Origin: Candidatus Latescibacterota bacterium
GTDB lineage: Bacteria > Latescibacterota > UBA2968 > GCA-2709665
Direction of reading: 5' to 3'
Length of the DNA stretch: 64,000 bases
Assembly (NCBI GenBank): GCA_965237675.1
Contig: OZ250150.1
Coordinates: forward strand, 96,001 to 160,000
In this document: positions 1 through 64,000 of the stretch, piece after piece
Position numbering within the stretch: position 1 is the stretch's first letter
How the letters are laid out: the number at the start of each line of letters is the position of its first letter
Translations under genes and position numbers: made by a program
The notes under the pieces: generated by a model
Databases searched by the model: none
What the model was told of the DNA's origin: nothing
The model's input: the letters and a program-made list of their open reading frames with translations, nothing else

Positions 1-565
1 CTCTCGGATGAGTCGAGGCTTCGTCCAGATGGATCCGCTCGCCCGTCTCGGAATCCACCCAGAACCGGTCCGGCGTCATCCCATGAAGATACTGTCCCTC
101 GGCAAAGATGACATGACCGAGTTTACCCTCCACAACCAGTTTCCGCCATGCCTTTACAAATGCGTGGTACATCACCTGCTCGGCCATCTGAAACTTCAGC
201 CCGCTGCGCTCCACCGCCACCACGACCCGCCACAAATCCTCCATATTGTACGTCAGCGACACCTCGCACGTCGCATGTTTTCCCGCCTCCATCGCCTGGC
301 AGATCAGATCCGGCTGATCGTGCGGCGCGGTCACGATCGCCACGGCGTCGATGTCCGCCTTAGCCAGCATTTCTTCATAGTCGGTAAAGCACGCGATGTC
401 CGGATCGCCGGCCTCACGGTACGCCTGCCCCACAAGGGCCTCGACCCTGTCGCAGAGGGCCGTCACGCGGCAGGTCTTGATCCGCAGCAGGTTCTTCATC
501 CACGATAGCCTGCCGCGGGGCCCCAGCCCCACAATTCCGATCCGTACCTGTTTCTGTCCGGGCAT
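1..565 (-). CDS. Gfo/Idh/MocA-family oxidoreductase (runs off window edge)
   Basis: Manual translation from ATG at 565 gives MPGQKQVRIGIVGLGPRGR...CRVTALCD, a Rossmann GxGxxG N-terminus typical of the family. Preceded by GAGG. Confidence 0.8.
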   Translation of the reverse strand, partial: MPGQKQVRIGIVGLGPRGRLSWMKNLLRIKTCRVTALCDRVEALVGQAYREAGDPDIACFTDYEEMLAKADIDAVAIVTAPHDQPDLICQAMEAGKHATCEVSLTYNMEDLWRVVVAVERSGLKFQMAEQVMYHAFVKAWRKLVVEGKLGHVIFAEGQYLHGMTPDRFWVDSETGERIHLDEASTHPR

Positions 566-986
566 AAAACGCCTCTTTCACTGGATTACAATATTGAGGG
601 TGTGACGTATGGCAAGATTTTTATTACGTGCAGCACCATGCAGTTTACGTCACTTTCCTCTTTTTGCCAATCCTGATAGTCATTCCGTTTTAATTTCTTT
701 TTTCTTCGCCCTTTTTCTTATCCGCCTAAGAAAAAGGGCCAAAAAGAACGGCGCTGCTCAGACGCCGCAGGGCTGGTTTTTCCGCGAATCTCACCGGTGG
801 CGTAGACGAGCGATTGTGCCCTGCGTACACATGCGGTCAAATAATCATTCGGTGGTGAACGGAAAGGCGTGGAAAAACCCCCCACGTCACCACCGTACGC
901 TTGAAGGGTGCTCAAAAGATTCGTTCCGATAGTAATGTTGCATTTTACCACGCGAAATCCACCTCCGGACCCGCCGTCGTTGCAAT

Positions 987-1016
987 TGTAGGGGCGACCG
1001 GCCGGTCGCCCCTACA
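987..1016. repeat. REP-like perfect palindrome
   Basis: TGTAGGGGCGACCGG/CCGGTCGCCCCTACA; GTAG-type REP. Confidence 0.8.
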
Positions 1017-1410
1017 GAACCGGACATCCGCGAATTGATACCGCCAGTCCGTATCGTAATCCGGGTTTTGCTGACTGCTGACCACTGATTGCGGATAGCA
1101 CTGTCTCACGGTACCGGCCGAGAGGCCCCCGGATCGAGGGCATCCTGCCCTCGAAACGCCCCTTCCGGTCCTGCTTCACGGCGCTGACCTCAATGGGTCG
1201 GTTTTGATTCAAGCTGACTGCTGATAGCTGATAGCTGCCTTTGCTGCTTTTTGGCACAACAGCGGACGACTGATTCTGGGGTTTGAGGCCGTAGAAACCG
1301 GAAGAGAAACGGCAGCCGAATCTCAAGCTGCCACTTCATTATAACGCCTACAGTCTCCTGATTTTAGGGACGCTATAGGCCTCTCCGCCAGACAGGTTCG
1401 AACGAACCCG

Positions 1411-1779
1411 TCAATCCGGCGGTCCAATCAGCCAGACTGTTTCTTCTGAGAGGACTCTGGCGAAACGGCCTCCGCCGTCAAGCAGGTTCTGCCATTCGTC
1501 AGTTGTGTAGACAATCAGATCGGTGGGTACAGCCAGGGTATGAGTCGGCCAGGATCGTGCGCGCTCCAAATATGGCGTGGAACTACTCTCCACCACCGCA
1601 ACCAGGTCGAGATCGCTGCCGAACGCTGCGTCCCCGCGTGCGTACGAACCAAAATACCCAAGCGCCACGAGGTCCGTGCGTTTCTCAGCCTGATACGCGC
1701 ACCAGCGGCGTAGGCCGCCAATTACAGTTTCAGTCGTCGGCCAACGCTTGACGGACGAACTTGATGACGTCACCGGCAT
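1411..1779 (-). CDS. Minimal nucleotidyltransferase (MNT), antitoxin-like
   Basis: FGSYARGD...SDLDL motif. Start MPVT overlaps the end of the HEPN gene. Confidence 0.85.
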   Translation of the reverse strand: MPVTSSSSSVKRWPTTETVIGGLRRWCAYQAEKRTDLVALGYFGSYARGDAAFGSDLDLVAVVESSSTPYLERARSWPTHTLAVPTDLIVYTTDEWQNLLDGGGRFARVLSEETVWLIGPPD

Positions 1780-2119
1780 AGCACAGTCCCTGATCGCTTT
1801 GAAGCGCCCCGTAATGTACGTAGGCCGCGCCTTCCAGATGCCCATTGGGGTAACGTGTCGCCACGTAGTAGCTGTCGAGCGCCCGTCCTTTATCGACGAG
1901 GTCCTCCGGCGGCGTCTCCGGGAGTTCCGACAGGAGGCGCGAGACAACGTGGCCCCATGCCTCTTGTCCCCTCGCGAGATGGAGCGCTTTGACGGCCTTT
2001 TCAGCCGCCTGGTGCGAGGCGAAACAGGCCCAGTCGTGACGCCCGTCATTCTTTGAGGCTACAGCGTGCTCCAGATCGTGCTCCGCCTGGGCGAGCCAAT
2101 CCCTCCATCGCTGCGCCAT
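1730..2119 (-). CDS. HEPN domain protein
   Basis: WLAQAEHDL, WACFASHQAAEKAVKA and RYPNGH (Rx4H). Confidence 0.88.
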   Translation of the reverse strand: MAQRWRDWLAQAEHDLEHAVASKNDGRHDWACFASHQAAEKAVKALHLARGQEAWGHVVSRLLSELPETPPEDLVDKGRALDSYYVATRYPNGHLEGAAYVHYGALQSDQGLCYAGDVIKFVRQALADD

Positions 2120-2442
2120 CCTGTTACCCCAACCCTGTTTGATTCCGAAAGTCGATAACAATAAATCCGGCGGTCATTTCGCCTCGAATGTCGGCACTCT
2201 TATTGACCCATGTTTGGGAAAAGCTAAAATATCCCTAATTCTAAACTTAAGCAAGAGGAAATGACCGTCATCTGCCGTTCGCCGAAGCATGAATGTGCGC
2301 CGACCCTACCGGCTCTCTGGCCCTGCATGGCGCTCTTCTACAGATAAAGCATTGACGGCGGGTAGACCAATAATTAACTTTTATCTCGATTCGACGTTTT
2401 TCGGCGGTGTTCGCTCGGATATGATCAGGAAGGACTCGATAC

Positions 2443-2733
2443 ATGTACAGAGATGAAGCCCTCAAACTACTTCGAGCGCACAAGGCGACACTCGTACAAC
2501 GCTTTGGCGTCGTAGACCTCGCCCTGTTCGGGTCAATCGTCCGCAATCGAGCCACAGGCAACAGCGACGTGGACGTCCTGGTGAAGTTCGACTCGCCGGC
2601 GACGTCGAAGCGGTATTTTGGCGTGCAGTTCTACATCGAAGACCTGCTGGGGAGTCCGGTTGATCTGGTAACGGACAAAGCGTTGCGGACGGAGATGCGT
2701 CCATATATAGAGCAGGAGATGATCAGTGTCTGA
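2443..2733 (+). CDS. MNT nucleotidyltransferase (MntA-like antitoxin), partner missing
   Basis: LFGSIVRN...SDVDVLV...VDLVT. Confidence 0.88.
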   Translation: MYRDEALKLLRAHKATLVQRFGVVDLALFGSIVRNRATGNSDVDVLVKFDSPATSKRYFGVQFYIEDLLGSPVDLVTDKALRTEMRPYIEQEMISV

Positions 2734-2764
2734 CGTGCACCTCCGGGCGCGCCGACGTTGAATT

Positions 2765-2791
2765 TGTAGGGGCAACCCTTGTGGTTGCCCT
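2765..2791. repeat. REP-like element
   Basis: TGTAGGGGCAACCCTTGTGGTTGCCCT, internal GGGCAACC/GGTTGCCC stem. Confidence 0.7.
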
Positions 2792-2814
2792 CATCCTGGC
2801 GCGCATATCGACGA

Positions 2815-3008
2815 TTGACTTCGCCAAGAAGTATAGCTATCCGAATTCAGATGACGGCTGAGTGTTGCTCGTGCTGCCAGACACAAGACCCCGATGGCCG
2901 AACCCATCGGGTCTTTTTTTGTTACTCACAGCGCGCCGCAACTGTCGCAAAATGCGACACATTTGGCTCAGGGTTGGATTGACCGCTAATTACGATTCTT
3001 GTATATTG
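2815..3008 (+). promoter_or_regulatory. Repeated hairpin + palindrome + sigma70 promoter module, copy 1
   Basis: Hairpin with T-run 2885-2920; TGTCGCA-AAA-TGCGACA 2943-2959; TTGACC(2979)-N17-TATATT(3002). Confidence 0.75.
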
Positions 3009-3075
3009 CGTGCTCTATAGGATAACCTATAAGGATCGGTTCAATCGGGCGAGTTTACGAAATATGATTCTCGCA

Positions 3076-3270
3076 GTGACTGAGATTTACCGCACTCCGG
3101 AACACAAGGCGCGCGACAAAATCGACGCGATGTTGAATCAGGCCGGCTGGAAGGTGCAGTCAAGAAACAAGCTTGTCGATCGCAAGGGCGGCATGGGGCA
3201 GATGTACAAGTTATTCGGTGACCGGATGGATGACGTAATTGACGAATTGAATAAGGCTTTGGCGGCGTAG
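3076..3270 (+). pseudogene. Internally deleted hsdR remnant (N- and C-termini fused in frame)
   Basis: N-part matches the 4933-5032 start of hsdR; C-part matches the 7604-7698 end. Confidence 0.85.
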
Positions 3271-3369
3271 GTCTGTCTCTCTGCTCAGTTTCTTTACATA
3301 ATGGTATTTGTCTTGGTATTTTACAGTAAGTAAAGCGATTTATATGAAATCCTGACGTGATCAACATCA

Positions 3370-3618
3370 TTGGAGAAGATCGTGCCCAAAGTCAGCGCCA
3401 AGCGACAGATAACGCTACCGGCTGATCAGTGCCGTTTAGCCGGCATTGAGCCAGGCGACGAGTGCCTGAGTTTCGTGGCCGATGGCCGCATCACCATAGT
3501 CCGCCAGCGGCCCGGCAGCGCCTGGGGATGCCTGGCGTATCTTGAAGGAGATCCGACGGTTTCAGACGGGGAGTCGCGCCAGGACGCCATTGAAAGAAAG
3601 CGGAACCAGACGCCTTGA
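3370..3618 (+). CDS. AbrB/MazE/SpoVT-family antitoxin-like protein
   Basis: KVSAKRQITLP...GIEPGD signature. Confidence 0.85.
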   Translation: MEKIVPKVSAKRQITLPADQCRLAGIEPGDECLSFVADGRITIVRQRPGSAWGCLAYLEGDPTVSDGESRQDAIERKRNQTP

Positions 3619-4424
3619 TCGCAATGAGGTTATCAATGCCACAAGATTTAATTACATATCACCGAAATATGAGTAATGCTGAAAATATAGAAAAAGAAGC
3701 GGAGTATTATATAGTTGAATTAACTGCAACTGAAGATTATAAAATCAGTATAGCAACTGATACAATGTTCATTGGATGGACTGAGAATGAACCCCCAGGT
3801 TCTATTCACAAAGAACTAAGAACTGCGTGTCCAGTTTTCGCTGAGAAAGCGCTTATAGCATGGAAAAAACTCGATAGAATTGGAGTCGTTGTTAACACTC
3901 GTCGTGATGTGCAGGTTTTCTCAATTTTTGGTGGGTCAGCAGTTGTAAAAAAGAGTATGGCTGAGAAACATTTCCATTCAATTTTTGATAAGGTCGAATT
4001 TGTACATATAGGCTTAGGAAGATCTGTTCCTGTTAAAAATATAGATTCATCATATCTACGTCCAGCTCCGACTCAGAAATTACGCATGAATGTGCTAAAA
4101 CGGGACAAATTTCGTTGTAGGTTGTGTGGCCGCAGCGTTGAAGATAATACTGACATAGTATTGAATCTACATCATGTAATTTCTAAGAAATTCGCAGGTT
4201 TGACAAAAGACGATAATCTAATAACACTCTGTCACACCTGCCATGGTGGTCTTGATACATACAATGATTTTTCAATAATTGGAAATTTCCCTGAAACACA
4301 TCGAGAATTTAACAAGTTTGCGGATAAATTGAAAGATTATCCAAACGAGTACGCTAAAAGTGTTGCTCGATATCGTGAGATAACTTTTGAGATAATTCGA
4401 AATTTGAACCCTAAACGAGGATGA
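3615..4424 (+). CDS. HNH endonuclease (AT-rich; start uncertain)
   Basis: VLKRDKFRCRLCG...LHHVI...NLITLCHTCH. Confidence 0.85.
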   Translation: MIAMRLSMPQDLITYHRNMSNAENIEKEAEYYIVELTATEDYKISIATDTMFIGWTENEPPGSIHKELRTACPVFAEKALIAWKKLDRIGVVVNTRRDVQVFSIFGGSAVVKKSMAEKHFHSIFDKVEFVHIGLGRSVPVKNIDSSYLRPAPTQKLRMNVLKRDKFRCRLCGRSVEDNTDIVLNLHHVISKKFAGLTKDDNLITLCHTCHGGLDTYNDFSIIGNFPETHREFNKFADKLKDYPNEYAKSVARYREITFEIIRNLNPKRG

Positions 4425-4639
4425 GGTTTTGCAGATTGAATGTTGGTAATGATCGCCCATATGCGGCCATTGCGGGATCGGCATAATCAGGCCGGATCAT
4501 TCGCCTCAATTCGGGTCTTCCCAAGCGGACCGAGGCACAAGTAATAGGCACGCATTCGCAAACAGCTTGAATGCGGGCGACAGACTACGGTTTGATTTTG
4601 TTCAACTTTCTTCCTTTTGCCTTCATCCTTTTGCCTTTT

Positions 4640-4865
4640 GTGGTTGCCCTCGTCCTGGCGCGCATATTGAAGATTGACTTCGCCACGAAGTAGCGGTAAA
4701 CGGTTATAACTGACGGCTGCGTGCTGCTCTTGATGCGTGACAGATGACCCCGATGAACGATCTCATCGGGGTTTTTCTGTGTCGCACAACGCGCCGATAA
4801 CGTCGCAAAATGCGTCACTTTCTGCTGGGGCCGCATTGACCAACAATGAAGATTTTCGTATATTG
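4640..4865 (+). promoter_or_regulatory. Repeated regulatory module, copy 2 (hsdR promoter)
   Basis: Homologous to 2781-3008; TTGACC(4836)-N17-TATATT(4859). Confidence 0.75.
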
Positions 4866-4932
4866 CGTGCTCTATAGGATAACATATATAGTTCGATCGA
4901 ATTGGGCGAGTTTACGAAATAGGACGTTCGCA

Positions 4933-7698
4933 GTGACTGATATTTACCGTACTCCGGAACAAAAGGCGCGCGACAAGATCGACGCGATGTTGAATCAGGC
5001 CGGCTGGAAGGTACAGTCAAAAAACAAGCTTGACTTCAGCGCGGGCCTCGGTATCGCTGTCCGTGAGTATCAGACGGATGTTGGCCTAGCGGACTACGTT
5101 CTCTTTGTTGACAAGCATGCCGTCGGTGTTGTCGAGGCCAAGCGGGAGGACTGGGGCCACAATATCACCACCGTCGAATTGCAGTCCGGCACCTATGCTG
5201 CTGCCAAACTCAAATGGGTCAACAACCAGGAACCCCTGCCATTCGTTTATGAATCTACCGGTGTGCTCACGCGGTTTACCGACGGACGCGACCCGAAACC
5301 CCGCTCCCGGGAAGTCTTCAACTTTCCCCGGCCAGAGACGATACCGGGGTGGCACACAAATGAGCGCTCGCTTCGTGCCAAGCTGCGAAAGCTCCCTGAG
5401 CTCAACCCTGCCGGACTCAGGGCGTGCCAGATAAGCGCTATCGAGAATCTCGAGATATCATATAAAAATAACCGACCGCGCGCACTCATTCAGATGGCTA
5501 CTGGCTCGGGCAAGACCTACGCCGCCATCACGTCGATCTACCGGCTGCTCAAACACGCGGACGCCAAGCGGATTCTCTTTCTCGTAGACACCAGGCATCT
5601 GGGTGAACAAGCCGAACAGGAATTCATGGCGTACGTACCCAATGACGACAACCGTAAATTCACCGAACTCTACAACGTCCAGCGCCTTAAATCGTCCTTC
5701 GTCGCCAGGGATAGTCAGGTCTGCATCAGCACCATTCAGCGCATGTATTCGCTTCTGAAGGGCGAGGAGATGGACGAATCCGCGGAAGAGATAAATCCGG
5801 CGGAGTTGACGCTGCGCAGACAGCCGATGCCGGTCGTCTACAACGAGAAGATTCCACCCGAGTTCTTTGACTTCATCATCATTGACGAATGCCACCGCTC
5901 GATCTACAACCTCTGGCGCCAGGTCCTGGAATACTTCGACGCATTCCTCATTGGCCTCACCGCCACGCCGGACAACCGCACCTACGGGTTCTTCAAGAAA
6001 AATGTCGTAAGCGAATACACTCATGAACAGGCCGTCGCAGACGGCGTCAACGTCGGCAACGAAGTCTATGTGATCGACACGGAGAGGACAGAGCGCGGCG
6101 GCCAGATCAGGGCACGCCAGGAGGTCGAAAGACGGGAGCGTCTCACGCGGCGAAAGCGCTGGGAGATACAAGACGAAGCTCTGGTTTATACCAGGCAAGA
6201 ACTGGATCGTGCCGTCGTCAATCCCGACCAGATCCGTACCGTCATCCGCACCTTCCACGATAAACGGCATGAGATATTTCCGGGCCGCAACGAAGTTCCG
6301 AAGACGTTGATTTTTGCCAAAACCGATAGCCATGCCGACGACATCATCCAGACCGTGCGGGAAGAATTCGCCCAAGGCAACGAGTTCTGCAAAAAAATCA
6401 CCTACCGAGCACAAGAGGATCCGAAATCTGTCCTTGCCCAGTTTCGTAACGACTACTACCCGCGCATAGCTGTCACCGTGGATATGATTGCCACGGGTAC
6501 TGACGTTAGACCACTCGAATGCCTGCTCTTTATGCGTGACGTGAGGAGCCTCAACTATTTTGAGCAGATGAAGGGACGTGGCACTCGCACACTCGACCAC
6601 GACGATCTCAAGAAAGTCTCGCCGTCCGCTGTAAGTGGCAAGACCCACTATGTGATTGTCGACGCCGTCGGCGTCACAAAATCACTAAAGACTGCCAGCC
6701 AGCCGCTCATCACCAATCCTTCGGTGTCACTCAAGGATCTTGCAATGTGCGTGATGATGGGCACCCACGATGAGGACACGGTGAGTTCCCTCGCCGGACG
6801 GCTCGCCCGACTCAACCGACAGCTCGACCAAGATGAGCAGGATCGTATAAGAAATAAGGCCGGAGGGATCGAACTCACCAACATCGTCGGCGATCTGCTG
6901 GCGGCTATCGACCCGGACCGGATTGATGCGAAGGCTCGCGAAATTGAAGCTGTGCCCGACGGCGACGACCCGTCACCACCCGCCCGCTTCCAGGCGCGTG
7001 GAAAGTTGGTAGGCGAGGCGGCCAGGGTTTTCAACGGCGAGTTGATCGAATTGATCGACTCGATTCGCCGCGACAAAGAACAGACCATCGACCATGACAG
7101 CCTGGATACCGTACACCGCGCCGAATGGGAAGGCGACCCGCAGGAGAATGCAGAGGGCCTTGCCAAAGACTTCCGGGATTATCTCGAAGCCAATCGCGAC
7201 GATATCGAAGCGCTGACCATCTTCTACGCCCAACCGCACAGGCGCAGAGAACTGACATTCGAGATGATCCGCGAAGTATTCGAAAAGCTCAAGAGCGATC
7301 GGCCTCAACTGGCGCCTTTGCATGTCTGGCAGGCATACTCCGTACTGGATGAATACAACGGCAGGCAACCGGCCAGTGAACTGACCGCGCTTGTGGCTTT
7401 GATCCGCCGCGTCTGCGGGATTGACGAGAAAATCTCAACTTATTCGGATACCGTTCGCCGCAACTTCCAAAATTGGATTATGACACACCACAGCGGCAGC
7501 GGCGAAAAATTCCACGAAGTGCAAATGGACTGGCTGCGCATGATCCGCGACCACATCATCACCTCGTTTCATCTGGAACGCGACGATCTGGACATGGCGC
7601 CATTCGATAGCAAGGGCGGATTGGGGCAGATGTACAATCTCTTCGGCGACACGATGGATAATGTGATTGATGAGTTGAATGAGGCATTGGCGGCATGA
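4933..7698 (+). CDS. hsdR: Type I restriction enzyme R subunit (EcoEI/EcoAI-like)
   Basis: ADYVL..VEAK nuclease motif, MATGSGKT, DECHRS, LTATP, QMKGRGTR. GTG start after AGGA. Confidence 0.95.
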   Translation: MTDIYRTPEQKARDKIDAMLNQAGWKVQSKNKLDFSAGLGIAVREYQTDVGLADYVLFVDKHAVGVVEAKREDWGHNITTVELQSGTYAAAKLKWVNNQEPLPFVYESTGVLTRFTDGRDPKPRSREVFNFPRPETIPGWHTNERSLRAKLRKLPELNPAGLRACQISAIENLEISYKNNRPRALIQMATGSGKTYAAITSIYRLLKHADAKRILFLVDTRHLGEQAEQEFMAYVPNDDNRKFTELYNVQRLKSSFVARDSQVCISTIQRMYSLLKGEEMDESAEEINPAELTLRRQPMPVVYNEKIPPEFFDFIIIDECHRSIYNLWRQVLEYFDAFLIGLTATPDNRTYGFFKKNVVSEYTHEQAVADGVNVGNEVYVIDTERTERGGQIRARQEVERRERLTRRKRWEIQDEALVYTRQELDRAVVNPDQIRTVIRTFHDKRHEIFPGRNEVPKTLIFAKTDSHADDIIQTVREEFAQGNEFCKKITYRAQEDPKSVLAQFRNDYYPRIAVTVDMIATGTDVRPLECLLFMRDVRSLNYFEQMKGRGTRTLDHDDLKKVSPSAVSGKTHYVIVDAVGVTKSLKTASQPLITNPSVSLKDLAMCVMMGTHDEDTVSSLAGRLARLNRQLDQDEQDRIRNKAGGIELTNIVGDLLAAIDPDRIDAKAREIEAVPDGDDPSPPARFQARGKLVGEAARVFNGELIELIDSIRRDKEQTIDHDSLDTVHRAEWEGDPQENAEGLAKDFRDYLEANRDDIEALTIFYAQPHRRRELTFEMIREVFEKLKSDRPQLAPLHVWQAYSVLDEYNGRQPASELTALVALIRRVCGIDEKISTYSDTVRRNFQNWIMTHHSGSGEKFHEVQMDWLRMIRDHIITSFHLERDDLDMAPFDSKGGLGQMYNLFGDTMDNVIDELNEALAA

Positions 7699-9260
7699 GT
7701 CGTGAGCTAGGATCTCGATGGTCACTACCCAATAGCTGGGTCTGGACCAAGCTATCAGCACTCGGCGACATCATCGGGGGTGGTACGCCGTCGACCAAAG
7801 AACCTACATATTGGACAGATGAGATCAATTGGATTTCGCCATCTGACTTGACCGGGCACTCGGCAAAAACCATCAAGAGAGGGACAAAGAGCATTTCCAA
7901 AAACGGTCTCACGAACAGTTCTGCGAAAGTGATGCCAGCCGGTAGCGTACACTTTTCCACACGCGCGCCAATCGGCTACATCGTCATCAGCTCGGAACCA
8001 CTAGCCACAAACCAAGGTTTCAAAAGCCTCGTTCCCGCGCCTGGTATTTTCAACGCGTACGTCTACTACTACCTGATCGCATCACGAGACTACGCGCGCA
8101 AACGCGCGAGTGGTACGACGTTCTTAGAACTATCTGGTAAAGCCTTTGGCGACCTTGCGATACCTCTCGCTCCAGCAGCCATGCAACACAAAATCGTCAC
8201 AAAGATCGAGGAGCTATTTTCCGAACTGGACAAGGGCATCGAGAGCCTGAAGGCGGCGCGGGCGAAGCTCAATATCTACCGCCAGGCCGTGCTCAAGCAC
8301 GCCTTCGAAGGCAAGCTAACGGCCGAATGGCGCGAAGAGAATAGGGACAAGCTCGAGACGGCCAGGCAATTGCTCGCTCACAACAAGCAAATGTGGGAAG
8401 CCCGCTATGAAAAGCAGCTTCAGGAGTGGAAGGCCGACGTCAAGAAATGGGAGAAAGGCGGCAAGTCAGGCAAGAGGCCAGCGAGACTCATGAGACCAAC
8501 TGAAGTCGTCCCGTTAGAGGGCAAAATACGCGAGGCGTTGCCCGCCATTCCTAAATGCTGGGAATGGTTAAAATTGAAACACATCGGACGGATTGAAACA
8601 GGCACGACACCCTCAACGAAGATTCGTGAGAACTACGGGGGAAGCCTTCCGTTTATCAAACCTACAGATTTGGATCAAGGCGGGCATGTTCGAACTGCAC
8701 GAGACCACCTTTCCCAATTGGGCGAAGAATCCGCACGTGTCATTCCGGCGGGCTCCACCTTGGTTACATGTATCGGGGCAACGATAGGGAAAACGGGATT
8801 TGCAGTAACGCAGTGTGCAACCAATCAACAGATTAACTCAGTCAGCCCTTGTGTCGAATTCGAACCCAGATTTGTTTATCTCCAGATGGTCGCTCCGTTC
8901 CTTAACAGTAAAATCAAAACTGACGCATCCGCGACTACACTTCCGATCTTGAACAAATCCAAATTTGGTGAACTCCCATTTGTTCTCTGCTCCCTTCCAG
9001 AGCAACTCGAGCTTGTCCGGATTGTGGAAGAGGGAATTGTGGCGATCGAGCGAAGCGAGCGTGAGATCGATTCGAACTTAAATCAAGTGGAGACGCTACG
9101 TCAATCTATCCTTAAGAAGGCTTTCTCAGGAGAGTTGGTCCCGCATGATCCACATGACGAATCAGCGTCGGTTCTTTTGGATCGAATCAGAGCAGTTAAA
9201 TCTGCACGGTCTCAAGTCAAAAAGCGAACAAAACGCAGACGCGAGAAGGCAACAGCATGA
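7695..9260 (+). CDS. hsdS: Type I R-M specificity subunit
   Basis: Two TRDs (LPNSWVW..GGTPS; IPKCWEW..GTTPS); conserved LRQSILKKAFSGELV. Confidence 0.95.
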   Translation: MSRELGSRWSLPNSWVWTKLSALGDIIGGGTPSTKEPTYWTDEINWISPSDLTGHSAKTIKRGTKSISKNGLTNSSAKVMPAGSVHFSTRAPIGYIVISSEPLATNQGFKSLVPAPGIFNAYVYYYLIASRDYARKRASGTTFLELSGKAFGDLAIPLAPAAMQHKIVTKIEELFSELDKGIESLKAARAKLNIYRQAVLKHAFEGKLTAEWREENRDKLETARQLLAHNKQMWEARYEKQLQEWKADVKKWEKGGKSGKRPARLMRPTEVVPLEGKIREALPAIPKCWEWLKLKHIGRIETGTTPSTKIRENYGGSLPFIKPTDLDQGGHVRTARDHLSQLGEESARVIPAGSTLVTCIGATIGKTGFAVTQCATNQQINSVSPCVEFEPRFVYLQMVAPFLNSKIKTDASATTLPILNKSKFGELPFVLCSLPEQLELVRIVEEGIVAIERSEREIDSNLNQVETLRQSILKKAFSGELVPHDPHDESASVLLDRIRAVKSARSQVKKRTKRRREKATA

Positions 9261-10844
9261 CCGGCAAACTGCCAATAAACATCGATCACCTGCTTCGCCA
9301 TCGCCACATCGAAGGCGAACGCGTCGAGTACAAAACGGGCTGGAACCCGCAGAGCGTGCTGCACGCCATATGCGCCTTCGCCAACGACTTCCACAATCTG
9401 GGCGGTGGATACGTCGTCCTCGGCGTCGAGGAACAAAATGGCCGCCCAGTTTTGCCGCCCAAGGGCATCAGGCCCGATGCCATCGATGCGATACAGAAGG
9501 ACCTGCTGAATCTGGGCAATTCGCCGATCCAGCCCCATTATCACCCGCTCACGGGAACCTACGACATCGACGGGCGGAACATTCTCGTGCTCTGGGCGCC
9601 CGGCGGCGAAACCCGTCCCTATAAAGCCAAAGTGATTCTGAGTGCGCAACGCAGCGAGTGGGCTTACTACATCCGCAGACACAGCAGCACGGTTCGCGCC
9701 AGGGGTCAGGACGAGCGTGAACTGCTCAGTCTGGCGGCCACGGTACCTTTTGATGACCGCATATCGCCAGACTGCATCTCTCGACGACCTGTCCCATCGG
9801 CTGATCCGTGAGTTTCTAGGGGAAATCGGCAGCGAACTGGCATCGGAAGCAGTGGGCCTGTCTGTTGAGGACCTGGGCAGGCGCCTGAACATCGTCGGAG
9901 GCCCGCCCGAAGCGATGTACCCCAAGAACGTCGGGCTGCTTTTCTTCAACGACCGCCCGCACGACTTTTTTCCGGCAACCCAGATCGATGTCGTGTGGTT
10001 TCCGGATGGGCCGGGCGGAGATCAGTTCGAGGAGAAGGAGTTCCGTGGGCCGTTGTCCATCATCCTTAGCGAGGCGATCGGCTACATTGAGCGGAACTAT
10101 CTGAAGGAAACCGTCGTCAAGTATCCCCACAAGCCGGAGGCCGAGCGATTCTGGAATTTCCCGATTGGCGCCATTGAAGAGGCGCTGGTGAACGCCATCT
10201 ACCATCGCTCATACGAAGAGCGGGAGCCGGTGGAAGTTCGGATCACCCGCGAAGAATTGCTGGTCTTGAGTTATCCCGGGGCGGACCGCTCCATACGTAT
10301 GGATGACTTCAAGAAGGGGCAGGCCGTGAGCAGGCGCTACCGTAACCGGCGTATCGGTGAGTTTCTGAAAGAACTCGACCTCGCCGAGGCCCGCTCAACC
10401 GGGGTGCCGAAGATTTTCCGGTCCATGCGGCAGAACGGCTCACCGGAACCCATGTTCGAAAGCGACGAGGATCGGACCTGGTTTCTGGTGCGATTGCCAG
10501 TGCATGAACGGGCTTCTCTTGCGGAGACCGAACAAGATACCGGACAAGATAAGTCATTGATAAATAAGAAGAATGGTCAGGATACCCCACAAGATACCCC
10601 ACAAGATGTCGGACAGGTCTCCGATCATGTCGAGCAACTCGTGGTTGTACTCACCAGAGCGATGAGCCGCGCCCGTATCCAGGCAGCATTGGAACTCAAA
10701 GACCGGCACCACTTCCTCGCGTCGTACCTAAAGCCCGCCCTCAAGGCGGGGCTGATTGAAATGACCCTCCCGGACAAGCCCACCAGTCGCCACCAACGCT
10801 ATCGCCGAACCGCTCAAGGCGAGGCGCTCGCTGAACAAATCTAA
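9257..10844 (+). pseudogene. AlbA_2/Schlafen-like + HATPase_c_4 + C-terminal HTH protein, frameshifted near 9761
   Basis: EGERVEYK, ICAFAND, GGYVVLGV; EALVNAIYHRSY, RNRRI. Removing one A at 9761 joins FDDR to YRQTASLDDLS. Could be a sequencing error. Confidence 0.8.
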
Positions 10845-10960
10845 CGGAAGAATGCCCCCACATGAACACCGCTCCCATCATCTCCAAAGTCTGGAGCTTC
10901 TGCACCACCCTGCGCGATGACGGGGTGAGCTATGGCGACTACCTCGAGCAACTCACCTAT

Positions 10961-12648
10961 CCTGAATAATTCACAAAAAAGGTAGTTTCCATACCCAAGT
11001 CATTGTATTATATTATGGTTACGCAAATAACCTAATAACAATGAAACAGGAGGAAACTACCGTGGGAGTTCAAGATAAACATCACAGGTTGTCTTTCGCA
11101 AGTCTTTCTGGTAGGCAGGTAGAAGCCACGTTCGACGGGGGCGTGCTGACGACCGACGTCGGGGTGATGCTGCTTCGTGAGGTCGAGGCCAATGTCGGCA
11201 TTTTGCATCGGATGGTTGCGGCGCTCACCGATCATCGACATCAAAGTTACGTACATCATTCGATGATGGACCTGATCAAACAACGTGTCTTTCAGATGGC
11301 CTGTGGGTATGAGGATGCGAATGATTGCAAGACGTTACGCGAGGACCCCGGCTTCAAGGCGGCCTGTGATCGGTTGCCGTTGTCTGGCGCGGACCTGGCC
11401 AGTCAGCCCACGATGAGTCGGTTCGAGAACCGCATCAGCAGAACCGATTTGTATCGGATCGCCAAGGCCTTTGCGGATGTGTTTGTCGCCTCGTATGAGG
11501 AACCGCCGGAAGCCATTCTGTTGGACATCGATGACACCGAAGACAAGGTGCATGGGTCTCAACAGTTGTCGTTGTTCAATGCGTATTTCAATGGCTATTG
11601 CTACCAGCCCCTGCATATCTATGAAGGCCAAACCGGCAAGTTGATCACGACGGTCTTGCGTCCTGGCAGGCGGCCTGCGGGTAAAGAGATCGTCACCATC
11701 CTCAAACGGGTGATCGCCTACCTGCGTAAAGCCTGGCCCGACGTGGAGATCCTGTTACGTGGCGATGCGCATTTTTCGTGTCCGGAAGTGCACGTGTTGT
11801 GTGAGGAAGAAGATGTGTATTTTGTCCTCGGACAGAACGGCAACGCCAAACTCCTGCGGAAGGCACAGTCCTTGATAGACCAGGCCAAAACGCGGTATGC
11901 CGATTCCGGAGAAACCGTGCGCCTTTATCGCTGTTGGGCCTATCAGGCCGGCACCTGGGCGTGTCCACAACGCATCGTCTGCAAGGCGGAAGTGACACCG
12001 CAAGGTGTCAATATCCGATTCGTGGTCACCAACCTGAAGCGCGCCCAACCGTCATTCATCTACAAAACCGCCTATTGCACACGCGGCAGGATGGAAAACT
12101 TCATCAAAAATCACAAGACCTTTCTCCATTCCGATCGCACCTCTTGTCACACCTTCCAGGCCAATCACTTCCGTCTCTTTCTCCACAGCGCCGCCTATGT
12201 CCTGATGCACAGCCTGGCTGCAATCGGATTGCGCGGCACGAAGTGGACCAACGCACAGTTCAATACCCTGCAAAATCGTCTCTTGAAAGTCGCCGGGCGC
12301 GTTTGTGAGTTGAAAACTAAAATCAAGTTCCATCTGCCAACGGCGTTTCCACTCAAACACCTTTATGGCAAGATCCTCTATAATCTGGCAACGGGTGTTC
12401 CATAACCCATCGACGTGCTGACCCCGCCTTCACATTTGCATCGACCACCACCAAAGGTCATGGAGAAGTCTGTGCGCTTGACACGGGCATCGAGGTCAAC
12501 CTGACGTCACGAGGCAAAGCAGGCGCCGCCCAAACGGCTTGAACACGCCAAATCCGTCACAGCCCATGCGCTTTCGTTTCTTGTCTCACTCGGAAGCTCT
12601 TTCTGCTTCCTTAAAATGCTCTATCTGACGATTCATGAATTAATCGGG
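10961..12648 (+). mobile_element. IS1380-family insertion sequence
   Basis: Imperfect terminal IRs CCTGAATAATTCA / TGAATTAATCGGG; 4-bp target duplication CTAT (10957-10960, 12649-12652). Confidence 0.9.
11041..12405 (+). CDS. IS1380-family DDE transposase
   Basis: FDGGVLTTD.G, GYEDAND, ASQPTMSRFEN, LDIDDT, LRGDAHF, RGRMENFIK. Confidence 0.92.
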   Translation: MKQEETTVGVQDKHHRLSFASLSGRQVEATFDGGVLTTDVGVMLLREVEANVGILHRMVAALTDHRHQSYVHHSMMDLIKQRVFQMACGYEDANDCKTLREDPGFKAACDRLPLSGADLASQPTMSRFENRISRTDLYRIAKAFADVFVASYEEPPEAILLDIDDTEDKVHGSQQLSLFNAYFNGYCYQPLHIYEGQTGKLITTVLRPGRRPAGKEIVTILKRVIAYLRKAWPDVEILLRGDAHFSCPEVHVLCEEEDVYFVLGQNGNAKLLRKAQSLIDQAKTRYADSGETVRLYRCWAYQAGTWACPQRIVCKAEVTPQGVNIRFVVTNLKRAQPSFIYKTAYCTRGRMENFIKNHKTFLHSDRTSCHTFQANHFRLFLHSAAYVLMHSLAAIGLRGTKWTNAQFNTLQNRLLKVAGRVCELKTKIKFHLPTAFPLKHLYGKILYNLATGVP

Positions 12649-14321
12649 CTATCTGATCTTCCTAAAAATGGCCGACGAGTACGGCCAACCGCCCTACAAC
12701 CGCGATGTCGGCATTCCGGCAGACTTTAACTGGCAGAGCCTGAAGTCGAAAAGAGGCGCGGAACTCGACGGCCATTACGCCACCATGCTCCGCGAACTCG
12801 GGTCCAAGACGGGGATGCTTGGGCAGATTTTTACCAAGTCCCAAAACAAGATCCAGGATCCTGCAAAACTATACCGCCTCGTCGACATGGTGGACAACAC
12901 CGAATGGGTGACCATGGATGCCGACGTAAAGGGTGATATTTACGAAGGGCTTCTTGAGAAAAACGCTGAGGATACCAGGTCGGGCGCAGGACAGTATTTC
13001 ACGCCGCGCGCACTCATCCGCGCTATGGTCGAATGCGTACGCCCCGAACCAGGCACGCTAATTGCCGATCCAGCCTGCGGTACGGGCGGTTTCTTTCTCG
13101 CCGCCTACGACTTCATCACAAACCCGGACAACTTCAACCTGGACAGGGATCAGAAGGCGTTCCTCAAGCACGAGGCGTTTCACGGCAACGAGATCGTCGC
13201 CAATACACGCCGTTTGTGTCTGATGAATATGTTTCTCCACAACATTGGAGAGATCGACGGTGGCGTCCCCATATCGCCAAACGATTCGCTGGTGGCCGAT
13301 GCAGGCAAGCGCTTTGATTATGTGCTGGCGAATCCGCCCTTCGGCAAGAAGAGTTCGATGAGCTTCACGAACGAAGAGGGCGAACAAGAAAGGGACGACC
13401 TGACATACAACCGCCAGGACTTCTGGGCGACGACCTCAAACAAACAGCTCAACTTCGTTCAGCACATTCGCACGATGCTCAAGACCACCGGCCGAGCCGC
13501 CGTCGTCGTGCCGGACAACGTACTGTTCGAAGGCGGCGCCGGCGAGACGATTCGCAAGAAGCTGCTGGACAATACCGACCTGCACACCATCCTCCGCCTT
13601 CCGACCGGCGTGTTCTACGCGCAAGGCGTCAAAGCCAACGTGATCTTCTTCGACAATCACGAAGCTAGTCCCTCACTATGGACCAAACAGGTGTGGTACT
13701 ACGACTATCGAACCAATATTCACCACACCCTGAAGAAGAAGCCGATGCGCTTCGAAGATATGTCGGAATTCATTGAATGCTATAATCCGAAAAACCGGCA
13801 CCAGCGCAAGGCAACCTGGAACGAGAAGAATTCGCCGGAAGGCCGTTGGCGTAGCTACAGCTACGAGGAGATATGTGCGCGTGACAAGACCAGCCTCGAT
13901 ATCTTCTGGCTCAAGGACAAGAGCCTGACTGACCTGGACAACCTGCCCGAACCCGACAAACTCGCGGAAGAGATCATCGAAAACCTCGAAGCTGGGCTCA
14001 ACAGCTTTCGCCAGGTTCTGGCTGGCTTGGAGTCTCGGTAGGCATCATTATAAACTGTTGTTTTTTCTTTGAACCACATGGTTCGAGATTTCGTTACCTA
14101 CGTCTCCGCTCTGGTTGCTACCTACTGGAGCAACCATTGTCCGGTGGGACTCTGACCCACTGGAGTTCCGCGCCTTTTCACGGCGCACTGAATTATCCAG
14201 ATTAAATAAGACCAGAGGAGGCATTTCGATGGCTGCAATATTGAACGTGATGTGGATTGGGGTTTTCACGGTCAAGGGGTGCTGTCTCAATGCGTGTGGA
14301 GGCCGCGTGTTGGGCACAGTG

Positions 14322-16499
14322 ATGCGGCGGAATAAATGCGATTCCGAGATTTTTTGGGTGCTGCCGTGCGGCCTATGGCGCCGTGCGGCGGCCGTGTCGA
14401 CGGTGATCGGTGCCGCGCTCGCGATGTGCCTGTTCGGCAGCGCGGGCGTGGCCCACGCCCAGTCGTCCCAAGTTCTGGTGAGCAATATCGGGCAGGGCTT
14501 TGCAACATCTGGTGGCACTGAGTTCGGTGTGGCGCAGGCATTTCGCACGGGTGCCAACACCGACGGCTACACCCTGACCAGCATCGAGCTTCGGCTGTCC
14601 CTTTCCATGAACCCCACGGTGACCCTTCGACGCGGCTCCGTAGCGGGAAGTGAGGTGGCCTCTTTCACGGCCCCGTTAACACCAACCGGAATAAGCTTCG
14701 CCAACATCACGTTCACACCGACGACAACCGTCACGCTCGACAGGAACACCGACTACTGGGTGGTGGCCGCTGGTGGAAGCTCTCGGTGGACCTGGAGCGT
14801 GACCGGCCCCGACGAGGACGCCACCGCCGCCCCTGGCTGGAGCATCGCCGACCGGGGTCAATCCTACAATCCGAATTCAGGCTCCTGGGAGGACAACGGC
14901 GGCGATTTGGCTTGGCAGATCAGCGTCAAGGGCACGATCAACCCGCCTCCGCCACCTCCTCCCCCGCCACCACCACCTCCACCACCTCCACCTCCACCAC
15001 CGCCCTCCGTGCCTGATGCGCCGACGGTGACGGAGATGTCGACGACCAGCTTGACGGTCAGTTGGACAGCACCAACAACCAACGGGACGCCCATCACGGG
15101 CTACGATCTCCGCTATCGCCAGGACAGTACCGGCGAGTTCATGGAGGGCCCGCAGGACGTGACGGGTACCAGCGCGACCATTGAGGGCCTGATCCCCGAC
15201 ACAGAATACGAGGTGCAGGTGCGGTCCAGCGGGTCTTCGGGCGACAGCGAGTGGGTGGCGCTGAGCACCGTGCGGACGAATGCACCGCCGCCGCCTCCGG
15301 TTGCGCCTGCGGTGAAGGAGACGTCGTCGAGCAGCTTGACGGTCAGTTGGACGGCACCGACGACCGAAGGGGATCCCATTACAGGTTACGACCTGCGCTA
15401 CCGTGTGGGTAGCGATGGGGATTGGACGGACGGCCCACAGGATGTGACGAACACGAACGCGGCCATAGAGGGACTGGACCCTGACACGGAATACGAGGTG
15501 CAGGTGCGCACAAAAAGCGCGGCGGGCGACGGCGAGTGGACGGCGCTGGGGATGGTGAGGACGGAGATCCTGGTTCTGTATGACCTTTTCTCGCTTTCGC
15601 TGGATCTGGACTCTTCGGACAGGGATCAATACGTCTCGATGCTGAATGTCTCCCCCGGTGGCGTTGTACCCATACAGGTATTCGGCAGGGATATCCGGGG
15701 TACGCGCAGTCTCGATCTTCGGGTGGGCTATGATGCGACGCAGGTTGTGTTTGCGGGGTTCGACGTCGGCGATGCGTTGCCGAGTGTTACTGCATTGGTG
15801 AAGCAGGATTCGACCATTGTGGAGATGGGTATCGCGTCTTTGGGGAGTCGGGCGATGGTGGACAGCGGGCTGGTGGGAACTGTCCGGTTCAGGACGACGG
15901 ATGCGTTTTCGGAGACAGAGATCCGTGTGGAGGGGGTGGATCTTATCCGGGGCGATCATCCAGAGGCGATGACGCGTTCGGTGAGCATCCTTCTGCAGGC
16001 TGCTGCGCCGCCTTCAGCGGATTTCGACGGTAGCGGGAGGGTGGCCTTTGCGGACTTTGTGTTGTTTGCGAGCGTGTTCGGTAGCGGGGAGGGTGAGGGG
16101 AAATATGGGTCACGATACGACTTGAACAGCGACGGCGGGATCGGTTTTGACGATTTCGTGTTCTTTGTGACGAGCTTCGGCGATACGGTGAACCGTCCTC
16201 CCGTTTTCGCCCTACCTTTGCCCGTGAAGCTTTCCGTGGCCGAGAACACGCCGGAGGGACAGCCGATAGGGGATCCCGTCAATGCTACCGACCCCGACGG
16301 CGATACGCTCACGTACAGCTTGTGGGGTGCCGACGCAGAACAATTCGCCATTGACGCGAGCACCGGGCAGGTTCTCACAAAGGGGGCGTATAACTACGAG
16401 CAGAAACGCGGATATGCGGTCATCGTGCGCGGCAGTGACAGCAAGGGCGGACAGGTAAGCGTTGTTTTAAGGATCACGATCACCGAGGAATCCGAGTAA
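14322..16499 (+). CDS. Secreted surface protein: poly-Pro linker, 2x fibronectin III, cohesin-like, EF-hand/dockerin-like and cadherin domains (start uncertain)
   Basis: Signal-like segment ending AHA-Q; ~21 Pro; two LTVSWTAP..ITGYDLRYR..TEYEVQVR repeats; DFDGSGRV.FADF and DLNSDGGIGFDDF; VAEN..ATDPDGD.LTYSL. Confidence 0.8.
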   Translation: MRRNKCDSEIFWVLPCGLWRRAAAVSTVIGAALAMCLFGSAGVAHAQSSQVLVSNIGQGFATSGGTEFGVAQAFRTGANTDGYTLTSIELRLSLSMNPTVTLRRGSVAGSEVASFTAPLTPTGISFANITFTPTTTVTLDRNTDYWVVAAGGSSRWTWSVTGPDEDATAAPGWSIADRGQSYNPNSGSWEDNGGDLAWQISVKGTINPPPPPPPPPPPPPPPPPPPPPSVPDAPTVTEMSTTSLTVSWTAPTTNGTPITGYDLRYRQDSTGEFMEGPQDVTGTSATIEGLIPDTEYEVQVRSSGSSGDSEWVALSTVRTNAPPPPPVAPAVKETSSSSLTVSWTAPTTEGDPITGYDLRYRVGSDGDWTDGPQDVTNTNAAIEGLDPDTEYEVQVRTKSAAGDGEWTALGMVRTEILVLYDLFSLSLDLDSSDRDQYVSMLNVSPGGVVPIQVFGRDIRGTRSLDLRVGYDATQVVFAGFDVGDALPSVTALVKQDSTIVEMGIASLGSRAMVDSGLVGTVRFRTTDAFSETEIRVEGVDLIRGDHPEAMTRSVSILLQAAAPPSADFDGSGRVAFADFVLFASVFGSGEGEGKYGSRYDLNSDGGIGFDDFVFFVTSFGDTVNRPPVFALPLPVKLSVAENTPEGQPIGDPVNATDPDGDTLTYSLWGADAEQFAIDASTGQVLTKGAYNYEQKRGYAVIVRGSDSKGGQVSVVLRITITEESE

Positions 16500-16920
16500 C
16501 TCTTGCAGTCGCAACATCGACAGACATTCGAATTCTCGTCCCGAAAGCTTTGCCTTTCAGTATCCGCAGAACAGAAGGACCTCGGCAAAGTGGCTCAAGC
16601 AACCCAGCTACAAACGTCCTTGTCAGGGAGATAGATTTATGGTCATGAAATCTATCGGTACGGTCAGCCAGTTCTCGGACTCCGTTCGGAAACAAGCTTA
16701 CGAGTGCAAATCACAAACTCATTGAACTCGTCGTCCAGGGCGTTGAATTTCAGGACGGAGACATCAAATCCGCCGCTTAATCCATCAGGATACGCTCGCC
16801 GCCATCCACAACATTTGACAATATCTCTTCGAATCTTGGATGCGCCGCTGGCCTTTAGCAAAACTGGACGCGTAGTTGGTCGCAAACTCGAAACTGGGTT
16901 GTTGATAAGCCAAGTTGGCA

Positions 16921-19900
16921 ATGGAAAACACACCTAATCTCATGCAACCAACCAACGACATCATTCTTCCATTGGATGCCTTCGTACGTTCCGTCGGCGT
17001 CCGGCGTGCCACACAGCATGCATTCTTTATTGGTGCCGGCGCGTCCGTGAGTTCAGGCGTTCCATCGGCTGAAGCATGCATCTGGGAATGGAAACGAGAG
17101 CTTTTTCTTACCAATAATCCCGGTCTCGAAAAACAGTTTTCAGAATTGTCCCTCCCGAGTGTCCAAGCAAGAATACAACAGTGGCTTGATCGGCAGGGAA
17201 TTTATCCCGAGCGAGGATCATCCGAAGAATACGGAATCTACATCGAACATTGTTTTCCGATTTCACATGACCGCCGCGCGTTTTTTCAGGAGAAGATACG
17301 TGATGCCCGTCCGTATATCGGGTATCAGCTATTGTGCCATCTTGCCGTAGCCGACCTGGTTCGTTCGATATGGTCTACAAACTTTGACGGTCTAGTCGCG
17401 CGTGCGGCAGCTCGATTTAGTCTCACACCGCTTGAGGTCGGAATCGATTCGCAGGACCGGCTACCACATCAGGTAAACAAAGGCGAACTGCTCTGTGTTT
17501 CCTTGCACGGTGACTACCGATACGACGAACTCAAGAACACGCCCGATGAGCTTCAGAGACAAGAGAAAGACCTGGGCAACGCCCTTATCGACGAAATACG
17601 CTCAAAGCCGGTGGTCGTTTGTGGTTATAGCGGACGTGACAACTCCATTATGGATTCTCTACAGACGGCGTTCAACGAGGCTGGCGGCGGCACGTTATAC
17701 TGGTGCGGGTACAGCGATGGCAATATTCCAGACCGAGTAGATACGCTCATACGCCATGCCCGTAAAAACGGGACAGAAGCCTATTACGTCCCCTCTTTGG
17801 GTTTTGACGACTTAATGACCCGCCTTGCGTTTCATTGCCTGGAAGGCGACCGCCGAGAAACCGCCCGAAAGGATATCGTCGACATCGCACCAGCCAGCCT
17901 GCTTGAACGGCAGCCATTTCAGATGTCTGAGTTCAATGTCAACACGATGATCAAGAGCAACGCTTTCGAGATCCACTGTCCAAGCGAGGTGCTTTCATTT
18001 GACCTCAACACATGGCCTAAGGAGCGAGTCTGGTTCTGGCTGCGTGAGAAGATCGGCGGACGGCCGGTAGTCGCGGTACCATTCAAGGGAAAAGTGCTTG
18101 CGCTTGGACTCGTAGATGACATCAGGGACGTCTTCGATGACAGAATCAAGGGAACGATCGATCGAACTCCAGTGAGCCCGGACGAACTGCGTTATGAGGA
18201 CGGCGCCGTCGTCGGGCTGATGCGTCAAGCGCTCGTGCGTTCCCTCGCACATGCCGCCGGCGTCTCCACGGATGGAAAGTCCGAGTTGTGGTTGAACGAC
18301 CCAGTAAAGAAACAGCGGCAAGGAGACCAACTATGTCTCGCGTACGATTCGGTTCTAGTATTCCTGCGACGGTTTGGCGACACCCAATATGCCGTTTTTA
18401 AGCCTTCGATCAGAGTGTTCGACGAGAACGGATCACAAGTTCCTCGAAACATCGCTGAACCTATAAGGCTGGGCATTCTCGGCTATCAGCACAACAAGCC
18501 GTTCAACGGCGCCGTGAACAAATGGCGAAACCTTCTCTTCTCCAATTCAAACGAGAAAATCGTTACTTTCGGATTCCCGTACGGATCTGACTCGAGCTTT
18601 AGATTCCGCATCAGGCGTTCACCTGTGTTCGCACAGATTGGAATGCCGCGCGGTGGAAGAATTCCATCTATTCCTCAAAGTCTCGTACCGCTCCTAAAAT
18701 ACAAAGGGATGGAGCTTTCCGAACCTGAACTAATGTTCTGCGACAGGTCGGGTACCGGCACGGCGACTGATGTACATCCGATTCGCGGCATTCTATCCAA
18801 TCGTCCTTACGATTATTCGCTAACTCTCAAAGGGCTCGCCCCTTCGCTCCGCATCGGTGTGATCTGCCCCCGATCCGAATCCACAGTTTTTGCGAGATAT
18901 CTGGAAAAAGTAAGGCAGCAGCATCGACCGGCTCAGTCCGAACGGGACTATCTGTTCGACTATCCGGGATTTCAGCAGGCTTACGCGCTGCCAATAGAAA
19001 CTCCAGAACCGGGAGATCCTGGATGGATTATCGTCAATGAGCCGTCCGGGGACTGCCAACAAGCCGAGGCCGTATCCGTTGCACGTCAAATCACAAGCAC
19101 TCTCGAAGCTCTGTTTTCTTCTCAATCGCCACACGTCGTCCTGATTTTTTTCCCTACACGATGGGAGCACCTGCGCGGATACCGCGACGACAACGAGCGT
19201 TTCGATGTTCATGATTTCGTGAAAGCCTACGCTGTTCAACGTGGGATTCCTACGCAATTCCTGACTCAGGAGACACTTTCGGATAGCCAGCAGTGCCGGG
19301 TCTGGTGGTGGCTGTCGCTCGCCCTATACGTTAAGGGAATGCGCACTCCCTGGATATTGGACGGGCTCGACGACGAAACTGCTTTTGTTGGGCTCGGATT
19401 TAGCCTTGATCACAGCGCCGAAAAGGGGGCGCAGGTTGTCCTCGGTTGCAGCCACATCTACAGTTCGCGGGGTGAAGGACTGCAATACCGCCTTAGCAAG
19501 ATTGAGAATCCGCTCATTCGTGGCAGGAATCCCTTTATGTCGAGGGACGATGCACGCAGAACCGGTGAAACCATCCGCCAACTTTTCTTTGAGGCAAGGT
19601 CAAGGCTGCCTAGTCGGGTAGTTCTTCACAAACGGACACCGTTTTTAAGGCAGGAACGCGAGGGCTTGGTTGATGGACTCGGTGAGGTAGGTACAATTGA
19701 CATGATAGAAATACAAGTGGATCACGCGCTTAGGTATGTCGCTTCGAAGACACTTCCGAACGGCGGGATGGATGAAGATAACTATCCGGTGCGGCGTGGA
19801 ACCGTAATGAAACAGGACGACTTCTCGTCTTTGCTTTGGGTACACGGTGCAACTGCCGCCGTCAATCCCAGACTCAGATATTACCAGGGCAAGAGACGAA

Positions 19901-20115
19901 TCCCTGCACCGCTCGGTCTTCGCCGGCACGTGGGCAGTACGTCGCTCGATCAACTCAGCACCGAGATTCTTGGCCTATCAAAAATGGACTGGAATTCCTT
20001 TGACCTGTACAGCAAAATGCCGGCTACGCTTCAGTCGTCAGGTGAAATTGCCCGCATCGGTTCACTGCTAGAGCGATTTGGCGCGTCCTCTTACGACTAT
20101 CGGCTGTTTATTTAG
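16921..20115 (+). CDS. SIR2-(APAZ)-Argonaute single-chain fusion (SPARSA-type short pAgo)
   Basis: SIR2 motifs FIGAGAS, STNFD, LHGDY, GYSGRD; MID/PIWI C-terminus (GIPTQF, LYVK, VGLGFS, VVLHK, EILGLSKMDWNS, YDYRLFI). Confidence 0.9.
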   Translation: MENTPNLMQPTNDIILPLDAFVRSVGVRRATQHAFFIGAGASVSSGVPSAEACIWEWKRELFLTNNPGLEKQFSELSLPSVQARIQQWLDRQGIYPERGSSEEYGIYIEHCFPISHDRRAFFQEKIRDARPYIGYQLLCHLAVADLVRSIWSTNFDGLVARAAARFSLTPLEVGIDSQDRLPHQVNKGELLCVSLHGDYRYDELKNTPDELQRQEKDLGNALIDEIRSKPVVVCGYSGRDNSIMDSLQTAFNEAGGGTLYWCGYSDGNIPDRVDTLIRHARKNGTEAYYVPSLGFDDLMTRLAFHCLEGDRRETARKDIVDIAPASLLERQPFQMSEFNVNTMIKSNAFEIHCPSEVLSFDLNTWPKERVWFWLREKIGGRPVVAVPFKGKVLALGLVDDIRDVFDDRIKGTIDRTPVSPDELRYEDGAVVGLMRQALVRSLAHAAGVSTDGKSELWLNDPVKKQRQGDQLCLAYDSVLVFLRRFGDTQYAVFKPSIRVFDENGSQVPRNIAEPIRLGILGYQHNKPFNGAVNKWRNLLFSNSNEKIVTFGFPYGSDSSFRFRIRRSPVFAQIGMPRGGRIPSIPQSLVPLLKYKGMELSEPELMFCDRSGTGTATDVHPIRGILSNRPYDYSLTLKGLAPSLRIGVICPRSESTVFARYLEKVRQQHRPAQSERDYLFDYPGFQQAYALPIETPEPGDPGWIIVNEPSGDCQQAEAVSVARQITSTLEALFSSQSPHVVLIFFPTRWEHLRGYRDDNERFDVHDFVKAYAVQRGIPTQFLTQETLSDSQQCRVWWWLSLALYVKGMRTPWILDGLDDETAFVGLGFSLDHSAEKGAQVVLGCSHIYSSRGEGLQYRLSKIENPLIRGRNPFMSRDDARRTGETIRQLFFEARSRLPSRVVLHKRTPFLRQEREGLVDGLGEVGTIDMIEIQVDHALRYVASKTLPNGGMDEDNYPVRRGTVMKQDDFSSLLWVHGATAAVNPRLRYYQGKRRIPAPLGLRRHVGSTSLDQLSTEILGLSKMDWNSFDLYSKMPATLQSSGEIARIGSLLERFGASSYDYRLFI

Positions 20116-20175
20116 GCCACGGTTAAGGTACCAACGTAAGTGTCAGCGATTCAATTGCAATTCATCGGAGGCATA

Positions 20176-20439
20176 ATGAAGCTCACTAAGGTACGCGTTA
20201 CAGAATTCCAAAGCATCCAGGATTCGACCGAGTTCGACATCGATGATGTCACCTGTCTGGTCGGAAAGAATGAAGCAGGTAAAACCGCGCTTTTGAAGGC
20301 TCTCTACCGGCTAAAACCCATAATTGAAGGAGACGGTCGCATTGATGTGACCGATGACTATCCGAGTCGATCGGTTGTCGACTATGAGTCGGACGTAGCA
20401 ACTGAACGCCGAGAGCCTGCAACAGTAGTTCAGGCCACG
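20176..20439 (+). pseudogene. Truncated N-terminal copy of the OLD-family ATPase
   Basis: MKLTKVRVTEFQSI..LVGKNEAGKTALL parallels 20599 onward; homology stops at ~20439. Confidence 0.85.
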
Positions 20440-20598
20440 CCCTTCCGCCTCGCAGGAGCGTCGCTTGTGGGCGCCCGGCCTCCGGCGGCGGGGCTCCACC
20501 GTAGCAATTCGCGGCATGTCGGCATCTGATTTTTTGCGAATCAAATTCAGTTCCAAAGTAAGTGTGAGCGATTCAATTTGCAATTCATCGGAGGCACA

Positions 20599-22563
20599 GT
20601 GAAACTCTCAAAGATACACATTACTGAATTCCAGAGCATTCTGGATTCTAACGAGTTCGAAGTCGATGTTGTCACATGTCTGGTCGGTAAGAATGAAGCA
20701 GGCAAGACCGCATTATTGAAGGCGTTGTACCGTTTGAATCCCATCGTCGAGGAGGACGGCGAATTTGATGTAGCGCTCGACTATCCACGGCGATCCGTAA
20801 GCGACTACGAGGACGACGTTGAAGCGGAACGCCGAGAGCATGCGCAGGTTGTTCAAGCCACGTTTGTGTTGGAGCCCGACGACGTCACGGCCGTCGAGGA
20901 AGTCTTTGGACCTGGATGTCTAAGAGACGAAATACCAACCTTGATACTCCGCAAAGGATTCTCAAACGAGGTCCAATTCAGCGGCCTGAATGTGGACCGT
21001 GAGGCAGCCATCGAGCACCTTGTCGAGACGGCTGGCCTTCCTCAACCGCTTATCGAACGGTTACTGGATTTGAAGAACGTCGACGCGATGTTGGAGGTTC
21101 TTGCTACTGCCGAGCAGACCGAGTCTGTGATGGAGCTAACGCCCAAGCTTACGGAAATTTCCGAGCAAGGCGTTTCTGACGTCGCCTACAACAGTATTCT
21201 CTATGACCGTATTCCGAGATTTCTTTACTTCGACGAGTATTACCAGATGAAGGGTCAAGACAATGTCGACCTGCTCAAGCAGCGCGCTGCTAGCGGTACC
21301 CTTGAGAATTCCGACTATCCGCTCCTGGGCTTAATAGAGCTTGCAGGTCTCAATCTCGACCAACTCACTGATCCGCATAGGACGGAAACCCTAATCTCAA
21401 GGCTTGAAGCTGCTGAGAACCGGCTCACCGACAAAGTGCTTACCTATTGGTCTCAGAACCGACATCTTAGGATGAAGTTTGACATCCGTCCAGCGCAACC
21501 CGAGGACCCGGAAAATATGACCACGGGGATGAATATCTGGGGACGGGTGCAAGACACCAAACATATGGTGAGCACGGCGCTTAGTACACGTTCCCGTGGC
21601 TTTGTCTGGTTTTTCTCTTTTCTCGCTTGGTATTCGCAGCTACGGAAGAAAGGGGAGAACATCATTCTGCTGTTAGACGAACCAGGCCTCTCTCTTCATG
21701 CAAAAGCTCAGGCAGACCTCCTTCGCTATTTCGAAGAGGATCTCAAACCCCATCACCAACTCATCTACACAACCCATTCACCGTTCATGGTTGATTCCGC
21801 ACATTTTGATCGCGTGCGCATTGTCCAGGACCTGAGCATTGAGTCAAATTTCGATGACCTGCACGATGAGGTCCAAGAAGGAACCAAGGTGATCACCGAG
21901 GTCCTCGACGCAACACCGGATAGTCTGTTTCCTCTTCAGGGTGCCCTTGGTTACGAGATTTATCAGACGCTTTTCATTGGCCCAAACTGCCTGGTTGTCG
22001 AGGGGGTCTCCGACCTTCTATACATTCAGACCATTTCGGCCGTTCTTCAGGGGATTGGTAAGGAAAGCCTGAGTAATGATTGGACTATAACCCCTGTTGG
22101 CGGTTCTGACAAGGTACCAACCTTTGTTGCTCTGATTGGTGCGCAGACCAATTTGAACCTCGCGGTACTTATTGATTACCAGAAGAAAGATAGCCAGAGG
22201 ATCGAAGATCTGTTCAAGAGAAAGCTACTGAAAAAGCAGAATGTCTTCACCTATGCAGACTATGTCCAAGGTTGCGAAGCCGACATCGAGGATATGTTTG
22301 AACCTGAGTTCTATCTGAAGCTGGTGAACCGAACCTATTGCTTATCCGTTTTATTGACGGATCTACCGGGAAATCATCCACGAATCACCCATCAATTAGA
22401 AGAATATCTGCAAGGCAGGCCACTTCCAAACAATGAGAAGTTCAACCACTATCGACCCGCTCGCCACTTTAGCGAAAATATCGGTTGTTTTGAGAGTGAA
22501 TTGAGCGAATCGGTGCTTGGTCGATTCGAGAAAGCCTTCAATAGACTGAACAAACTGTTGTAG
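20599..22563 (+). CDS. OLD-family ABC ATPase + TOPRIM nuclease
   Basis: GKNEAGKT, LLLDEPG, TTHSP; TOPRIM-like VVEGVSD, IDYQKKD, DIEDMF. Confidence 0.85.
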   Translation: MKLSKIHITEFQSILDSNEFEVDVVTCLVGKNEAGKTALLKALYRLNPIVEEDGEFDVALDYPRRSVSDYEDDVEAERREHAQVVQATFVLEPDDVTAVEEVFGPGCLRDEIPTLILRKGFSNEVQFSGLNVDREAAIEHLVETAGLPQPLIERLLDLKNVDAMLEVLATAEQTESVMELTPKLTEISEQGVSDVAYNSILYDRIPRFLYFDEYYQMKGQDNVDLLKQRAASGTLENSDYPLLGLIELAGLNLDQLTDPHRTETLISRLEAAENRLTDKVLTYWSQNRHLRMKFDIRPAQPEDPENMTTGMNIWGRVQDTKHMVSTALSTRSRGFVWFFSFLAWYSQLRKKGENIILLLDEPGLSLHAKAQADLLRYFEEDLKPHHQLIYTTHSPFMVDSAHFDRVRIVQDLSIESNFDDLHDEVQEGTKVITEVLDATPDSLFPLQGALGYEIYQTLFIGPNCLVVEGVSDLLYIQTISAVLQGIGKESLSNDWTITPVGGSDKVPTFVALIGAQTNLNLAVLIDYQKKDSQRIEDLFKRKLLKKQNVFTYADYVQGCEADIEDMFEPEFYLKLVNRTYCLSVLLTDLPGNHPRITHQLEEYLQGRPLPNNEKFNHYRPARHFSENIGCFESELSESVLGRFEKAFNRLNKLL

Positions 22564-23018
22564 AACCCGGTGACTGAATTTGCGGAGGTTTCTCCTCGGA
22601 TCCGTGCGTCCTATACTTGACGGTTGTTGGCAATGTTTATAGAGCTCCAAACTTGGATGGCGTTCCAAGAGAACATGCCTCGCTCGTCGCAATTCGCCAC
22701 TCATCCACCTACCACCCGTGCGACGCTGCATTTATCCCAACAGGAAGAACATAAGTTGTTGCTGTCCGCATTCCTATAATTCACTAGTACAAGATTCCCA
22801 GTCAAGATTCGCGAGGACTCGCTTTCGTATAGAACAGAGCCTTTGATGCGGTTATTCGTGTCGCCCTTTCAGAAAAAGTAATCATGAAAAAACCGATGTT
22901 CAACTGTGCGGCAACCACGGCAATTATTCGTCATGGCGCCGCTTTCGATATTGGGCAGTCAGCGAGCATAATCCAGGACTCTATTTCCCGTAAAGGCAGC
23001 TGAAAAAGGGAGGCCGTC

Positions 23019-23577
23019 ATGTACGCCCTATACGACAAAGTCTCGAAGAGGGGTTCATATCACTACGGTTTTCGCGAAAAAATATCGCTATTTGGGTGCA
23101 TTGTGGGCAAAATACCACGGTTACTCAGACGACGACTATCAGATGACTCAACAGAACCGTTACCCTGGCACGTGGATGTTGAACGCGGACTGCAGGAACG
23201 CGGAGTGGATAATCAGACATTTGTTTTTGACCTAAAGCCGAACAGCAAAAGACCGAATATCTCTCTATTATGAAGTAGTAGACGTGTGGGGTTACTCCGA
23301 CTCGGGATGGACACCCATTCTCCTGCATCTTCGAGGCCTGTTGATTGGCGAAGACCCGAGGAATTTTGACAGAGGACATTTCGTTCGCGAACGGAAGCAG
23401 CTTGATGATCCTATTTTTTCGATGATGCACCTTAGAGGAACGGTAAAGTATGGCCAACTTGAGGGTCCTTGGACCCCTCCGGGGCCAAGTCCGACGAATT
23501 CTGTGATACATTGGCCAGACGCTTATGAATTTTTCCAACAGCAAGCTCACCAGTTGATAAAGAAGCTGACGACTTGA
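23019..23577 (+). pseudogene. Hypothetical protein, probably frameshifted near 23268
   Basis: Two consecutive ORFs. Removing one T gives ISL-YEVVDVWGYSDSGWTP. Confidence 0.45.
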
Positions 23578-23715
23578 GTTCTGGATCTAAGGCAATTCGT
23601 GAGGCCTATTCGCGATCTGATCGTGGTCGCCCCGTCCCTATTGATTGTCACGTCGCAGACATTCGACAAATAGACGCTCTCCTAACCAGCAATTGGCCGC
23701 TAATGAAACCGACAA

Positions 23716-23985
23716 ATGGACGCTAACCGTTCCCTGTTTCCCCGCTCGCTGGAACCCGTAATCCGGGAGGCTTTGGTCGACACGCCGGTGGTCTGTCTGC
23801 TCGGACCGCGGCAAAGCGGGAAAACGACGCTCGTGCAGCAGCTCGCGCCCGATCGTGCGTTCGTCAGCTTGGACGAGCATAGCTACTATCAGACCGCCCA
23901 GGCCGATCCGGCCGGTTTCGTCGCCAGCCTGCCGGTGGCAGTGACCCTGGAGCAGTTCGGTCTGGGAAATGTGCGTAGTCTATAG
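23716..23985 (+). pseudogene. AAA_14/DUF4143-type ATPase N-terminal fragment
   Basis: DTPVVCLLGPRQSGKTTL, truncated after ~80 aa. Confidence 0.8.
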
Positions 23986-24175
23986 GACAATCCGCTTTCC
24001 GGTCCGAACCGAGTATCCAGTTTCGTCTCTTTTGCGCTCGGCGAGGTAGTTCAAGTGGAAATTACAAATCGCAAGAGTTAAACTACGTACGTTACCTACG
24101 CCTGCCTACGACTAACGCAGCCAAGGACGAATTCCAATGGCGCGTGTGCCAGTACAACAACTGAAAAAAGGAAGT

Positions 24176-25123
24176 ATGCCGCGTCTCTACAGCCGCCAGC
24201 GCCTGTTACTCGGGTTGCTCGACGCGATTGGCGGAGACATGAGCAATACGGACTTTCAGAAGCTTCTATTTCTCTACTGTAAAGAGCTTTCATCACACGG
24301 GGCAACTCAAGGACTTTACGACTTTGTCCCCTACCATTATGGCGCATTCTCGTTTACCAGCTATGCCGACCGCCGCCGCCTGGTGGATTGGGGGCTGCTT
24401 GTGGATAACGACCAGAAATGGGTCCTAACAGAAAACGGGAGTAATATCGCGGGGAATGCAACAAGCAGCGCGATTCGTTCGTTCGCGTATCGATATCGAA
24501 GCGTGCGAGGGGATGCGCTCGTTGCGGATACCTACCGGCGGTATCCGTATTATGCGATACGCAGTGAAATTGCAGACCAGGTCCTCCAGGACGATCAGCC
24601 GACACTTGATCGGATTGAATCCACTCGCCCTCAAGCAGCACCGTCGCGGCTTTTCACCATCGGTTACGAAGGGCGAACGCTGGAATCTTATCTCAATCTG
24701 CTTATTCGCGAAGGCGCGACCCTATTGTGCGACGTGAGACGGAACGCGATCAGCCGAAAGTACGGCTTCTCGAAGACCACACTTGAACGGGCTTGCTCTG
24801 GAGTAGGAATTCGTTACGAACATCTTCCGGAGCTTGGAATAGCTTCCCGTCGACGCCGAGGTCTCAAGACGGAAGCGGATTTCAAAAACCTTTTCGAGAC
24901 CTATGAACAGAAGATCCTGCCAAATCAAGGCGATGCCTTGGAGAAAATCCGAGCTTGGTTGAGGTCGGGCGAGTCCGTCGCACTCACCTGTTTCGAACTT
25001 CAGGCCGACCAGTGCCATCGTCATTGCGTCGCTAACGCGCTCGAAAAGAAAACCGACCAGGACGATCCTGCAGAACGAGAAGGTCGACCCTTCCTCCCCC
25101 ACGACGGCGTAAAACACCTTTGA
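24176..25123 (+). CDS. DUF488 protein with N-terminal winged-helix-like domain
   Basis: DFQKLLF..FVPYHYGAFS; FTIGYEG, DVRR, YEHLPELG, CFE....CHR. Confidence 0.85.
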   Translation: MPRLYSRQRLLLGLLDAIGGDMSNTDFQKLLFLYCKELSSHGATQGLYDFVPYHYGAFSFTSYADRRRLVDWGLLVDNDQKWVLTENGSNIAGNATSSAIRSFAYRYRSVRGDALVADTYRRYPYYAIRSEIADQVLQDDQPTLDRIESTRPQAAPSRLFTIGYEGRTLESYLNLLIREGATLLCDVRRNAISRKYGFSKTTLERACSGVGIRYEHLPELGIASRRRRGLKTEADFKNLFETYEQKILPNQGDALEKIRAWLRSGESVALTCFELQADQCHRHCVANALEKKTDQDDPAEREGRPFLPHDGVKHL

Positions 25124-25316
25124 CCGACTTCGCCAGGACGTAGTGCTATCCGGTTTTAGCTGACGGCGGAATGTTGCTCGTACTGGCAGACACAAGACCC
25201 CGATTAACAATTCGTCGGGGTCTTTTCTGTGTCGAACAGCGGCCCGAGATCGTCGCAAAATGCGACGCATTTGGCTCACGGGTGAATTGACCGCCAACGT
25301 CGATTTTCATATATTG
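25124..25316 (+). promoter_or_regulatory. Repeated regulatory module, copy 3
   Basis: AAGACCCCGA..TCGGGGTCTT hairpin; CGTCGCA-AAA-TGCGACG; TTGACC(25287)-N17-TATATT(25310). Confidence 0.75.
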
Positions 25317-25669
25317 GTTCTCTGGCTAATAGCCTCCGTCCAAGATAGTTTGGCTGAAGTTGACCGTTGTTTGCGCTATGAGGATTATATCCAACAAAGG
25401 TACGGACCGCATGGTCCATCTCATCCGGCTCTCGCTATCGCCCGGGCCAATGTTGCAGAGGGTGTAAAGAATGACCGACGGCTTTCCGTGTGCGCTCGAC
25501 CACATCCGATCCATAGCGGACTCGGAATCAGCTAAGGAACGGCTCTTCGAGCTACACAATAGACTTCAGAATCGCTTTAAAATCAAGACTTTATCCTCTT
25601 TCTTAATTCGGACTTTACACAGTCACTGCATCTCTCACGCTCGCAATTGCAAATGTCAGGCATAATGTC

Positions 25670-28600
25670 GTGAACGAAGGCACCAACAAAGACCGCTCGC
25701 CCGACGTCGATGTCCGGCGCAAAGCCGGAATTGTCCGAAGCCCGCTCGATGAAATCAAGGCGATCCAGACCCTGTTGGCGGACGTCTATAAGGATGCCGG
25801 AGACGGACGGACGCTGTTCCGGGAGCTCGTTCAGAACGCCGACGACGCCGGCGCACGACGGCTCAGGCTCACGGTGCTGGAGCGCGGCTGGCCCGACGCA
25901 CCTAACAGCCTGCTCCGCGGCCCGGCCCTGCTGGTAGCGAACGACGGGCCGTTCCCTGCCAAGGACCGCGAGGCTTTGCACAAGGCCATCGGCGGATCCA
26001 AAGAGGACGACGCCAGCAAGATCGGAACGTTCGGCATTGGGCTGAAGAGCGTGTTTCATATCTGCGAGGCGTTCATCTACATCGGTGCTGAGAAGTCGGA
26101 GTGGCGGGCAGGTGTTCTAAACCCGTGGGCCGGGACCGGAGAGAGCGGAGAAGCAGACCCTGTTCACCCCGAGTGGGCTGAGGTCGACGAGCGGCTTCAG
26201 GCCGTGGCGACGGAGTTGATCGGGGATACGAGCAGCGGCCTAATGCTATGGATTCCACTGCGGCGTCCTGAGCATTTGGACCGGGGAGTGGATTGTAGTG
26301 AATATGGAGTAGGGCAACGGTGCACCGAGCCAGAAGAACTCTGCGCTTGGTTCGGGAACTCGGCTTCTCCGGCGCTACTGCTGGCGCAGTGCGGGCATCT
26401 CAAATCTATCGAAGTACACCTCACTGTAGGGCCGGAGAGCCTGCATGATCCCCAGAGACTGGCGCGCGTGGATCGGAAAAAAGACGAATGGGTGGGACGA
26501 CATAAAGATGACAGTCACGAACGGACCACGCGACCTTTCGAAGGTACCATTGAATCTGACGAGCGGAGTTGGTACGTCGTCGGAATCGAGGCGCTAGGCG
26601 GTGACAGCTTGCGTAAGATTCGGTCGCAGCCCAATTGGCCGCAATCTCCGCAGTGGTACGACGGTCGCCATTCCACGGTGCCGAGGAAGGCTCTTGCTCA
26701 CGCTGCGATTTCCGTGCTGAGGCCCGATGCTACGAATACCGAGCTCTTGGGAACGCGAATTCGGTGGGCCGTGTTCCTGCCGCTAGACGACGATCCTGAG
26801 CCGCGTTCCAGCGAGATCGTCGAGAGTGCAGGCACCTCTCCTACCTGGGAGATAATACTGCACGGCTACTTCTGGCCGTCCCAAGACCGAAGGTCCATTC
26901 CCGGCGTCACCGATGTTCTTGGCAACCGTGCGGGCGAAACCGACATGCGTAACCGTTGGAATCGCGCAGTTTGCGATGACTTGCTTTTACCGTTGCTGCC
27001 AAGTGCCCTCGCAAGAGCAGTTGACGGGATAGAGGAACGCGTGGCGCGGAGGCTCCTGGATACTGTTGCCAATTCGAAGATCGTTTTGCACCGCTCAGAC
27101 GCGGTGAAGCGCCGACATTGGCTCCTGCCACTGGTTGCTGCCGACGGGGTTCGATGGGAAGTACGGGACCCGAAAGCGTGTCGCGTTCTTTCCATCCCGA
27201 AATGGAGTCGGGCGCCGGTCGTCGTACGCAGGCAGTTCTTGGCCACCTGGGACCAATGCACGGACGATGTGGTGTTCATTGACGACGACGCGCCAGGTCT
27301 CGTAGGCGAAATCGATGATTGGACGGTTGACCACCTCGAACGCCTGCTGAACAGCATTCCGAACGACGCGTTCGCCGCTCCGCAAGACATGAAGTGGATC
27401 GGCCAAATTATCCGCCACGTTCTCGGCGAATACGCCAACGGCGGCGACATTCTCCCTGTCTTGGTTGTTCGCTGGATCGTCGAGAGAATCGGTCAGGGGG
27501 TACTGACCCAAACGACCCGCCGTGTGTCCGACGAATCACAACGCATTGCCCGTGAAGAGTTGAGGTGTGCCTGGAGATACTTGTTGGCAGCACTGCCGAA
27601 CGAGTGGTTGCTGGATGCGCCCTTGGAAAGCCAGCGGGCAGTCGCCGAACTTGCCGCGGAGGGAGTGATTGGCGAGGGGCTCGTCCCGGTCCCATTCGGG
27701 AGCGAATTAGAACCGCTACCTTCTCGGCCCGATCCAAAGCGACTGGATAATGCGTTGTGTGTCCTGGGTCGGCAGCTGGCGGCGGGTGGTGAATCCGAGA
27801 GATTGCGGCACTCCCGGCTTCTCCTTGCCGAGACCCTGCTTTCTATACGAGGCGACAATCTTCCTTTGAACGATTTGGAGACGCTGCCGTTGCTGCGAGT
27901 AACCAGGATGCCGGAGGATCGGGAGGAAGCTTGGTCCGTGTACAAGCTACGCCGCCAGACCAACACCCGCCGGGTGTTCGCCAGCCAGCCTTCCGTCAAG
28001 GACTCGGATGTACATCAACCGGGACGTTTGTCAGATCCAAAACGGGCGGTAGCAGAACTCGCCACAGCAATTTACGAGGACATTTGGATTCTAATTGACG
28101 CTCGAGTAGCAGCCCTTACGGGTACGCCCTCACCCACCCCAGATGCTCTAGCAAGAGCCGTGATTGGAGCAAAGACGTTCCACCCAGAACCCACGCAGCG
28201 CAAGCACTTAGTCGTCCGGCTCGCACGGGATGGAGGCACCCATGTTTGCGCGGTCCGGGCACTGCTTGCCGGCCGTACTACCGCAGAGGTTGGACAGGAC
28301 ACCGAACTCTTCTTTGCACCGCGCCAGTCTGTTCATGAGCAACAGACATTGGATATTCTGCTTCGTCTTCTCTGCCAGTCTTGGCGAGAAGTCAATGTGG
28401 AGTTGGTGGAATCGCTCTCGCACAACCTCGTTCAAGACCTTTCCGTAAGTCGGGCCGATGCCGGCGCATTTCATCGCCTGCTAAATGACTGTCTGAACAA
28501 AACAGTGGACTGGGCTGGGCTCAGCGACGAGGATGTGCTGCATCTGCTCCAACACTTGTACGGCGGGATGGCTGAAGACCAAGAGCGATGGCGTGCAATG

Positions 28601-31600
28601 CCGCTTCATCGTGACGTTGATGGGAAACGCGGCCCGTTTGATGACCGAGCACTGAGGACAGCAGAAGGTTCGAATGAACTGCGGTTGCCACCGGAACTCG
28701 ATATGACGGTGCGTCTTCTGGATCCGGACCCGTCAGTCGCCCATCTCTACGTTTCGGTTCCTGTTATGGACCGTGATGGCATTCTTCAACGGATGTTGGA
28801 GGACTCGCGCCCGTGGCGCTTCGCCGAATGGATAGTGCAAAGTATTCGGTCCGCCGATGGCAAAATGACGCTGCCACAAGACTCCGACCTGCGCGAACGC
28901 CTGAGACACACATGTTGGCTGCCGGTCGGCGATGACGACGGTGTCGCGCCAGAAGCCGTGCTGATCGCCCCGAAGGAATTGCTGCAGGAAGTCGCCGGAC
29001 TCGCCGTGGCCCGTGCTTTCGGCGACAAACGGCTTCCCGAAGAGGTTCATCCGGAGACATGGCAGATCGCTGAACGGGTTGTTCGAGAAATCCTCGGGCG
29101 TTTGAGTCAGGACCGCCAAGTACAGCGGATTGTGGACGCCTTGTATCCCGATCAAGTCGCGCAGGTGAGTGGTGGTGCATATCTGGTCATGACGGATCCC
29201 GAACTCATCGACGCTTCCCTGATCGAGGACGCCCTGAAAACAACCCTCGTCGATAGCCATCTCGGCTGGAAACTTGTGAATACCTTCCAACGTGTTTTGA
29301 GACACAGCGGTGGTGCTGGATCCCGAGATGCTTCAGAACCGCTCCTGAAGTTGGTGAGAGCGCTCTGTGCGCCCGTACCGCCCGTGCATCAGATTACGAT
29401 GCTGAAGGTCCTCGCCCAATCAAGGCCGGTAAGAGAATCACCGGGTGGACACCTGTTCGGCGAACTATTGGACTGCTTCGCAAAGACGGACGAGTTCTTC
29501 AAGTGCGTTCTGTCAAAGATCGAATTGCCGACGCAGGATGGCAATTGGCATACGAGCCGGGACGTCGCGAGATCCGAGTCCGGCGTGGCACTACGGCACC
29601 GACTCATTTACGAACTCCGCTCCAGCCTCAGATTGAACGGTGACCAGCCGGTACCTCAAAGGAGTAATGTTAAAGGCGGTGAGCGTAGAACTGGACCCGA
29701 TGCCCTAAAGGCTCTTGAGAAATACTTCGAATCGTGGCGCGAGCGAGTCTCGCCGAGCGCTGTGGGCGCGTTCCTGAGTCTGTTGGGCGATGGCCTGCGT
29801 GGCAGCACAGCGAACCTTGCCCAGCGATGGCTTGGCGAAGATGTGAGCCTTAAGGACTTGCGTTCAATGTTGGCAGCCGCAAATCGTTCTGTCCCCTTCG
29901 CCGGAGTCAACGTCTCGGTAAAGCCGGATTTCGCGCGGGGTAACCGAGTTATTGCGATGAACGTCGTTGGATCTTGGGTCGAGATGGAGGCCGACGCCGA
30001 TAACGAGAGTCTGTTTGCAGTCGATCCGGTCAATTATCCCCCCTCCAGGCTCTCAGCACTCGCGGAGTTTGGAGGTCCGTTCTGGGAGATCACGCTGCGC
30101 GATGTCGAGCCGCAAACCCGCACACAATCCGATCTCACTGCTTTGCTTGGTAACACCGTCGAGCGGTGGGCCGTCCAATTCCTCAAGCTGGACCGCGAGC
30201 AGGTGAACCATTGGTGGTCTCAATGGGGGACGGGATCCCAAGCAAACCTCGGTCCAGTACTTGCCTCCATCAGGGCGCACCTGCCCTTGACGCTTAGGCA
30301 ACTCGATGTACAGGAACGTGAGCCATTGCGGGATGCCCTCAGAGATGCGGAACAGGCGCAAAGAAAGCGCGAGCAGGCCCATTCAAGACTATCAGAAGCA
30401 ACTCTCAAGGCAGAAAGAGAAATTCTAGACCGCTTGGCGAAGCTCATTGAAGAGCCTGAGCACCAGACGTTCCTGTGGGAGCGGGTCAACGAACTGATGC
30501 GGCGCTACGGCTACGGACCCGAAAGCGTGCTGCTGGAGCTCGCGCAAAATGCCGACGACGCTCTCGCGCAGGCCGCCGAGATCAAGGGTGGTCCGTTGCC
30601 GCCTGCCACTTGCCGCCTCTTGATCCGAGTCTACGAGCATGACTGTACACCTACCTTGGACATTACGCATTGGGGGCGTCCGATCAACGACACTGGAGGC
30701 CCTGCCTTCCCGGAGGGGCGGGAGCGTCAGTGGGATCAGGATCTTTACTTCATGATGCTCATGAATCTGAGCGGCAAGCCCGGCGAAGCACCCGGAAGGG
30801 CTGCGTCGGCCTCGACCACTGGACGCTTCGGCCTCGGCTTCAAGTCCATTCACCTCGTCTCGGAATCCCCATCCGTTGTCAGTGGCTTTATCAACTTTTC
30901 CATTGCCGGCGGATTGCTGCCGCAGGAACGACAGGTCAAGGACGATGCGGATTCGTGGATGGTGGAAGATCGTCGGCCAACCCGCGTCCGGCTACCACTG
31001 CGCCGGGATGTCGATGCGCACACTCTGATCGAACGTCTGTTCCATCGCTTCGCCTACGCACGCGCCCTGTTGCCGGTCTTCGCCCGGCAACTGCGGGAAG
31101 TCGTCGTGGAGGGCGACTCGTTTGCTGGCGTTCACGTCTTTGACGGCAAACCCATTGCCGGTGCGCCAGGGTGGTCGGTCGGTGCCGAAACTGAGCTGCC
31201 CAACCATGAGGGACGTTGGCGGGTACTACGCTTCCGGCCGGCCGACGCGGGACATGAAGGAATGGGCACGGCGGCACTGGCCGTCGGACTCCGGGAGGGC
31301 GTTCCAACACCCTTCGGCCTGGAGATGCCGTTCCTCTGGAATGTCGCCCCCACGAGCGAGAGCTGGGGCTGCGGGTACGCTGTCAACGGTCCCTTCAAGC
31401 TTGACCCCGGCCGAACCCATGTGTCGCTCGATGACGATGCGACCCTTCGGGTGGCTGGCGGCCTCGGTGATGCGCTTGGAAAGGGCTTGATCCAGCTTCA
31501 CGATGCGCTGGTTTGCCGCACGGACGAGGTTCGGAGGCTGTTGGACCACGGGGACAGTCGGAGTTTCCTGACTGCGCTTTGGAAGGTTCTCGCATCCGGC

Positions 31601-33385
31601 TTGAACAACCCGGACGAACTGCGCCGGGAATTCCTACTGCGACTGCACGGGAACGATCGCGGTCTTTCGGCATGGATGGCCGCACGTCCGGCTGTGCCCT
31701 CCGGTCTTCCGGCCCCCTTTACGCCGGTGCTTCCTCCATTGACTACAAATACGCGGCTTGAAGTCGCCGACGGTGGTTTGGCCAACGCGGACTTTTGCTA
31801 TGCCCTTGCAGAAATCAACGACGAAGACTTCGCGGCATTGGTTGATGACCACTGCATAGTGTCGGCGGAAGTGGCGCAACTTCTGGGTCCATTGTGCGGT
31901 ACGGCTGATACCGACAGGAATTACATCGCACCGACGCGACTCCGCCCGTCCAACCTGTTTGCGAAACTGGCTAAACGGTGGGATCACTGCTTGTCGCCGG
32001 AGCGGTTGCATGCGTTGCGGCCACTCGCCAGTAACGAGGCTTGGGGCTTCGTCGAAAGCAATTTTCAAGGCGTAACTTGGCAGGCTCAAGCAGCGGACGG
32101 AAGTCTCCAAGCGCTGCGAAATCTGCTCCTGCGACAACTCCCGAAATCGTTTGATGACACTGATGCGGAGGTAAAGGACGAACTTTCGCGGGCGGCCTTC
32201 GCTCCCGAGGACCGGGTTCTCGATTCGGCGTACATCGAATGCAGCGAAGATTGGCGAGTGTACCGGTGGCTTCGAGTGCAGCATCGCGTCGATGCTACAA
32301 TGATTGCGGATTGGTACACAGGTCTCGCGGAGGACCTTCAACCCGCCGCCGTTTGCTATCTTTTGGATGGAGAATTGCAGGTGCCCGTTCTAACCCATCT
32401 TGTCCCACTCAACACCCGCCCTTCGTGGCTTCAGGAGTACGACCAAGTCTCCGCAGTGCTTGAAGAGCTGGGCGAGGAACCTTGGCGGTGCCAGTCACTT
32501 CTGGGCGCCCTGTTCCCTGACCGGTTCCGTTCTCCAGAGCTACCACAGCCGCCACGCGAGCCCGAGAGGTTTTTCGAGCGCCTATTGGAGTGGTGGGACG
32601 ATGATGCGGAACGCGGCAAAGTCGTTGCCGACTACGAAAGACGCGCTTGGCCAACGTGGCTGAGGAAAGACGGCATAGCGGACGGACTGACAGCTGATTC
32701 GCAAGACCATTGGCTTGCGTTGCTCGTTCTTGGTGCCTGTCAAAGTTTGGGGCGTACCAGAGATGAACAACACCGTCGATTCATCGAGTTGGCTCACGAC
32801 GCGGGTTGGTGGGATGTGTTCAAAGCCCCCGGTGACGACGAGGCTTGGATGAGCGTGCTGCGTGGATGGCAGGACCAAGCGGTCGCCGAAATCGAATACA
32901 GGCTATGGATGTCGCTATTTCCGACAATTTACCAACTCAGTCGGTATCAAGATGTATATGTTCGTCTGCTCAAGTCGGCCGGGCGACGTCCCGATGATTT
33001 GTATCAAGTGACTCGCTTGCTCGCCCCGCGCACCGACGAAGCGCTCACTGGTGCGGGTACTCACTTCGATGCGCCCCCGGCACCCCTCAACATGGGTCTC
33101 CACTGGGTGCTTCGGGAGCTCGTGCGTCTGGGAGTCGTCAATGGAGAACATCTCCATCCGGACTGTTGGGTGCCGTCGGAGCAGGTCCTGGGCTTTCTTC
33201 AGCCTCTCGGTCTGGAGCAGCCTGATGGCGGATTGCCAAACTCCCAGAAGGCGCGCACCATCGCCAATTTCTTGGCGACAGCGTTGGGGACGGAAACTCC
33301 AAATCTCCATCTCGCGTTCGACATACCGCTACGGCACGTGGCCTCGAACGAGGAACTTCGGCGAGAGTTTGGATTGGAGAGATAG
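25670..33385 (+). CDS. 2571-aa protein with two sacsin-like GHKL (HSP90-like) ATPase modules
   Basis: ELVQNADD..NDGPF..IGTFGIGLKSVF near the N-terminus; ELAQNADD..TGRFGLGFKSIH..NGPFKLDPGR at ~30530-31410. Confidence 0.85.
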   Translation: MNEGTNKDRSPDVDVRRKAGIVRSPLDEIKAIQTLLADVYKDAGDGRTLFRELVQNADDAGARRLRLTVLERGWPDAPNSLLRGPALLVANDGPFPAKDREALHKAIGGSKEDDASKIGTFGIGLKSVFHICEAFIYIGAEKSEWRAGVLNPWAGTGESGEADPVHPEWAEVDERLQAVATELIGDTSSGLMLWIPLRRPEHLDRGVDCSEYGVGQRCTEPEELCAWFGNSASPALLLAQCGHLKSIEVHLTVGPESLHDPQRLARVDRKKDEWVGRHKDDSHERTTRPFEGTIESDERSWYVVGIEALGGDSLRKIRSQPNWPQSPQWYDGRHSTVPRKALAHAAISVLRPDATNTELLGTRIRWAVFLPLDDDPEPRSSEIVESAGTSPTWEIILHGYFWPSQDRRSIPGVTDVLGNRAGETDMRNRWNRAVCDDLLLPLLPSALARAVDGIEERVARRLLDTVANSKIVLHRSDAVKRRHWLLPLVAADGVRWEVRDPKACRVLSIPKWSRAPVVVRRQFLATWDQCTDDVVFIDDDAPGLVGEIDDWTVDHLERLLNSIPNDAFAAPQDMKWIGQIIRHVLGEYANGGDILPVLVVRWIVERIGQGVLTQTTRRVSDESQRIAREELRCAWRYLLAALPNEWLLDAPLESQRAVAELAAEGVIGEGLVPVPFGSELEPLPSRPDPKRLDNALCVLGRQLAAGGESERLRHSRLLLAETLLSIRGDNLPLNDLETLPLLRVTRMPEDREEAWSVYKLRRQTNTRRVFASQPSVKDSDVHQPGRLSDPKRAVAELATAIYEDIWILIDARVAALTGTPSPTPDALARAVIGAKTFHPEPTQRKHLVVRLARDGGTHVCAVRALLAGRTTAEVGQDTELFFAPRQSVHEQQTLDILLRLLCQSWREVNVELVESLSHNLVQDLSVSRADAGAFHRLLNDCLNKTVDWAGLSDEDVLHLLQHLYGGMAEDQERWRAMPLHRDVDGKRGPFDDRALRTAEGSNELRLPPELDMTVRLLDPDPSVAHLYVSVPVMDRDGILQRMLEDSRPWRFAEWIVQSIRSADGKMTLPQDSDLRERLRHTCWLPVGDDDGVAPEAVLIAPKELLQEVAGLAVARAFGDKRLPEEVHPETWQIAERVVREILGRLSQDRQVQRIVDALYPDQVAQVSGGAYLVMTDPELIDASLIEDALKTTLVDSHLGWKLVNTFQRVLRHSGGAGSRDASEPLLKLVRALCAPVPPVHQITMLKVLAQSRPVRESPGGHLFGELLDCFAKTDEFFKCVLSKIELPTQDGNWHTSRDVARSESGVALRHRLIYELRSSLRLNGDQPVPQRSNVKGGERRTGPDALKALEKYFESWRERVSPSAVGAFLSLLGDGLRGSTANLAQRWLGEDVSLKDLRSMLAAANRSVPFAGVNVSVKPDFARGNRVIAMNVVGSWVEMEADADNESLFAVDPVNYPPSRLSALAEFGGPFWEITLRDVEPQTRTQSDLTALLGNTVERWAVQFLKLDREQVNHWWSQWGTGSQANLGPVLASIRAHLPLTLRQLDVQEREPLRDALRDAEQAQRKREQAHSRLSEATLKAEREILDRLAKLIEEPEHQTFLWERVNELMRRYGYGPESVLLELAQNADDALAQAAEIKGGPLPPATCRLLIRVYEHDCTPTLDITHWGRPINDTGGPAFPEGRERQWDQDLYFMMLMNLSGKPGEAPGRAASASTTGRFGLGFKSIHLVSESPSVVSGFINFSIAGGLLPQERQVKDDADSWMVEDRRPTRVRLPLRRDVDAHTLIERLFHRFAYARALLPVFARQLREVVVEGDSFAGVHVFDGKPIAGAPGWSVGAETELPNHEGRWRVLRFRPADAGHEGMGTAALAVGLREGVPTPFGLEMPFLWNVAPTSESWGCGYAVNGPFKLDPGRTHVSLDDDATLRVAGGLGDALGKGLIQLHDALVCRTDEVRRLLDHGDSRSFLTALWKVLASGLNNPDELRREFLLRLHGNDRGLSAWMAARPAVPSGLPAPFTPVLPPLTTNTRLEVADGGLANADFCYALAEINDEDFAALVDDHCIVSAEVAQLLGPLCGTADTDRNYIAPTRLRPSNLFAKLAKRWDHCLSPERLHALRPLASNEAWGFVESNFQGVTWQAQAADGSLQALRNLLLRQLPKSFDDTDAEVKDELSRAAFAPEDRVLDSAYIECSEDWRVYRWLRVQHRVDATMIADWYTGLAEDLQPAAVCYLLDGELQVPVLTHLVPLNTRPSWLQEYDQVSAVLEELGEEPWRCQSLLGALFPDRFRSPELPQPPREPERFFERLLEWWDDDAERGKVVADYERRAWPTWLRKDGIADGLTADSQDHWLALLVLGACQSLGRTRDEQHRRFIELAHDAGWWDVFKAPGDDEAWMSVLRGWQDQAVAEIEYRLWMSLFPTIYQLSRYQDVYVRLLKSAGRRPDDLYQVTRLLAPRTDEALTGAGTHFDAPPAPLNMGLHWVLRELVRLGVVNGEHLHPDCWVPSEQVLGFLQPLGLEQPDGGLPNSQKARTIANFLATALGTETPNLHLAFDIPLRHVASNEELRREFGLER

Positions 33386-36084
33386 TGGCACCGTTCAACA
33401 GCGACTCGGCAGTGCGGCATTCCCGGTTCGGTCGCGGGCAAGTGGTGGTGGATCAAGGTGATAGCATGATCGTCCGCTTCGATCATGGGATCGAGGAATG
33501 TCTGACCACCGATCTCGAACTCATCGATAGCCTTACCGACCGCATCGCCACCAAGCGGCTCGACCCTGCGCTAAACGTCGTCGCTCGAGTTCTCGGCGAG
33601 TGCATCCGTTCGGTCAACGACGCCTGGGGCGTGTTTTCGCGATCCCGTATCGCGTTGCTGCCTCACCAGCTTTGGGTTTGCAAGCGAGTGCTCGAATCAT
33701 GGCCCACGCGGTGGCTCGTGGCGGACGATGTGGGGCTTGGCAAGACTATTGAGGCGGGGCTCATCCTCACGCCGCTGCTGTCTTCAGGGCGCGTTCGCCG
33801 TTTGCTCATCCTGGCACCTGCCAGCCTCGTCGAACAGTGGCAGGTGCGGCTGCGAGAAATGTTCGACATCCGGATTTCGATCTACATTGCCGATGCGGAC
33901 AAGGAAACCTCCGACTTCTGGAACACCCACGACCGCGTAATCGCCTCGGCACATACATTGCGGCTCGACACGGGCGGGCGGTGGGATCGTCTGTTGGACG
34001 CCGAGCCCTGGGACCTCGTGCTCGTCGACGAAGCTCATCATATGAACGTGGACGAACATGATGGCCGCACATTGTCATATCAGCTAGTGGAGAATCTGCA
34101 AGAACGGGGAAAGGTACTGTCTTTGGTGCTATTTACCGGTACGCCCCATCGGGGCAAGGACACTGGATTTCTTTCTCTGCTAAAGCTGCTTCGACCCCAA
34201 GACTTCGATCCCGAACAGCCTCTTGAGGAGCAGGTCGAGAAGCTCCGCACCGTCATGATTCGCAATAACAAGCAGTCTGTCACCGACATGACGGGCAAGC
34301 CGATTTTCACCCCGGTACAATCAAGGCGGGAGACGTACGCCTACTCGCCTGAGGAGGCGCGGTTCTACACGAAGCTAACGGAGTTTATCGTGACCGGAAA
34401 AGCCTACGCGGCCGGTCTTGGCTCTCAGGATCGGCGCACGGCGATGTTGGTCCTGATCACCATGCAGAAACTGGCGTCAAGTTCCGTGACAGCCGTGCGG
34501 CGGGCTCTTGCTCGGCGACTCTCCCGGCTGCGGGATGCGAAAGCAAAATTAGAGGAATCCTACGAGGACTTGGCACGGCTAAAAGAATTGCGCACCGAGG
34601 ACGACCCCGCAAATCAAGATGAAATCAGTCAATTGGAAGAGCGTGTGGCGGAGAATCTGCAAGGAGTCGAGCTCAACCCAAACGAAATTCCGGCGCTGGA
34701 GGAATTGTTGGAAGTAGCAAACGAAGTCACCGACGAGACAAAAATCGGCCGTATCCTTCAACTGGTCGATGAGTCGTTCGCCGAAAGGTCCGTGCTCTTC
34801 TTCACAGAGTACAAGGCTACCCAAGCTCTGCTCATGAGTGCGTTGCACAAACGCCACGGCGATGGATGTGTGACCTTCATCAATGGCGATGGCTTCATCG
34901 AAGGTGTGAAGGATGCCAGCGGCAGAATATCAGACCTTAGAGAGGCCCGAGATCTCGCCGCAGCGCGGTTCAATCGGGGAGATGTACGTTTTCTGGTTTC
35001 CACCGAAGCGGCCGGCGAGGGCATCGACCTACAGGAGCATTGCAGTGCCTTGATCCATGTTGACCTGCCATGGAATCCGATGCGCCTGCATCAGCGCGTC
35101 GGCCGGCTGAGCCGCTACGGGCAAACCGAGCCCGTCGACGTGGTGTCCGTAAGAAATCCAGACACCGTAGAGAGCCACATCTGGGACCTCTTGGATGAGA
35201 AGCTGGCGCGTATCAATTTGGCGTTCCAAGGGGTTATGGACGACCCGGAAGACATCCGCCAACTCGTGATAGGGATGGCGTCGCCTCCCGGCATGTTCAC
35301 CAACGTGTTCGCGAACGCCGACCAGTCACTCAGCAGGCAAACGCTCCGCGATTGGTTCGATACCCAAACCGCGACCTTCGGCGGCGAGGACGCTGTGGAC
35401 ACCGTCCGCAGTCTTGTAGGCCATGTCGCCCGTTTCGACTTCGGAGCGGTAGCCGGTCAGATCCCGCAGGTGGACCTGCAGGATCTGGTGCCGTTCTTCA
35501 AAGTGGTCCTTGCTGTTCGGGGTCGGCGCCCCGACCAGACCGCTGATCTTCGCTTGAGCTTCCGACCGCCGGACGAGTGGAAGGACGACTTCACTATCTC
35601 CTCGGTCGATCGGTACGACCTTCTCTTCGCCCGGGAACCGCGACCAAAAGACGGAGAGGATGTCGCGGGGATCGGGCTGCGGGTCGTCGATAGAGCGGTG
35701 CGCGATGCGGTGGACCTTCCCGCAACGTTCGGGGCCATTCGAGGCCTGGATGCGTCGATTTTCGTGTTCGCCGTACGGGATCGGATAACCGGCGCAAGTG
35801 GCCCCATTCGCACTGTTATCGTGGGCGTCCAAGCCCGTACTGACGGTGCATGCACCTTGCTTCACGACTGGGAGTTGATACAGCGCATAAACCCGCTGGC
35901 CGACAAGCCTAGAAGCCCGGTCTTCACGGATGGAAACCCGGCGCAGGACGTCGCGGATCTCATGGCGGCTGCGCGACAGTATGTGGAATCACAGATCAAT
36001 GCACTTGATCTCCCGTTCGAGTTGCCAGCTATCGAGAGCCTCGCCTGTCTCGTGCCTGGGAGACAAATGGACGCTGCACAATAG
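33385..36084 (+). CDS. SNF2-family (RapA/DrmD-like) helicase
   Basis: LLPHQ, ADDVGLGKTIEAG, DEAHH, TGTP, GEGIDLQ, DLPWNP..QRVGR. GTG start overlaps the upstream TAG. Confidence 0.92.
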   Translation: MAPFNSDSAVRHSRFGRGQVVVDQGDSMIVRFDHGIEECLTTDLELIDSLTDRIATKRLDPALNVVARVLGECIRSVNDAWGVFSRSRIALLPHQLWVCKRVLESWPTRWLVADDVGLGKTIEAGLILTPLLSSGRVRRLLILAPASLVEQWQVRLREMFDIRISIYIADADKETSDFWNTHDRVIASAHTLRLDTGGRWDRLLDAEPWDLVLVDEAHHMNVDEHDGRTLSYQLVENLQERGKVLSLVLFTGTPHRGKDTGFLSLLKLLRPQDFDPEQPLEEQVEKLRTVMIRNNKQSVTDMTGKPIFTPVQSRRETYAYSPEEARFYTKLTEFIVTGKAYAAGLGSQDRRTAMLVLITMQKLASSSVTAVRRALARRLSRLRDAKAKLEESYEDLARLKELRTEDDPANQDEISQLEERVAENLQGVELNPNEIPALEELLEVANEVTDETKIGRILQLVDESFAERSVLFFTEYKATQALLMSALHKRHGDGCVTFINGDGFIEGVKDASGRISDLREARDLAAARFNRGDVRFLVSTEAAGEGIDLQEHCSALIHVDLPWNPMRLHQRVGRLSRYGQTEPVDVVSVRNPDTVESHIWDLLDEKLARINLAFQGVMDDPEDIRQLVIGMASPPGMFTNVFANADQSLSRQTLRDWFDTQTATFGGEDAVDTVRSLVGHVARFDFGAVAGQIPQVDLQDLVPFFKVVLAVRGRRPDQTADLRLSFRPPDEWKDDFTISSVDRYDLLFAREPRPKDGEDVAGIGLRVVDRAVRDAVDLPATFGAIRGLDASIFVFAVRDRITGASGPIRTVIVGVQARTDGACTLLHDWELIQRINPLADKPRSPVFTDGNPAQDVADLMAAARQYVESQINALDLPFELPAIESLACLVPGRQMDAAQ

Positions 36085-36447
36085 AGCAATACACGAAAGC
36101 ACATTTGCGCGCGAAGCGATTTCTCAGCTATTACGTGGAACGGGTTAGATAGAGATGTGTCAAATGAGTTTTGTCGGCATTAACTACGATAACATTTCGG
36201 ATCACGGGTGCCTTTGTCGAGTTTCCAGAAGTATAGGCAGTATCTTGGCTATCTGACTTGATTCCATACCTACATGCTGATTCAGGCAAGAAGGTGTCCG
36301 GCGCTGCCGGCGAAATGTTGGGGTCGGAGGAGACATATCTCCTAAATGGAATCCAGTACTTGTGTCCCAATGCGCGAACGCAGAATCTCCTTTCCCATGG
36401 TTGACGTTGATTTGTAATGGACAAAATTCCTCACGAATCGAAGCGGC

Positions 36448-37041
36448 GTGATCCTAGTCGGCCTGGCTAATAGTTGTGAAGTTTGGGGCGATGGCGGGTT
36501 TCCCGCCGGAATGACGGAAGCGGATTTGGGAGTGAAGAGTATTCCGCGCAATCCGCTGCTGTTCGGCATCCTGTACCGCATGGATGCGGTAGAGAGGATC
36601 GGTTCCGGCATACGGCGTATTCGGGATCTGTGCCGTGAACATGGAGTGGCTGAGCCGCTGATCGAAGTGTCAGACTCGTGGGTAACGACAACGTTCCACA
36701 GGCCAACCTCAGAATTGGGAACCCGCACCGGGCTAAAGCAAGAGTCAGGCAAGAGTCAGGCAAGAGTCAGGCAAGAGTCAAAGCAGGAATCGAGGGCAGA
36801 GGGCGTAGAACAACGAGTACTATCGATTCTCCGACAAACTCCCCTGTCCAGATCCGAGATCTCAATCGGTTTGGGCCACAAATCCATTTCGGGCCGGCTC
36901 AACGAGGCGATTCGCCTCTTGATGGATGACAAGCTGATCGAATACACAATTCCAGAAAAACCCAACAGTCGGTTGCAGAAATACAGACTCACCGAAAACG
37001 GCAAGAGTCGACTGGCAGAATCGGAAGAAGGGCGATCATGA
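36448..37041 (+). pseudogene. C-terminal fragment of an HATPase_c_4 + HTH protein (homolog of 9257-10844)
   Basis: PRNPLL..ERIGSGIRRI; IEYTIPEKPNSRLQKYRLT; N-terminus missing. Confidence 0.75.
36739..36783 (+). repeat. 11-bp tandem repeat
   Basis: CAAGAGTCAGG x3 plus CAAGAGTCAAAG. Confidence 0.85.
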
Positions 37042-37477
37042 AACCAATCACCTGCACTGGGGAAAGCTCCTCATGGTCGCCGACGTAAATCATCTCTCAT
37101 TCGTTCCTCGGGTGAGCGGATGCACGCAAATCGTTGGCAGGAAATCTGCCGAACTGACTTCACGGTCACGCGGGAAGCGATAGGATCTCGGGATCGTCTC
37201 GCGTTTGACCAGAATGACCTCCGCATCGGCAACCGAATGACCCTTCTTGACGATGAGATCCTGGAAGACCTCCGCGATAACCAGCCTGGAGTTTGGGCTG
37301 GTACGGAAGGTCGCCTCAAGGCGAAAAACGATAAGTGGAATCGTAAATGACGCACGGTCCGAATCCGACCTCTTCTGCCACACTTACAGGTTTCGTTGCT
37401 CCATGTGAGACTCCGAGACACGGTCATTTCGGGGTCTCTTGCAATTTCAGGGGCAAAATGACTATCATACGTGACCT

Positions 37478-37652
37478 TGCTTGCATACGGTAAAGCGTTA
37501 GAATTCCCCCACCGCATCAGCCGTCGCCTGCCCTTCGACAGGCTCAGGACAGGGCTCAGGGCAGCGCCTTCGACACCCTTCGACAAGCTCAGGGCACGTG
37601 CTCAGGGACAGGCTCGGCTTCTGCGACTCCCCCTCCAGGGGGGAGTGATTGC
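37478..37652. repeat. Dispersed intergenic repeat, copy A
   Basis: TGCTTGCATA..CCCCACCG.ATCAGCCGTCGCCTG..CCTTCGACAGGCTCAGG..CCCCTC..GGGGGAGTGATTGC; matches 40072-40241. Confidence 0.75.
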
Positions 37653-37759
37653 GACGTGATTGTGCGACAGCCGGTATCGAATGCCTCCACCAGGTGGCTT
37701 GATCTCGGTTTGTCGTTGGTCGGTGCTTCCTCATTGAAAACGTCCCGGCGCGAGTCAAC

Positions 37760-38250
37760 GTGGAGACGGGAGAGAAGCAATTCTTACGGGAGACCGTCAA
37801 GCGTGGCGCATCACTTCTCCACCTGGCCATGCCGCAATGGGCAGAGGACGGTGGTGACCGGACGACCGACCAGCACATCGCGATGGCGTCACTCCTGATC
37901 GATCGCGGCACCGGGATACACACGATCGGGGATGGCGGCGAAACGGCGGTCGGATACACCGGCTGGTTGGGCATGAAACGGTTCGCCAAGAATCTGTTCG
38001 AACGCGGAGCAGACCCCACCGTGACGACCGAGTGGGGGTTCGACGCGCCGGGCGCCATCGCAGAAAACGGTCACGTCGATCTCATGGAAATGTTCGCAGA
38101 GGCGGGCGCCCGATGAAGCCCAGGCATCTCGTTCAGGCGCAGATGGCCGAACGTCTGGATGCGCTGGCTGACGCGGGTCTGCATACGAGAAGCGATATCG
38201 GCCACTTTGGCGGCGAGCTTGGTGCGGTAGTCAGGAAGAAAGGATAGTCC
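37760..38250 (+). pseudogene. Ankyrin-repeat protein fragment, probably frameshifted at ~38113
   Basis: LLIDRG, LFERGADP, AIAENGHVDLMEMFAEAGA. Confidence 0.5.
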
Positions 38251-39393
38251 ATGGATAACGCGTGGATTCGCGGCCAGATGCCGGGCCTGAAACACGGCGT
38301 TTACCTTAACACTGGTGGAATCGGTCTGTCGCCGGTCAGTGTGAACAAGGCGGTCGCCGAGGGCTTTCAGCAGTTGCGCAGCGGCAGTGTCAGTACGAGC
38401 GACTGGTACACCGCAATGGCAGAGGCCGAGGACGAATTGCCGGCCAAAATCGCCGGCTTCTTCGGAGCCGATGCAGGGGAAATCGCGTTGACGATGAGCA
38501 CCGGCGAAGGTTACGGTATGGTACTCGGCGGGCTGCGGTGGCAACCGGGAGACGAGGTTCTCATAACCAATGAGGAACATCCGGTACCCCTTCAGGCCGC
38601 CCAGGGTCTGGCGGACCGTGAAGGGGCGATCGTCAAAGTGGTCGAAATCGACCAGGATAAAGACCTTATTCTGCGCCGAGTGGAGCAAACGATCACCCCG
38701 CGTACCCGGCTGATCTGTTTCAGCCATGTCACGACGGATTGGGGGACCCGGTTGCCCGCCCGCGAGATCTGCGGGCTGGCACGGGCCCGCGGCATTTTCA
38801 CGCTCTGGGATGGCTGCCAAGCCGTCGGGCAGTTTCCGGTGGACCTGCATGAAATAGGCTGTGACTTCTACGCCACCAATTGCTACAAGTGGATGCTCTC
38901 GCCGATGGGTACTGGCTTTCTCTATGTGAGGAAAGGCGCGCAGCAATTCTTGAAGCCGCTGCGGCGACCGCACGCTCCCGATGGTACGGCCCGGCAGTAC
39001 GAGACGGGAACGCCGGCGAGCGTGCTTTACCTGGGTCTGGGCGCGGGTCTCGATTTCTTGGCCGGCATCGGCGGGCCGCAGCCCATCGCCGTGGAGGCGG
39101 GACGAAAGGCGGAATCGCTGCGCGAACGCTTAGACGCCATTCCCGGCGTGCGGATCATCGGCTCACGCCGCGCCGAAACCCGGACCGGCATCGTCGCTTT
39201 CTCTGTCGAGGGCATGGATGGGAACGAAGTCTCTGACGCACTCCGGAACCACTGGCAAATCGCCCAACGGGCGACCAACATCAACGAACCTTCCGGTGTG
39301 CGGATTTCGGTGGCGTTCTACACCAGCGACTCGGAGCTGGATACGCTGGTTGAAGCGGTCACGACCAGGGCGGGCGAAAAAGGGAATCGATAA
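38251..39393 (+). CDS. Class V PLP aminotransferase / cysteine desulfurase-like enzyme
   Basis: YLNTGG, EEHP, SHV, DGCQAVG, NCYKWM.SP.GTG, RISVAFY. Confidence 0.9.
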   Translation: MDNAWIRGQMPGLKHGVYLNTGGIGLSPVSVNKAVAEGFQQLRSGSVSTSDWYTAMAEAEDELPAKIAGFFGADAGEIALTMSTGEGYGMVLGGLRWQPGDEVLITNEEHPVPLQAAQGLADREGAIVKVVEIDQDKDLILRRVEQTITPRTRLICFSHVTTDWGTRLPAREICGLARARGIFTLWDGCQAVGQFPVDLHEIGCDFYATNCYKWMLSPMGTGFLYVRKGAQQFLKPLRRPHAPDGTARQYETGTPASVLYLGLGAGLDFLAGIGGPQPIAVEAGRKAESLRERLDAIPGVRIIGSRRAETRTGIVAFSVEGMDGNEVSDALRNHWQIAQRATNINEPSGVRISVAFYTSDSELDTLVEAVTTRAGEKGNR

Positions 39394-39589
39394 CAGGTGA
39401 AACGCTGATTGCTTTCGCCGTTGCGGTAAACGAGGTTATGCCGGCACGCCGCGTCGTGGTCAGCCGGAGGCGACGTAGACAGACTCTTTTCTTGATCTTG
39501 GCGCCCCGATCCTATAGATTGCCATGTCGCAGCCATTCGACAAATGGACGCTCTATTAACCGGCAATTGGACGCTAATGAAACCGACAA

Positions 39590-39694
39590 TTGGACGCTTA
39601 TTGTTCCCTATACATCCGCTCGCTGCCGCCAGTAATCCGGGAGGCTTTGGTCGACACGCCGGTGGTCTGTCTGCTCGGACCGCGGCAAAGCGGG
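39590..39694 (+). pseudogene. Second AAA_14-type ATPase fragment
   Basis: VIREALVDTPVVCLLGPRQSG; identical DNA core to 23758-23820. Confidence 0.75.
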
Positions 39695-39746
39695 GCGGAA
39701 GACCTACAGCGGCTGGTGGATGCCGGATTGGAGTATTACGGAAAGC

Positions 39747-40031
39747 CACTGCTGTCCAAGAACGAAGCCGATTTCGGACAGGTGTGACCTTTTGTGTTTT
39801 TGTGCCTTTTGTGGCAAATGTTTTTTCGCGGCAAACCGGAAGAGCAGGACAATAGCCACAAAAAGCACAGAAGGCACAGAAGGAGTGGAAGCCAACCGGT
39901 GGGTGAAGAAACGTCGGCAGTCCGTATGAAATATTGGCGTTTTTCGTAGCTATTCAGCCGTTCACGGAATAAGCTCTTTTACCTTATGTCACTGCTGTCC
40001 AAGAACGAAGCCGATTTTGGACGGGTGTGAC
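39747..40031. repeat. 42-bp direct repeats enclosing an inverted repeat
   Basis: CACTGCTGTCCAAGAACGAAGCCGATTT..GGAC.GGTGTGAC at 39747 and 39990; internal TTTTGTGGC/GCCACAAAA. Confidence 0.75.
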
Positions 40032-40071
40032 GGAAAGCCTAAACGCAAAAACCACGAATAATGCCTCACGA

Positions 40072-40241
40072 TGCTTGCATATCGTAAGGCATTAAAATCC
40101 CCCCACCGTATCAGCCGTCGCCTGCCTGTGCGTTGCACGCAGACAGGCCGACCCTTCGACACCCTTCGACAGGCTCAGGGCAAGTGCGCAGGGAACGGGC
40201 TCGGCTTCTGCGACTTTCCCCCTCAAGGGGGGAGTGATTGC
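40072..40241. repeat. Dispersed intergenic repeat, copy B
   Basis: Matches 37478-37652. Confidence 0.75.
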
Positions 40242-40320
40242 ACCGTCAAACGGGCTCGCGCGTTCATTTCCACCTATTTGGTTGCGGCTGAACAACGCGA
40301 AGCCGCAATAGGAGTGCACT

Positions 40321-41733
40321 ATGACGGGTGTTTTTGACAATCATCGGCACGCTCGTACTCTGTTGTGCCTCGTCTTGTTTCTGTCAGTCGTACCGTGCCT
40401 CGCGAATCCCGCGGACACTCCCCGGTTGACCCTGGAGGCGTGTCTGAGGCAGGCCCTGTCCGGCAACCGCCAGCTACAGGCCGCCGGGTTTGCGGCGGAA
40501 AAGGCGAACTGGGACCGGCGGAACGCATTGTCGCAGTTCGCTCCGAGGGTCAGTTTCAACACGGAGGTGACCCGGATTGACGAGCAGACTCTGGCGGAAC
40601 GGGACTTTTCCAGGTACTTTCCTCCCGAGATCCCCGTACCTAAAGTGGCGTTCCGGACGTCCTACTATTCGTCGTTCGAGGCGCGCGTTCCAATCTTCGA
40701 CGCGGACCTGATCAACGACCTCTCTGTCGCAACCGCCGGACAGGACGCGGCCGAACGGACTCAGGAAGCCATCCGGGATCGAATCCTGTACCAGGTCACT
40801 TCCGGTTACCTGGAAGTGCTGAAGCGCGGCGCGATGCTCGAGCTTCAGCGTGAGTTCCTCGTCCTGACCGGCCTGAACGTCAAGAAGGCAGAGAGGATGC
40901 ACCGTGCGGGGAGATATTCGAAGCTGGACCTGCTGCGGTGGCAGGTGGAACACCAGCAGCAGAAAAGCAGCGTGGCCACCGGCGAGTCCGCGTTGCGCGA
41001 TGCGACGGTTCGTCTGCGCCGGCTGCTTAACCTTCGTATGCTGCACGCCGAAACGCTGGTGGACCTGATTCCGGGCCCACTCGAGGCGGAGGTAACGAGG
41101 GTGGCGCGTCTGTCTGAAGAAGAGATTCGGAATCTTTCGGATGTAGAAAACCGGACGTTGATCGCGGGAAACGCCATGCTTGCTGCCGCCGCACGGGATC
41201 GGGAACGCAGTCGCCTTGTCTACCGGGGGCAGTATTCGAGCTACCTGCCTGACGTCTCTCTCAGCTATTCCACGGCCTGGCGCAGAAACGATACGCTGGC
41301 GTTGGACGACTACAGACCTTCGATGATCATGCTCAATATGTCGGTTCCGCTGTTCACCGGATTCCGCAACCTTTCGCGTCTGAAATCGGCGCAATACAGT
41401 TACCGGGCGCAGGATACCCGCTTCTCCGATCTGGTTGACGAAACCCGGCAGATGCTCGACGAGACGGTTAATCGGATCGTTAATCTGATAAACCAGCGCG
41501 AACTGATCAGGACCAGCCTGGCCTTCAACGAGAACAACTACCGGATCGTCTCCCGGGAAAAGGAACTGGGGCGGGCATCGAACCTGGACGTCATCGACGC
41601 CAAGCTGAATCTGCAGAACGCCCGATTGCTGGAGATCACGACGCAGTTCGACCTCACCTCAGCGGTGATCGAGTTGAGCTACCTGATGGGCAGCCTCGAC
41701 GATCTGGTCGAGGAAATGGTGGAGTCAAAATGA
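40321..41733 (+). CDS. TolC-family outer membrane protein
   Basis: Signal peptide; LTLEACLRQAL.GN; helical OEP repeats; first gene of an RND operon. Confidence 0.88.
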   Translation: MTGVFDNHRHARTLLCLVLFLSVVPCLANPADTPRLTLEACLRQALSGNRQLQAAGFAAEKANWDRRNALSQFAPRVSFNTEVTRIDEQTLAERDFSRYFPPEIPVPKVAFRTSYYSSFEARVPIFDADLINDLSVATAGQDAAERTQEAIRDRILYQVTSGYLEVLKRGAMLELQREFLVLTGLNVKKAERMHRAGRYSKLDLLRWQVEHQQQKSSVATGESALRDATVRLRRLLNLRMLHAETLVDLIPGPLEAEVTRVARLSEEEIRNLSDVENRTLIAGNAMLAAAARDRERSRLVYRGQYSSYLPDVSLSYSTAWRRNDTLALDDYRPSMIMLNMSVPLFTGFRNLSRLKSAQYSYRAQDTRFSDLVDETRQMLDETVNRIVNLINQRELIRTSLAFNENNYRIVSREKELGRASNLDVIDAKLNLQNARLLEITTQFDLTSAVIELSYLMGSLDDLVEEMVESK

Positions 41734-42839
41734 AATACAACGAGGCGATAACATACGCCGTGGCCGGTCTGTGCTGCTGCGTGCTTTCGTGCGGGCCGCA
41801 GGAGGATTCGGAAGCGGAAGGGTCGGCCGACCCGGGCACGGAATCCTTTCGGGCGATCCCGGTCGAAGCCAGGGTTGTGCGGCGTGAAAACGTAGAGGAG
41901 GCTGTTGAGGTCACGGGCGTTATCGTGCCGCACCGGGCGGTGGACGTGGTCGCCGAGACCGGCGGGAGACTGACGGATGTCAGAGCCGAACTCGGGGGGC
42001 GCGTGAAGTCCGGAGACACCCTCGCGGTGATCGACGACCGCGTGGCTATGAGCCGGCTGGAAAACGCGATCGCGCAGGTCCTCTCCGTTGAGAATAAACT
42101 GAAGATTGCGGGGCTGAATTTCGAGAGCGACCGCCAATTGTTCGAACACGGGGACATTTCCAGGCTGTCGTTCGAGAATTCCCTGTTTGCGGTCAAGGCG
42201 GCCGAGGCCGATTTGAAATCAAATCATGCCGACCTGAGTCGTGCCCGAAAAGGATTTGAAGATACCCGGCTGACCAGCCCGATCGACGGATGGGTATCCA
42301 GAAAACACGTCGAGTTGGGCGCGATGGTATCGGTCGGTACAGCCACCTATCGGGTGGTCGATCTGACAACGATGAAGATCACGCTCGGCATACCCCAATC
42401 GGCCATCGGCCGCATACAGGAAGGCGGGTCCGTACGCATAACCGTTGCCGCGCTGGAAGACCGAACCTTCGATGGGTACGTCCGATACATCTCCCCCCAG
42501 GCCGAGGAGACTACAGGAGCGTTTCCCGTTGAAGTCCACCTGGAAAATACGACCGACATGTCCATTCGCGCGGGAATGTCGGCCCGGTGCCGCGTTATAC
42601 TTGGCGGTTCAAATCTCCAGTTCGTTGTACCGGGTAACGCGGTCGTTGCCAGGGACGGCAAGGAACACGTCTATCGGATATGGGACGGCATCGCGCGGCT
42701 CACCGAGGTGAAAACGCGGGAAACGTTCGGTTCCCTCGTCGCCGTGGAGACGGGTCTTGCGGAGGGGGATACAATTGTCGTGGCGGGCATGAACCGCCTG
42801 GGGGCCGCAACGCACGTGGCGATTCGCGCCTTGCGATGA
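41730..42839 (+). CDS. RND efflux periplasmic adaptor (MFP)
   Basis: Lipoprotein-like N-terminus; V.SGD.LA.ID, SPIDG, RAGMSA, GLAEGD.IV. Confidence 0.92.
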   Translation: MKYNEAITYAVAGLCCCVLSCGPQEDSEAEGSADPGTESFRAIPVEARVVRRENVEEAVEVTGVIVPHRAVDVVAETGGRLTDVRAELGGRVKSGDTLAVIDDRVAMSRLENAIAQVLSVENKLKIAGLNFESDRQLFEHGDISRLSFENSLFAVKAAEADLKSNHADLSRARKGFEDTRLTSPIDGWVSRKHVELGAMVSVGTATYRVVDLTTMKITLGIPQSAIGRIQEGGSVRITVAALEDRTFDGYVRYISPQAEETTGAFPVEVHLENTTDMSIRAGMSARCRVILGGSNLQFVVPGNAVVARDGKEHVYRIWDGIARLTEVKTRETFGSLVAVETGLAEGDTIVVAGMNRLGAATHVAIRALR

Positions 42840-42884
42840 GTCTGACGGCAATCGAAAGTTCTTGGTACGTGAGGCATTCCTGAT

Positions 42885-45800
42885 ATGTCAATAGCGAAAT
42901 TCTCGGTCCGAAACCCGGTATTTGTGAACCTGGTCATGGTCGGACTGTTCTGCTTCGGCGGCTTCTGTCTTTTCAGCATGCCGCAGGAATTGAATCCGCA
43001 GATTGACTTCAACTGGGTGTTCATCACGATCCCGTACCCGGGCGCAAGTCCGGAAGAGGTGGAGAGCCTGATTGTGGACCCGATCGAGGCGGAGATCCAC
43101 GACCTGAACAAGATCGACGAGTTGCAGTCCACTGCAGGCGAGGGGCTGGCCATGGTCCTCGTCAAATTCGAGGATATGCCGGAGTCCGAGTTCAGGGAGA
43201 TTTACACGGATCTCAAGGGCCGTGTCGACCGGGTGGCCCTCCCGGAAGAGGCTGAAGATCCGGTGGTGGACGACTTCGACAGCGGAGATTTTCTACCGAT
43301 CCTCACGGTCAACATGGCGTTTACGATCCCCGAGGAAAATGCTCAGATTATCGCCGACGATCTCGAGGAGGACCTGAAGAATATCTCGGGCGTTGCCCGG
43401 GTCCAGATTGCCGGCCTGCCTGAGCGTGAAATCTGGGTCGAAGTGGACCCGGCCAGGCTGAATGCCCGGGGTCTTTCGATCCAGGACGTGGTTGGGGCGA
43501 TGAAGGCGAGAAATCTGAACGTACCCGGCGGTACTCTCACCTACGGTGCGAAGGAATACGCGATCCGGTCCGTGGCCGAGTTCCGGAACGTGGAGGAGAT
43601 TCGCGAGACAATCATCCGGGCGACCCCGGACGGGGAGGCCGTGAGAGTCAGTGACGTCGCGAGGGTCCAGGATCGCCGCGAAGAGCCCAAAGTCCTCTCC
43701 CGATTGAACGGAAACCCGTCAATCACGTTTTCTTTGTCGAAGAACACGGACGCGAACACCAACGACGTCATCCTCGCCGTCAAGGAAACCGTCGGCCACT
43801 ATGAGCGCCGGGTGCCGGACGGGATCAGCTTCAGCTATACCGACGACAACTCCGTCTATATCAACCGGGTAATCCACGCGCTCAGGAACAACGCGATCAC
43901 CGGGATGATTCTTATCTCGCTCGTACTCTGGCTATTCCTGGGATCCTGGAATGCGTTTTTGGCGACGATAGGGATACCCATCTCATTCTTCATCACCTTC
44001 ATCCTGCTGAGCATTTTCGGTTACACAATAAACGGGAGCACGCTGTTCGCAATGGTGATGGTGCTGGGCATCATCGTGGATGATGCCATCATCGTGATCG
44101 AGAACTGTCACCGTTACCGGTTGCAGGGCCGCAGCGCCAGCGAATCCGCGGTCCTCGGGACGGGCGAGGTGACAACGCCGATCCTGAGTTCAGTCGGCAC
44201 CAACATCGCGGCCTTCCTCCCGTTGATCCTCCTACCGGGTGTGATGGGCAAATTCATGCGCATCATCCCGCTGACTTTCGCCCTGGCGCTGGCCGCGTCC
44301 GTGGTCGAAGCGTTTGTTCTGCTGCCTTCCCACTACGCGGAATGGACCAGGCGTTCCAATGCCCACAAACGGGGTGAACAGCCGTTTTTCAGGAGACTGC
44401 GACGGATCTACGGGCGTCTGCTGGTACGCACGTTGCGTCGACGCTACTGGGTCATCGGATGCCTTGTTGTTGTGCTGATCGGGGCTGTGATGCTCATTCC
44501 GTTTCTCGGGGTGGATTTTTATTCCGACGAGGAATTCGACGCTTTCAAGGTACTCATCAAGTTCCCGGAAGGGACGAGCCTGCAGGCGACGGATCGCGTC
44601 ACCAGCGCCTACGAGGCCGAGGCCCGCCGTCTTTCCGATGAGGATATCGAGGCCGTGGTCACGAACATCGGCCTCCTTCAGAGCAACAACGAGTGGCTGA
44701 CCCGGAAGAGCGTCTCCCAGGTCCTCGTACAACTGAAGCCCAGGGAGGAGCGAGTGAGGATGTCGGACGAACTGATCGCCATGCTTCGGGAGCGCACGGA
44801 GCACATTGCCGGAGCCACGTCGGTCAAATTCGAGAAGTTTACCGGGGGACCGCCCGTGGGCAAACCGATCTCCGTGAGGGTCCAGGGCCGCTATCTCGAA
44901 CGTGTGAAAGCGGCGGCGCTCGTGCTGCAGGATTCGTTACGCCGCATTCCCGGCGCACTGGAGGTGACCGACGACTTCCCGCCCGGCAAGGATGCGATCC
45001 GGATCGAAGTGGATGAAGTCCGAGCGGCCCTCTACGGATTCTCGGCGCGGGAGGTGGCTCTGAACGTCCGATACGCTTTCGACGGCGTCGAGGCGACGAA
45101 GTTCCGGGACGGAGACGAAGAGGTGGGGGTCATCGTGCAGTACGAACCGAGTAAGAGGACGAGCGTGGACGACGTGTTGAACGTGCAGGTGACAAACGCA
45201 AGCGGGGCAACGGTCGCGTTGCGAGACATGGTCTCCTTCTCGATCGGTCCGGGGCGCACGGAGATTCGCCGCTTCGACCGGAAGCGGACCATCCTGGTTA
45301 CGGGCGAGATCGACGAAGACACGACGACGGTGGATCAGATCAACTACAGACTCCTCGAGATCTTTCCTTCAATCGAAGCTCAGTATTCCGACGTGAACTT
45401 CGAGATCGGCGGTGAGTTTACGGATTTCATGGAAGCGTTCGAAGATATCGCGTCACTTTTCGCCATCAGCCTAATTCTCATGTTTGTAATCCTGGGGACG
45501 CAGTTCAACTCGTACGCCCAGCCTCTGGTCATCCTGACCGCCGTGCCGTTCGCGATCATCGGCGCGTTGCTCGGTTTGCTGATTTCAGGGAACGTGTTCA
45601 GTCTGATCTCGCTTTTCGGTTTCATCGCCCTGGCGGGAATCGTCGTCAACGACGCCATTGTGATGGTCGCTTTCATTAACAGGCGGAGACAAACCGGCGG
45701 GTCCGTGACGAACATCTGGCGAAGCATCGTGAACGCGGGGCGGTTGCGATTGCGACCGATTATCCTGACATCGGTAACGACAATCTCGGGCCTGATGCCG

Positions 45801-46010
45801 ATGGCGGTCGGCATCGGAGGAAAGTCGGCCCTCTGGTCGCCGCTGGCGAACGTGATCCTTTTTGGATTGCTCGTCTCGACGATTCTGACGTTATTTGTCA
45901 TTCCGTGTTTCATGGCAGTCCTGGATGATATCAAACGCGAAAGAAAAAAGGCGCGACAGCGAGATTTTGTGGGGAGAGGCGTTAGCGGACACCTCTCTCG
46001 GAGCACATAA
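42885..46010 (+). CDS. RND efflux permease (AcrB family)
   Basis: YPGASPEEVE, GIIVDDAII, GIVVNDAI, RLRPIILT. Confidence 0.95.
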   Translation: MSIAKFSVRNPVFVNLVMVGLFCFGGFCLFSMPQELNPQIDFNWVFITIPYPGASPEEVESLIVDPIEAEIHDLNKIDELQSTAGEGLAMVLVKFEDMPESEFREIYTDLKGRVDRVALPEEAEDPVVDDFDSGDFLPILTVNMAFTIPEENAQIIADDLEEDLKNISGVARVQIAGLPEREIWVEVDPARLNARGLSIQDVVGAMKARNLNVPGGTLTYGAKEYAIRSVAEFRNVEEIRETIIRATPDGEAVRVSDVARVQDRREEPKVLSRLNGNPSITFSLSKNTDANTNDVILAVKETVGHYERRVPDGISFSYTDDNSVYINRVIHALRNNAITGMILISLVLWLFLGSWNAFLATIGIPISFFITFILLSIFGYTINGSTLFAMVMVLGIIVDDAIIVIENCHRYRLQGRSASESAVLGTGEVTTPILSSVGTNIAAFLPLILLPGVMGKFMRIIPLTFALALAASVVEAFVLLPSHYAEWTRRSNAHKRGEQPFFRRLRRIYGRLLVRTLRRRYWVIGCLVVVLIGAVMLIPFLGVDFYSDEEFDAFKVLIKFPEGTSLQATDRVTSAYEAEARRLSDEDIEAVVTNIGLLQSNNEWLTRKSVSQVLVQLKPREERVRMSDELIAMLRERTEHIAGATSVKFEKFTGGPPVGKPISVRVQGRYLERVKAAALVLQDSLRRIPGALEVTDDFPPGKDAIRIEVDEVRAALYGFSAREVALNVRYAFDGVEATKFRDGDEEVGVIVQYEPSKRTSVDDVLNVQVTNASGATVALRDMVSFSIGPGRTEIRRFDRKRTILVTGEIDEDTTTVDQINYRLLEIFPSIEAQYSDVNFEIGGEFTDFMEAFEDIASLFAISLILMFVILGTQFNSYAQPLVILTAVPFAIIGALLGLLISGNVFSLISLFGFIALAGIVVNDAIVMVAFINRRRQTGGSVTNIWRSIVNAGRLRLRPIILTSVTTISGLMPMAVGIGGKSALWSPLANVILFGLLVSTILTLFVIPCFMAVLDDIKRERKKARQRDFVGRGVSGHLSRST

Positions 46011-46360
46011 GAATTACTCGCCGCCCGTCGGATCATAAGAATGAACAAGACTGCGAGTTCCACCCGAAATCGGATTCCCCTCGGATCGGGAATCAAGCGT
46101 CAGAAGGGACCCTGGAAATTAAACGCGATCGGGTCGAACTGCACACTCGCTCGTTCGACCCGGAGAAACATGGAACAATCCCTGAGCTTATAATTCATAG
46201 AACAACCCCGCCAATTGAGTTGGCGCGGTATTAGCAATGCGCTGTCTTGCGAATTTGCTGCGATCCTGGCGGAACGTAGCGCCCACGAGTGACAGGATCA
46301 GAGAATTCACATTGACGTAGAATCTACAGCCTGCCGCACAGACGGAGACTGGAGGTCCCA

Positions 46361-46678
46361 ATGAATGAACACAATTCCATACTAACGATTCGATTCGATG
46401 GCACTGGAGTTGGTCCGGGGAAGATTCACGATATTGAGAGGTTGGATGACCTGCAAGACGAAGCCACCGACTTACTCCCTCGAGGGACGCCAATTTCACA
46501 ATCATTTTGGAAATCGCCAACAATCCAGGAGTTAGCCCGTTCGCAGAATGTGCAACCAATGGCGAACGTCAGGACGCTGTTTGGAACCTGGCCGGATGAG
46601 GAAAACGACGGTTTCGAGGCTACAATTGACCAGCTGCGGCAACCTGGCGGTGAGACAGGTCCTCGGCAAGGATTTTGA
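46361..46678 (+). CDS. Hypothetical protein (possibly a deletion remnant)
   Basis: GGAGG RBS and ORF; no recognisable motif. Confidence 0.45.
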   Translation: MNEHNSILTIRFDGTGVGPGKIHDIERLDDLQDEATDLLPRGTPISQSFWKSPTIQELARSQNVQPMANVRTLFGTWPDEENDGFEATIDQLRQPGGETGPRQGF

Positions 46679-46821
46679 AGGCATTACTGCGCTTCAATTA
46701 ATCTCAGAAAACAGATAGACGGACTCATACCCGGCAGCCGGCGATCGACGACCGGACGACGTATCCAGCAGACCCTCTCGCCGTTGACCGCCGGCTAGCG
46801 CTCTACGTAAAGGAGGATTGA

Positions 46822-47706
46822 ATGCCACTGACGGAAGCGGAATTGAAACAATACGAGGAACAGGGCGCCGTAACTATCGACAGCCCGTTCACAACCGGGG
46901 AGCTGGACCGGGCCGAAGCCGCGTGGGACCGGCTGACGGAGAGCGGCCGGCCGCCCTACGAAGACCCGGACTACCTGGACGTCTTCCAGCATCCCTACTT
47001 CGAGGAAGTGGCCATCGAAGTATTGCGCGCGGATGCCGTACATCTGTGGTGGGGGTTATCGCCCCACGGCCGTTCCCCTGCCAAAGCGCCTTTCGGGAGC
47101 GTGCGCGATCAATGGGGCAGCGGATGCCACACCGACATTCAGGCCACATGGGAAGACTTCCAGGCGACGCCCCGCAGGATGCGCGCGGAACTGTGGTTCT
47201 GGCTCAACGACGTGCCGGAGCATCGCGGGGCGATGCGCATACTTCCGGGCAGTCACCGCCCGATCATGGAATATTGGAGCCGCGTCCTGACGCCGGAGCA
47301 CAAGGCAATGCTGCCCCGCGTACACGGGGTGCGCCCGGATCCGCCCGAACGTGCGCCAGCCTATCCGGAGCACGTTCCCAACCTGGCAGATTCACCCTGG
47401 CTGGAGCAGAATCCGGTACCCATGGTAGCCCGCCGGGGACAGATGCTGATTCTGTGCAGTTCGGGCCTCCACTCGGCCTGGCAGAACGAGGACACGGTGC
47501 CCCGAAAGGCGATGCTTTCGGCCTGGGTCGCCTCCGGCGTTACATGTGGACTCCCGAAAGGCCAGCGCGACGGGTTGATGGATTTCTTCCCCCGGCTGCG
47601 CCGGAAACTACGCCCGGAGCGGGCGCATATCGTGCCGGAGGACTTTGACTGGCTTTTCGAGAGCAACTACGAACCAAAGTGGTCCGAGACGTTTGTCGGG
47701 ACATAG
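46822..47706 (+). CDS. PhyH-family 2OG-Fe(II) dioxygenase
   Basis: HTD, GAMRILPGSH, LHSAW.N; AAGGAGG RBS. Confidence 0.85.
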   Translation: MPLTEAELKQYEEQGAVTIDSPFTTGELDRAEAAWDRLTESGRPPYEDPDYLDVFQHPYFEEVAIEVLRADAVHLWWGLSPHGRSPAKAPFGSVRDQWGSGCHTDIQATWEDFQATPRRMRAELWFWLNDVPEHRGAMRILPGSHRPIMEYWSRVLTPEHKAMLPRVHGVRPDPPERAPAYPEHVPNLADSPWLEQNPVPMVARRGQMLILCSSGLHSAWQNEDTVPRKAMLSAWVASGVTCGLPKGQRDGLMDFFPRLRRKLRPERAHIVPEDFDWLFESNYEPKWSETFVGT

Positions 47707-47762
47707 TCCAGGCCGTCCGGCCATTGCCACGGAGCGTAAACTGTATACGATTTGGAGGAAGC

Positions 47763-48989
47763 ATGATGCAGCCGGTCGATCGGGATCGATTCCTCGAAGA
47801 AGGCTACCTGGTCGTAAGGGAAGCCGTACCCCGAACGAAACTCCAGGAAGTTCGCCAGGCTTACGAAACGCTCGTGAACCAGCAGCGCGAACATTGGAGG
47901 GACATGAGAAAAGAGGGCGACCCGCCAGGAGGCGAGTGGGAGACGAGTCCGCAACCCCGCCTCATGCTCCAACGGCCGCCGCTGGTCCGCGGGATCAATG
48001 CAGAGACGGCGCCCGCCGTGGAGGTGTGGCTGGAACCTAACATACAAGGAATCAGCTCCCGGCTTCTGGGCGTAGCAGACGCGGCGGCAACCGAAATGAT
48101 GATGATGTGCAGTCCGGTTCGCGACCGCGGCCCCGCGAAGTGGCATCGCGACCTCCACCCCATCGACACCGCCCCCCTTCAGGGATATATCGACGACATC
48201 CTGGAAGGGGGACCCCGTTACGTTCAATGGAACATACCGCTATACGACGACAGCGTTCTGTGGGTGATACCGGGCAGCCACGTCCGGTTCAACACGAAGG
48301 AGGAAAACAAACTGATGCTGGCCGACCCGTGCCAGCCATTGCCGAACGGCGTCCAGACCCACCTCGAAGCCGGCGACGGCGTTGTCTACATCCTCCCGAT
48401 CCTCCACTGGGGCAGCAACTACAGCCCCAGGTTGAGGCGAACCGTTCACGGTGGATTTTCCACGCACACGTCGATTGACGATCTTTCTTTCGCGGAACAC
48501 CTTTCGACGGGAGCCGCTGCCGCATTCGAGCGTTGGAATAACCGGAGCCGGGAAATGAAGGGAGACTCGAAGGATGCGCTCAGGGCGGTTATCGAAGGCG
48601 ATGGGGAGGCGTACAACGAGGCGTTGAACCGGATTCATCCAGACAGAGGCGAAAAGGGAAAGTTACTCACCACCGTCTTCCTGTGCAAGGCCGCATTGGC
48701 GATCCGGCTTGCGAAGCATCCCCCGTTTCCCGACGTTCCGGAAGACCTCGCCCGCCGGCTCCAAGGCGCGCATCCGATCACCCTTAACTGGGGTCCCGAT
48801 TTCACCACGCGATTCAACGCGATAGAGGCGGAGACGTTGTGGAGGCGATTCGAGCCGCTGGACAAGCTGCTTCGATCCCAGGCGGAGCATTTTGTGCCGG
48901 GGTTTCAGTCAGGGCCAATGAAGTACCACTTCAACGAGATGCCGGGAAATTACACGACTTCGGATTTCATCTGGGGATGGGCTTCGTAG
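47763..48989 (+). CDS. PhyH-family dioxygenase with C-terminal extension
   Basis: FLEEGYLV, WHRD, VIPGSH, AGDGV..LHWG. Confidence 0.85.
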   Translation: MMQPVDRDRFLEEGYLVVREAVPRTKLQEVRQAYETLVNQQREHWRDMRKEGDPPGGEWETSPQPRLMLQRPPLVRGINAETAPAVEVWLEPNIQGISSRLLGVADAAATEMMMMCSPVRDRGPAKWHRDLHPIDTAPLQGYIDDILEGGPRYVQWNIPLYDDSVLWVIPGSHVRFNTKEENKLMLADPCQPLPNGVQTHLEAGDGVVYILPILHWGSNYSPRLRRTVHGGFSTHTSIDDLSFAEHLSTGAAAAFERWNNRSREMKGDSKDALRAVIEGDGEAYNEALNRIHPDRGEKGKLLTTVFLCKAALAIRLAKHPPFPDVPEDLARRLQGAHPITLNWGPDFTTRFNAIEAETLWRRFEPLDKLLRSQAEHFVPGFQSGPMKYHFNEMPGNYTTSDFIWGWAS

Positions 48990-49122
48990 CCGGAGATGTG
49001 TCGGGACAGATGCCTGGCGTTTATCGTGCGAGGAGGACGGTTTATCACCGCCGCGCGGCGAATAACGTATGACTTTATTTACAGTGGGTATGGCGGCGGG
49101 CAATCACAGAACACGAGCACGC

Positions 49123-50088
49123 TCATGAATCCCACTGCAGTACCACGCCCAGGGCTTTATCCGGGTTGTTGTAAAGCAGGTGGTACGCGTCGGGTGTCTG
49201 CTCCCAGGACAGGCGATGGGTGATCAATTCCGAATTCCGAATGCGTCCGTCGGCCAGCATCCGGGCGGCCTGCTCCATACACGATTCCCGTGAATGGTCC
49301 GTGCGGATACCCGCCACGAGCAACTTGTTCATGAAGTTGTCGCCCAGGAGCGGAAGCGGCCCACCCTGATACTTCGCAATCAGGTGAATCGCGCCTCCGG
49401 GCGCCAGCATCTGCTGGGCCTGCCGGAAGGAACGGATGCCCATGTTGCCGCCCACGCACTCGACAACCACGTCCGCGCCGGCACCATCGGTAAGACGCAG
49501 AACCTCGGCCACCGGGTCCGTCCGGGAAACGTCGATGACCGCGTCGGGGCCGAGTTTACGGGCAATCTCACAGCGTAGCGGGTAGGCGTCGACGACGATC
49601 ACCCTGCCCGGATCTCTTTTTCTGATGATCTGGGCGCAGAGACTACCGACGATGCCCTGACCCAGAATAACCGCGGTCTGCCCCGGTTCGATTGGCGTTG
49701 TGAGCATCCACAATATGGAACTGGTTGCCAGCGGAAGGAAGGTTGCCGCTTCGTAGGTCAGGTCATCGGGCAACGCAAATGCGCCCTTCCGCGGTCCCGA
49801 TGCGTGCCCCAGGACATATTGGGCGTGGGGTCCGCTGACCATCACGCGCTGGCCAACCGAAAAGTCCGGGATACCGGGTCCGACGGCGACGACCTCACCT
49901 GCATCCGAATATCCCATTATGTCCGGGCTAACCGATTCTTCCAATACGTAACGGCGAAACAGTTCCGACCCCCGGCTGATCAGGCTGCGCTTGACCTCCA
50001 CCAGCACCTGGCCGGGACCCGGTTCGGGCCGTTCGACTTCGATCATCCGAACGTTGCCGAAGCCAGCCAGTTTCTGAAGTTGCTTCAT
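49123..50088 (-). CDS. MDR (zinc-binding alcohol dehydrogenase-like) oxidoreductase
   Basis: PEPGPGQVLV, GEVVAVG, GQGIVG, GADVVVECVG, LITHR. Confidence 0.88.
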   Translation of the reverse strand: MKQLQKLAGFGNVRMIEVERPEPGPGQVLVEVKRSLISRGSELFRRYVLEESVSPDIMGYSDAGEVVAVGPGIPDFSVGQRVMVSGPHAQYVLGHASGPRKGAFALPDDLTYEAATFLPLATSSILWMLTTPIEPGQTAVILGQGIVGSLCAQIIRKRDPGRVIVVDAYPLRCEIARKLGPDAVIDVSRTDPVAEVLRLTDGAGADVVVECVGGNMGIRSFRQAQQMLAPGGAIHLIAKYQGGPLPLLGDNFMNKLLVAGIRTDHSRESCMEQAARMLADGRIRNSELITHRLSWEQTPDAYHLLYNNPDKALGVVLQWDS

Positions 50089-50214
50089 GCGCGTCAATGA
50101 TCACTCCCGGAGATGGATGAGGTTGCGGTTGGCATTCGGTTTGGGGGTGCACGTTCGTCAGAGTTCCCGAATTGACATTGGTGCGGGCGAGGCCGGCTGC
50201 AAGTTTCGCCCGGA

Positions 50215-53130
50215 CTAGAATACAAAGATGTCTTCAAGACCGACCTCGGTTACGGTACCGTACTTCTCAAGCGCCGCGATGTCGATCTTGTTCTTGTCTC
50301 CTACGATGGAGATCAGTTTGACCCGGTTCTTCAGGTTCCGGCCGTAGAACGCCAACATGTCATCCATTTCGGCGACCTGGATTTTCTCGAATCGGGACTT
50401 CCGTGGATCGACAGGTATCCCCAGACGTTCCCAGGAACGCACGGAACCCAGAATCCGTCGAAAGCTGATTTTGTTGGTACGATATCTGTTGAGGATGGAG
50501 GCGCGGGCTTCTTCAAATCGCTCGGGAGAAACGGGAATGTTGTCCATAAGGTCTATGAATGCCGCGACGGCTTCCACGGTCTTGTCGGGCTGGCAGGCGA
50601 CGGAGCCAGCCATGCGATTCTGGTCCCCCATCCGATCGCCGTTGAAGTATCGCGCCCATGCGGAATAGGCGAGTGCCCGGGCTTCACGCAGTTCCTGGAA
50701 AACAATTCCGCTCATGCCGCCACCGAAGTAGTTGTTGTAGAGTTCCGTAGCGGGAACTGAAGCCTCGTCGTAATCTTTGTCGCCGAACTCAATGTAGACA
50801 AGGGCTTGAGCGAGCGATTTGTCAAAGAAGCGAATTTCGGTCTTTTCGGGAGTCTGCGCCTTGTAGAACCGATACGGCGGCGGGTCCTCAAGCGCGCCGG
50901 AGACCGAATGGTGTTTTTTCAAGGTCGTAAGAACCTGTTGAAGGGGCAGGGAACCGATATACGCGATCGTATGTTTGTATTTGAAGAGGCGCCGGACCAG
51001 CGCATGAAGTTCTTCTACGGTAAGTTCCCGCAACGCTTCGTTCGGCAGCATGCGCAGATAGCGGGACTCTTTGCCGTATCGGTTGAACAGAACAACACCG
51101 CCCTGAATGGTGCGGTGATTTTTTTTCGTGTCTTCACGCTCTGCAAGTATGATTTTGGCGAGTTCGTCAAGGGTAGCCTCGTTCGCCGTCGGGTTGTTGA
51201 CAAGTTCCTCCATCAGGCCAAGCGAAGCATCGAGGTTTTCATCGAGGCCGGAGATGGTAACGGTCGTTTCGTTGTTGCCCGCAGACAGGGAGAATTCAGT
51301 ACCGAGTTTGTACCACTCCTTCTTGAGGGCTTCGGAGGTGTGACGTTCAGTACCGGACTTGTCGAGCAACCGGGCGGCAATCCCCATCTTGTTGTTCTGG
51401 TTGTTGCCCAGTTCAACCGTGATGCTCAGCGAGAAAAGGTCGTTTATGGGGTTCCGGGAATAGTAGAGTCGGACGCCGTCGTGGTAGTCGACGATCTGAT
51501 AGTCTCTGGTCGAATCCACGAATGTCGGTTCAATTTCCTCGACGGGCATGGCCAGTACTTCTCCGGCGAAACCGGACTGGCGAGTGGCGTCGATGTCGAT
51601 CTTGTCGATTGCGGGTTTCTGAATCTTGGGAATTTCGTGCTGTTCATCGACGCGGTAGCCGGCAACGTAATTATTCGAGAAGTATTTCCGGGCGACCCGG
51701 ATCACGTCGTCCTTGGTGACCCGTTCCAGGCGGGCAATCTCACTGACGGTATGGTTCCAGTCGTGGGATGCAAGAAAGGAATTGCGAATCCGGCGCACCC
51801 GGGCGTTGTCCGACTCCATCTCCCTCTTGTTGTTCTTTTTGAAATCGGTGACGATGGCGGGCAGAATCCAGTCTTCAAACCGGCCGCTCTTGATGATTTC
51901 AATTTGATCGAGCAGCAGTTGTTCCAGTTCTTCCAGTGTCTGACCTTTCTTGGGAATGCCCCAGAGATACTGAGCGCCATGGTCGTTGTAAAGGGAGGGA
52001 TACGAACCGGCCTGTCGGACCTTTTGTTTCTGGTTGAGATTCAGGTTAATCAATCCGGCGGTGGCGTTGTCCAGAATCATATCCAGGAGTCGGAGCCCGT
52101 CCGCGTCCTGATGATTCCTGGATGCGGTCCTGAACGCCAGAAGGACGTATTCCTCGCCCTGGAACTTGACCTTCACCCGTTCGACGCCGCTCAGGGGAGG
52201 CTCCTTCCAATCGGGCAATTGAGGTAGAGACCCGGGCTGCCATGCCGAGAAATATTCGTCGATCAGCGCTATGGTTTCGTCGATCCGGATGTCGCCCGAA
52301 ATTGCGATCGCCAAATTGTTCGGGACGTAATAGGTATTGTAAAACGAGTACATGTTTTCAAGCGATGGGTTCTTCAGGTGTTCCACCTTTCCGATCGTGG
52401 TCTGCTGACCATAGGGATGTTTCTTGTAAAGCAGATCGGCAACGGCGTAACTGATTCCCCGGTCTTTGTTGTCCATAGACCGGTTTTTTTCCTCGTAGAC
52501 CGTCTCGAGTTCGGACTGAAATAGCCGGAAGACGGCGTTCTGAAAGCGTTCGGATTCGACCACGGCCCAGTGCCTCAGCCGGTTGGCGGGAAGATTGATC
52601 CTGTACACGGTCTCTTCATGCCAGGTATGTGCGTTAAGGCCCGTGCCGCCCATGGCCTTATACAGTTTGCTGATTTCGTTGGGAATGGCGTATTTCGCCG
52701 CAAGCTGAGACTCTTTGTTGATCTCGGCGTAGATGGCTTTCCGCTTTTCGGGATCGGTTTCGGCGAAATGTTCTTCGTAAAGCCGCGTAATACGCTGCAA
52801 ATGCGCTTTTTCCTTTTCGTAATCCATTGAGCCGATGTTTCTTGTGCCCTTGAACAGCATATGTTCCAGATAGTGCGCCAGGCCGGTGGATTCAGCGGGA
52901 TCGTGTTTGCTGCCCGCACGTACGATTATCTCCGCGTAAAAGCGCGGTGTCTGATGATTCTCGGTGAGATAGACAGTGAGGCCGTTGGCCAACCGGAAAA
53001 TATGTACCGCCAACGGATCGCCGGAACCCGGCTCGTGAATCCGGGTGTACCCTCCGTCTGCGCGAGAGGCAAAAATGCAAAGAACGGCGATGAGGACCAG
53101 AGCGCACGACGCGGATCGCAACTTATGCAT
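50215..53130 (-). CDS. M16 (insulinase) zinc peptidase, secreted
   Basis: LANGL, GLAHYLEHMLFKG (HxxEH), LNAHT, ELREARALAYS. Confidence 0.92.
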   Translation of the reverse strand: MHKLRSASCALVLIAVLCIFASRADGGYTRIHEPGSGDPLAVHIFRLANGLTVYLTENHQTPRFYAEIIVRAGSKHDPAESTGLAHYLEHMLFKGTRNIGSMDYEKEKAHLQRITRLYEEHFAETDPEKRKAIYAEINKESQLAAKYAIPNEISKLYKAMGGTGLNAHTWHEETVYRINLPANRLRHWAVVESERFQNAVFRLFQSELETVYEEKNRSMDNKDRGISYAVADLLYKKHPYGQQTTIGKVEHLKNPSLENMYSFYNTYYVPNNLAIAISGDIRIDETIALIDEYFSAWQPGSLPQLPDWKEPPLSGVERVKVKFQGEEYVLLAFRTASRNHQDADGLRLLDMILDNATAGLINLNLNQKQKVRQAGSYPSLYNDHGAQYLWGIPKKGQTLEELEQLLLDQIEIIKSGRFEDWILPAIVTDFKKNNKREMESDNARVRRIRNSFLASHDWNHTVSEIARLERVTKDDVIRVARKYFSNNYVAGYRVDEQHEIPKIQKPAIDKIDIDATRQSGFAGEVLAMPVEEIEPTFVDSTRDYQIVDYHDGVRLYYSRNPINDLFSLSITVELGNNQNNKMGIAARLLDKSGTERHTSEALKKEWYKLGTEFSLSAGNNETTVTISGLDENLDASLGLMEELVNNPTANEATLDELAKIILAEREDTKKNHRTIQGGVVLFNRYGKESRYLRMLPNEALRELTVEELHALVRRLFKYKHTIAYIGSLPLQQVLTTLKKHHSVSGALEDPPPYRFYKAQTPEKTEIRFFDKSLAQALVYIEFGDKDYDEASVPATELYNNYFGGGMSGIVFQELREARALAYSAWARYFNGDRMGDQNRMAGSVACQPDKTVEAVAAFIDLMDNIPVSPERFEEARASILNRYRTNKISFRRILGSVRSWERLGIPVDPRKSRFEKIQVAEMDDMLAFYGRNLKNRVKLISIVGDKNKIDIAALEKYGTVTEVGLEDIFVF

Positions 53131-53425
53131 GAGTGAATCTCCCTGTTTGGAATCGGATTGAACGGTTGGAAGCGGATGGAATTGACGATGGAAACACCGC
53201 GACCGGCGAAGTAGCAATATAACAAGACTGATGGGCAAATTCAATCCCCGGCGGCCTTTCCGGGTCGGATTCGTCCCCGGCCCCCGGCTGCGCCGACGAC
53301 GCGCGACGGGCTTTTCCTCCCTCAGGATAAAAGGACGGCCGACGTCTTGTCGGCCGTCCTGTGCAAATCCCAATGTAGATCCGGTGCGAAGAACCGTACC
53401 CGCCACGCGGACCCGCGGCCCGGTG

Positions 53426-54688
53426 CTACTGAAGCTCTCCTGCCTGCGCCACCACCTTTCGGAAAGCCTCCGCATGTTCTTTGATTATCTCCGGGCGATA
53501 GTGTTTAAACCATGGGATGGAATAGAGACGCTCCGACATCTGCTCCGTCTGCGGCAGGCTGCCCTGGCCCTGGCGAACGTCCGAATCGGAGTGCGCGACC
53601 CGTGTGGGTTCGCCGTGCCCGTACACGTCGGCCTCGTTCAAAACGGGATGCAGATGCATCAGCAGGTTGGCCCCCGCTCCGCAGGAAGTCCCTTCGGCCC
53701 GCACTGCCTCGCAGAACTTCCGCAGGGGCAGCCCGCCCAGTTCCTCAGGCACGTAAATTCCATGCGCGGCATACCACCCACCCATTGAACTGCCGGAGTT
53801 TTTCGGCGGTCTGTGCGGGCGCAGCCCGGGCGCACCTTCAAGCAGATCCCAGAAATAGTTCATTGACCGGTCGATCTCTTCCATGCGTTCTCGGTAATGC
53901 TTGAGTTGAACCCGTCCCACGGCCGACGAAAGCTGGTGCATCCTGTATTTGAATCCGCCCAGAGGCAAGCCGGCGAATTTCTTCAACTCGGGATTGTCGA
54001 TCTGTCCGGTTCGCTCGTAGTGACCGAATGCGACGGCGCGCTCATAGATCTCTTTGTCGTCGGTTATCAGCATTCCCGCCTCTCCGATGGCAAGCGACTT
54101 TCCCGCCATACACGACATGGCGCCCACATGGCCGATCCCGCCCGCCAATCGTCCCTTGTACAGCGCGCCGTGCGCGTGAGAGACATCTTCGATCACCTTG
54201 ATCCCGCGGGCGTTGGCAATATCCATAATTGCATCCATATCGGTGGGATGCCCGAAATAATGTACCGCCACGATCGCCTTGGTTCTGTCCGTAATTTTCC
54301 TTTCCACGTCTGCCGGATCCAGCGTGATCGTATCCGGATCGATATCCGCGTAGACAATGGTGGCGCCAAGATTCATCGCCTGCAAGACAGATGCCCAGAA
54401 CGTCATACTCTGGCAGATGATTTCATCTCCCACGCCCACGCCGCAGCCGAACATCGCCGAATGAATGGACGACGTACCCGTATTGTGCGCCAGCGCGTAC
54501 TTCGTGCCAAACCAGTCGGCATATTCCTTTTCAAACTTCACCGTTACGTCCGTGCCGGACATCGCCCCGCGGCGCAACACCTCCAGTGTGGCTTCCTCGT
54601 CCTCTTCCGTGATAATCGGCCAGGTGAACATATCTCCCGGATCGGTCTTCACCGCCCTGGATCCACCAAGAATTGCCAACTTGTCCAT
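53426..54688 (-). CDS. DegT/DnrJ/EryC1/StrS aminotransferase
   Basis: NTGTSS, GVGDE, VHYFG, IEDVSHAHGA, KSLAIGEAG. Confidence 0.9.
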   Translation of the reverse strand: MDKLAILGGSRAVKTDPGDMFTWPIITEEDEEATLEVLRRGAMSGTDVTVKFEKEYADWFGTKYALAHNTGTSSIHSAMFGCGVGVGDEIICQSMTFWASVLQAMNLGATIVYADIDPDTITLDPADVERKITDRTKAIVAVHYFGHPTDMDAIMDIANARGIKVIEDVSHAHGALYKGRLAGGIGHVGAMSCMAGKSLAIGEAGMLITDDKEIYERAVAFGHYERTGQIDNPELKKFAGLPLGGFKYRMHQLSSAVGRVQLKHYRERMEEIDRSMNYFWDLLEGAPGLRPHRPPKNSGSSMGGWYAAHGIYVPEELGGLPLRKFCEAVRAEGTSCGAGANLLMHLHPVLNEADVYGHGEPTRVAHSDSDVRQGQGSLPQTEQMSERLYSIPWFKHYRPEIIKEHAEAFRKVVAQAGELQ

Positions 54689-54906
54689 CGTCGAACCTCC
54701 TCAGGAGCGTTCCACCCCCACATTCAAGTTAACCGACGGGAAATCCCGTAAACCCATATACCGCAACACCCGATTTTATAGTAAAAAAAAAGCGATTCCG
54801 CAAGCGAAATATCCGGCAATCAACCTTTCGCGTTTCCCCTTGATTTTTCGGCGTGATTTCGGTAATTGAGACATCTCGGGTTCATTGAACTTCACGATCG
54901 GCTTCC

Positions 54907-55884
54907 ATGTCCATTCTCATTACCGGTATTACGGGCAGAATCGGCGCCAACCTGGCCAGGACTCTGTGTAATCACGGGCAAACCGTCCGCGGCCTCGTCT
55001 GGCCTCGAGACCCCCGCATCGACAAATTGAATGACATGAACGTGGAACTCGTCTACGGCAGCCTCACGAATCCCCGAGACGTGCAGGCGGCCGTAACGGG
55101 CGTCAGGGCGGTTTACCACCTCGGGGCGGCCTTTCAGGGTGGCGGCCCCTTTTCCGAAACCGACTATTTCGAAATCAACGTGCGCGGCACGTTCAACATG
55201 CTCGAAGCCGCCAGAGCACAGGACACACCGCCAAGGTTCATCTTCGCGGGCACCGACGCCATTTACGAAAAGTACGTCCCGGGGGGTTTGGCCGAACCCA
55301 TCCGCGAAGATCAGACTCCCCGGCATACGCGGGGATGGTACGCCCTCTCCAAATCTCTTGGCGAGGAACTCTGTACCGGATACTGGCTCACCTACGACCT
55401 GCCCGTCGTGGTCCTTCGCTTTTGCATGGTCTTTGGCGCGGGCGAGATTCTGGACTTCCCGCATTTCCATCTGAGCGGATTGAAAGGGCGTTCCGAATTC
55501 AAGGGTATGTGGCAGGGAACAGACTGCCTGGTGGTACTCAAAGACCAGGAGGGCAGACCCTATAAGAAACACATCGCCGACGTGCGGGACATCGTCCAGG
55601 GCTGCCAGCTGGCATTGTGCGCCGAGGGCGTTTCAGGCGAAATCATCCAGCTCGCCGGTCCCGCGCCATTCGCCTGGGATGAAGCCGTCCCGTATCTTTC
55701 GGAACGTCTGGGCGTCCCGTGTATCGAAGCTGTCCTGAAGGGCGACCCCACGTTCTATGAATTCAACCTGTCCAAGGCCCGGAGGCTGCTGTGTTTCAAA
55801 CCCAGGTACGATATCCGGCGGATGATCGATGACGCCCTCGCCTACCGACGCGGGGATGACATCGGCGTCCTGCCGACGGTTTAG
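54907..55884 (+). CDS. NAD-dependent epimerase/dehydratase
   Basis: ITGITGRIG, NVRGT, YALSK. Confidence 0.9.
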   Translation: MSILITGITGRIGANLARTLCNHGQTVRGLVWPRDPRIDKLNDMNVELVYGSLTNPRDVQAAVTGVRAVYHLGAAFQGGGPFSETDYFEINVRGTFNMLEAARAQDTPPRFIFAGTDAIYEKYVPGGLAEPIREDQTPRHTRGWYALSKSLGEELCTGYWLTYDLPVVVLRFCMVFGAGEILDFPHFHLSGLKGRSEFKGMWQGTDCLVVLKDQEGRPYKKHIADVRDIVQGCQLALCAEGVSGEIIQLAGPAPFAWDEAVPYLSERLGVPCIEAVLKGDPTFYEFNLSKARRLLCFKPRYDIRRMIDDALAYRRGDDIGVLPTV

Positions 55885-55973
55885 AGCCGCTCGGACCCAA
55901 TGACTGAAATCGAACCTGGTGTCCCCTCCCGGAAATGTGTCACCATTCTTCCACCTCGCGAAAAGGTGAAGTC

Positions 55974-56735
55974 ATGTTCTCAGACCGCTCATTCTGGCCT
56001 GAAGACCTCCAGGGCGCCGTAAGTCTCACTTTCGACGACGGCCTCGATACGCAATTGGACAATGCAATTCCCTGCCTGGACGACTGTGACCTGAAGGGGA
56101 CGTTCTACGTCAACCCGGGCCGGTCGGAAGCCTGGGAGTCGCAGGTTCCCCGCTGGCAACAGGCCAGTAAAAACGGCCATGAACTCGGCAATCACACCTC
56201 CATGCATCCCTGCTCCTGCAACTTCGGATTTCGTAACGATGGCTTCTGCCTGGAAAACCTGGGGCTGGATGACATTGAGCGGACCATCGACAAAGCCACT
56301 GAAGACCTGAACCACCTTTTTCCTGAACAACATGGGGACCGAACTTTCTGTTATCCCTGTTACCAGACGTACGTGGGGGCGGGTGAGAACCGGCAATCCT
56401 ATGTGCCACTCGTCGCTGGCCGCTTCAAGGCCGCCCGGGGCTGGGGCGAACGCGCCAACCATCCAAAACGGATCGACCTGGCCTACACCTGGTCGCTGCC
56501 CGTAGACCGTCACTCGGGGCGGGAGATGGTCGCGTACATCGAAACCGCCGTTAAAGATGGTCTCTGGGCGGTCATTTGCATGCACGGCATCGGAGGCCAG
56601 CATCTCTCCATTTCAACAGCGTCATTGAGGGAAGTCACTCGTTATCTGGATTGTAACCGAAACCGGATCTGGACCGCCACGATGATCGACGTTGCCAACT
56701 ACATAATCCGGCATCGTCGCGGACGGGACGGATAA
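55974..56735 (+). CDS. Polysaccharide deacetylase
   Basis: LTFDDG, GHELGNHT..H, FCYP, MH. Confidence 0.88.
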   Translation: MFSDRSFWPEDLQGAVSLTFDDGLDTQLDNAIPCLDDCDLKGTFYVNPGRSEAWESQVPRWQQASKNGHELGNHTSMHPCSCNFGFRNDGFCLENLGLDDIERTIDKATEDLNHLFPEQHGDRTFCYPCYQTYVGAGENRQSYVPLVAGRFKAARGWGERANHPKRIDLAYTWSLPVDRHSGREMVAYIETAVKDGLWAVICMHGIGGQHLSISTASLREVTRYLDCNRNRIWTATMIDVANYIIRHRRGRDG

Positions 56736-56795
56736 GGGGACCCTCCGCTTTGCGGACCCCCCTTTGCCGAAAGGCCCGAAACACGAGGATTCCGC

Positions 56796-57902
56796 ATGAT
56801 CGTACAGACACATCTCATCGGATGCCGCAAAGCCGACCTGGACACGCCGGCGCTCCTGGTGGACCTGCCCACGCTGGAACGCAATGTTCAGAAGATGGCA
56901 GATACCATTATCCACAATGCGGGCGTCCAGTGGCGTCCTCACACCAAGGGCATGAAGACCCCGGCGCTCGCTCACAGATTGCTGGACGCGGGGGCCATCG
57001 GGATTACCTGCGCCAAGCTCGGCGAGGCCGAAGTGATGGCCGCAGGCGGCGTCAAGGACATCCTCGTTGCGAACCAGATCGTGGGCACCCGTAAAATCGC
57101 CCGCCTGGTCAACCTTTGTAAACACGCCGACGTGATGGTCTGCGTGGACGACGAAAGCAACATCAGTCAACTCAACCTCGCAGCCGTGGAAAAAGGCGTC
57201 CGCGTCCGGGTGCTGGTTGAAGTCAACGTGGGCATGAATCGGGCGGGCGCCGAGCCGGGCGAACCCGTTCTATCACTGGCGCAGACCATCGCCGCCTGCC
57301 CGGGCTTGCGATTCTCGGGCCTGATGACGTGGGAAGCGCACACTCTGGCCATTAAAGACTCCGGCGAAAAACGGCGGGTCATAACGGAATCCCTGACGAA
57401 ACTCACAACCAGCGCGGACCTGTGCCGTCGCAACGGACTATGCGTCGACATTGTCAGTTGCGGCGGCACCGGCACGTACTGGATCAGCGCCTTTCATCCG
57501 GGGATCACCGAAATCGAAGCCGGCGGCGGCATCTTCGGCGATGTCCGGTATCGCACCGTTTTCGGTGTGGAGCACGAATACGCCCTCACGGTACTTTCCA
57601 CCGTAACCAGCCGCCCCACGCCCACCCGCATTATCTGTGACGCGGGGAAGAAAACCATGAGCAGCGACGCCGCCGTTCCAGAGCCGATCGGCATCCCCAA
57701 CGTCACATTCGTGGGCCTGTCCGCCGAACACGGCAAGATTGAACTGAACGCGCCCGCGGAGACCCCGCGAGTTGGCGAAACCATTGAATTCGTGGCGGGT
57801 TACTCCGACACGACGGTTGTCCTGCACGACGAACTCTACGGAATCCGCGACGGCGTCGTTGAAACCGTCTGGCCGCTTCCGGCTCGCGGTCGCCTGCAGT
57901 GA
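56796..57902 (+). CDS. DSD1/D-threonine aldolase-like PLP enzyme (alanine racemase fold)
   Basis: LDTPALLVD, RPHTK, GITCAKLGEAE, GGTGT, DAGKK, SAEHG. Confidence 0.9.
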   Translation: MIVQTHLIGCRKADLDTPALLVDLPTLERNVQKMADTIIHNAGVQWRPHTKGMKTPALAHRLLDAGAIGITCAKLGEAEVMAAGGVKDILVANQIVGTRKIARLVNLCKHADVMVCVDDESNISQLNLAAVEKGVRVRVLVEVNVGMNRAGAEPGEPVLSLAQTIAACPGLRFSGLMTWEAHTLAIKDSGEKRRVITESLTKLTTSADLCRRNGLCVDIVSCGGTGTYWISAFHPGITEIEAGGGIFGDVRYRTVFGVEHEYALTVLSTVTSRPTPTRIICDAGKKTMSSDAAVPEPIGIPNVTFVGLSAEHGKIELNAPAETPRVGETIEFVAGYSDTTVVLHDELYGIRDGVVETVWPLPARGRLQ

Positions 57903-58093
57903 CAATGACCCGCACCCGGGTATCGGCACCTGCATGCGCGACCGTCGTACCCATGCGCCGACTTCAGCGTGAAAACGCCGGTTCGTGCCGGCCGCAGAGC
58001 ACTTGAATTCGGAATTCACAACAGGCCGGACGCCGTCGATTCAATCCTCGCGACCCTTCGTCGATGATCCCTCGAAATTTGCCCAGTTTTGTA

Positions 58094-58122
58094 TTGACGA
58101 TTTCCGCATAAATCGTTATAAT
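58094..58122 (+). promoter_or_regulatory. Sigma70 promoter of the frd operon
   Basis: TTGACG-N17-TATAAT. Confidence 0.75.
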
Positions 58123-58178
58123 AGGTGCGTTTTTTGAAGGAACTGAAAGCGTTCCACCTGCGCCTACAGGGGTCTTAA

Positions 58179-59888
58179 ATGGACATACCGATTCACGACG
58201 TGCTTCTCGTAGGGGGCGGCGCGGCGGGCTTGCGTGCCGCCATCGCGGCGGCGGAAACCGATTCCAATCTGAACGTTGCCGTCGTCTCCAAAGTCTACCC
58301 CATGCGCAGCCACACCGTCTCCGCCGAGGGCGGCGCGGCAGCCGTCATGCGCGAATACGACAATCTGGATCTCCACTCTTTCGACACAATTAGAGGCAGC
58401 GATTACCTGGCCGACCAGGACGTCGTCGAAGCCTTTGTAAAGGAAGCACGGGACGAAGCCATACAACTGGAACACTGGGGCTGCCCCTGGAGCCGAGATG
58501 CGGACGGTCGCGTCAGCGTGCGCGCTTTTGGCGGCATGAGCGTAAAGCGCACTCTTTATGCGGCGGACAAAACCGGCTTCCACATGTTACACGCGCTGTT
58601 TCAGACCTCCCTGAAATACAACGCGGTTACCCGTTACGACGAGTGGTTTGTCACATCCCTTCTTGTAGACGACGGAAGGGTCTGCGGCGTAGCCGCCCTG
58701 AACATGCGCTCGGGCGCCATCCACGCCATTGGCGCGAAATCCGTTATCATCTGCACCGGAGGGGGCGGAAAGGTCTTTCCGTTTACCACCAATGCCTCCA
58801 TCAAAAACGGCGACGGTATGGCCCTGGCATACCGCATCGGGTGTCCATTGAAGGACATGGAGTTCGTGCAGTACCATCCCACCGGCCTTCCCGGTACGGG
58901 CATCCTGATGACGGAAGCCTCCCGAGGGGAAGGGGGATACCTGGTCAATAACAAGGGCGAACGCTACCTGAGCGAATACATACCCGGCAAAATGGAACTG
59001 GGCCCGCGCGATATCCTGTCCCGGGCTTTTGTTTATGAAACGCGAGCGGGCCGGGTCTTCGACGGACCCTACGGCAACTACGTCCATCTGGATCTGAGAC
59101 ACCTGGGTGAGAAAGTCATCGACGAAAAGCTGCCTTTTGTCCGGGAACTCACCAGGAACTACGTGGGGCTCGATCCGGTCCGGGACCCCATCCCCGTCCG
59201 CCCCGTCGTCCACTACATGATGGGTGGCGTCCATACCGATATCGACGGCGTAACGCCCATTCCGGGCCTTTACGCCGCCGGCGAAGCCGCCTGCGTCAGT
59301 CTCAACGGCGCCAATCGCCTGGGCTCCAATTCCCTAACGGAATGCCTGGTGTTCGGCGCACGCGCGGGCAAAGTCGCTGCGGATAACGCCAACGGACAGG
59401 AGGCCCCCAGGCCGGACACGCTCGAAAACCTCACCCGTGACGAGCGGCGGCGCATCGAACGGACGTACCTGCAGCCACGTAACGGCAAGGAACGCGTCGC
59501 GACCATTCGTACCGAAATGCAGCTGGCAATGGAACGCGGCGCCGGAATCTTCCGCGATGAAGAAACATTGAAAGAAACCTGCGAAGTCCTGGGGCAACTC
59601 CAGGAACGCTTCCGGAGCGTGGGCCTGGATGACACCTCCAGTGTGTTCAACACCGAACTCACAGCGGCCCTGGAACTGGGTTTCATGCTGGATGCGGCCG
59701 AAGTGCTTGCCCACGCCGCCCTGCAACGAAGGGAATCCAGGGGCTCCCACTCCCGCTCGGACCATGAAACCCGCGACGATGAGAGATTTCTCACACACTC
59801 GCTGACCTACAAGACGGAAGATGGCCCGCGCACCGACTACCTCCCCGTGACGATCACCCGCTGGCAGCCCGAAGAACGCAAATATTGA
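58179..59888 (+). CDS. frdA: Fumarate reductase/succinate dehydrogenase flavoprotein
   Basis: [43 protein letters not shown]. Confidence 0.93.
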
Positions 59889-59951
59889 AACCTGGATTCA
59901 AAAGCGTGAGATCCGACGCCTCGATTTCGAATCCTCCGCAAGGGGAACTTC

Positions 59952-60701
59952 ATGAGTAAAGGCCAGAAGATCACCATAACCGTAACCCGCTACCGTCCCG
60001 AACATGAAGACGAGCCTGTCGAACAGTCTTACGAAATCGACTTTCAAGAAGACTGGGTGGTACTGGATGCGCTCAATCATATAAAGGATTATATTGACGG
60101 ATCGCTCTCGTTCCGCTGGTCCTGCCGGATGGGCGTCTGCGGAAGCTGCGGCATGACGGTTAACGGTGAACCCAAGCTCTCGTGCGCCGCCTTCTTGCGC
60201 GACTATTACCCCGGTGAAGTCCGCGTGGAACCGCTGCACAACTTCCCCATCGTCCGAGACCTCATAATCGACATGACCGATTTCATGGAAAAACTCCAGG
60301 CGGTGCAGCCCTGGATCATCCGGGACGAAGAAAAGCCCGTATCGGAAGGGGAATACCTGCAGACGCCCGAGGAACTGAAGGAATACAAGCAGTTCAGCAT
60401 GTGCATCAACTGCATGCTCTGTTATGCCGCGTGTCCCATATACGGCCTCGAAACCCAATTCATCGGCCCTGCCGCCATTGCCCTCGGGCATCGGTACAAC
60501 CTGGATTCCCGCGACGAGGGCCGGGAACAGCGTCAACATGTGATTGCGAGCAGCGAAGGCATCTGGGAGTGCACTTATATTGGAGAGTGCTCCGTGGTCT
60601 GTCCCAAAGACGTGGACCCCGCCGCTGCCATCCAACGGAACAAGGTGGCCACAACCGGCGGCTGGTTCAAATCCGTACTCCTGCCCTGGGGGAAGAAGTA
60701 A
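59952..60701 (+). CDS. frdB: Fumarate reductase iron-sulfur subunit
   Basis: [23 protein letters not shown]...GEC..VCPK. Confidence 0.93.
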
Positions 60702-60702
60702 G

Positions 60703-61119
60703 ATGATGCGCGAACCCGAAACCGAACACAAGGCCTATGTGCGTCCCGTACCGATCACCTGGTGGTTGCATAACCGCCGGTACTTCCTGTTCATGATCAG
60801 GGAATCAACCAGTGTGTTCATCGCCCTGTTTGTTCTGCTATACCTGTACCAGCTTTTCCTGATCTCAAAAGGCGCGGAAGTTCACGATTTGTTTCAGGAA
60901 TCTCTCCGCTCCGTACCATTTGTCGTGTTTTATGCCATCGTCCTGCTTTTTGCGCTTTACCACAGCATCACATGGCTGGGTCTGGTGTCCAAAATCCAGA
61001 TCGTTCGGGTTGGGCGCCTGACGGTACCACCCTTTCTCGTGGGACTGGGCGCCTATCTTTCATGGATTGTCGCGTCGACCGTCATCGCCTGCCTGTTTCT
61101 GACCTTAACAGTCCGTTGA
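60703..61119 (+). CDS. frdC: Fumarate reductase subunit C
   Basis: YVRP...TWW.....FMIRE, HSITW; three hydrophobic segments. Confidence 0.88.
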   Translation: MMREPETEHKAYVRPVPITWWLHNRRYFLFMIRESTSVFIALFVLLYLYQLFLISKGAEVHDLFQESLRSVPFVVFYAIVLLFALYHSITWLGLVSKIQIVRVGRLTVPPFLVGLGAYLSWIVASTVIACLFLTLTVR

Positions 61120-61268
61120 TAAAGTCGCTCTGCAGGCGAGGCTGAGCCATTGTGGCCGAAGACAAGGCGCGCGACCGAGTCGACTCGGGGGATTCGGCGA
61201 GGGAGCGCAACGCAGTATTTCGACCGCAAGGGCCGGCCGTAGCCCGGATGGACTTTTGCAACGGGCTG
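61109..61268. mobile_element. MITE-like element in the 3' end of frdC
   Basis: Terminal IRs CAGTCCGTTGATAAAGTC / GACTTTTGCAACGGGCTG; TA(A) on both flanks. Confidence 0.65.
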
Positions 61269-61286
61269 ATAAAGTAGGGAGAATCC

Positions 61287-61643
61287 GTGTACAAGGAAGA
61301 TAAAACCGAACCCTTCTGGTGGGGCATGTTCTCGCTGGGCGGCGTGATTGCAGCGCTGCTGATACCCGTCCACATCTTTTTCGTCGGGCTGGCCGTACCG
61401 CTCGGCCTGATTGACAAGAGCCTGCTCGAATATGGCCGGATGAAATCCCTGCTTGCGAATCCCCTGGTCAAAGTCTACGTCTTTGCACTGGTCGTCCTTC
61501 CGCTTTTTCACGCGGCACACCGCATTCGTTTCTCGCTCCACGAAATGGGCATCCGGAAATTGTTGCTCTCGCTGGATACCCTCTGCTATGGCGGTGCCCT
61601 CCTGGGTACGGCGGTTGCGTTGTACATTTTGTGGGTCATTTGA
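61287..61643 (+). CDS. frdD: Fumarate reductase subunit D
   Basis: EPFWWGMFSLGG, PLFHAAHRI. Confidence 0.88.
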   Translation: MYKEDKTEPFWWGMFSLGGVIAALLIPVHIFFVGLAVPLGLIDKSLLEYGRMKSLLANPLVKVYVFALVVLPLFHAAHRIRFSLHEMGIRKLLLSLDTLCYGGALLGTAVALYILWVI

Positions 61644-61712
61644 TGTCCCGACCGAAGACAACCTGATGTCCCTGGCCGGGGAAGCAGTACATAGCGAATA
61701 TCGAGATCGCCT

Positions 61713-63035
61713 ATGAAACGGGCATTAATCAACCTGCCATCGGTCGCCGTATGGAAGGTGCTGCTCTGGTGCAACCTGCTCTCGTTTCTGTCGCCAGTTA
61801 CCGATGCGGCGGGTAACGCGCCGGAGACCGTTTCCAGCCAATTGGTCACATCCGTCGTCGTTTTAGACGTCGAAAGAAAAGACGGTTCCCGGATCCGGGG
61901 CCTGGGCTTTCTCGCCATCGACAGCCGTATTGCGGTTACAACCTGGGATCTCGTCGAAGACGCAATCCGGGTTGTCGCCAGATTCGAAACGGGTGAGGCG
62001 TTCGGGGTTTCGGGCCTGATCGACAAAGACGAAAAACGAAACGTGGCGCTGGTCCGAATCAAGGTCTTTGGCAGGCCGCTACTTGAACTGGCCGCCCGGG
62101 AACCGGTCGACGTGGAGAAGACCTACGTTGTCGGAGCGGCCGAAGGGGAGGCATTCAAGTTCGTCGACGGCCGGATGAATCCGGTCGAAATTGTCGACGG
62201 AGTGCGCGTCTATCCCCTGGGCGCCGCCGTTTCCGCAGGAAGCGGCGGTGGGCCGCTGGTCGACGAATCCGGTCGCGTCATCGGCATCGTAGCGATTCAA
62301 TCTCGCGGGCAGCGAGTTGCAGGCCTCGCCATCCCTTCGGTGTACGCCCTGGGTCTCGATCACACGTTGCCTACGCAGCCCTGGCAGGAGGCCCGCCCGC
62401 TTCCATCCCGCCCCGAAACGGCAGCGCCCGGACCTGCCGACGCGCCACAAGCCGATCCGAACGCCATTCGGTTTCGCTTCTACCGGGCCGACGAACAGCG
62501 TTTCAGCGATGCCAACCGCAATCTGTGGACGGAGTCCATTCTGTGGTGGACGGACAACATCAAAGAAAAGTGCGGCGGCAACCCGCGCGTCGATACCACG
62601 GAAGACATGGGCGTTGACACGGCGGCAATCCCCTCTTCGAAAGCGCGATTCACAACCCGGACAACGGGCTGGGAATCCTGGGTCCTTGGAAAAGGCCCTT
62701 TGAAGAAATATATCGCCAAAACCGAACGTAACCGGGACTTTCACATCGGCGTTTTTCAGGAAGTCAGGCACAAGCCCTCGCCAGAGGAGAAATCGCACGC
62801 GGTCGTGGGGGTTCACGCCCCTCCCAACGTCCTGGCGATTTATTTCAAAGCCACCCGGATCAGGGAAGTCGAACGCGTTCACTTCATCGGCTACCTATTC
62901 GGCCTTGACGGCGGCGTCGGCGGGGTCATGTCCTCAAGGTATCCCCGCGGCCCCGGATCCCCTCCCGCCTATGGCAACATAACCGAATGGCCGTCCCACT
63001 GGTGCCAGAAAATCGCCGAACATCTCGATCAATAG
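61713..63035 (+). CDS. Secreted trypsin-like (S1) domain protein with degenerate triad
   Basis: GLGF..VTT, VALVRI, GSGGGPLVD..G.VIGI. Confidence 0.7.
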   Translation: MKRALINLPSVAVWKVLLWCNLLSFLSPVTDAAGNAPETVSSQLVTSVVVLDVERKDGSRIRGLGFLAIDSRIAVTTWDLVEDAIRVVARFETGEAFGVSGLIDKDEKRNVALVRIKVFGRPLLELAAREPVDVEKTYVVGAAEGEAFKFVDGRMNPVEIVDGVRVYPLGAAVSAGSGGGPLVDESGRVIGIVAIQSRGQRVAGLAIPSVYALGLDHTLPTQPWQEARPLPSRPETAAPGPADAPQADPNAIRFRFYRADEQRFSDANRNLWTESILWWTDNIKEKCGGNPRVDTTEDMGVDTAAIPSSKARFTTRTTGWESWVLGKGPLKKYIAKTERNRDFHIGVFQEVRHKPSPEEKSHAVVGVHAPPNVLAIYFKATRIREVERVHFIGYLFGLDGGVGGVMSSRYPRGPGSPPAYGNITEWPSHWCQKIAEHLDQ

Positions 63036-63055
63036 TCCGTTGTCCGAAGAATCGA

Positions 63056-63088
63056 TAAAAGCCCGGCAGGAATTCTGCCGGGCTTTTA
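63056..63088. terminator. Bidirectional intrinsic terminator
   Basis: TAAAAGCCCGGCAG-GAATT-CTGCCGGGCTTTTA between convergent genes. Confidence 0.85.
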
Positions 63089-63146
63089 CTATGTTCTAAA
63101 CAACCATCAGACAGCCGGACAAAAAGCACACGACACCGGTTCGCCG

Positions 63147-64000
63147 TTACGCGCCGGGCCCCGTCATCTTCTCCGGCCGGACCGCCGCATCGAACGCCTC
63201 ACTGCTCATCATCCCGAGCGCCACTGCCGATTCTCGAAGCGTCAGATTCTCGTCGAACGCTTTCTTGGCCACCATTGCCGCGTTGTCGTATCCAATCTGA
63301 GGATTCAGCGCCGTGACGAGCATAAGCGACTGCTCCAGGTGGTTCTGGATTTTTTCCCGGTTCGGTTCAATGCCCACGGCGCAGTGATCGTTGAACGCCT
63401 CGCAGGCATCTGCCAACAACCGGATCGACTGCAGCAGATTGTAAACGATCAGGGGTTTGAACACATTCAATTCGAAATTCCCCGAAGAGCCACCCACCGC
63501 AATCGCCATGTCGTTGCCAATCACCTGCGCGGCCACCATTGTCATTGCCTCACACTGGGTGGGGTTCACCTTGCCCGGCATGATCGAACTTCCCGGTTCG
63601 TTGGCGGGAAGCGTCAGCTCTCCAACGCCACAGCGCGGCCCGGAAGCCAGCCAGCGCGTGTCGTTGGCGATTTTCATCAGTGAGCACGCCAGGGTTTTCA
63701 GAGCGCCGCTGGTTTCCACCATCGCGTCGTGCGCCGCCAGGGACTCGAATTTGTTTCCGGCCGAAACAAACGGATGGCCGGCCAGCTCCGCAATCCGCGC
63801 TGCAGCCCGGTCGGCAAATTCCGGATGCGTATTCAGCCCGGTACCAACGGCCGTGCCGCCGAGAGCGAGCTCGTTGAGATTCGACAGGCATCGCTCAACG
63901 CGCTCCAGGCCCTTCGTCAACTGAGTCACGTATCCCGAGAACTCCTGGCTGAGCGTCAGCGGAACGGCGTCCATCAGATGCGTACGTCCGATTTTGATGA
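63147..64000 (-). CDS. fumC: Class II fumarate hydratase (5' part outside window)
   Basis: [32 protein letters not shown]. Confidence 0.95.

Follow-up and report, generated by a model that had tools for sequence, protein, structure and literature searches.

Genomic organization of the gene pair

The window, the whole 64,000-nt stretch of DNA analysed here, carries a giant gene followed directly by a SNF2 gene on the same strand (Table 1). Both reading frames are intact at 2571 and 899 aa, as the initial annotation held, and the coupling through TAGTG is confirmed: the giant stop codon TAG (33383-33385) and the SNF2 start codon GTG (33385-33387) share one base, the overlap reading ...GAGAGATAGTGGCAC. 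The start of the giant ORF is backed by homologs that begin at the same position (consensus MNEG...), and the giant gene is present as a single copy in the genome. The earlier description of the pair as lying amid many pseudogenes is partly borne out by the gene fragments in Table 1.

Upstream of the pair come type I R-M genes, a SIR2-APAZ-pAgo fusion that matches the PADLOC pAgo model (E = 0), an OLD/GajA/AriA-like ATPase and a DUF488 protein. The DUF488 protein, just upstream of the pair, matches PDC-M19A; as a candidate third component it was rejected, having no counterpart in the flanks of other loci. The sole methylase of the window is the type I hsdM (12668-14041), separated from hsdS by an IS. 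On the 3' side, the pair is followed by a truncated HATPase_c_4/Fic-like_C ORF, a class-V aminotransferase and an RND efflux operon.

A repeated intergenic module of ~230 nt precedes the pair, as noted initially. Its three copies (2779-3008, ~4638-4870 and the copy before the pair) align with 83% mean column identity and are the only full copies in the genome, all within the island; one partial copy lies elsewhere. The copy before the pair comprises a terminator-like hairpin with a T-run (~25195-25232) and a promoter-like TTGACC-17-TATATT site (25287-25315), which scores 10/12. The 350-nt leader after the module is not conserved in other loci, and a conserved leader or small ORF before the pair was rejected, the 440 nt upstream matching nothing in other loci.

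Table 1. Positions of the genes, protein regions and accompanying features in the window
Feature	Position	Strand	Description
Gene fragment	2971-3273		hsdR-like ends
Gene fragment	20140-20529		ATPase N-terminal piece
Gene fragment	23716-23985		AAA_14 piece
Repeated intergenic module, copy before the pair	25088..25316	+	hairpin with T-run, palindrome GTCGCAAAATGCGAC, promoter-like site
Giant gene (P0001)	25670..33385	+	GTG start, 2571 aa; intact, no internal stops on translation
GHKL module 1 region, residues 1-430	25670..26959	+	conserved N-terminal strap, ExxQNADD/NDGxF/GxFGxGxKS, beta-rich transducer-like part
Alpha/beta region, residues 431-1571	26960..30382	+	many small helix-strand units (AF2 model up to residue 1200 only)
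GHKL module 2 region, residues 1572-1935	30383..31474	+	helical strap, ExxQNADDA, HxGRxIN, TGxFGLGFKS, transducer-like part
Mainly helical region, residues 1936-2298	31475..32563	+	ends in low-confidence linker ~2286-2298 (AF2 model)
C-terminal domain, residues 2299-2571	32564..33382	+	all-helical, Trp-rich; pLDDT mostly 85-95
SNF2 gene (P0002)	33385..36084	+	GTG start, 899 aa; intact, no internal stops on translation
SNF2 N-terminal small domain, residues 1-85	33385..33639	+	invariant H12, G16, G18, V20, F32; no Pfam family
SNF2 C-terminal region, residues 621-899	35245..36081	+	least conserved part of the SNF2 protein; no Pfam family
Gene fragment	36448-37041

Two GHKL ATPase modules in the giant protein

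The N-boxes of the giant (ELVQNADD, residues 52-59; ELAQNADD, residues 1623-1630) are spaced 1571 residues apart and paired with the G-boxes GTFGIGLKS (119-127) and GRFGLGFKS (1718-1726). N-box and G-box of both modules are invariant in all 18 aligned homologs, at identities down to 22%. The claim of two complete modules therefore stands for these boxes but not for motif II: HxGRxIN replaces DxGxG in module 2 in 18/18 sequences, while module 1 shows NDGxF (D in 16 of the 18). Module 2 is thus without the adenine-binding Asp typical of motif II and may depart from standard ATP hydrolysis, a point against the defence reading. An invariant DxGR (residues 1912-1915) lies in the transducer-like part of its region.

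Pfam SACS matches the giant in three stretches and NCBIfam P_loop_sacsin in two (107 bits, cut-off 50), while seven PADLOC TmtA models match both modules (best E 7.8e-24). All these matches are confined to the GHKL modules, and the TmtA models align to residues ~30-135 only, of 1300-1650 model positions, with nothing beyond the ATPase. Foldseek against the PDB, with an AF2 model of residues 1-1200 (pLDDT 79.5), places sacsin SR1 on top (5v44, 5v46; target TM 0.63-0.66), then TRAP1, MORC2 and GyrB; MORC2 (rank 12), MORC3 and MORC4 stand below sacsin and TRAP1. For the model of residues 1572-2571 (pLDDT 80.5), the top matches are Hsp90, TRAP1 and Hsc82, the matches of both large models being dominated by the GHKL part. 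The likeness to sacsin noted initially is thus supported by both sequence HMMs (SACS, P_loop_sacsin) and fold (sacsin SR1). Duplication of a whole half was rejected: hhalign of residues 1-1571 against 1572-2571 (18-row alignment) aligns ~100 GHKL residues only, with 96% probability, and detects no repeat outside GHKL.

Regions outside the ATPase modules

Residues 431-1571 match no Pfam family at E <= 5 except for a sub-threshold winged-helix match, and polar invariant residues are few there (R844, H980; 18-sequence alignment). Pieces of residues 1936-2298 likewise match no Pfam family (E <= 5), and ESM Atlas scores for residues 431-1571 and 1921-2571 reach only 0.75-0.79, below a useful level.

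The C-terminal domain is the best-conserved part of the giant outside the ATPase modules in the conservation profile, with 32-36% identity to plasmid homologs against ~25-28% for the rest of the protein. Its reported Trp richness is genuine but modest: W accounts for 12 of its 273 residues (4.4%), compared with 2.8% in the giant as a whole. The domain has no Pfam match and no Atlas lead; in shorter proteins it is found only as pieces of the same giant family. A PDB sequence profile search with residues 1950-2571 returned designed proteins only (E 0.3-2.9). Invariant residues in the C-terminal part of the giant are mostly W, P, G, R and Y, the only acidic ones being E2483 and D2551 (18 sequences), and the domain shows no conserved acidic/lysine constellation in that alignment. 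Pfam searches with seven pieces of the giant (E <= 5) gave sub-threshold noise only. With Pfam (whole protein and pieces), the 18-sequence alignment and the PDB profile all negative, the giant indeed carries no recognisable nuclease motif. The two ATPase sites are the only catalytic-type motifs conserved across the 18 giant sequences; no effector is visible, a point against a defence reading.

The SNF2 partner and its relation to DISARM

Judged by its profile matches, the downstream protein is a RapA/DrmD-type SNF2 ATPase. It matches Pfam SNF2-rel_dom, Helicase_C and ResIII, and its motifs GLGKT (117-121) and DEAHH (215-219) do not vary across 18 sequences, which, with the invariant boxes of the giant, points to active enzymes. 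The top 120 homologs measure 870-911 aa, at 78-91% identity. Mean identity of homologs to the window protein is 0.6-0.87, dropping to 0.38-0.53 past residue 700. The closest solved relative is RapA (E 8e-34), which is also the second-best NCBIfam match, at 176 bits against a cut-off of 576; the HmaA model reaches 214 bits, below the DrmD and BrxH models. Compared with RapA and BrxHII, the SNF2 core is present, and the terminal domains are without a Pfam match. A Tudor-like fold for residues 1-85 is only inferred, by analogy with the Tudor domain at the corresponding place in the related BrxHII and RapA (PMC12839542). The PADLOC DrmD model PDLC02634 fits the SNF2 protein end to end (E 6e-293).

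This last match raises the reading that the pair is a remnant or minimal class 1 DISARM, in which DrmD has stayed while the remaining genes have gone or lie elsewhere. The class 1 helicase DrmD was reportedly described by Ofir et al. in 2018, and like it the SNF2 protein is an ATPase of ~900-1000 aa. A diverged pair on Trichormus variabilis plasmid C also lies ~5 kb from drmA, a DUF1998 gene, drmC and a cytosine methyltransferase. Yet NCBIfam DISARM_DrmD gives only 293 bits against a cut-off of 610 (DISARM_DrmD_b, 161 against 950), and the constant partner of the helicase is a giant GHL ATPase, which is no DISARM component, while DrmA, DrmB, DrmC and DrmMI do not accompany it. DrmA, DrmB and DrmC were not found among the window ORFs. 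MZB/DUF1998 (PF09369) has no match in the 99.9%-complete genome, a control search being positive in 8 of 14 known genomes, and tblastn of the Trichormus DrmA, DrmB, DrmC and methyltransferase against 45 loci and the window returned only one 101-residue DUF1998 fragment, in L084. The earlier statement that the other DISARM genes are absent thus holds for both window and genome. With DrmA/B/C not found and the NCBIfam score for DrmD under its threshold, the pair is not DISARM, and a DISARM remnant is extremely unlikely.

Conservation and distribution of the pair

The SNF2 gene lies directly downstream of the giant gene, on the same strand, in all 20 metagenome and genome loci that hold a complete giant and following sequence; the similar scores of L018/L019, L020/L021 and L023/L025 leave ~17 of these distinct. 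Adjacency persists down to 20-30% identity of the giant, with five loci at 25-30% for the giant and 46-51% for SNF2. Of the 15 loci with both ORFs callable, 13 have overlapping or abutting genes, and in the remaining two the giant is in two frames. All five plasmid records with a SNF2 relative (E <= 1e-60) carry a colinear giant homolog upstream, as a single ORF in two and as two ORFs in three (two Trichormus records, of which one was inspected, and Sphingomonas). Pairwise identities of giant and SNF2 proteins correlate at r = 0.987 (91 pairs, 14 loci), a value reached by none of 2000 Mantel permutations. The view of giant and SNF2 as a conserved coupled unit is upheld by this synteny, in 20/20 informative loci and 5/5 plasmid matches.

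Flanking ORFs cluster only between near-identical loci. Every Pfam family among 132 flank ORFs is limited to three of them at most, and a DNA methylase appears once; the flanks of related loci show no third gene, methylase or nuclease that is conserved beside the pair. The absence of a methylase after the pair, as first described, therefore applies downstream in the window and, as a conserved neighbour, to the related loci. Nucleases of differing kinds (PLD-like, HNH/DUF222, GmrSD) adjoin the pair in three of seven loci inspected. The giant and SNF2 genes are one self-contained, horizontally mobile cassette.

Homologs of the giant number 335, with lengths of 2500-2720 aa for 101 of the best 120 listed. 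A profile of its C-terminal half retrieves 979 cluster representatives (E <= 1e-30), and among the best 150 of them 105 reach at least 2300 aa. Close relatives carry names from Gammaproteobacteria, Gemmatimonadota (Palauibacter), Opitutales, Acidobacteriota and Alphaproteobacteria; more distant relatives of the pair occur on plasmids of Trichormus, Deinococcus and Sphingomonas. Within its own phylum, a full-length giant gene is present in the window genome only (1 of 168 genomes), the other 14 matches being local GHKL matches of at most 33 bits, and none was found in 13 other species searched of the same genus. A close SNF2 relative occurs in 1 of 400 sampled genomes of another class, namely G168, whose class was the one sampled. 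Querying genome contigs with the single giant protein gave two loci only. An alignment-profile scan of viral contigs yielded 100 candidate stretches, none confirmed; phage carriage was rejected, and the absence of the pair from viral contigs counts against the defence reading. The pair is widespread, horizontally moving and patchy in its distribution.

A non-defence machine carried on mobile DNA or gained by transfer would also account for such a pair, either as a RapA-like remodeller with an Hsp90/sacsin-like chaperone or scaffold or in plasmid or island maintenance. The RapA-like SNF2 would then clear away RNA polymerase that has stalled, or other protein-DNA complexes. The nearest solved SNF2 relative, RapA, recycles RNA polymerase as a housekeeping factor, which counts against defence; sacsin and Hsp90, the closest ATPase folds, are chaperones, and the pair holds neither nuclease nor methylase. 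Many flank genes are ordinary, including carbamoyltransferase, acyl-CoA dehydrogenase, MFS, LysR and signal peptidase genes, and the ten ORFs nearest the pair in seven other loci include two that match a PADLOC model and five without a Pfam family, which argues against a uniform defence context. On the other side, a housekeeping role is hard to square with the counts in phylum, genus and other class, the names of close relatives, which span several phyla, and the defence island in the window, and the NCBIfam RapA score stays below its cut-off. This explanation is possible but rather unlikely.

Comparison with Tiamat, sacsin and other helicase-associated systems

Tiamat (TmtA) was reportedly described by Millman et al. 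in 2022. Like the giant, it has an N-terminal Hsp90/sacsin-clade GHL ATPase with an ExxQNADD-type N-box and a very large body mostly without assigned domains. Tiamat is an anti-phage ATPase by experiment, and Tiamat, Tiamat-like proteins and sacsin form one clade whose bacterial members adjoin helicases, Swi/Snf included (bioRxiv 10.64898/2026.09.30.754977). An adjacent helicase gene and a patchy distribution are thus common to the pair and Tiamat-like proteins.

The pair might accordingly be read as a strict member of Tiamat, a duplicated form working like B. cereus Tiamat (ATPase + PD-(D/E)xK DNase) with the helicase supplying single-stranded DNA. The TmtA matches to both modules and the helicase neighbours of the clade favour this; the matches, however, end with the ATPase, and the giant has two ATPase modules in one chain and is ~1000 residues longer than Tiamat. 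The main text of the preprint names tandem ATPase domains for eukaryotic SACSIN-type proteins only (bioRxiv 10.64898/2026.09.30.754977). The partner of the giant is a RapA/DrmD-type SNF2 without a fused nuclease, and no methyltransferase belongs to the pair. Neither DUF3684 nor a NOV_C/DUF3883 PD-(D/E)xK nuclease has a Pfam match in the giant (E <= 0.1 for the whole protein, E <= 5 for pieces), and its C-terminal 620 residues have no PDB sequence relative. Because the Pfam searches detected no DUF3684 or NOV_C nuclease, the pair is not Tiamat proper by sequence, and strict membership is very improbable.

Sacsin, like the giant, has tandem Hsp90-like ATPase repeats followed by a long body, and module 1 finds its closest structural counterpart in SR1. 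The giant differs in having two repeats rather than three, with halves alike over ~100 GHKL residues only, and in being bacterial and coupled to a SNF2 gene; the UBL, DnaJ and HEPN domains of sacsin have no Pfam matches in the whole protein or its pieces.

MORC-type GHKL ATPases with SWI2/SNF2 partners occur in R-M-like operons, and manipulation of DNA superstructure has been proposed for MORC/paraMORC ATPases (Iyer, Abhiman, Aravind 2008, PMC2292703). These operons resemble the pair in placing a GHKL ATPase and transducer-type domain beside a SWI2/SNF2 helicase and in their lateral spread (PMC2292703), but the giant's ATPase is of sacsin/Hsp90 type with tandem modules, and the pair comes with no conserved methylase and no conserved HNH or EcoRII-like nuclease. 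RapA, BREX type 3 BrxHII and HmaA of Hma/'BR' belong to the same subfamily as the SNF2 protein (HMM, nearest solved structure), at similar length, with a small N-terminal domain and a C-terminal extension (PMC12839542). RapA works with RNA polymerase, and BrxHII and HmaA with methyltransferase systems having PglZ/BrxC or DUF499 ATPases (PMC12839542), whereas no PglZ/BrxC, DUF499 ATPase or methylase lies beside the pair in the window. The Hma set (HmaC DUF499 ATPase, HmaB N6-methyltransferase) was not found next to the pair, and Hma was rejected as a GHKL-plus-SNF2 precedent, HmaC being described as a DUF499 AAA+ ATPase and not GHKL (PMC12839542).

No entry in the PADLOC catalogue covers the pair as a system, and to that extent it is not a named one, but its helicase is already catalogued there as DrmD (PDLC02634). 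'Undescribed', the other term of the initial annotation, applies to the system and not to the ATPase: the giant belongs to the sacsin/Tiamat clade with its helicase-adjoining bacterial members and is therefore not without relatives (bioRxiv 10.64898/2026.09.30.754977). The literature searched holds no description of a tandem-GHKL giant with a SNF2/DrmD-like helicase; members of the family may be listed in the supplement to the Tiamat preprint (Data S1-S7, Fig. S15).

Proposed function

The pair is probably a so far unnamed bacterial defence module without a recognisable nuclease or methylase. We put the probability that it is a two-gene, ATP-driven module acting on nucleic acids in defence at roughly 55%. 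The defensive role is read from context: the patchy, multi-phylum and plasmid-borne spread, the defence island in the window and the defence genes near plasmid pairs point to conflict-type biology, and the GHKL modules group with sacsin and Tiamat by HMM and fold. Genes near the plasmid pairs include DISARM genes, methyltransferases, HEPN, HicB, WYL/RecB-like, CHAT-TPR, HNH and GIY-YIG genes and IS elements.

The GHKL heads of Hsp90, MutL, MORC and type II topoisomerases act as dimers. In the defence reading, the giant and SNF2 proteins would form a complex on nucleic acid, directed against phages or plasmids, in which the SNF2 subunit would move along duplex DNA at the expense of ATP and the giant would serve as an ATP-gated clamp or scaffold. 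Its two GHKL heads may come together, either in a single chain or across chains, and trap DNA or a foreign ligand within the large helical and alpha/beta body. Since neither protein shows a conserved nuclease site, interference would proceed by trapping, compacting or stripping invader DNA or its transcription or replication complexes; alternatively, a host nuclease or a variable neighbouring one could be recruited. Self and non-self are not told apart by a dedicated methylase. A more specific version, in which the unlike single-chain GHKL heads (canonical and HxGRxIN) of a nuclease-free, methylase-free immune machine form an ATP-gated clamp around invading DNA or a replication/transcription complex while SNF2 reels, compacts or evicts, is distinctly doubtful.

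Were that clamp version true, the pair would be a bacterial counterpart of eukaryotic MORC-plus-SNF2 silencing, and its prokaryotic tandem-repeat architecture, described until now only for sacsin as far as the main text of the Tiamat preprint goes, would bear on the origin of sacsin. If the pair is defensive at all, a GHL ATPase and a SNF2 motor would stop an invader without a visible nuclease or self-marking methylase, and a catalogue label would be corrected, PADLOC 'DrmD' PDLC02634 describing the partner of the giant. The family is large and strictly syntenic, so far without a name or assigned role, and its bacterial tandem sacsin-type modules can serve studies of sacsin, Tiamat and NO VEIN. 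The natural split forms of the giant on plasmids (828+1853 aa and 1607+799 aa) offer ready domain boundaries for biochemistry.

Organization of the gene pair and its upstream module

The genes for the giant, a tandem sacsin-like GHL ATPase, and for a RapA/DrmD-type SNF2 ATPase (together, the pair) lie on the same strand and share one base, common to the TAG stop of the former and the GTG start of the latter. No break interrupts either frame, confirming the intact, overlapping ORFs of the initial annotation. Between the DUF488 gene and the pair, a terminator-like hairpin with a T-run, a 15-nt palindrome (GTCGCAAAATGCGAC) and a promoter-like TTGACC-17-TATATT element follow the 3' end of the DUF488 gene. 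The repeated promoter module noted there earlier is real, because the ~230-nt unit occurs three times in the window (mean column identity in the window alignment, 83%); the genome contains no further full copy, and all three lie in the same island. The palindrome might serve as one operator for both the type I R-M genes and the pair, putatively co-regulating them.

Coordinates of the pair and neighbouring features in the window
Feature	Position	Strand	Details
~230-nt module, copy 1	2779-3008		before hsdR remnant
hsdR copy with middle deleted	2971-3273		~300 nt
~230-nt module, copy 2	~4638-4870		before hsdR gene
Type I R-M operon (hsdR, hsdS, hsdM)	4846-14041		interrupted by IS
SIR2-APAZ-pAgo single-chain fusion	16915-20115		1066 aa; PADLOC pAgo E = 0, Aga_SIR2 E 5e-198
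Copy of OLD/GajA/AriA-like ATPase N-terminus	20140-20529		129 aa; precedes ATPase gene
OLD/GajA/AriA-like ABC ATPase	20578-22563		661 aa
193-nt direct repeats	23628-23820; 39502-39694		88% identical
DUF488 protein	24137-25123		328 aa; PADLOC candidate PDC-M19A nearly full-length, E 3e-101
~230-nt module, copy 3	25088-25316		before giant gene
Giant gene	25670-33385	+	GTG start, 2571 aa, intact ORF
SNF2 gene	33385-36084	+	GTG start, 899 aa, intact ORF
Second Fic-like_C/HATPase_c_4 copy	36448-37041		truncated; just past pair
Further repeats	37464-37608; 40058-40194		49-69 nt; before efflux operon

Architecture of the giant

Pfam recognizes the sacsin domain PF25794 alone, in three stretches of the giant, and the NCBIfam sacsin N-terminal ATP-binding domain has two matches (107 bits; cut-off, 50). 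Across an 18-row alignment reaching down to 22% identity, the N-boxes of module 1 (E52-Q55-N56-D58-D59) and module 2 (E1623-Q1626-N1627-D1629-D1630) are invariant, as are the respective G-boxes (G119-F121-G122-G124-K126-S127 and G1718-G1721-G1723-K1725-S1726). Motif II of module 1 is the usual NDGxF, with Asp in 16 of 18 rows; its module 2 counterpart, which includes H1667, is HxGRxIN in 18/18, a change that replaces the adenine-contacting Asp found in canonical GHKL enzymes. The earlier description of two complete GHKL modules thus holds for both N-boxes and G-boxes but not for this non-canonical motif II.

Profile-profile comparison finds the two halves of the giant alike across only ~100 ATPase residues. 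AlphaFold2 models, built from 15-row alignments, reach a pLDDT of 79.5 for residues 1-1200 and 80.5 for residues 1572-2571. The best PDB matches of the former are sacsin SR1 (target TM 0.63-0.66), then TRAP1, GRP94, MORC2, and GyrB, and the latter matches Hsp90, TRAP1, and Hsc82 across the N and middle domains. The giant is also matched by seven PADLOC TmtA (Tiamat) models, but over no more than residues ~30-135 of their 1300-1650 positions; that the pair is Tiamat in the strict sense is unlikely.

Beyond a low-confidence linker (~2286-2298 in the AlphaFold2 model), residues 2299-2571 are confidently modelled as an all-helical C-terminal domain, the best-conserved part apart from the ATPases, with a Trp content of 4.4% versus 2.8% overall. 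The non-ATPase regions have no match in Pfam, PDB sequences, or the ESM Atlas, and no nuclease-type acidic/lysine or histidine constellation is conserved across the 18 giant sequences. Therefore no nuclease is seen in the giant, in agreement, at the sequence level, with the initial failure to recognize a nuclease motif.

The SNF2 protein

Pfam assigns SNF2-rel_dom, Helicase_C, and ResIII to the SNF2 ATPase; GLGKT (Walker A lysine K120) and DEAHH (D215/E216) are invariant in its alignment, and RapA is the nearest solved structure. The PADLOC DrmD model PDLC02634 spans the protein (residues 4-893 on positions 5-897 of 900, E 6e-293), and further PADLOC models (other DrmD, BrxHI/II, HmaA, DpdE) match the core alone. 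NCBIfam DrmD (293 bits, cut-off 610) and RapA (176 bits, cut-off 576) both fall below threshold, and close relatives are labelled 'DEAD/DEAH box helicase' in public records. The first 85 and last 280 residues match no Pfam family; the N-terminal domain may be Tudor-like, by analogy solely with BrxHII and RapA, for which such a domain is described in passages of PMC12839542.

Conservation of the pair as a unit

A word-indexed search returned 335 relatives of the giant; among the best 120 (identity 54-90%), 101 are 2500-2720 aa long. A profile of the C-terminal half retrieved 2863 cluster representatives at E ≤ 1e-3, of which 979 reach E ≤ 1e-30; 105 of the best 150 matches measure at least 2300 aa. 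Synteny was assessed at 63 loci from a metagenome scan and two from a genome scan. Wherever the C-terminus of the giant was reached and sequence continued beyond it, a SNF2 gene starts 0-400 nt downstream on the same strand (20/20 loci, ~17 of them distinct, since three locus pairs look like duplicates). Five of these 20 are distant (giant 25-30%, SNF2 46-51% identity), and the other 45 loci are uninformative because contig ends cut them or they share the GHKL stretch alone. Of the 15 loci where both ORFs are callable, 13 have them overlapping or abutting.

From the helicase side, all five plasmid records with a SNF2 relative at E ≤ 1e-60 (four of them by annotation plus tblastn) have a colinear homolog of the giant immediately upstream. 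Over 14 loci, the correlation between the pairwise identities of giant and SNF2 is r = 0.987 (Mantel 0/2000), the helicase being on average 22 points more conserved. The giant homolog is a single ORF on two Deinococcus megaplasmids (2456 and 2466 aa) and is split on Trichormus variabilis plasmid C (828+1853 aa) and, between two IS3 copies, on Sphingomonas pC33 (1607+799 aa). These two splits fall at different places, and on pC33 genes for a RecD-like helicase and an AAA ATPase lie with the cassette between the IS3 copies. GHKL heads usually act as dimers, as in Hsp90, MutL, type II topoisomerases, and MORC. Given two unlike heads in one chain and the existence of naturally split giants, the heads may pair within a single molecule, or two giants may dimerize.

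No third component accompanies the pair. Clustering of flank ORFs from 26 loci and the window joins near-identical loci only, no PADLOC model has more than two matches among these ORFs, and among 132 flank ORFs any given Pfam family turns up in three at most. A single one of the 132 is a DNA methylase, in keeping with the earlier remark that no methylase follows the pair. The DUF488 gene is likewise not conserved beside the pair among the flank ORFs of the 26 loci. On Trichormus plasmid C, the pair is found near drmA, drmC, a DUF1998 gene, and two methyltransferases, and this arrangement plausibly explains why PADLOC files this helicase subfamily under DrmD. Searching the Trichormus DISARM genes against 45 related loci and the window yielded one DUF1998 fragment and nothing else, and the MZB/DUF1998 domain is absent from the window's genome (99.9% complete); a DISARM remnant is a highly improbable account of the pair.

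Distribution, genomic context, and proposed role

Within its own phylum, the full-length giant gene occurs in one of 168 genomes, the window's own, and a close helicase relative occurs in one of 400 genomes sampled from the class of another carrier. Relatives are also named from at least five phyla and lie on plasmids, and the overall pattern is that of a laterally moving accessory cassette. At loci L005-L016 of the window's phylum, ORFs of ~1030-1100 aa and ~1520-1560 aa share only the GHKL stretch with the giant (17-33 bits against module 1 or module 2); these single-module sacsin-type ATPases might resemble its building blocks.

Outside the window, the context of the pair is mixed. Defence and mobile genes abound at the plasmid loci. 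At seven metagenome or genome loci, the ten ORFs nearest the pair include only two PADLOC matches; those ten also include ORFs that Pfam names as PLD-like nuclease, HNH/DUF222 protein, GmrSD-like protein, and M78 peptidase. At greater distance from the pair, housekeeping genes are frequent. That the pair instead has a non-defence role, in remodelling or as a chaperone, is possible but less likely.

The evidence shows that the two genes form a unit and that its enzymology combines a pair of GHKL sites with a single SNF2 motor, whereas its role is inferred. We favour, with a probability of roughly 0.55, a module of two genes for defence or interference, in which the SNF2 protein would move on DNA while the giant would serve as an ATP-gated clamp or scaffold. 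Conflict systems that place a GHL ATPase beside an SF2 helicase are already known: passages of PMC2292703 describe them for MORC/paraMORC, and a recent preprint does so for Tiamat-like proteins (bioRxiv 10.64898/2026.09.30.754977). The literature searches and the sections of that preprint consulted yielded no bacterial giant with tandem sacsin-type modules that is strictly coupled to a DrmD-like SNF2 protein and comes without a nuclease or methylase.

Neighbourhood in the window

Upstream of the pair lie the type I R-M operon, an fn3/cadherin protein, the SIR2-APAZ-pAgo fusion, the OLD/GajA/AriA-like ATPase, and the DUF488 protein; downstream genes are ordinary, and no tRNA gene was found in the 64-kb window. 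Two insertions separate hsdS from hsdM, namely a Fic-like_C/HATPase_c_4 gene and a DDE transposase (IS); a second, truncated copy of the former lies beyond the pair. The hsdR remnant matches the first 205 nt (86%) and last 98 nt (81%) of the hsdR gene. The SIR2-APAZ-pAgo fusion, in which Pfam detects SIR2_2 alone, is by its PADLOC matches assigned as a short prokaryotic Argonaute with a SIR2 effector. A 285-nt direct repeat (75% identical) links the 129-aa ORF to the adjacent ATPase gene, and this ORF looks like a partial duplication or gene remnant. The 193-nt repeats enclose 15.9 kb containing the DUF488 gene, the pair, and an aminotransferase; these and the further repeats before the efflux operon may represent island boundaries or duplicated regulatory DNA.
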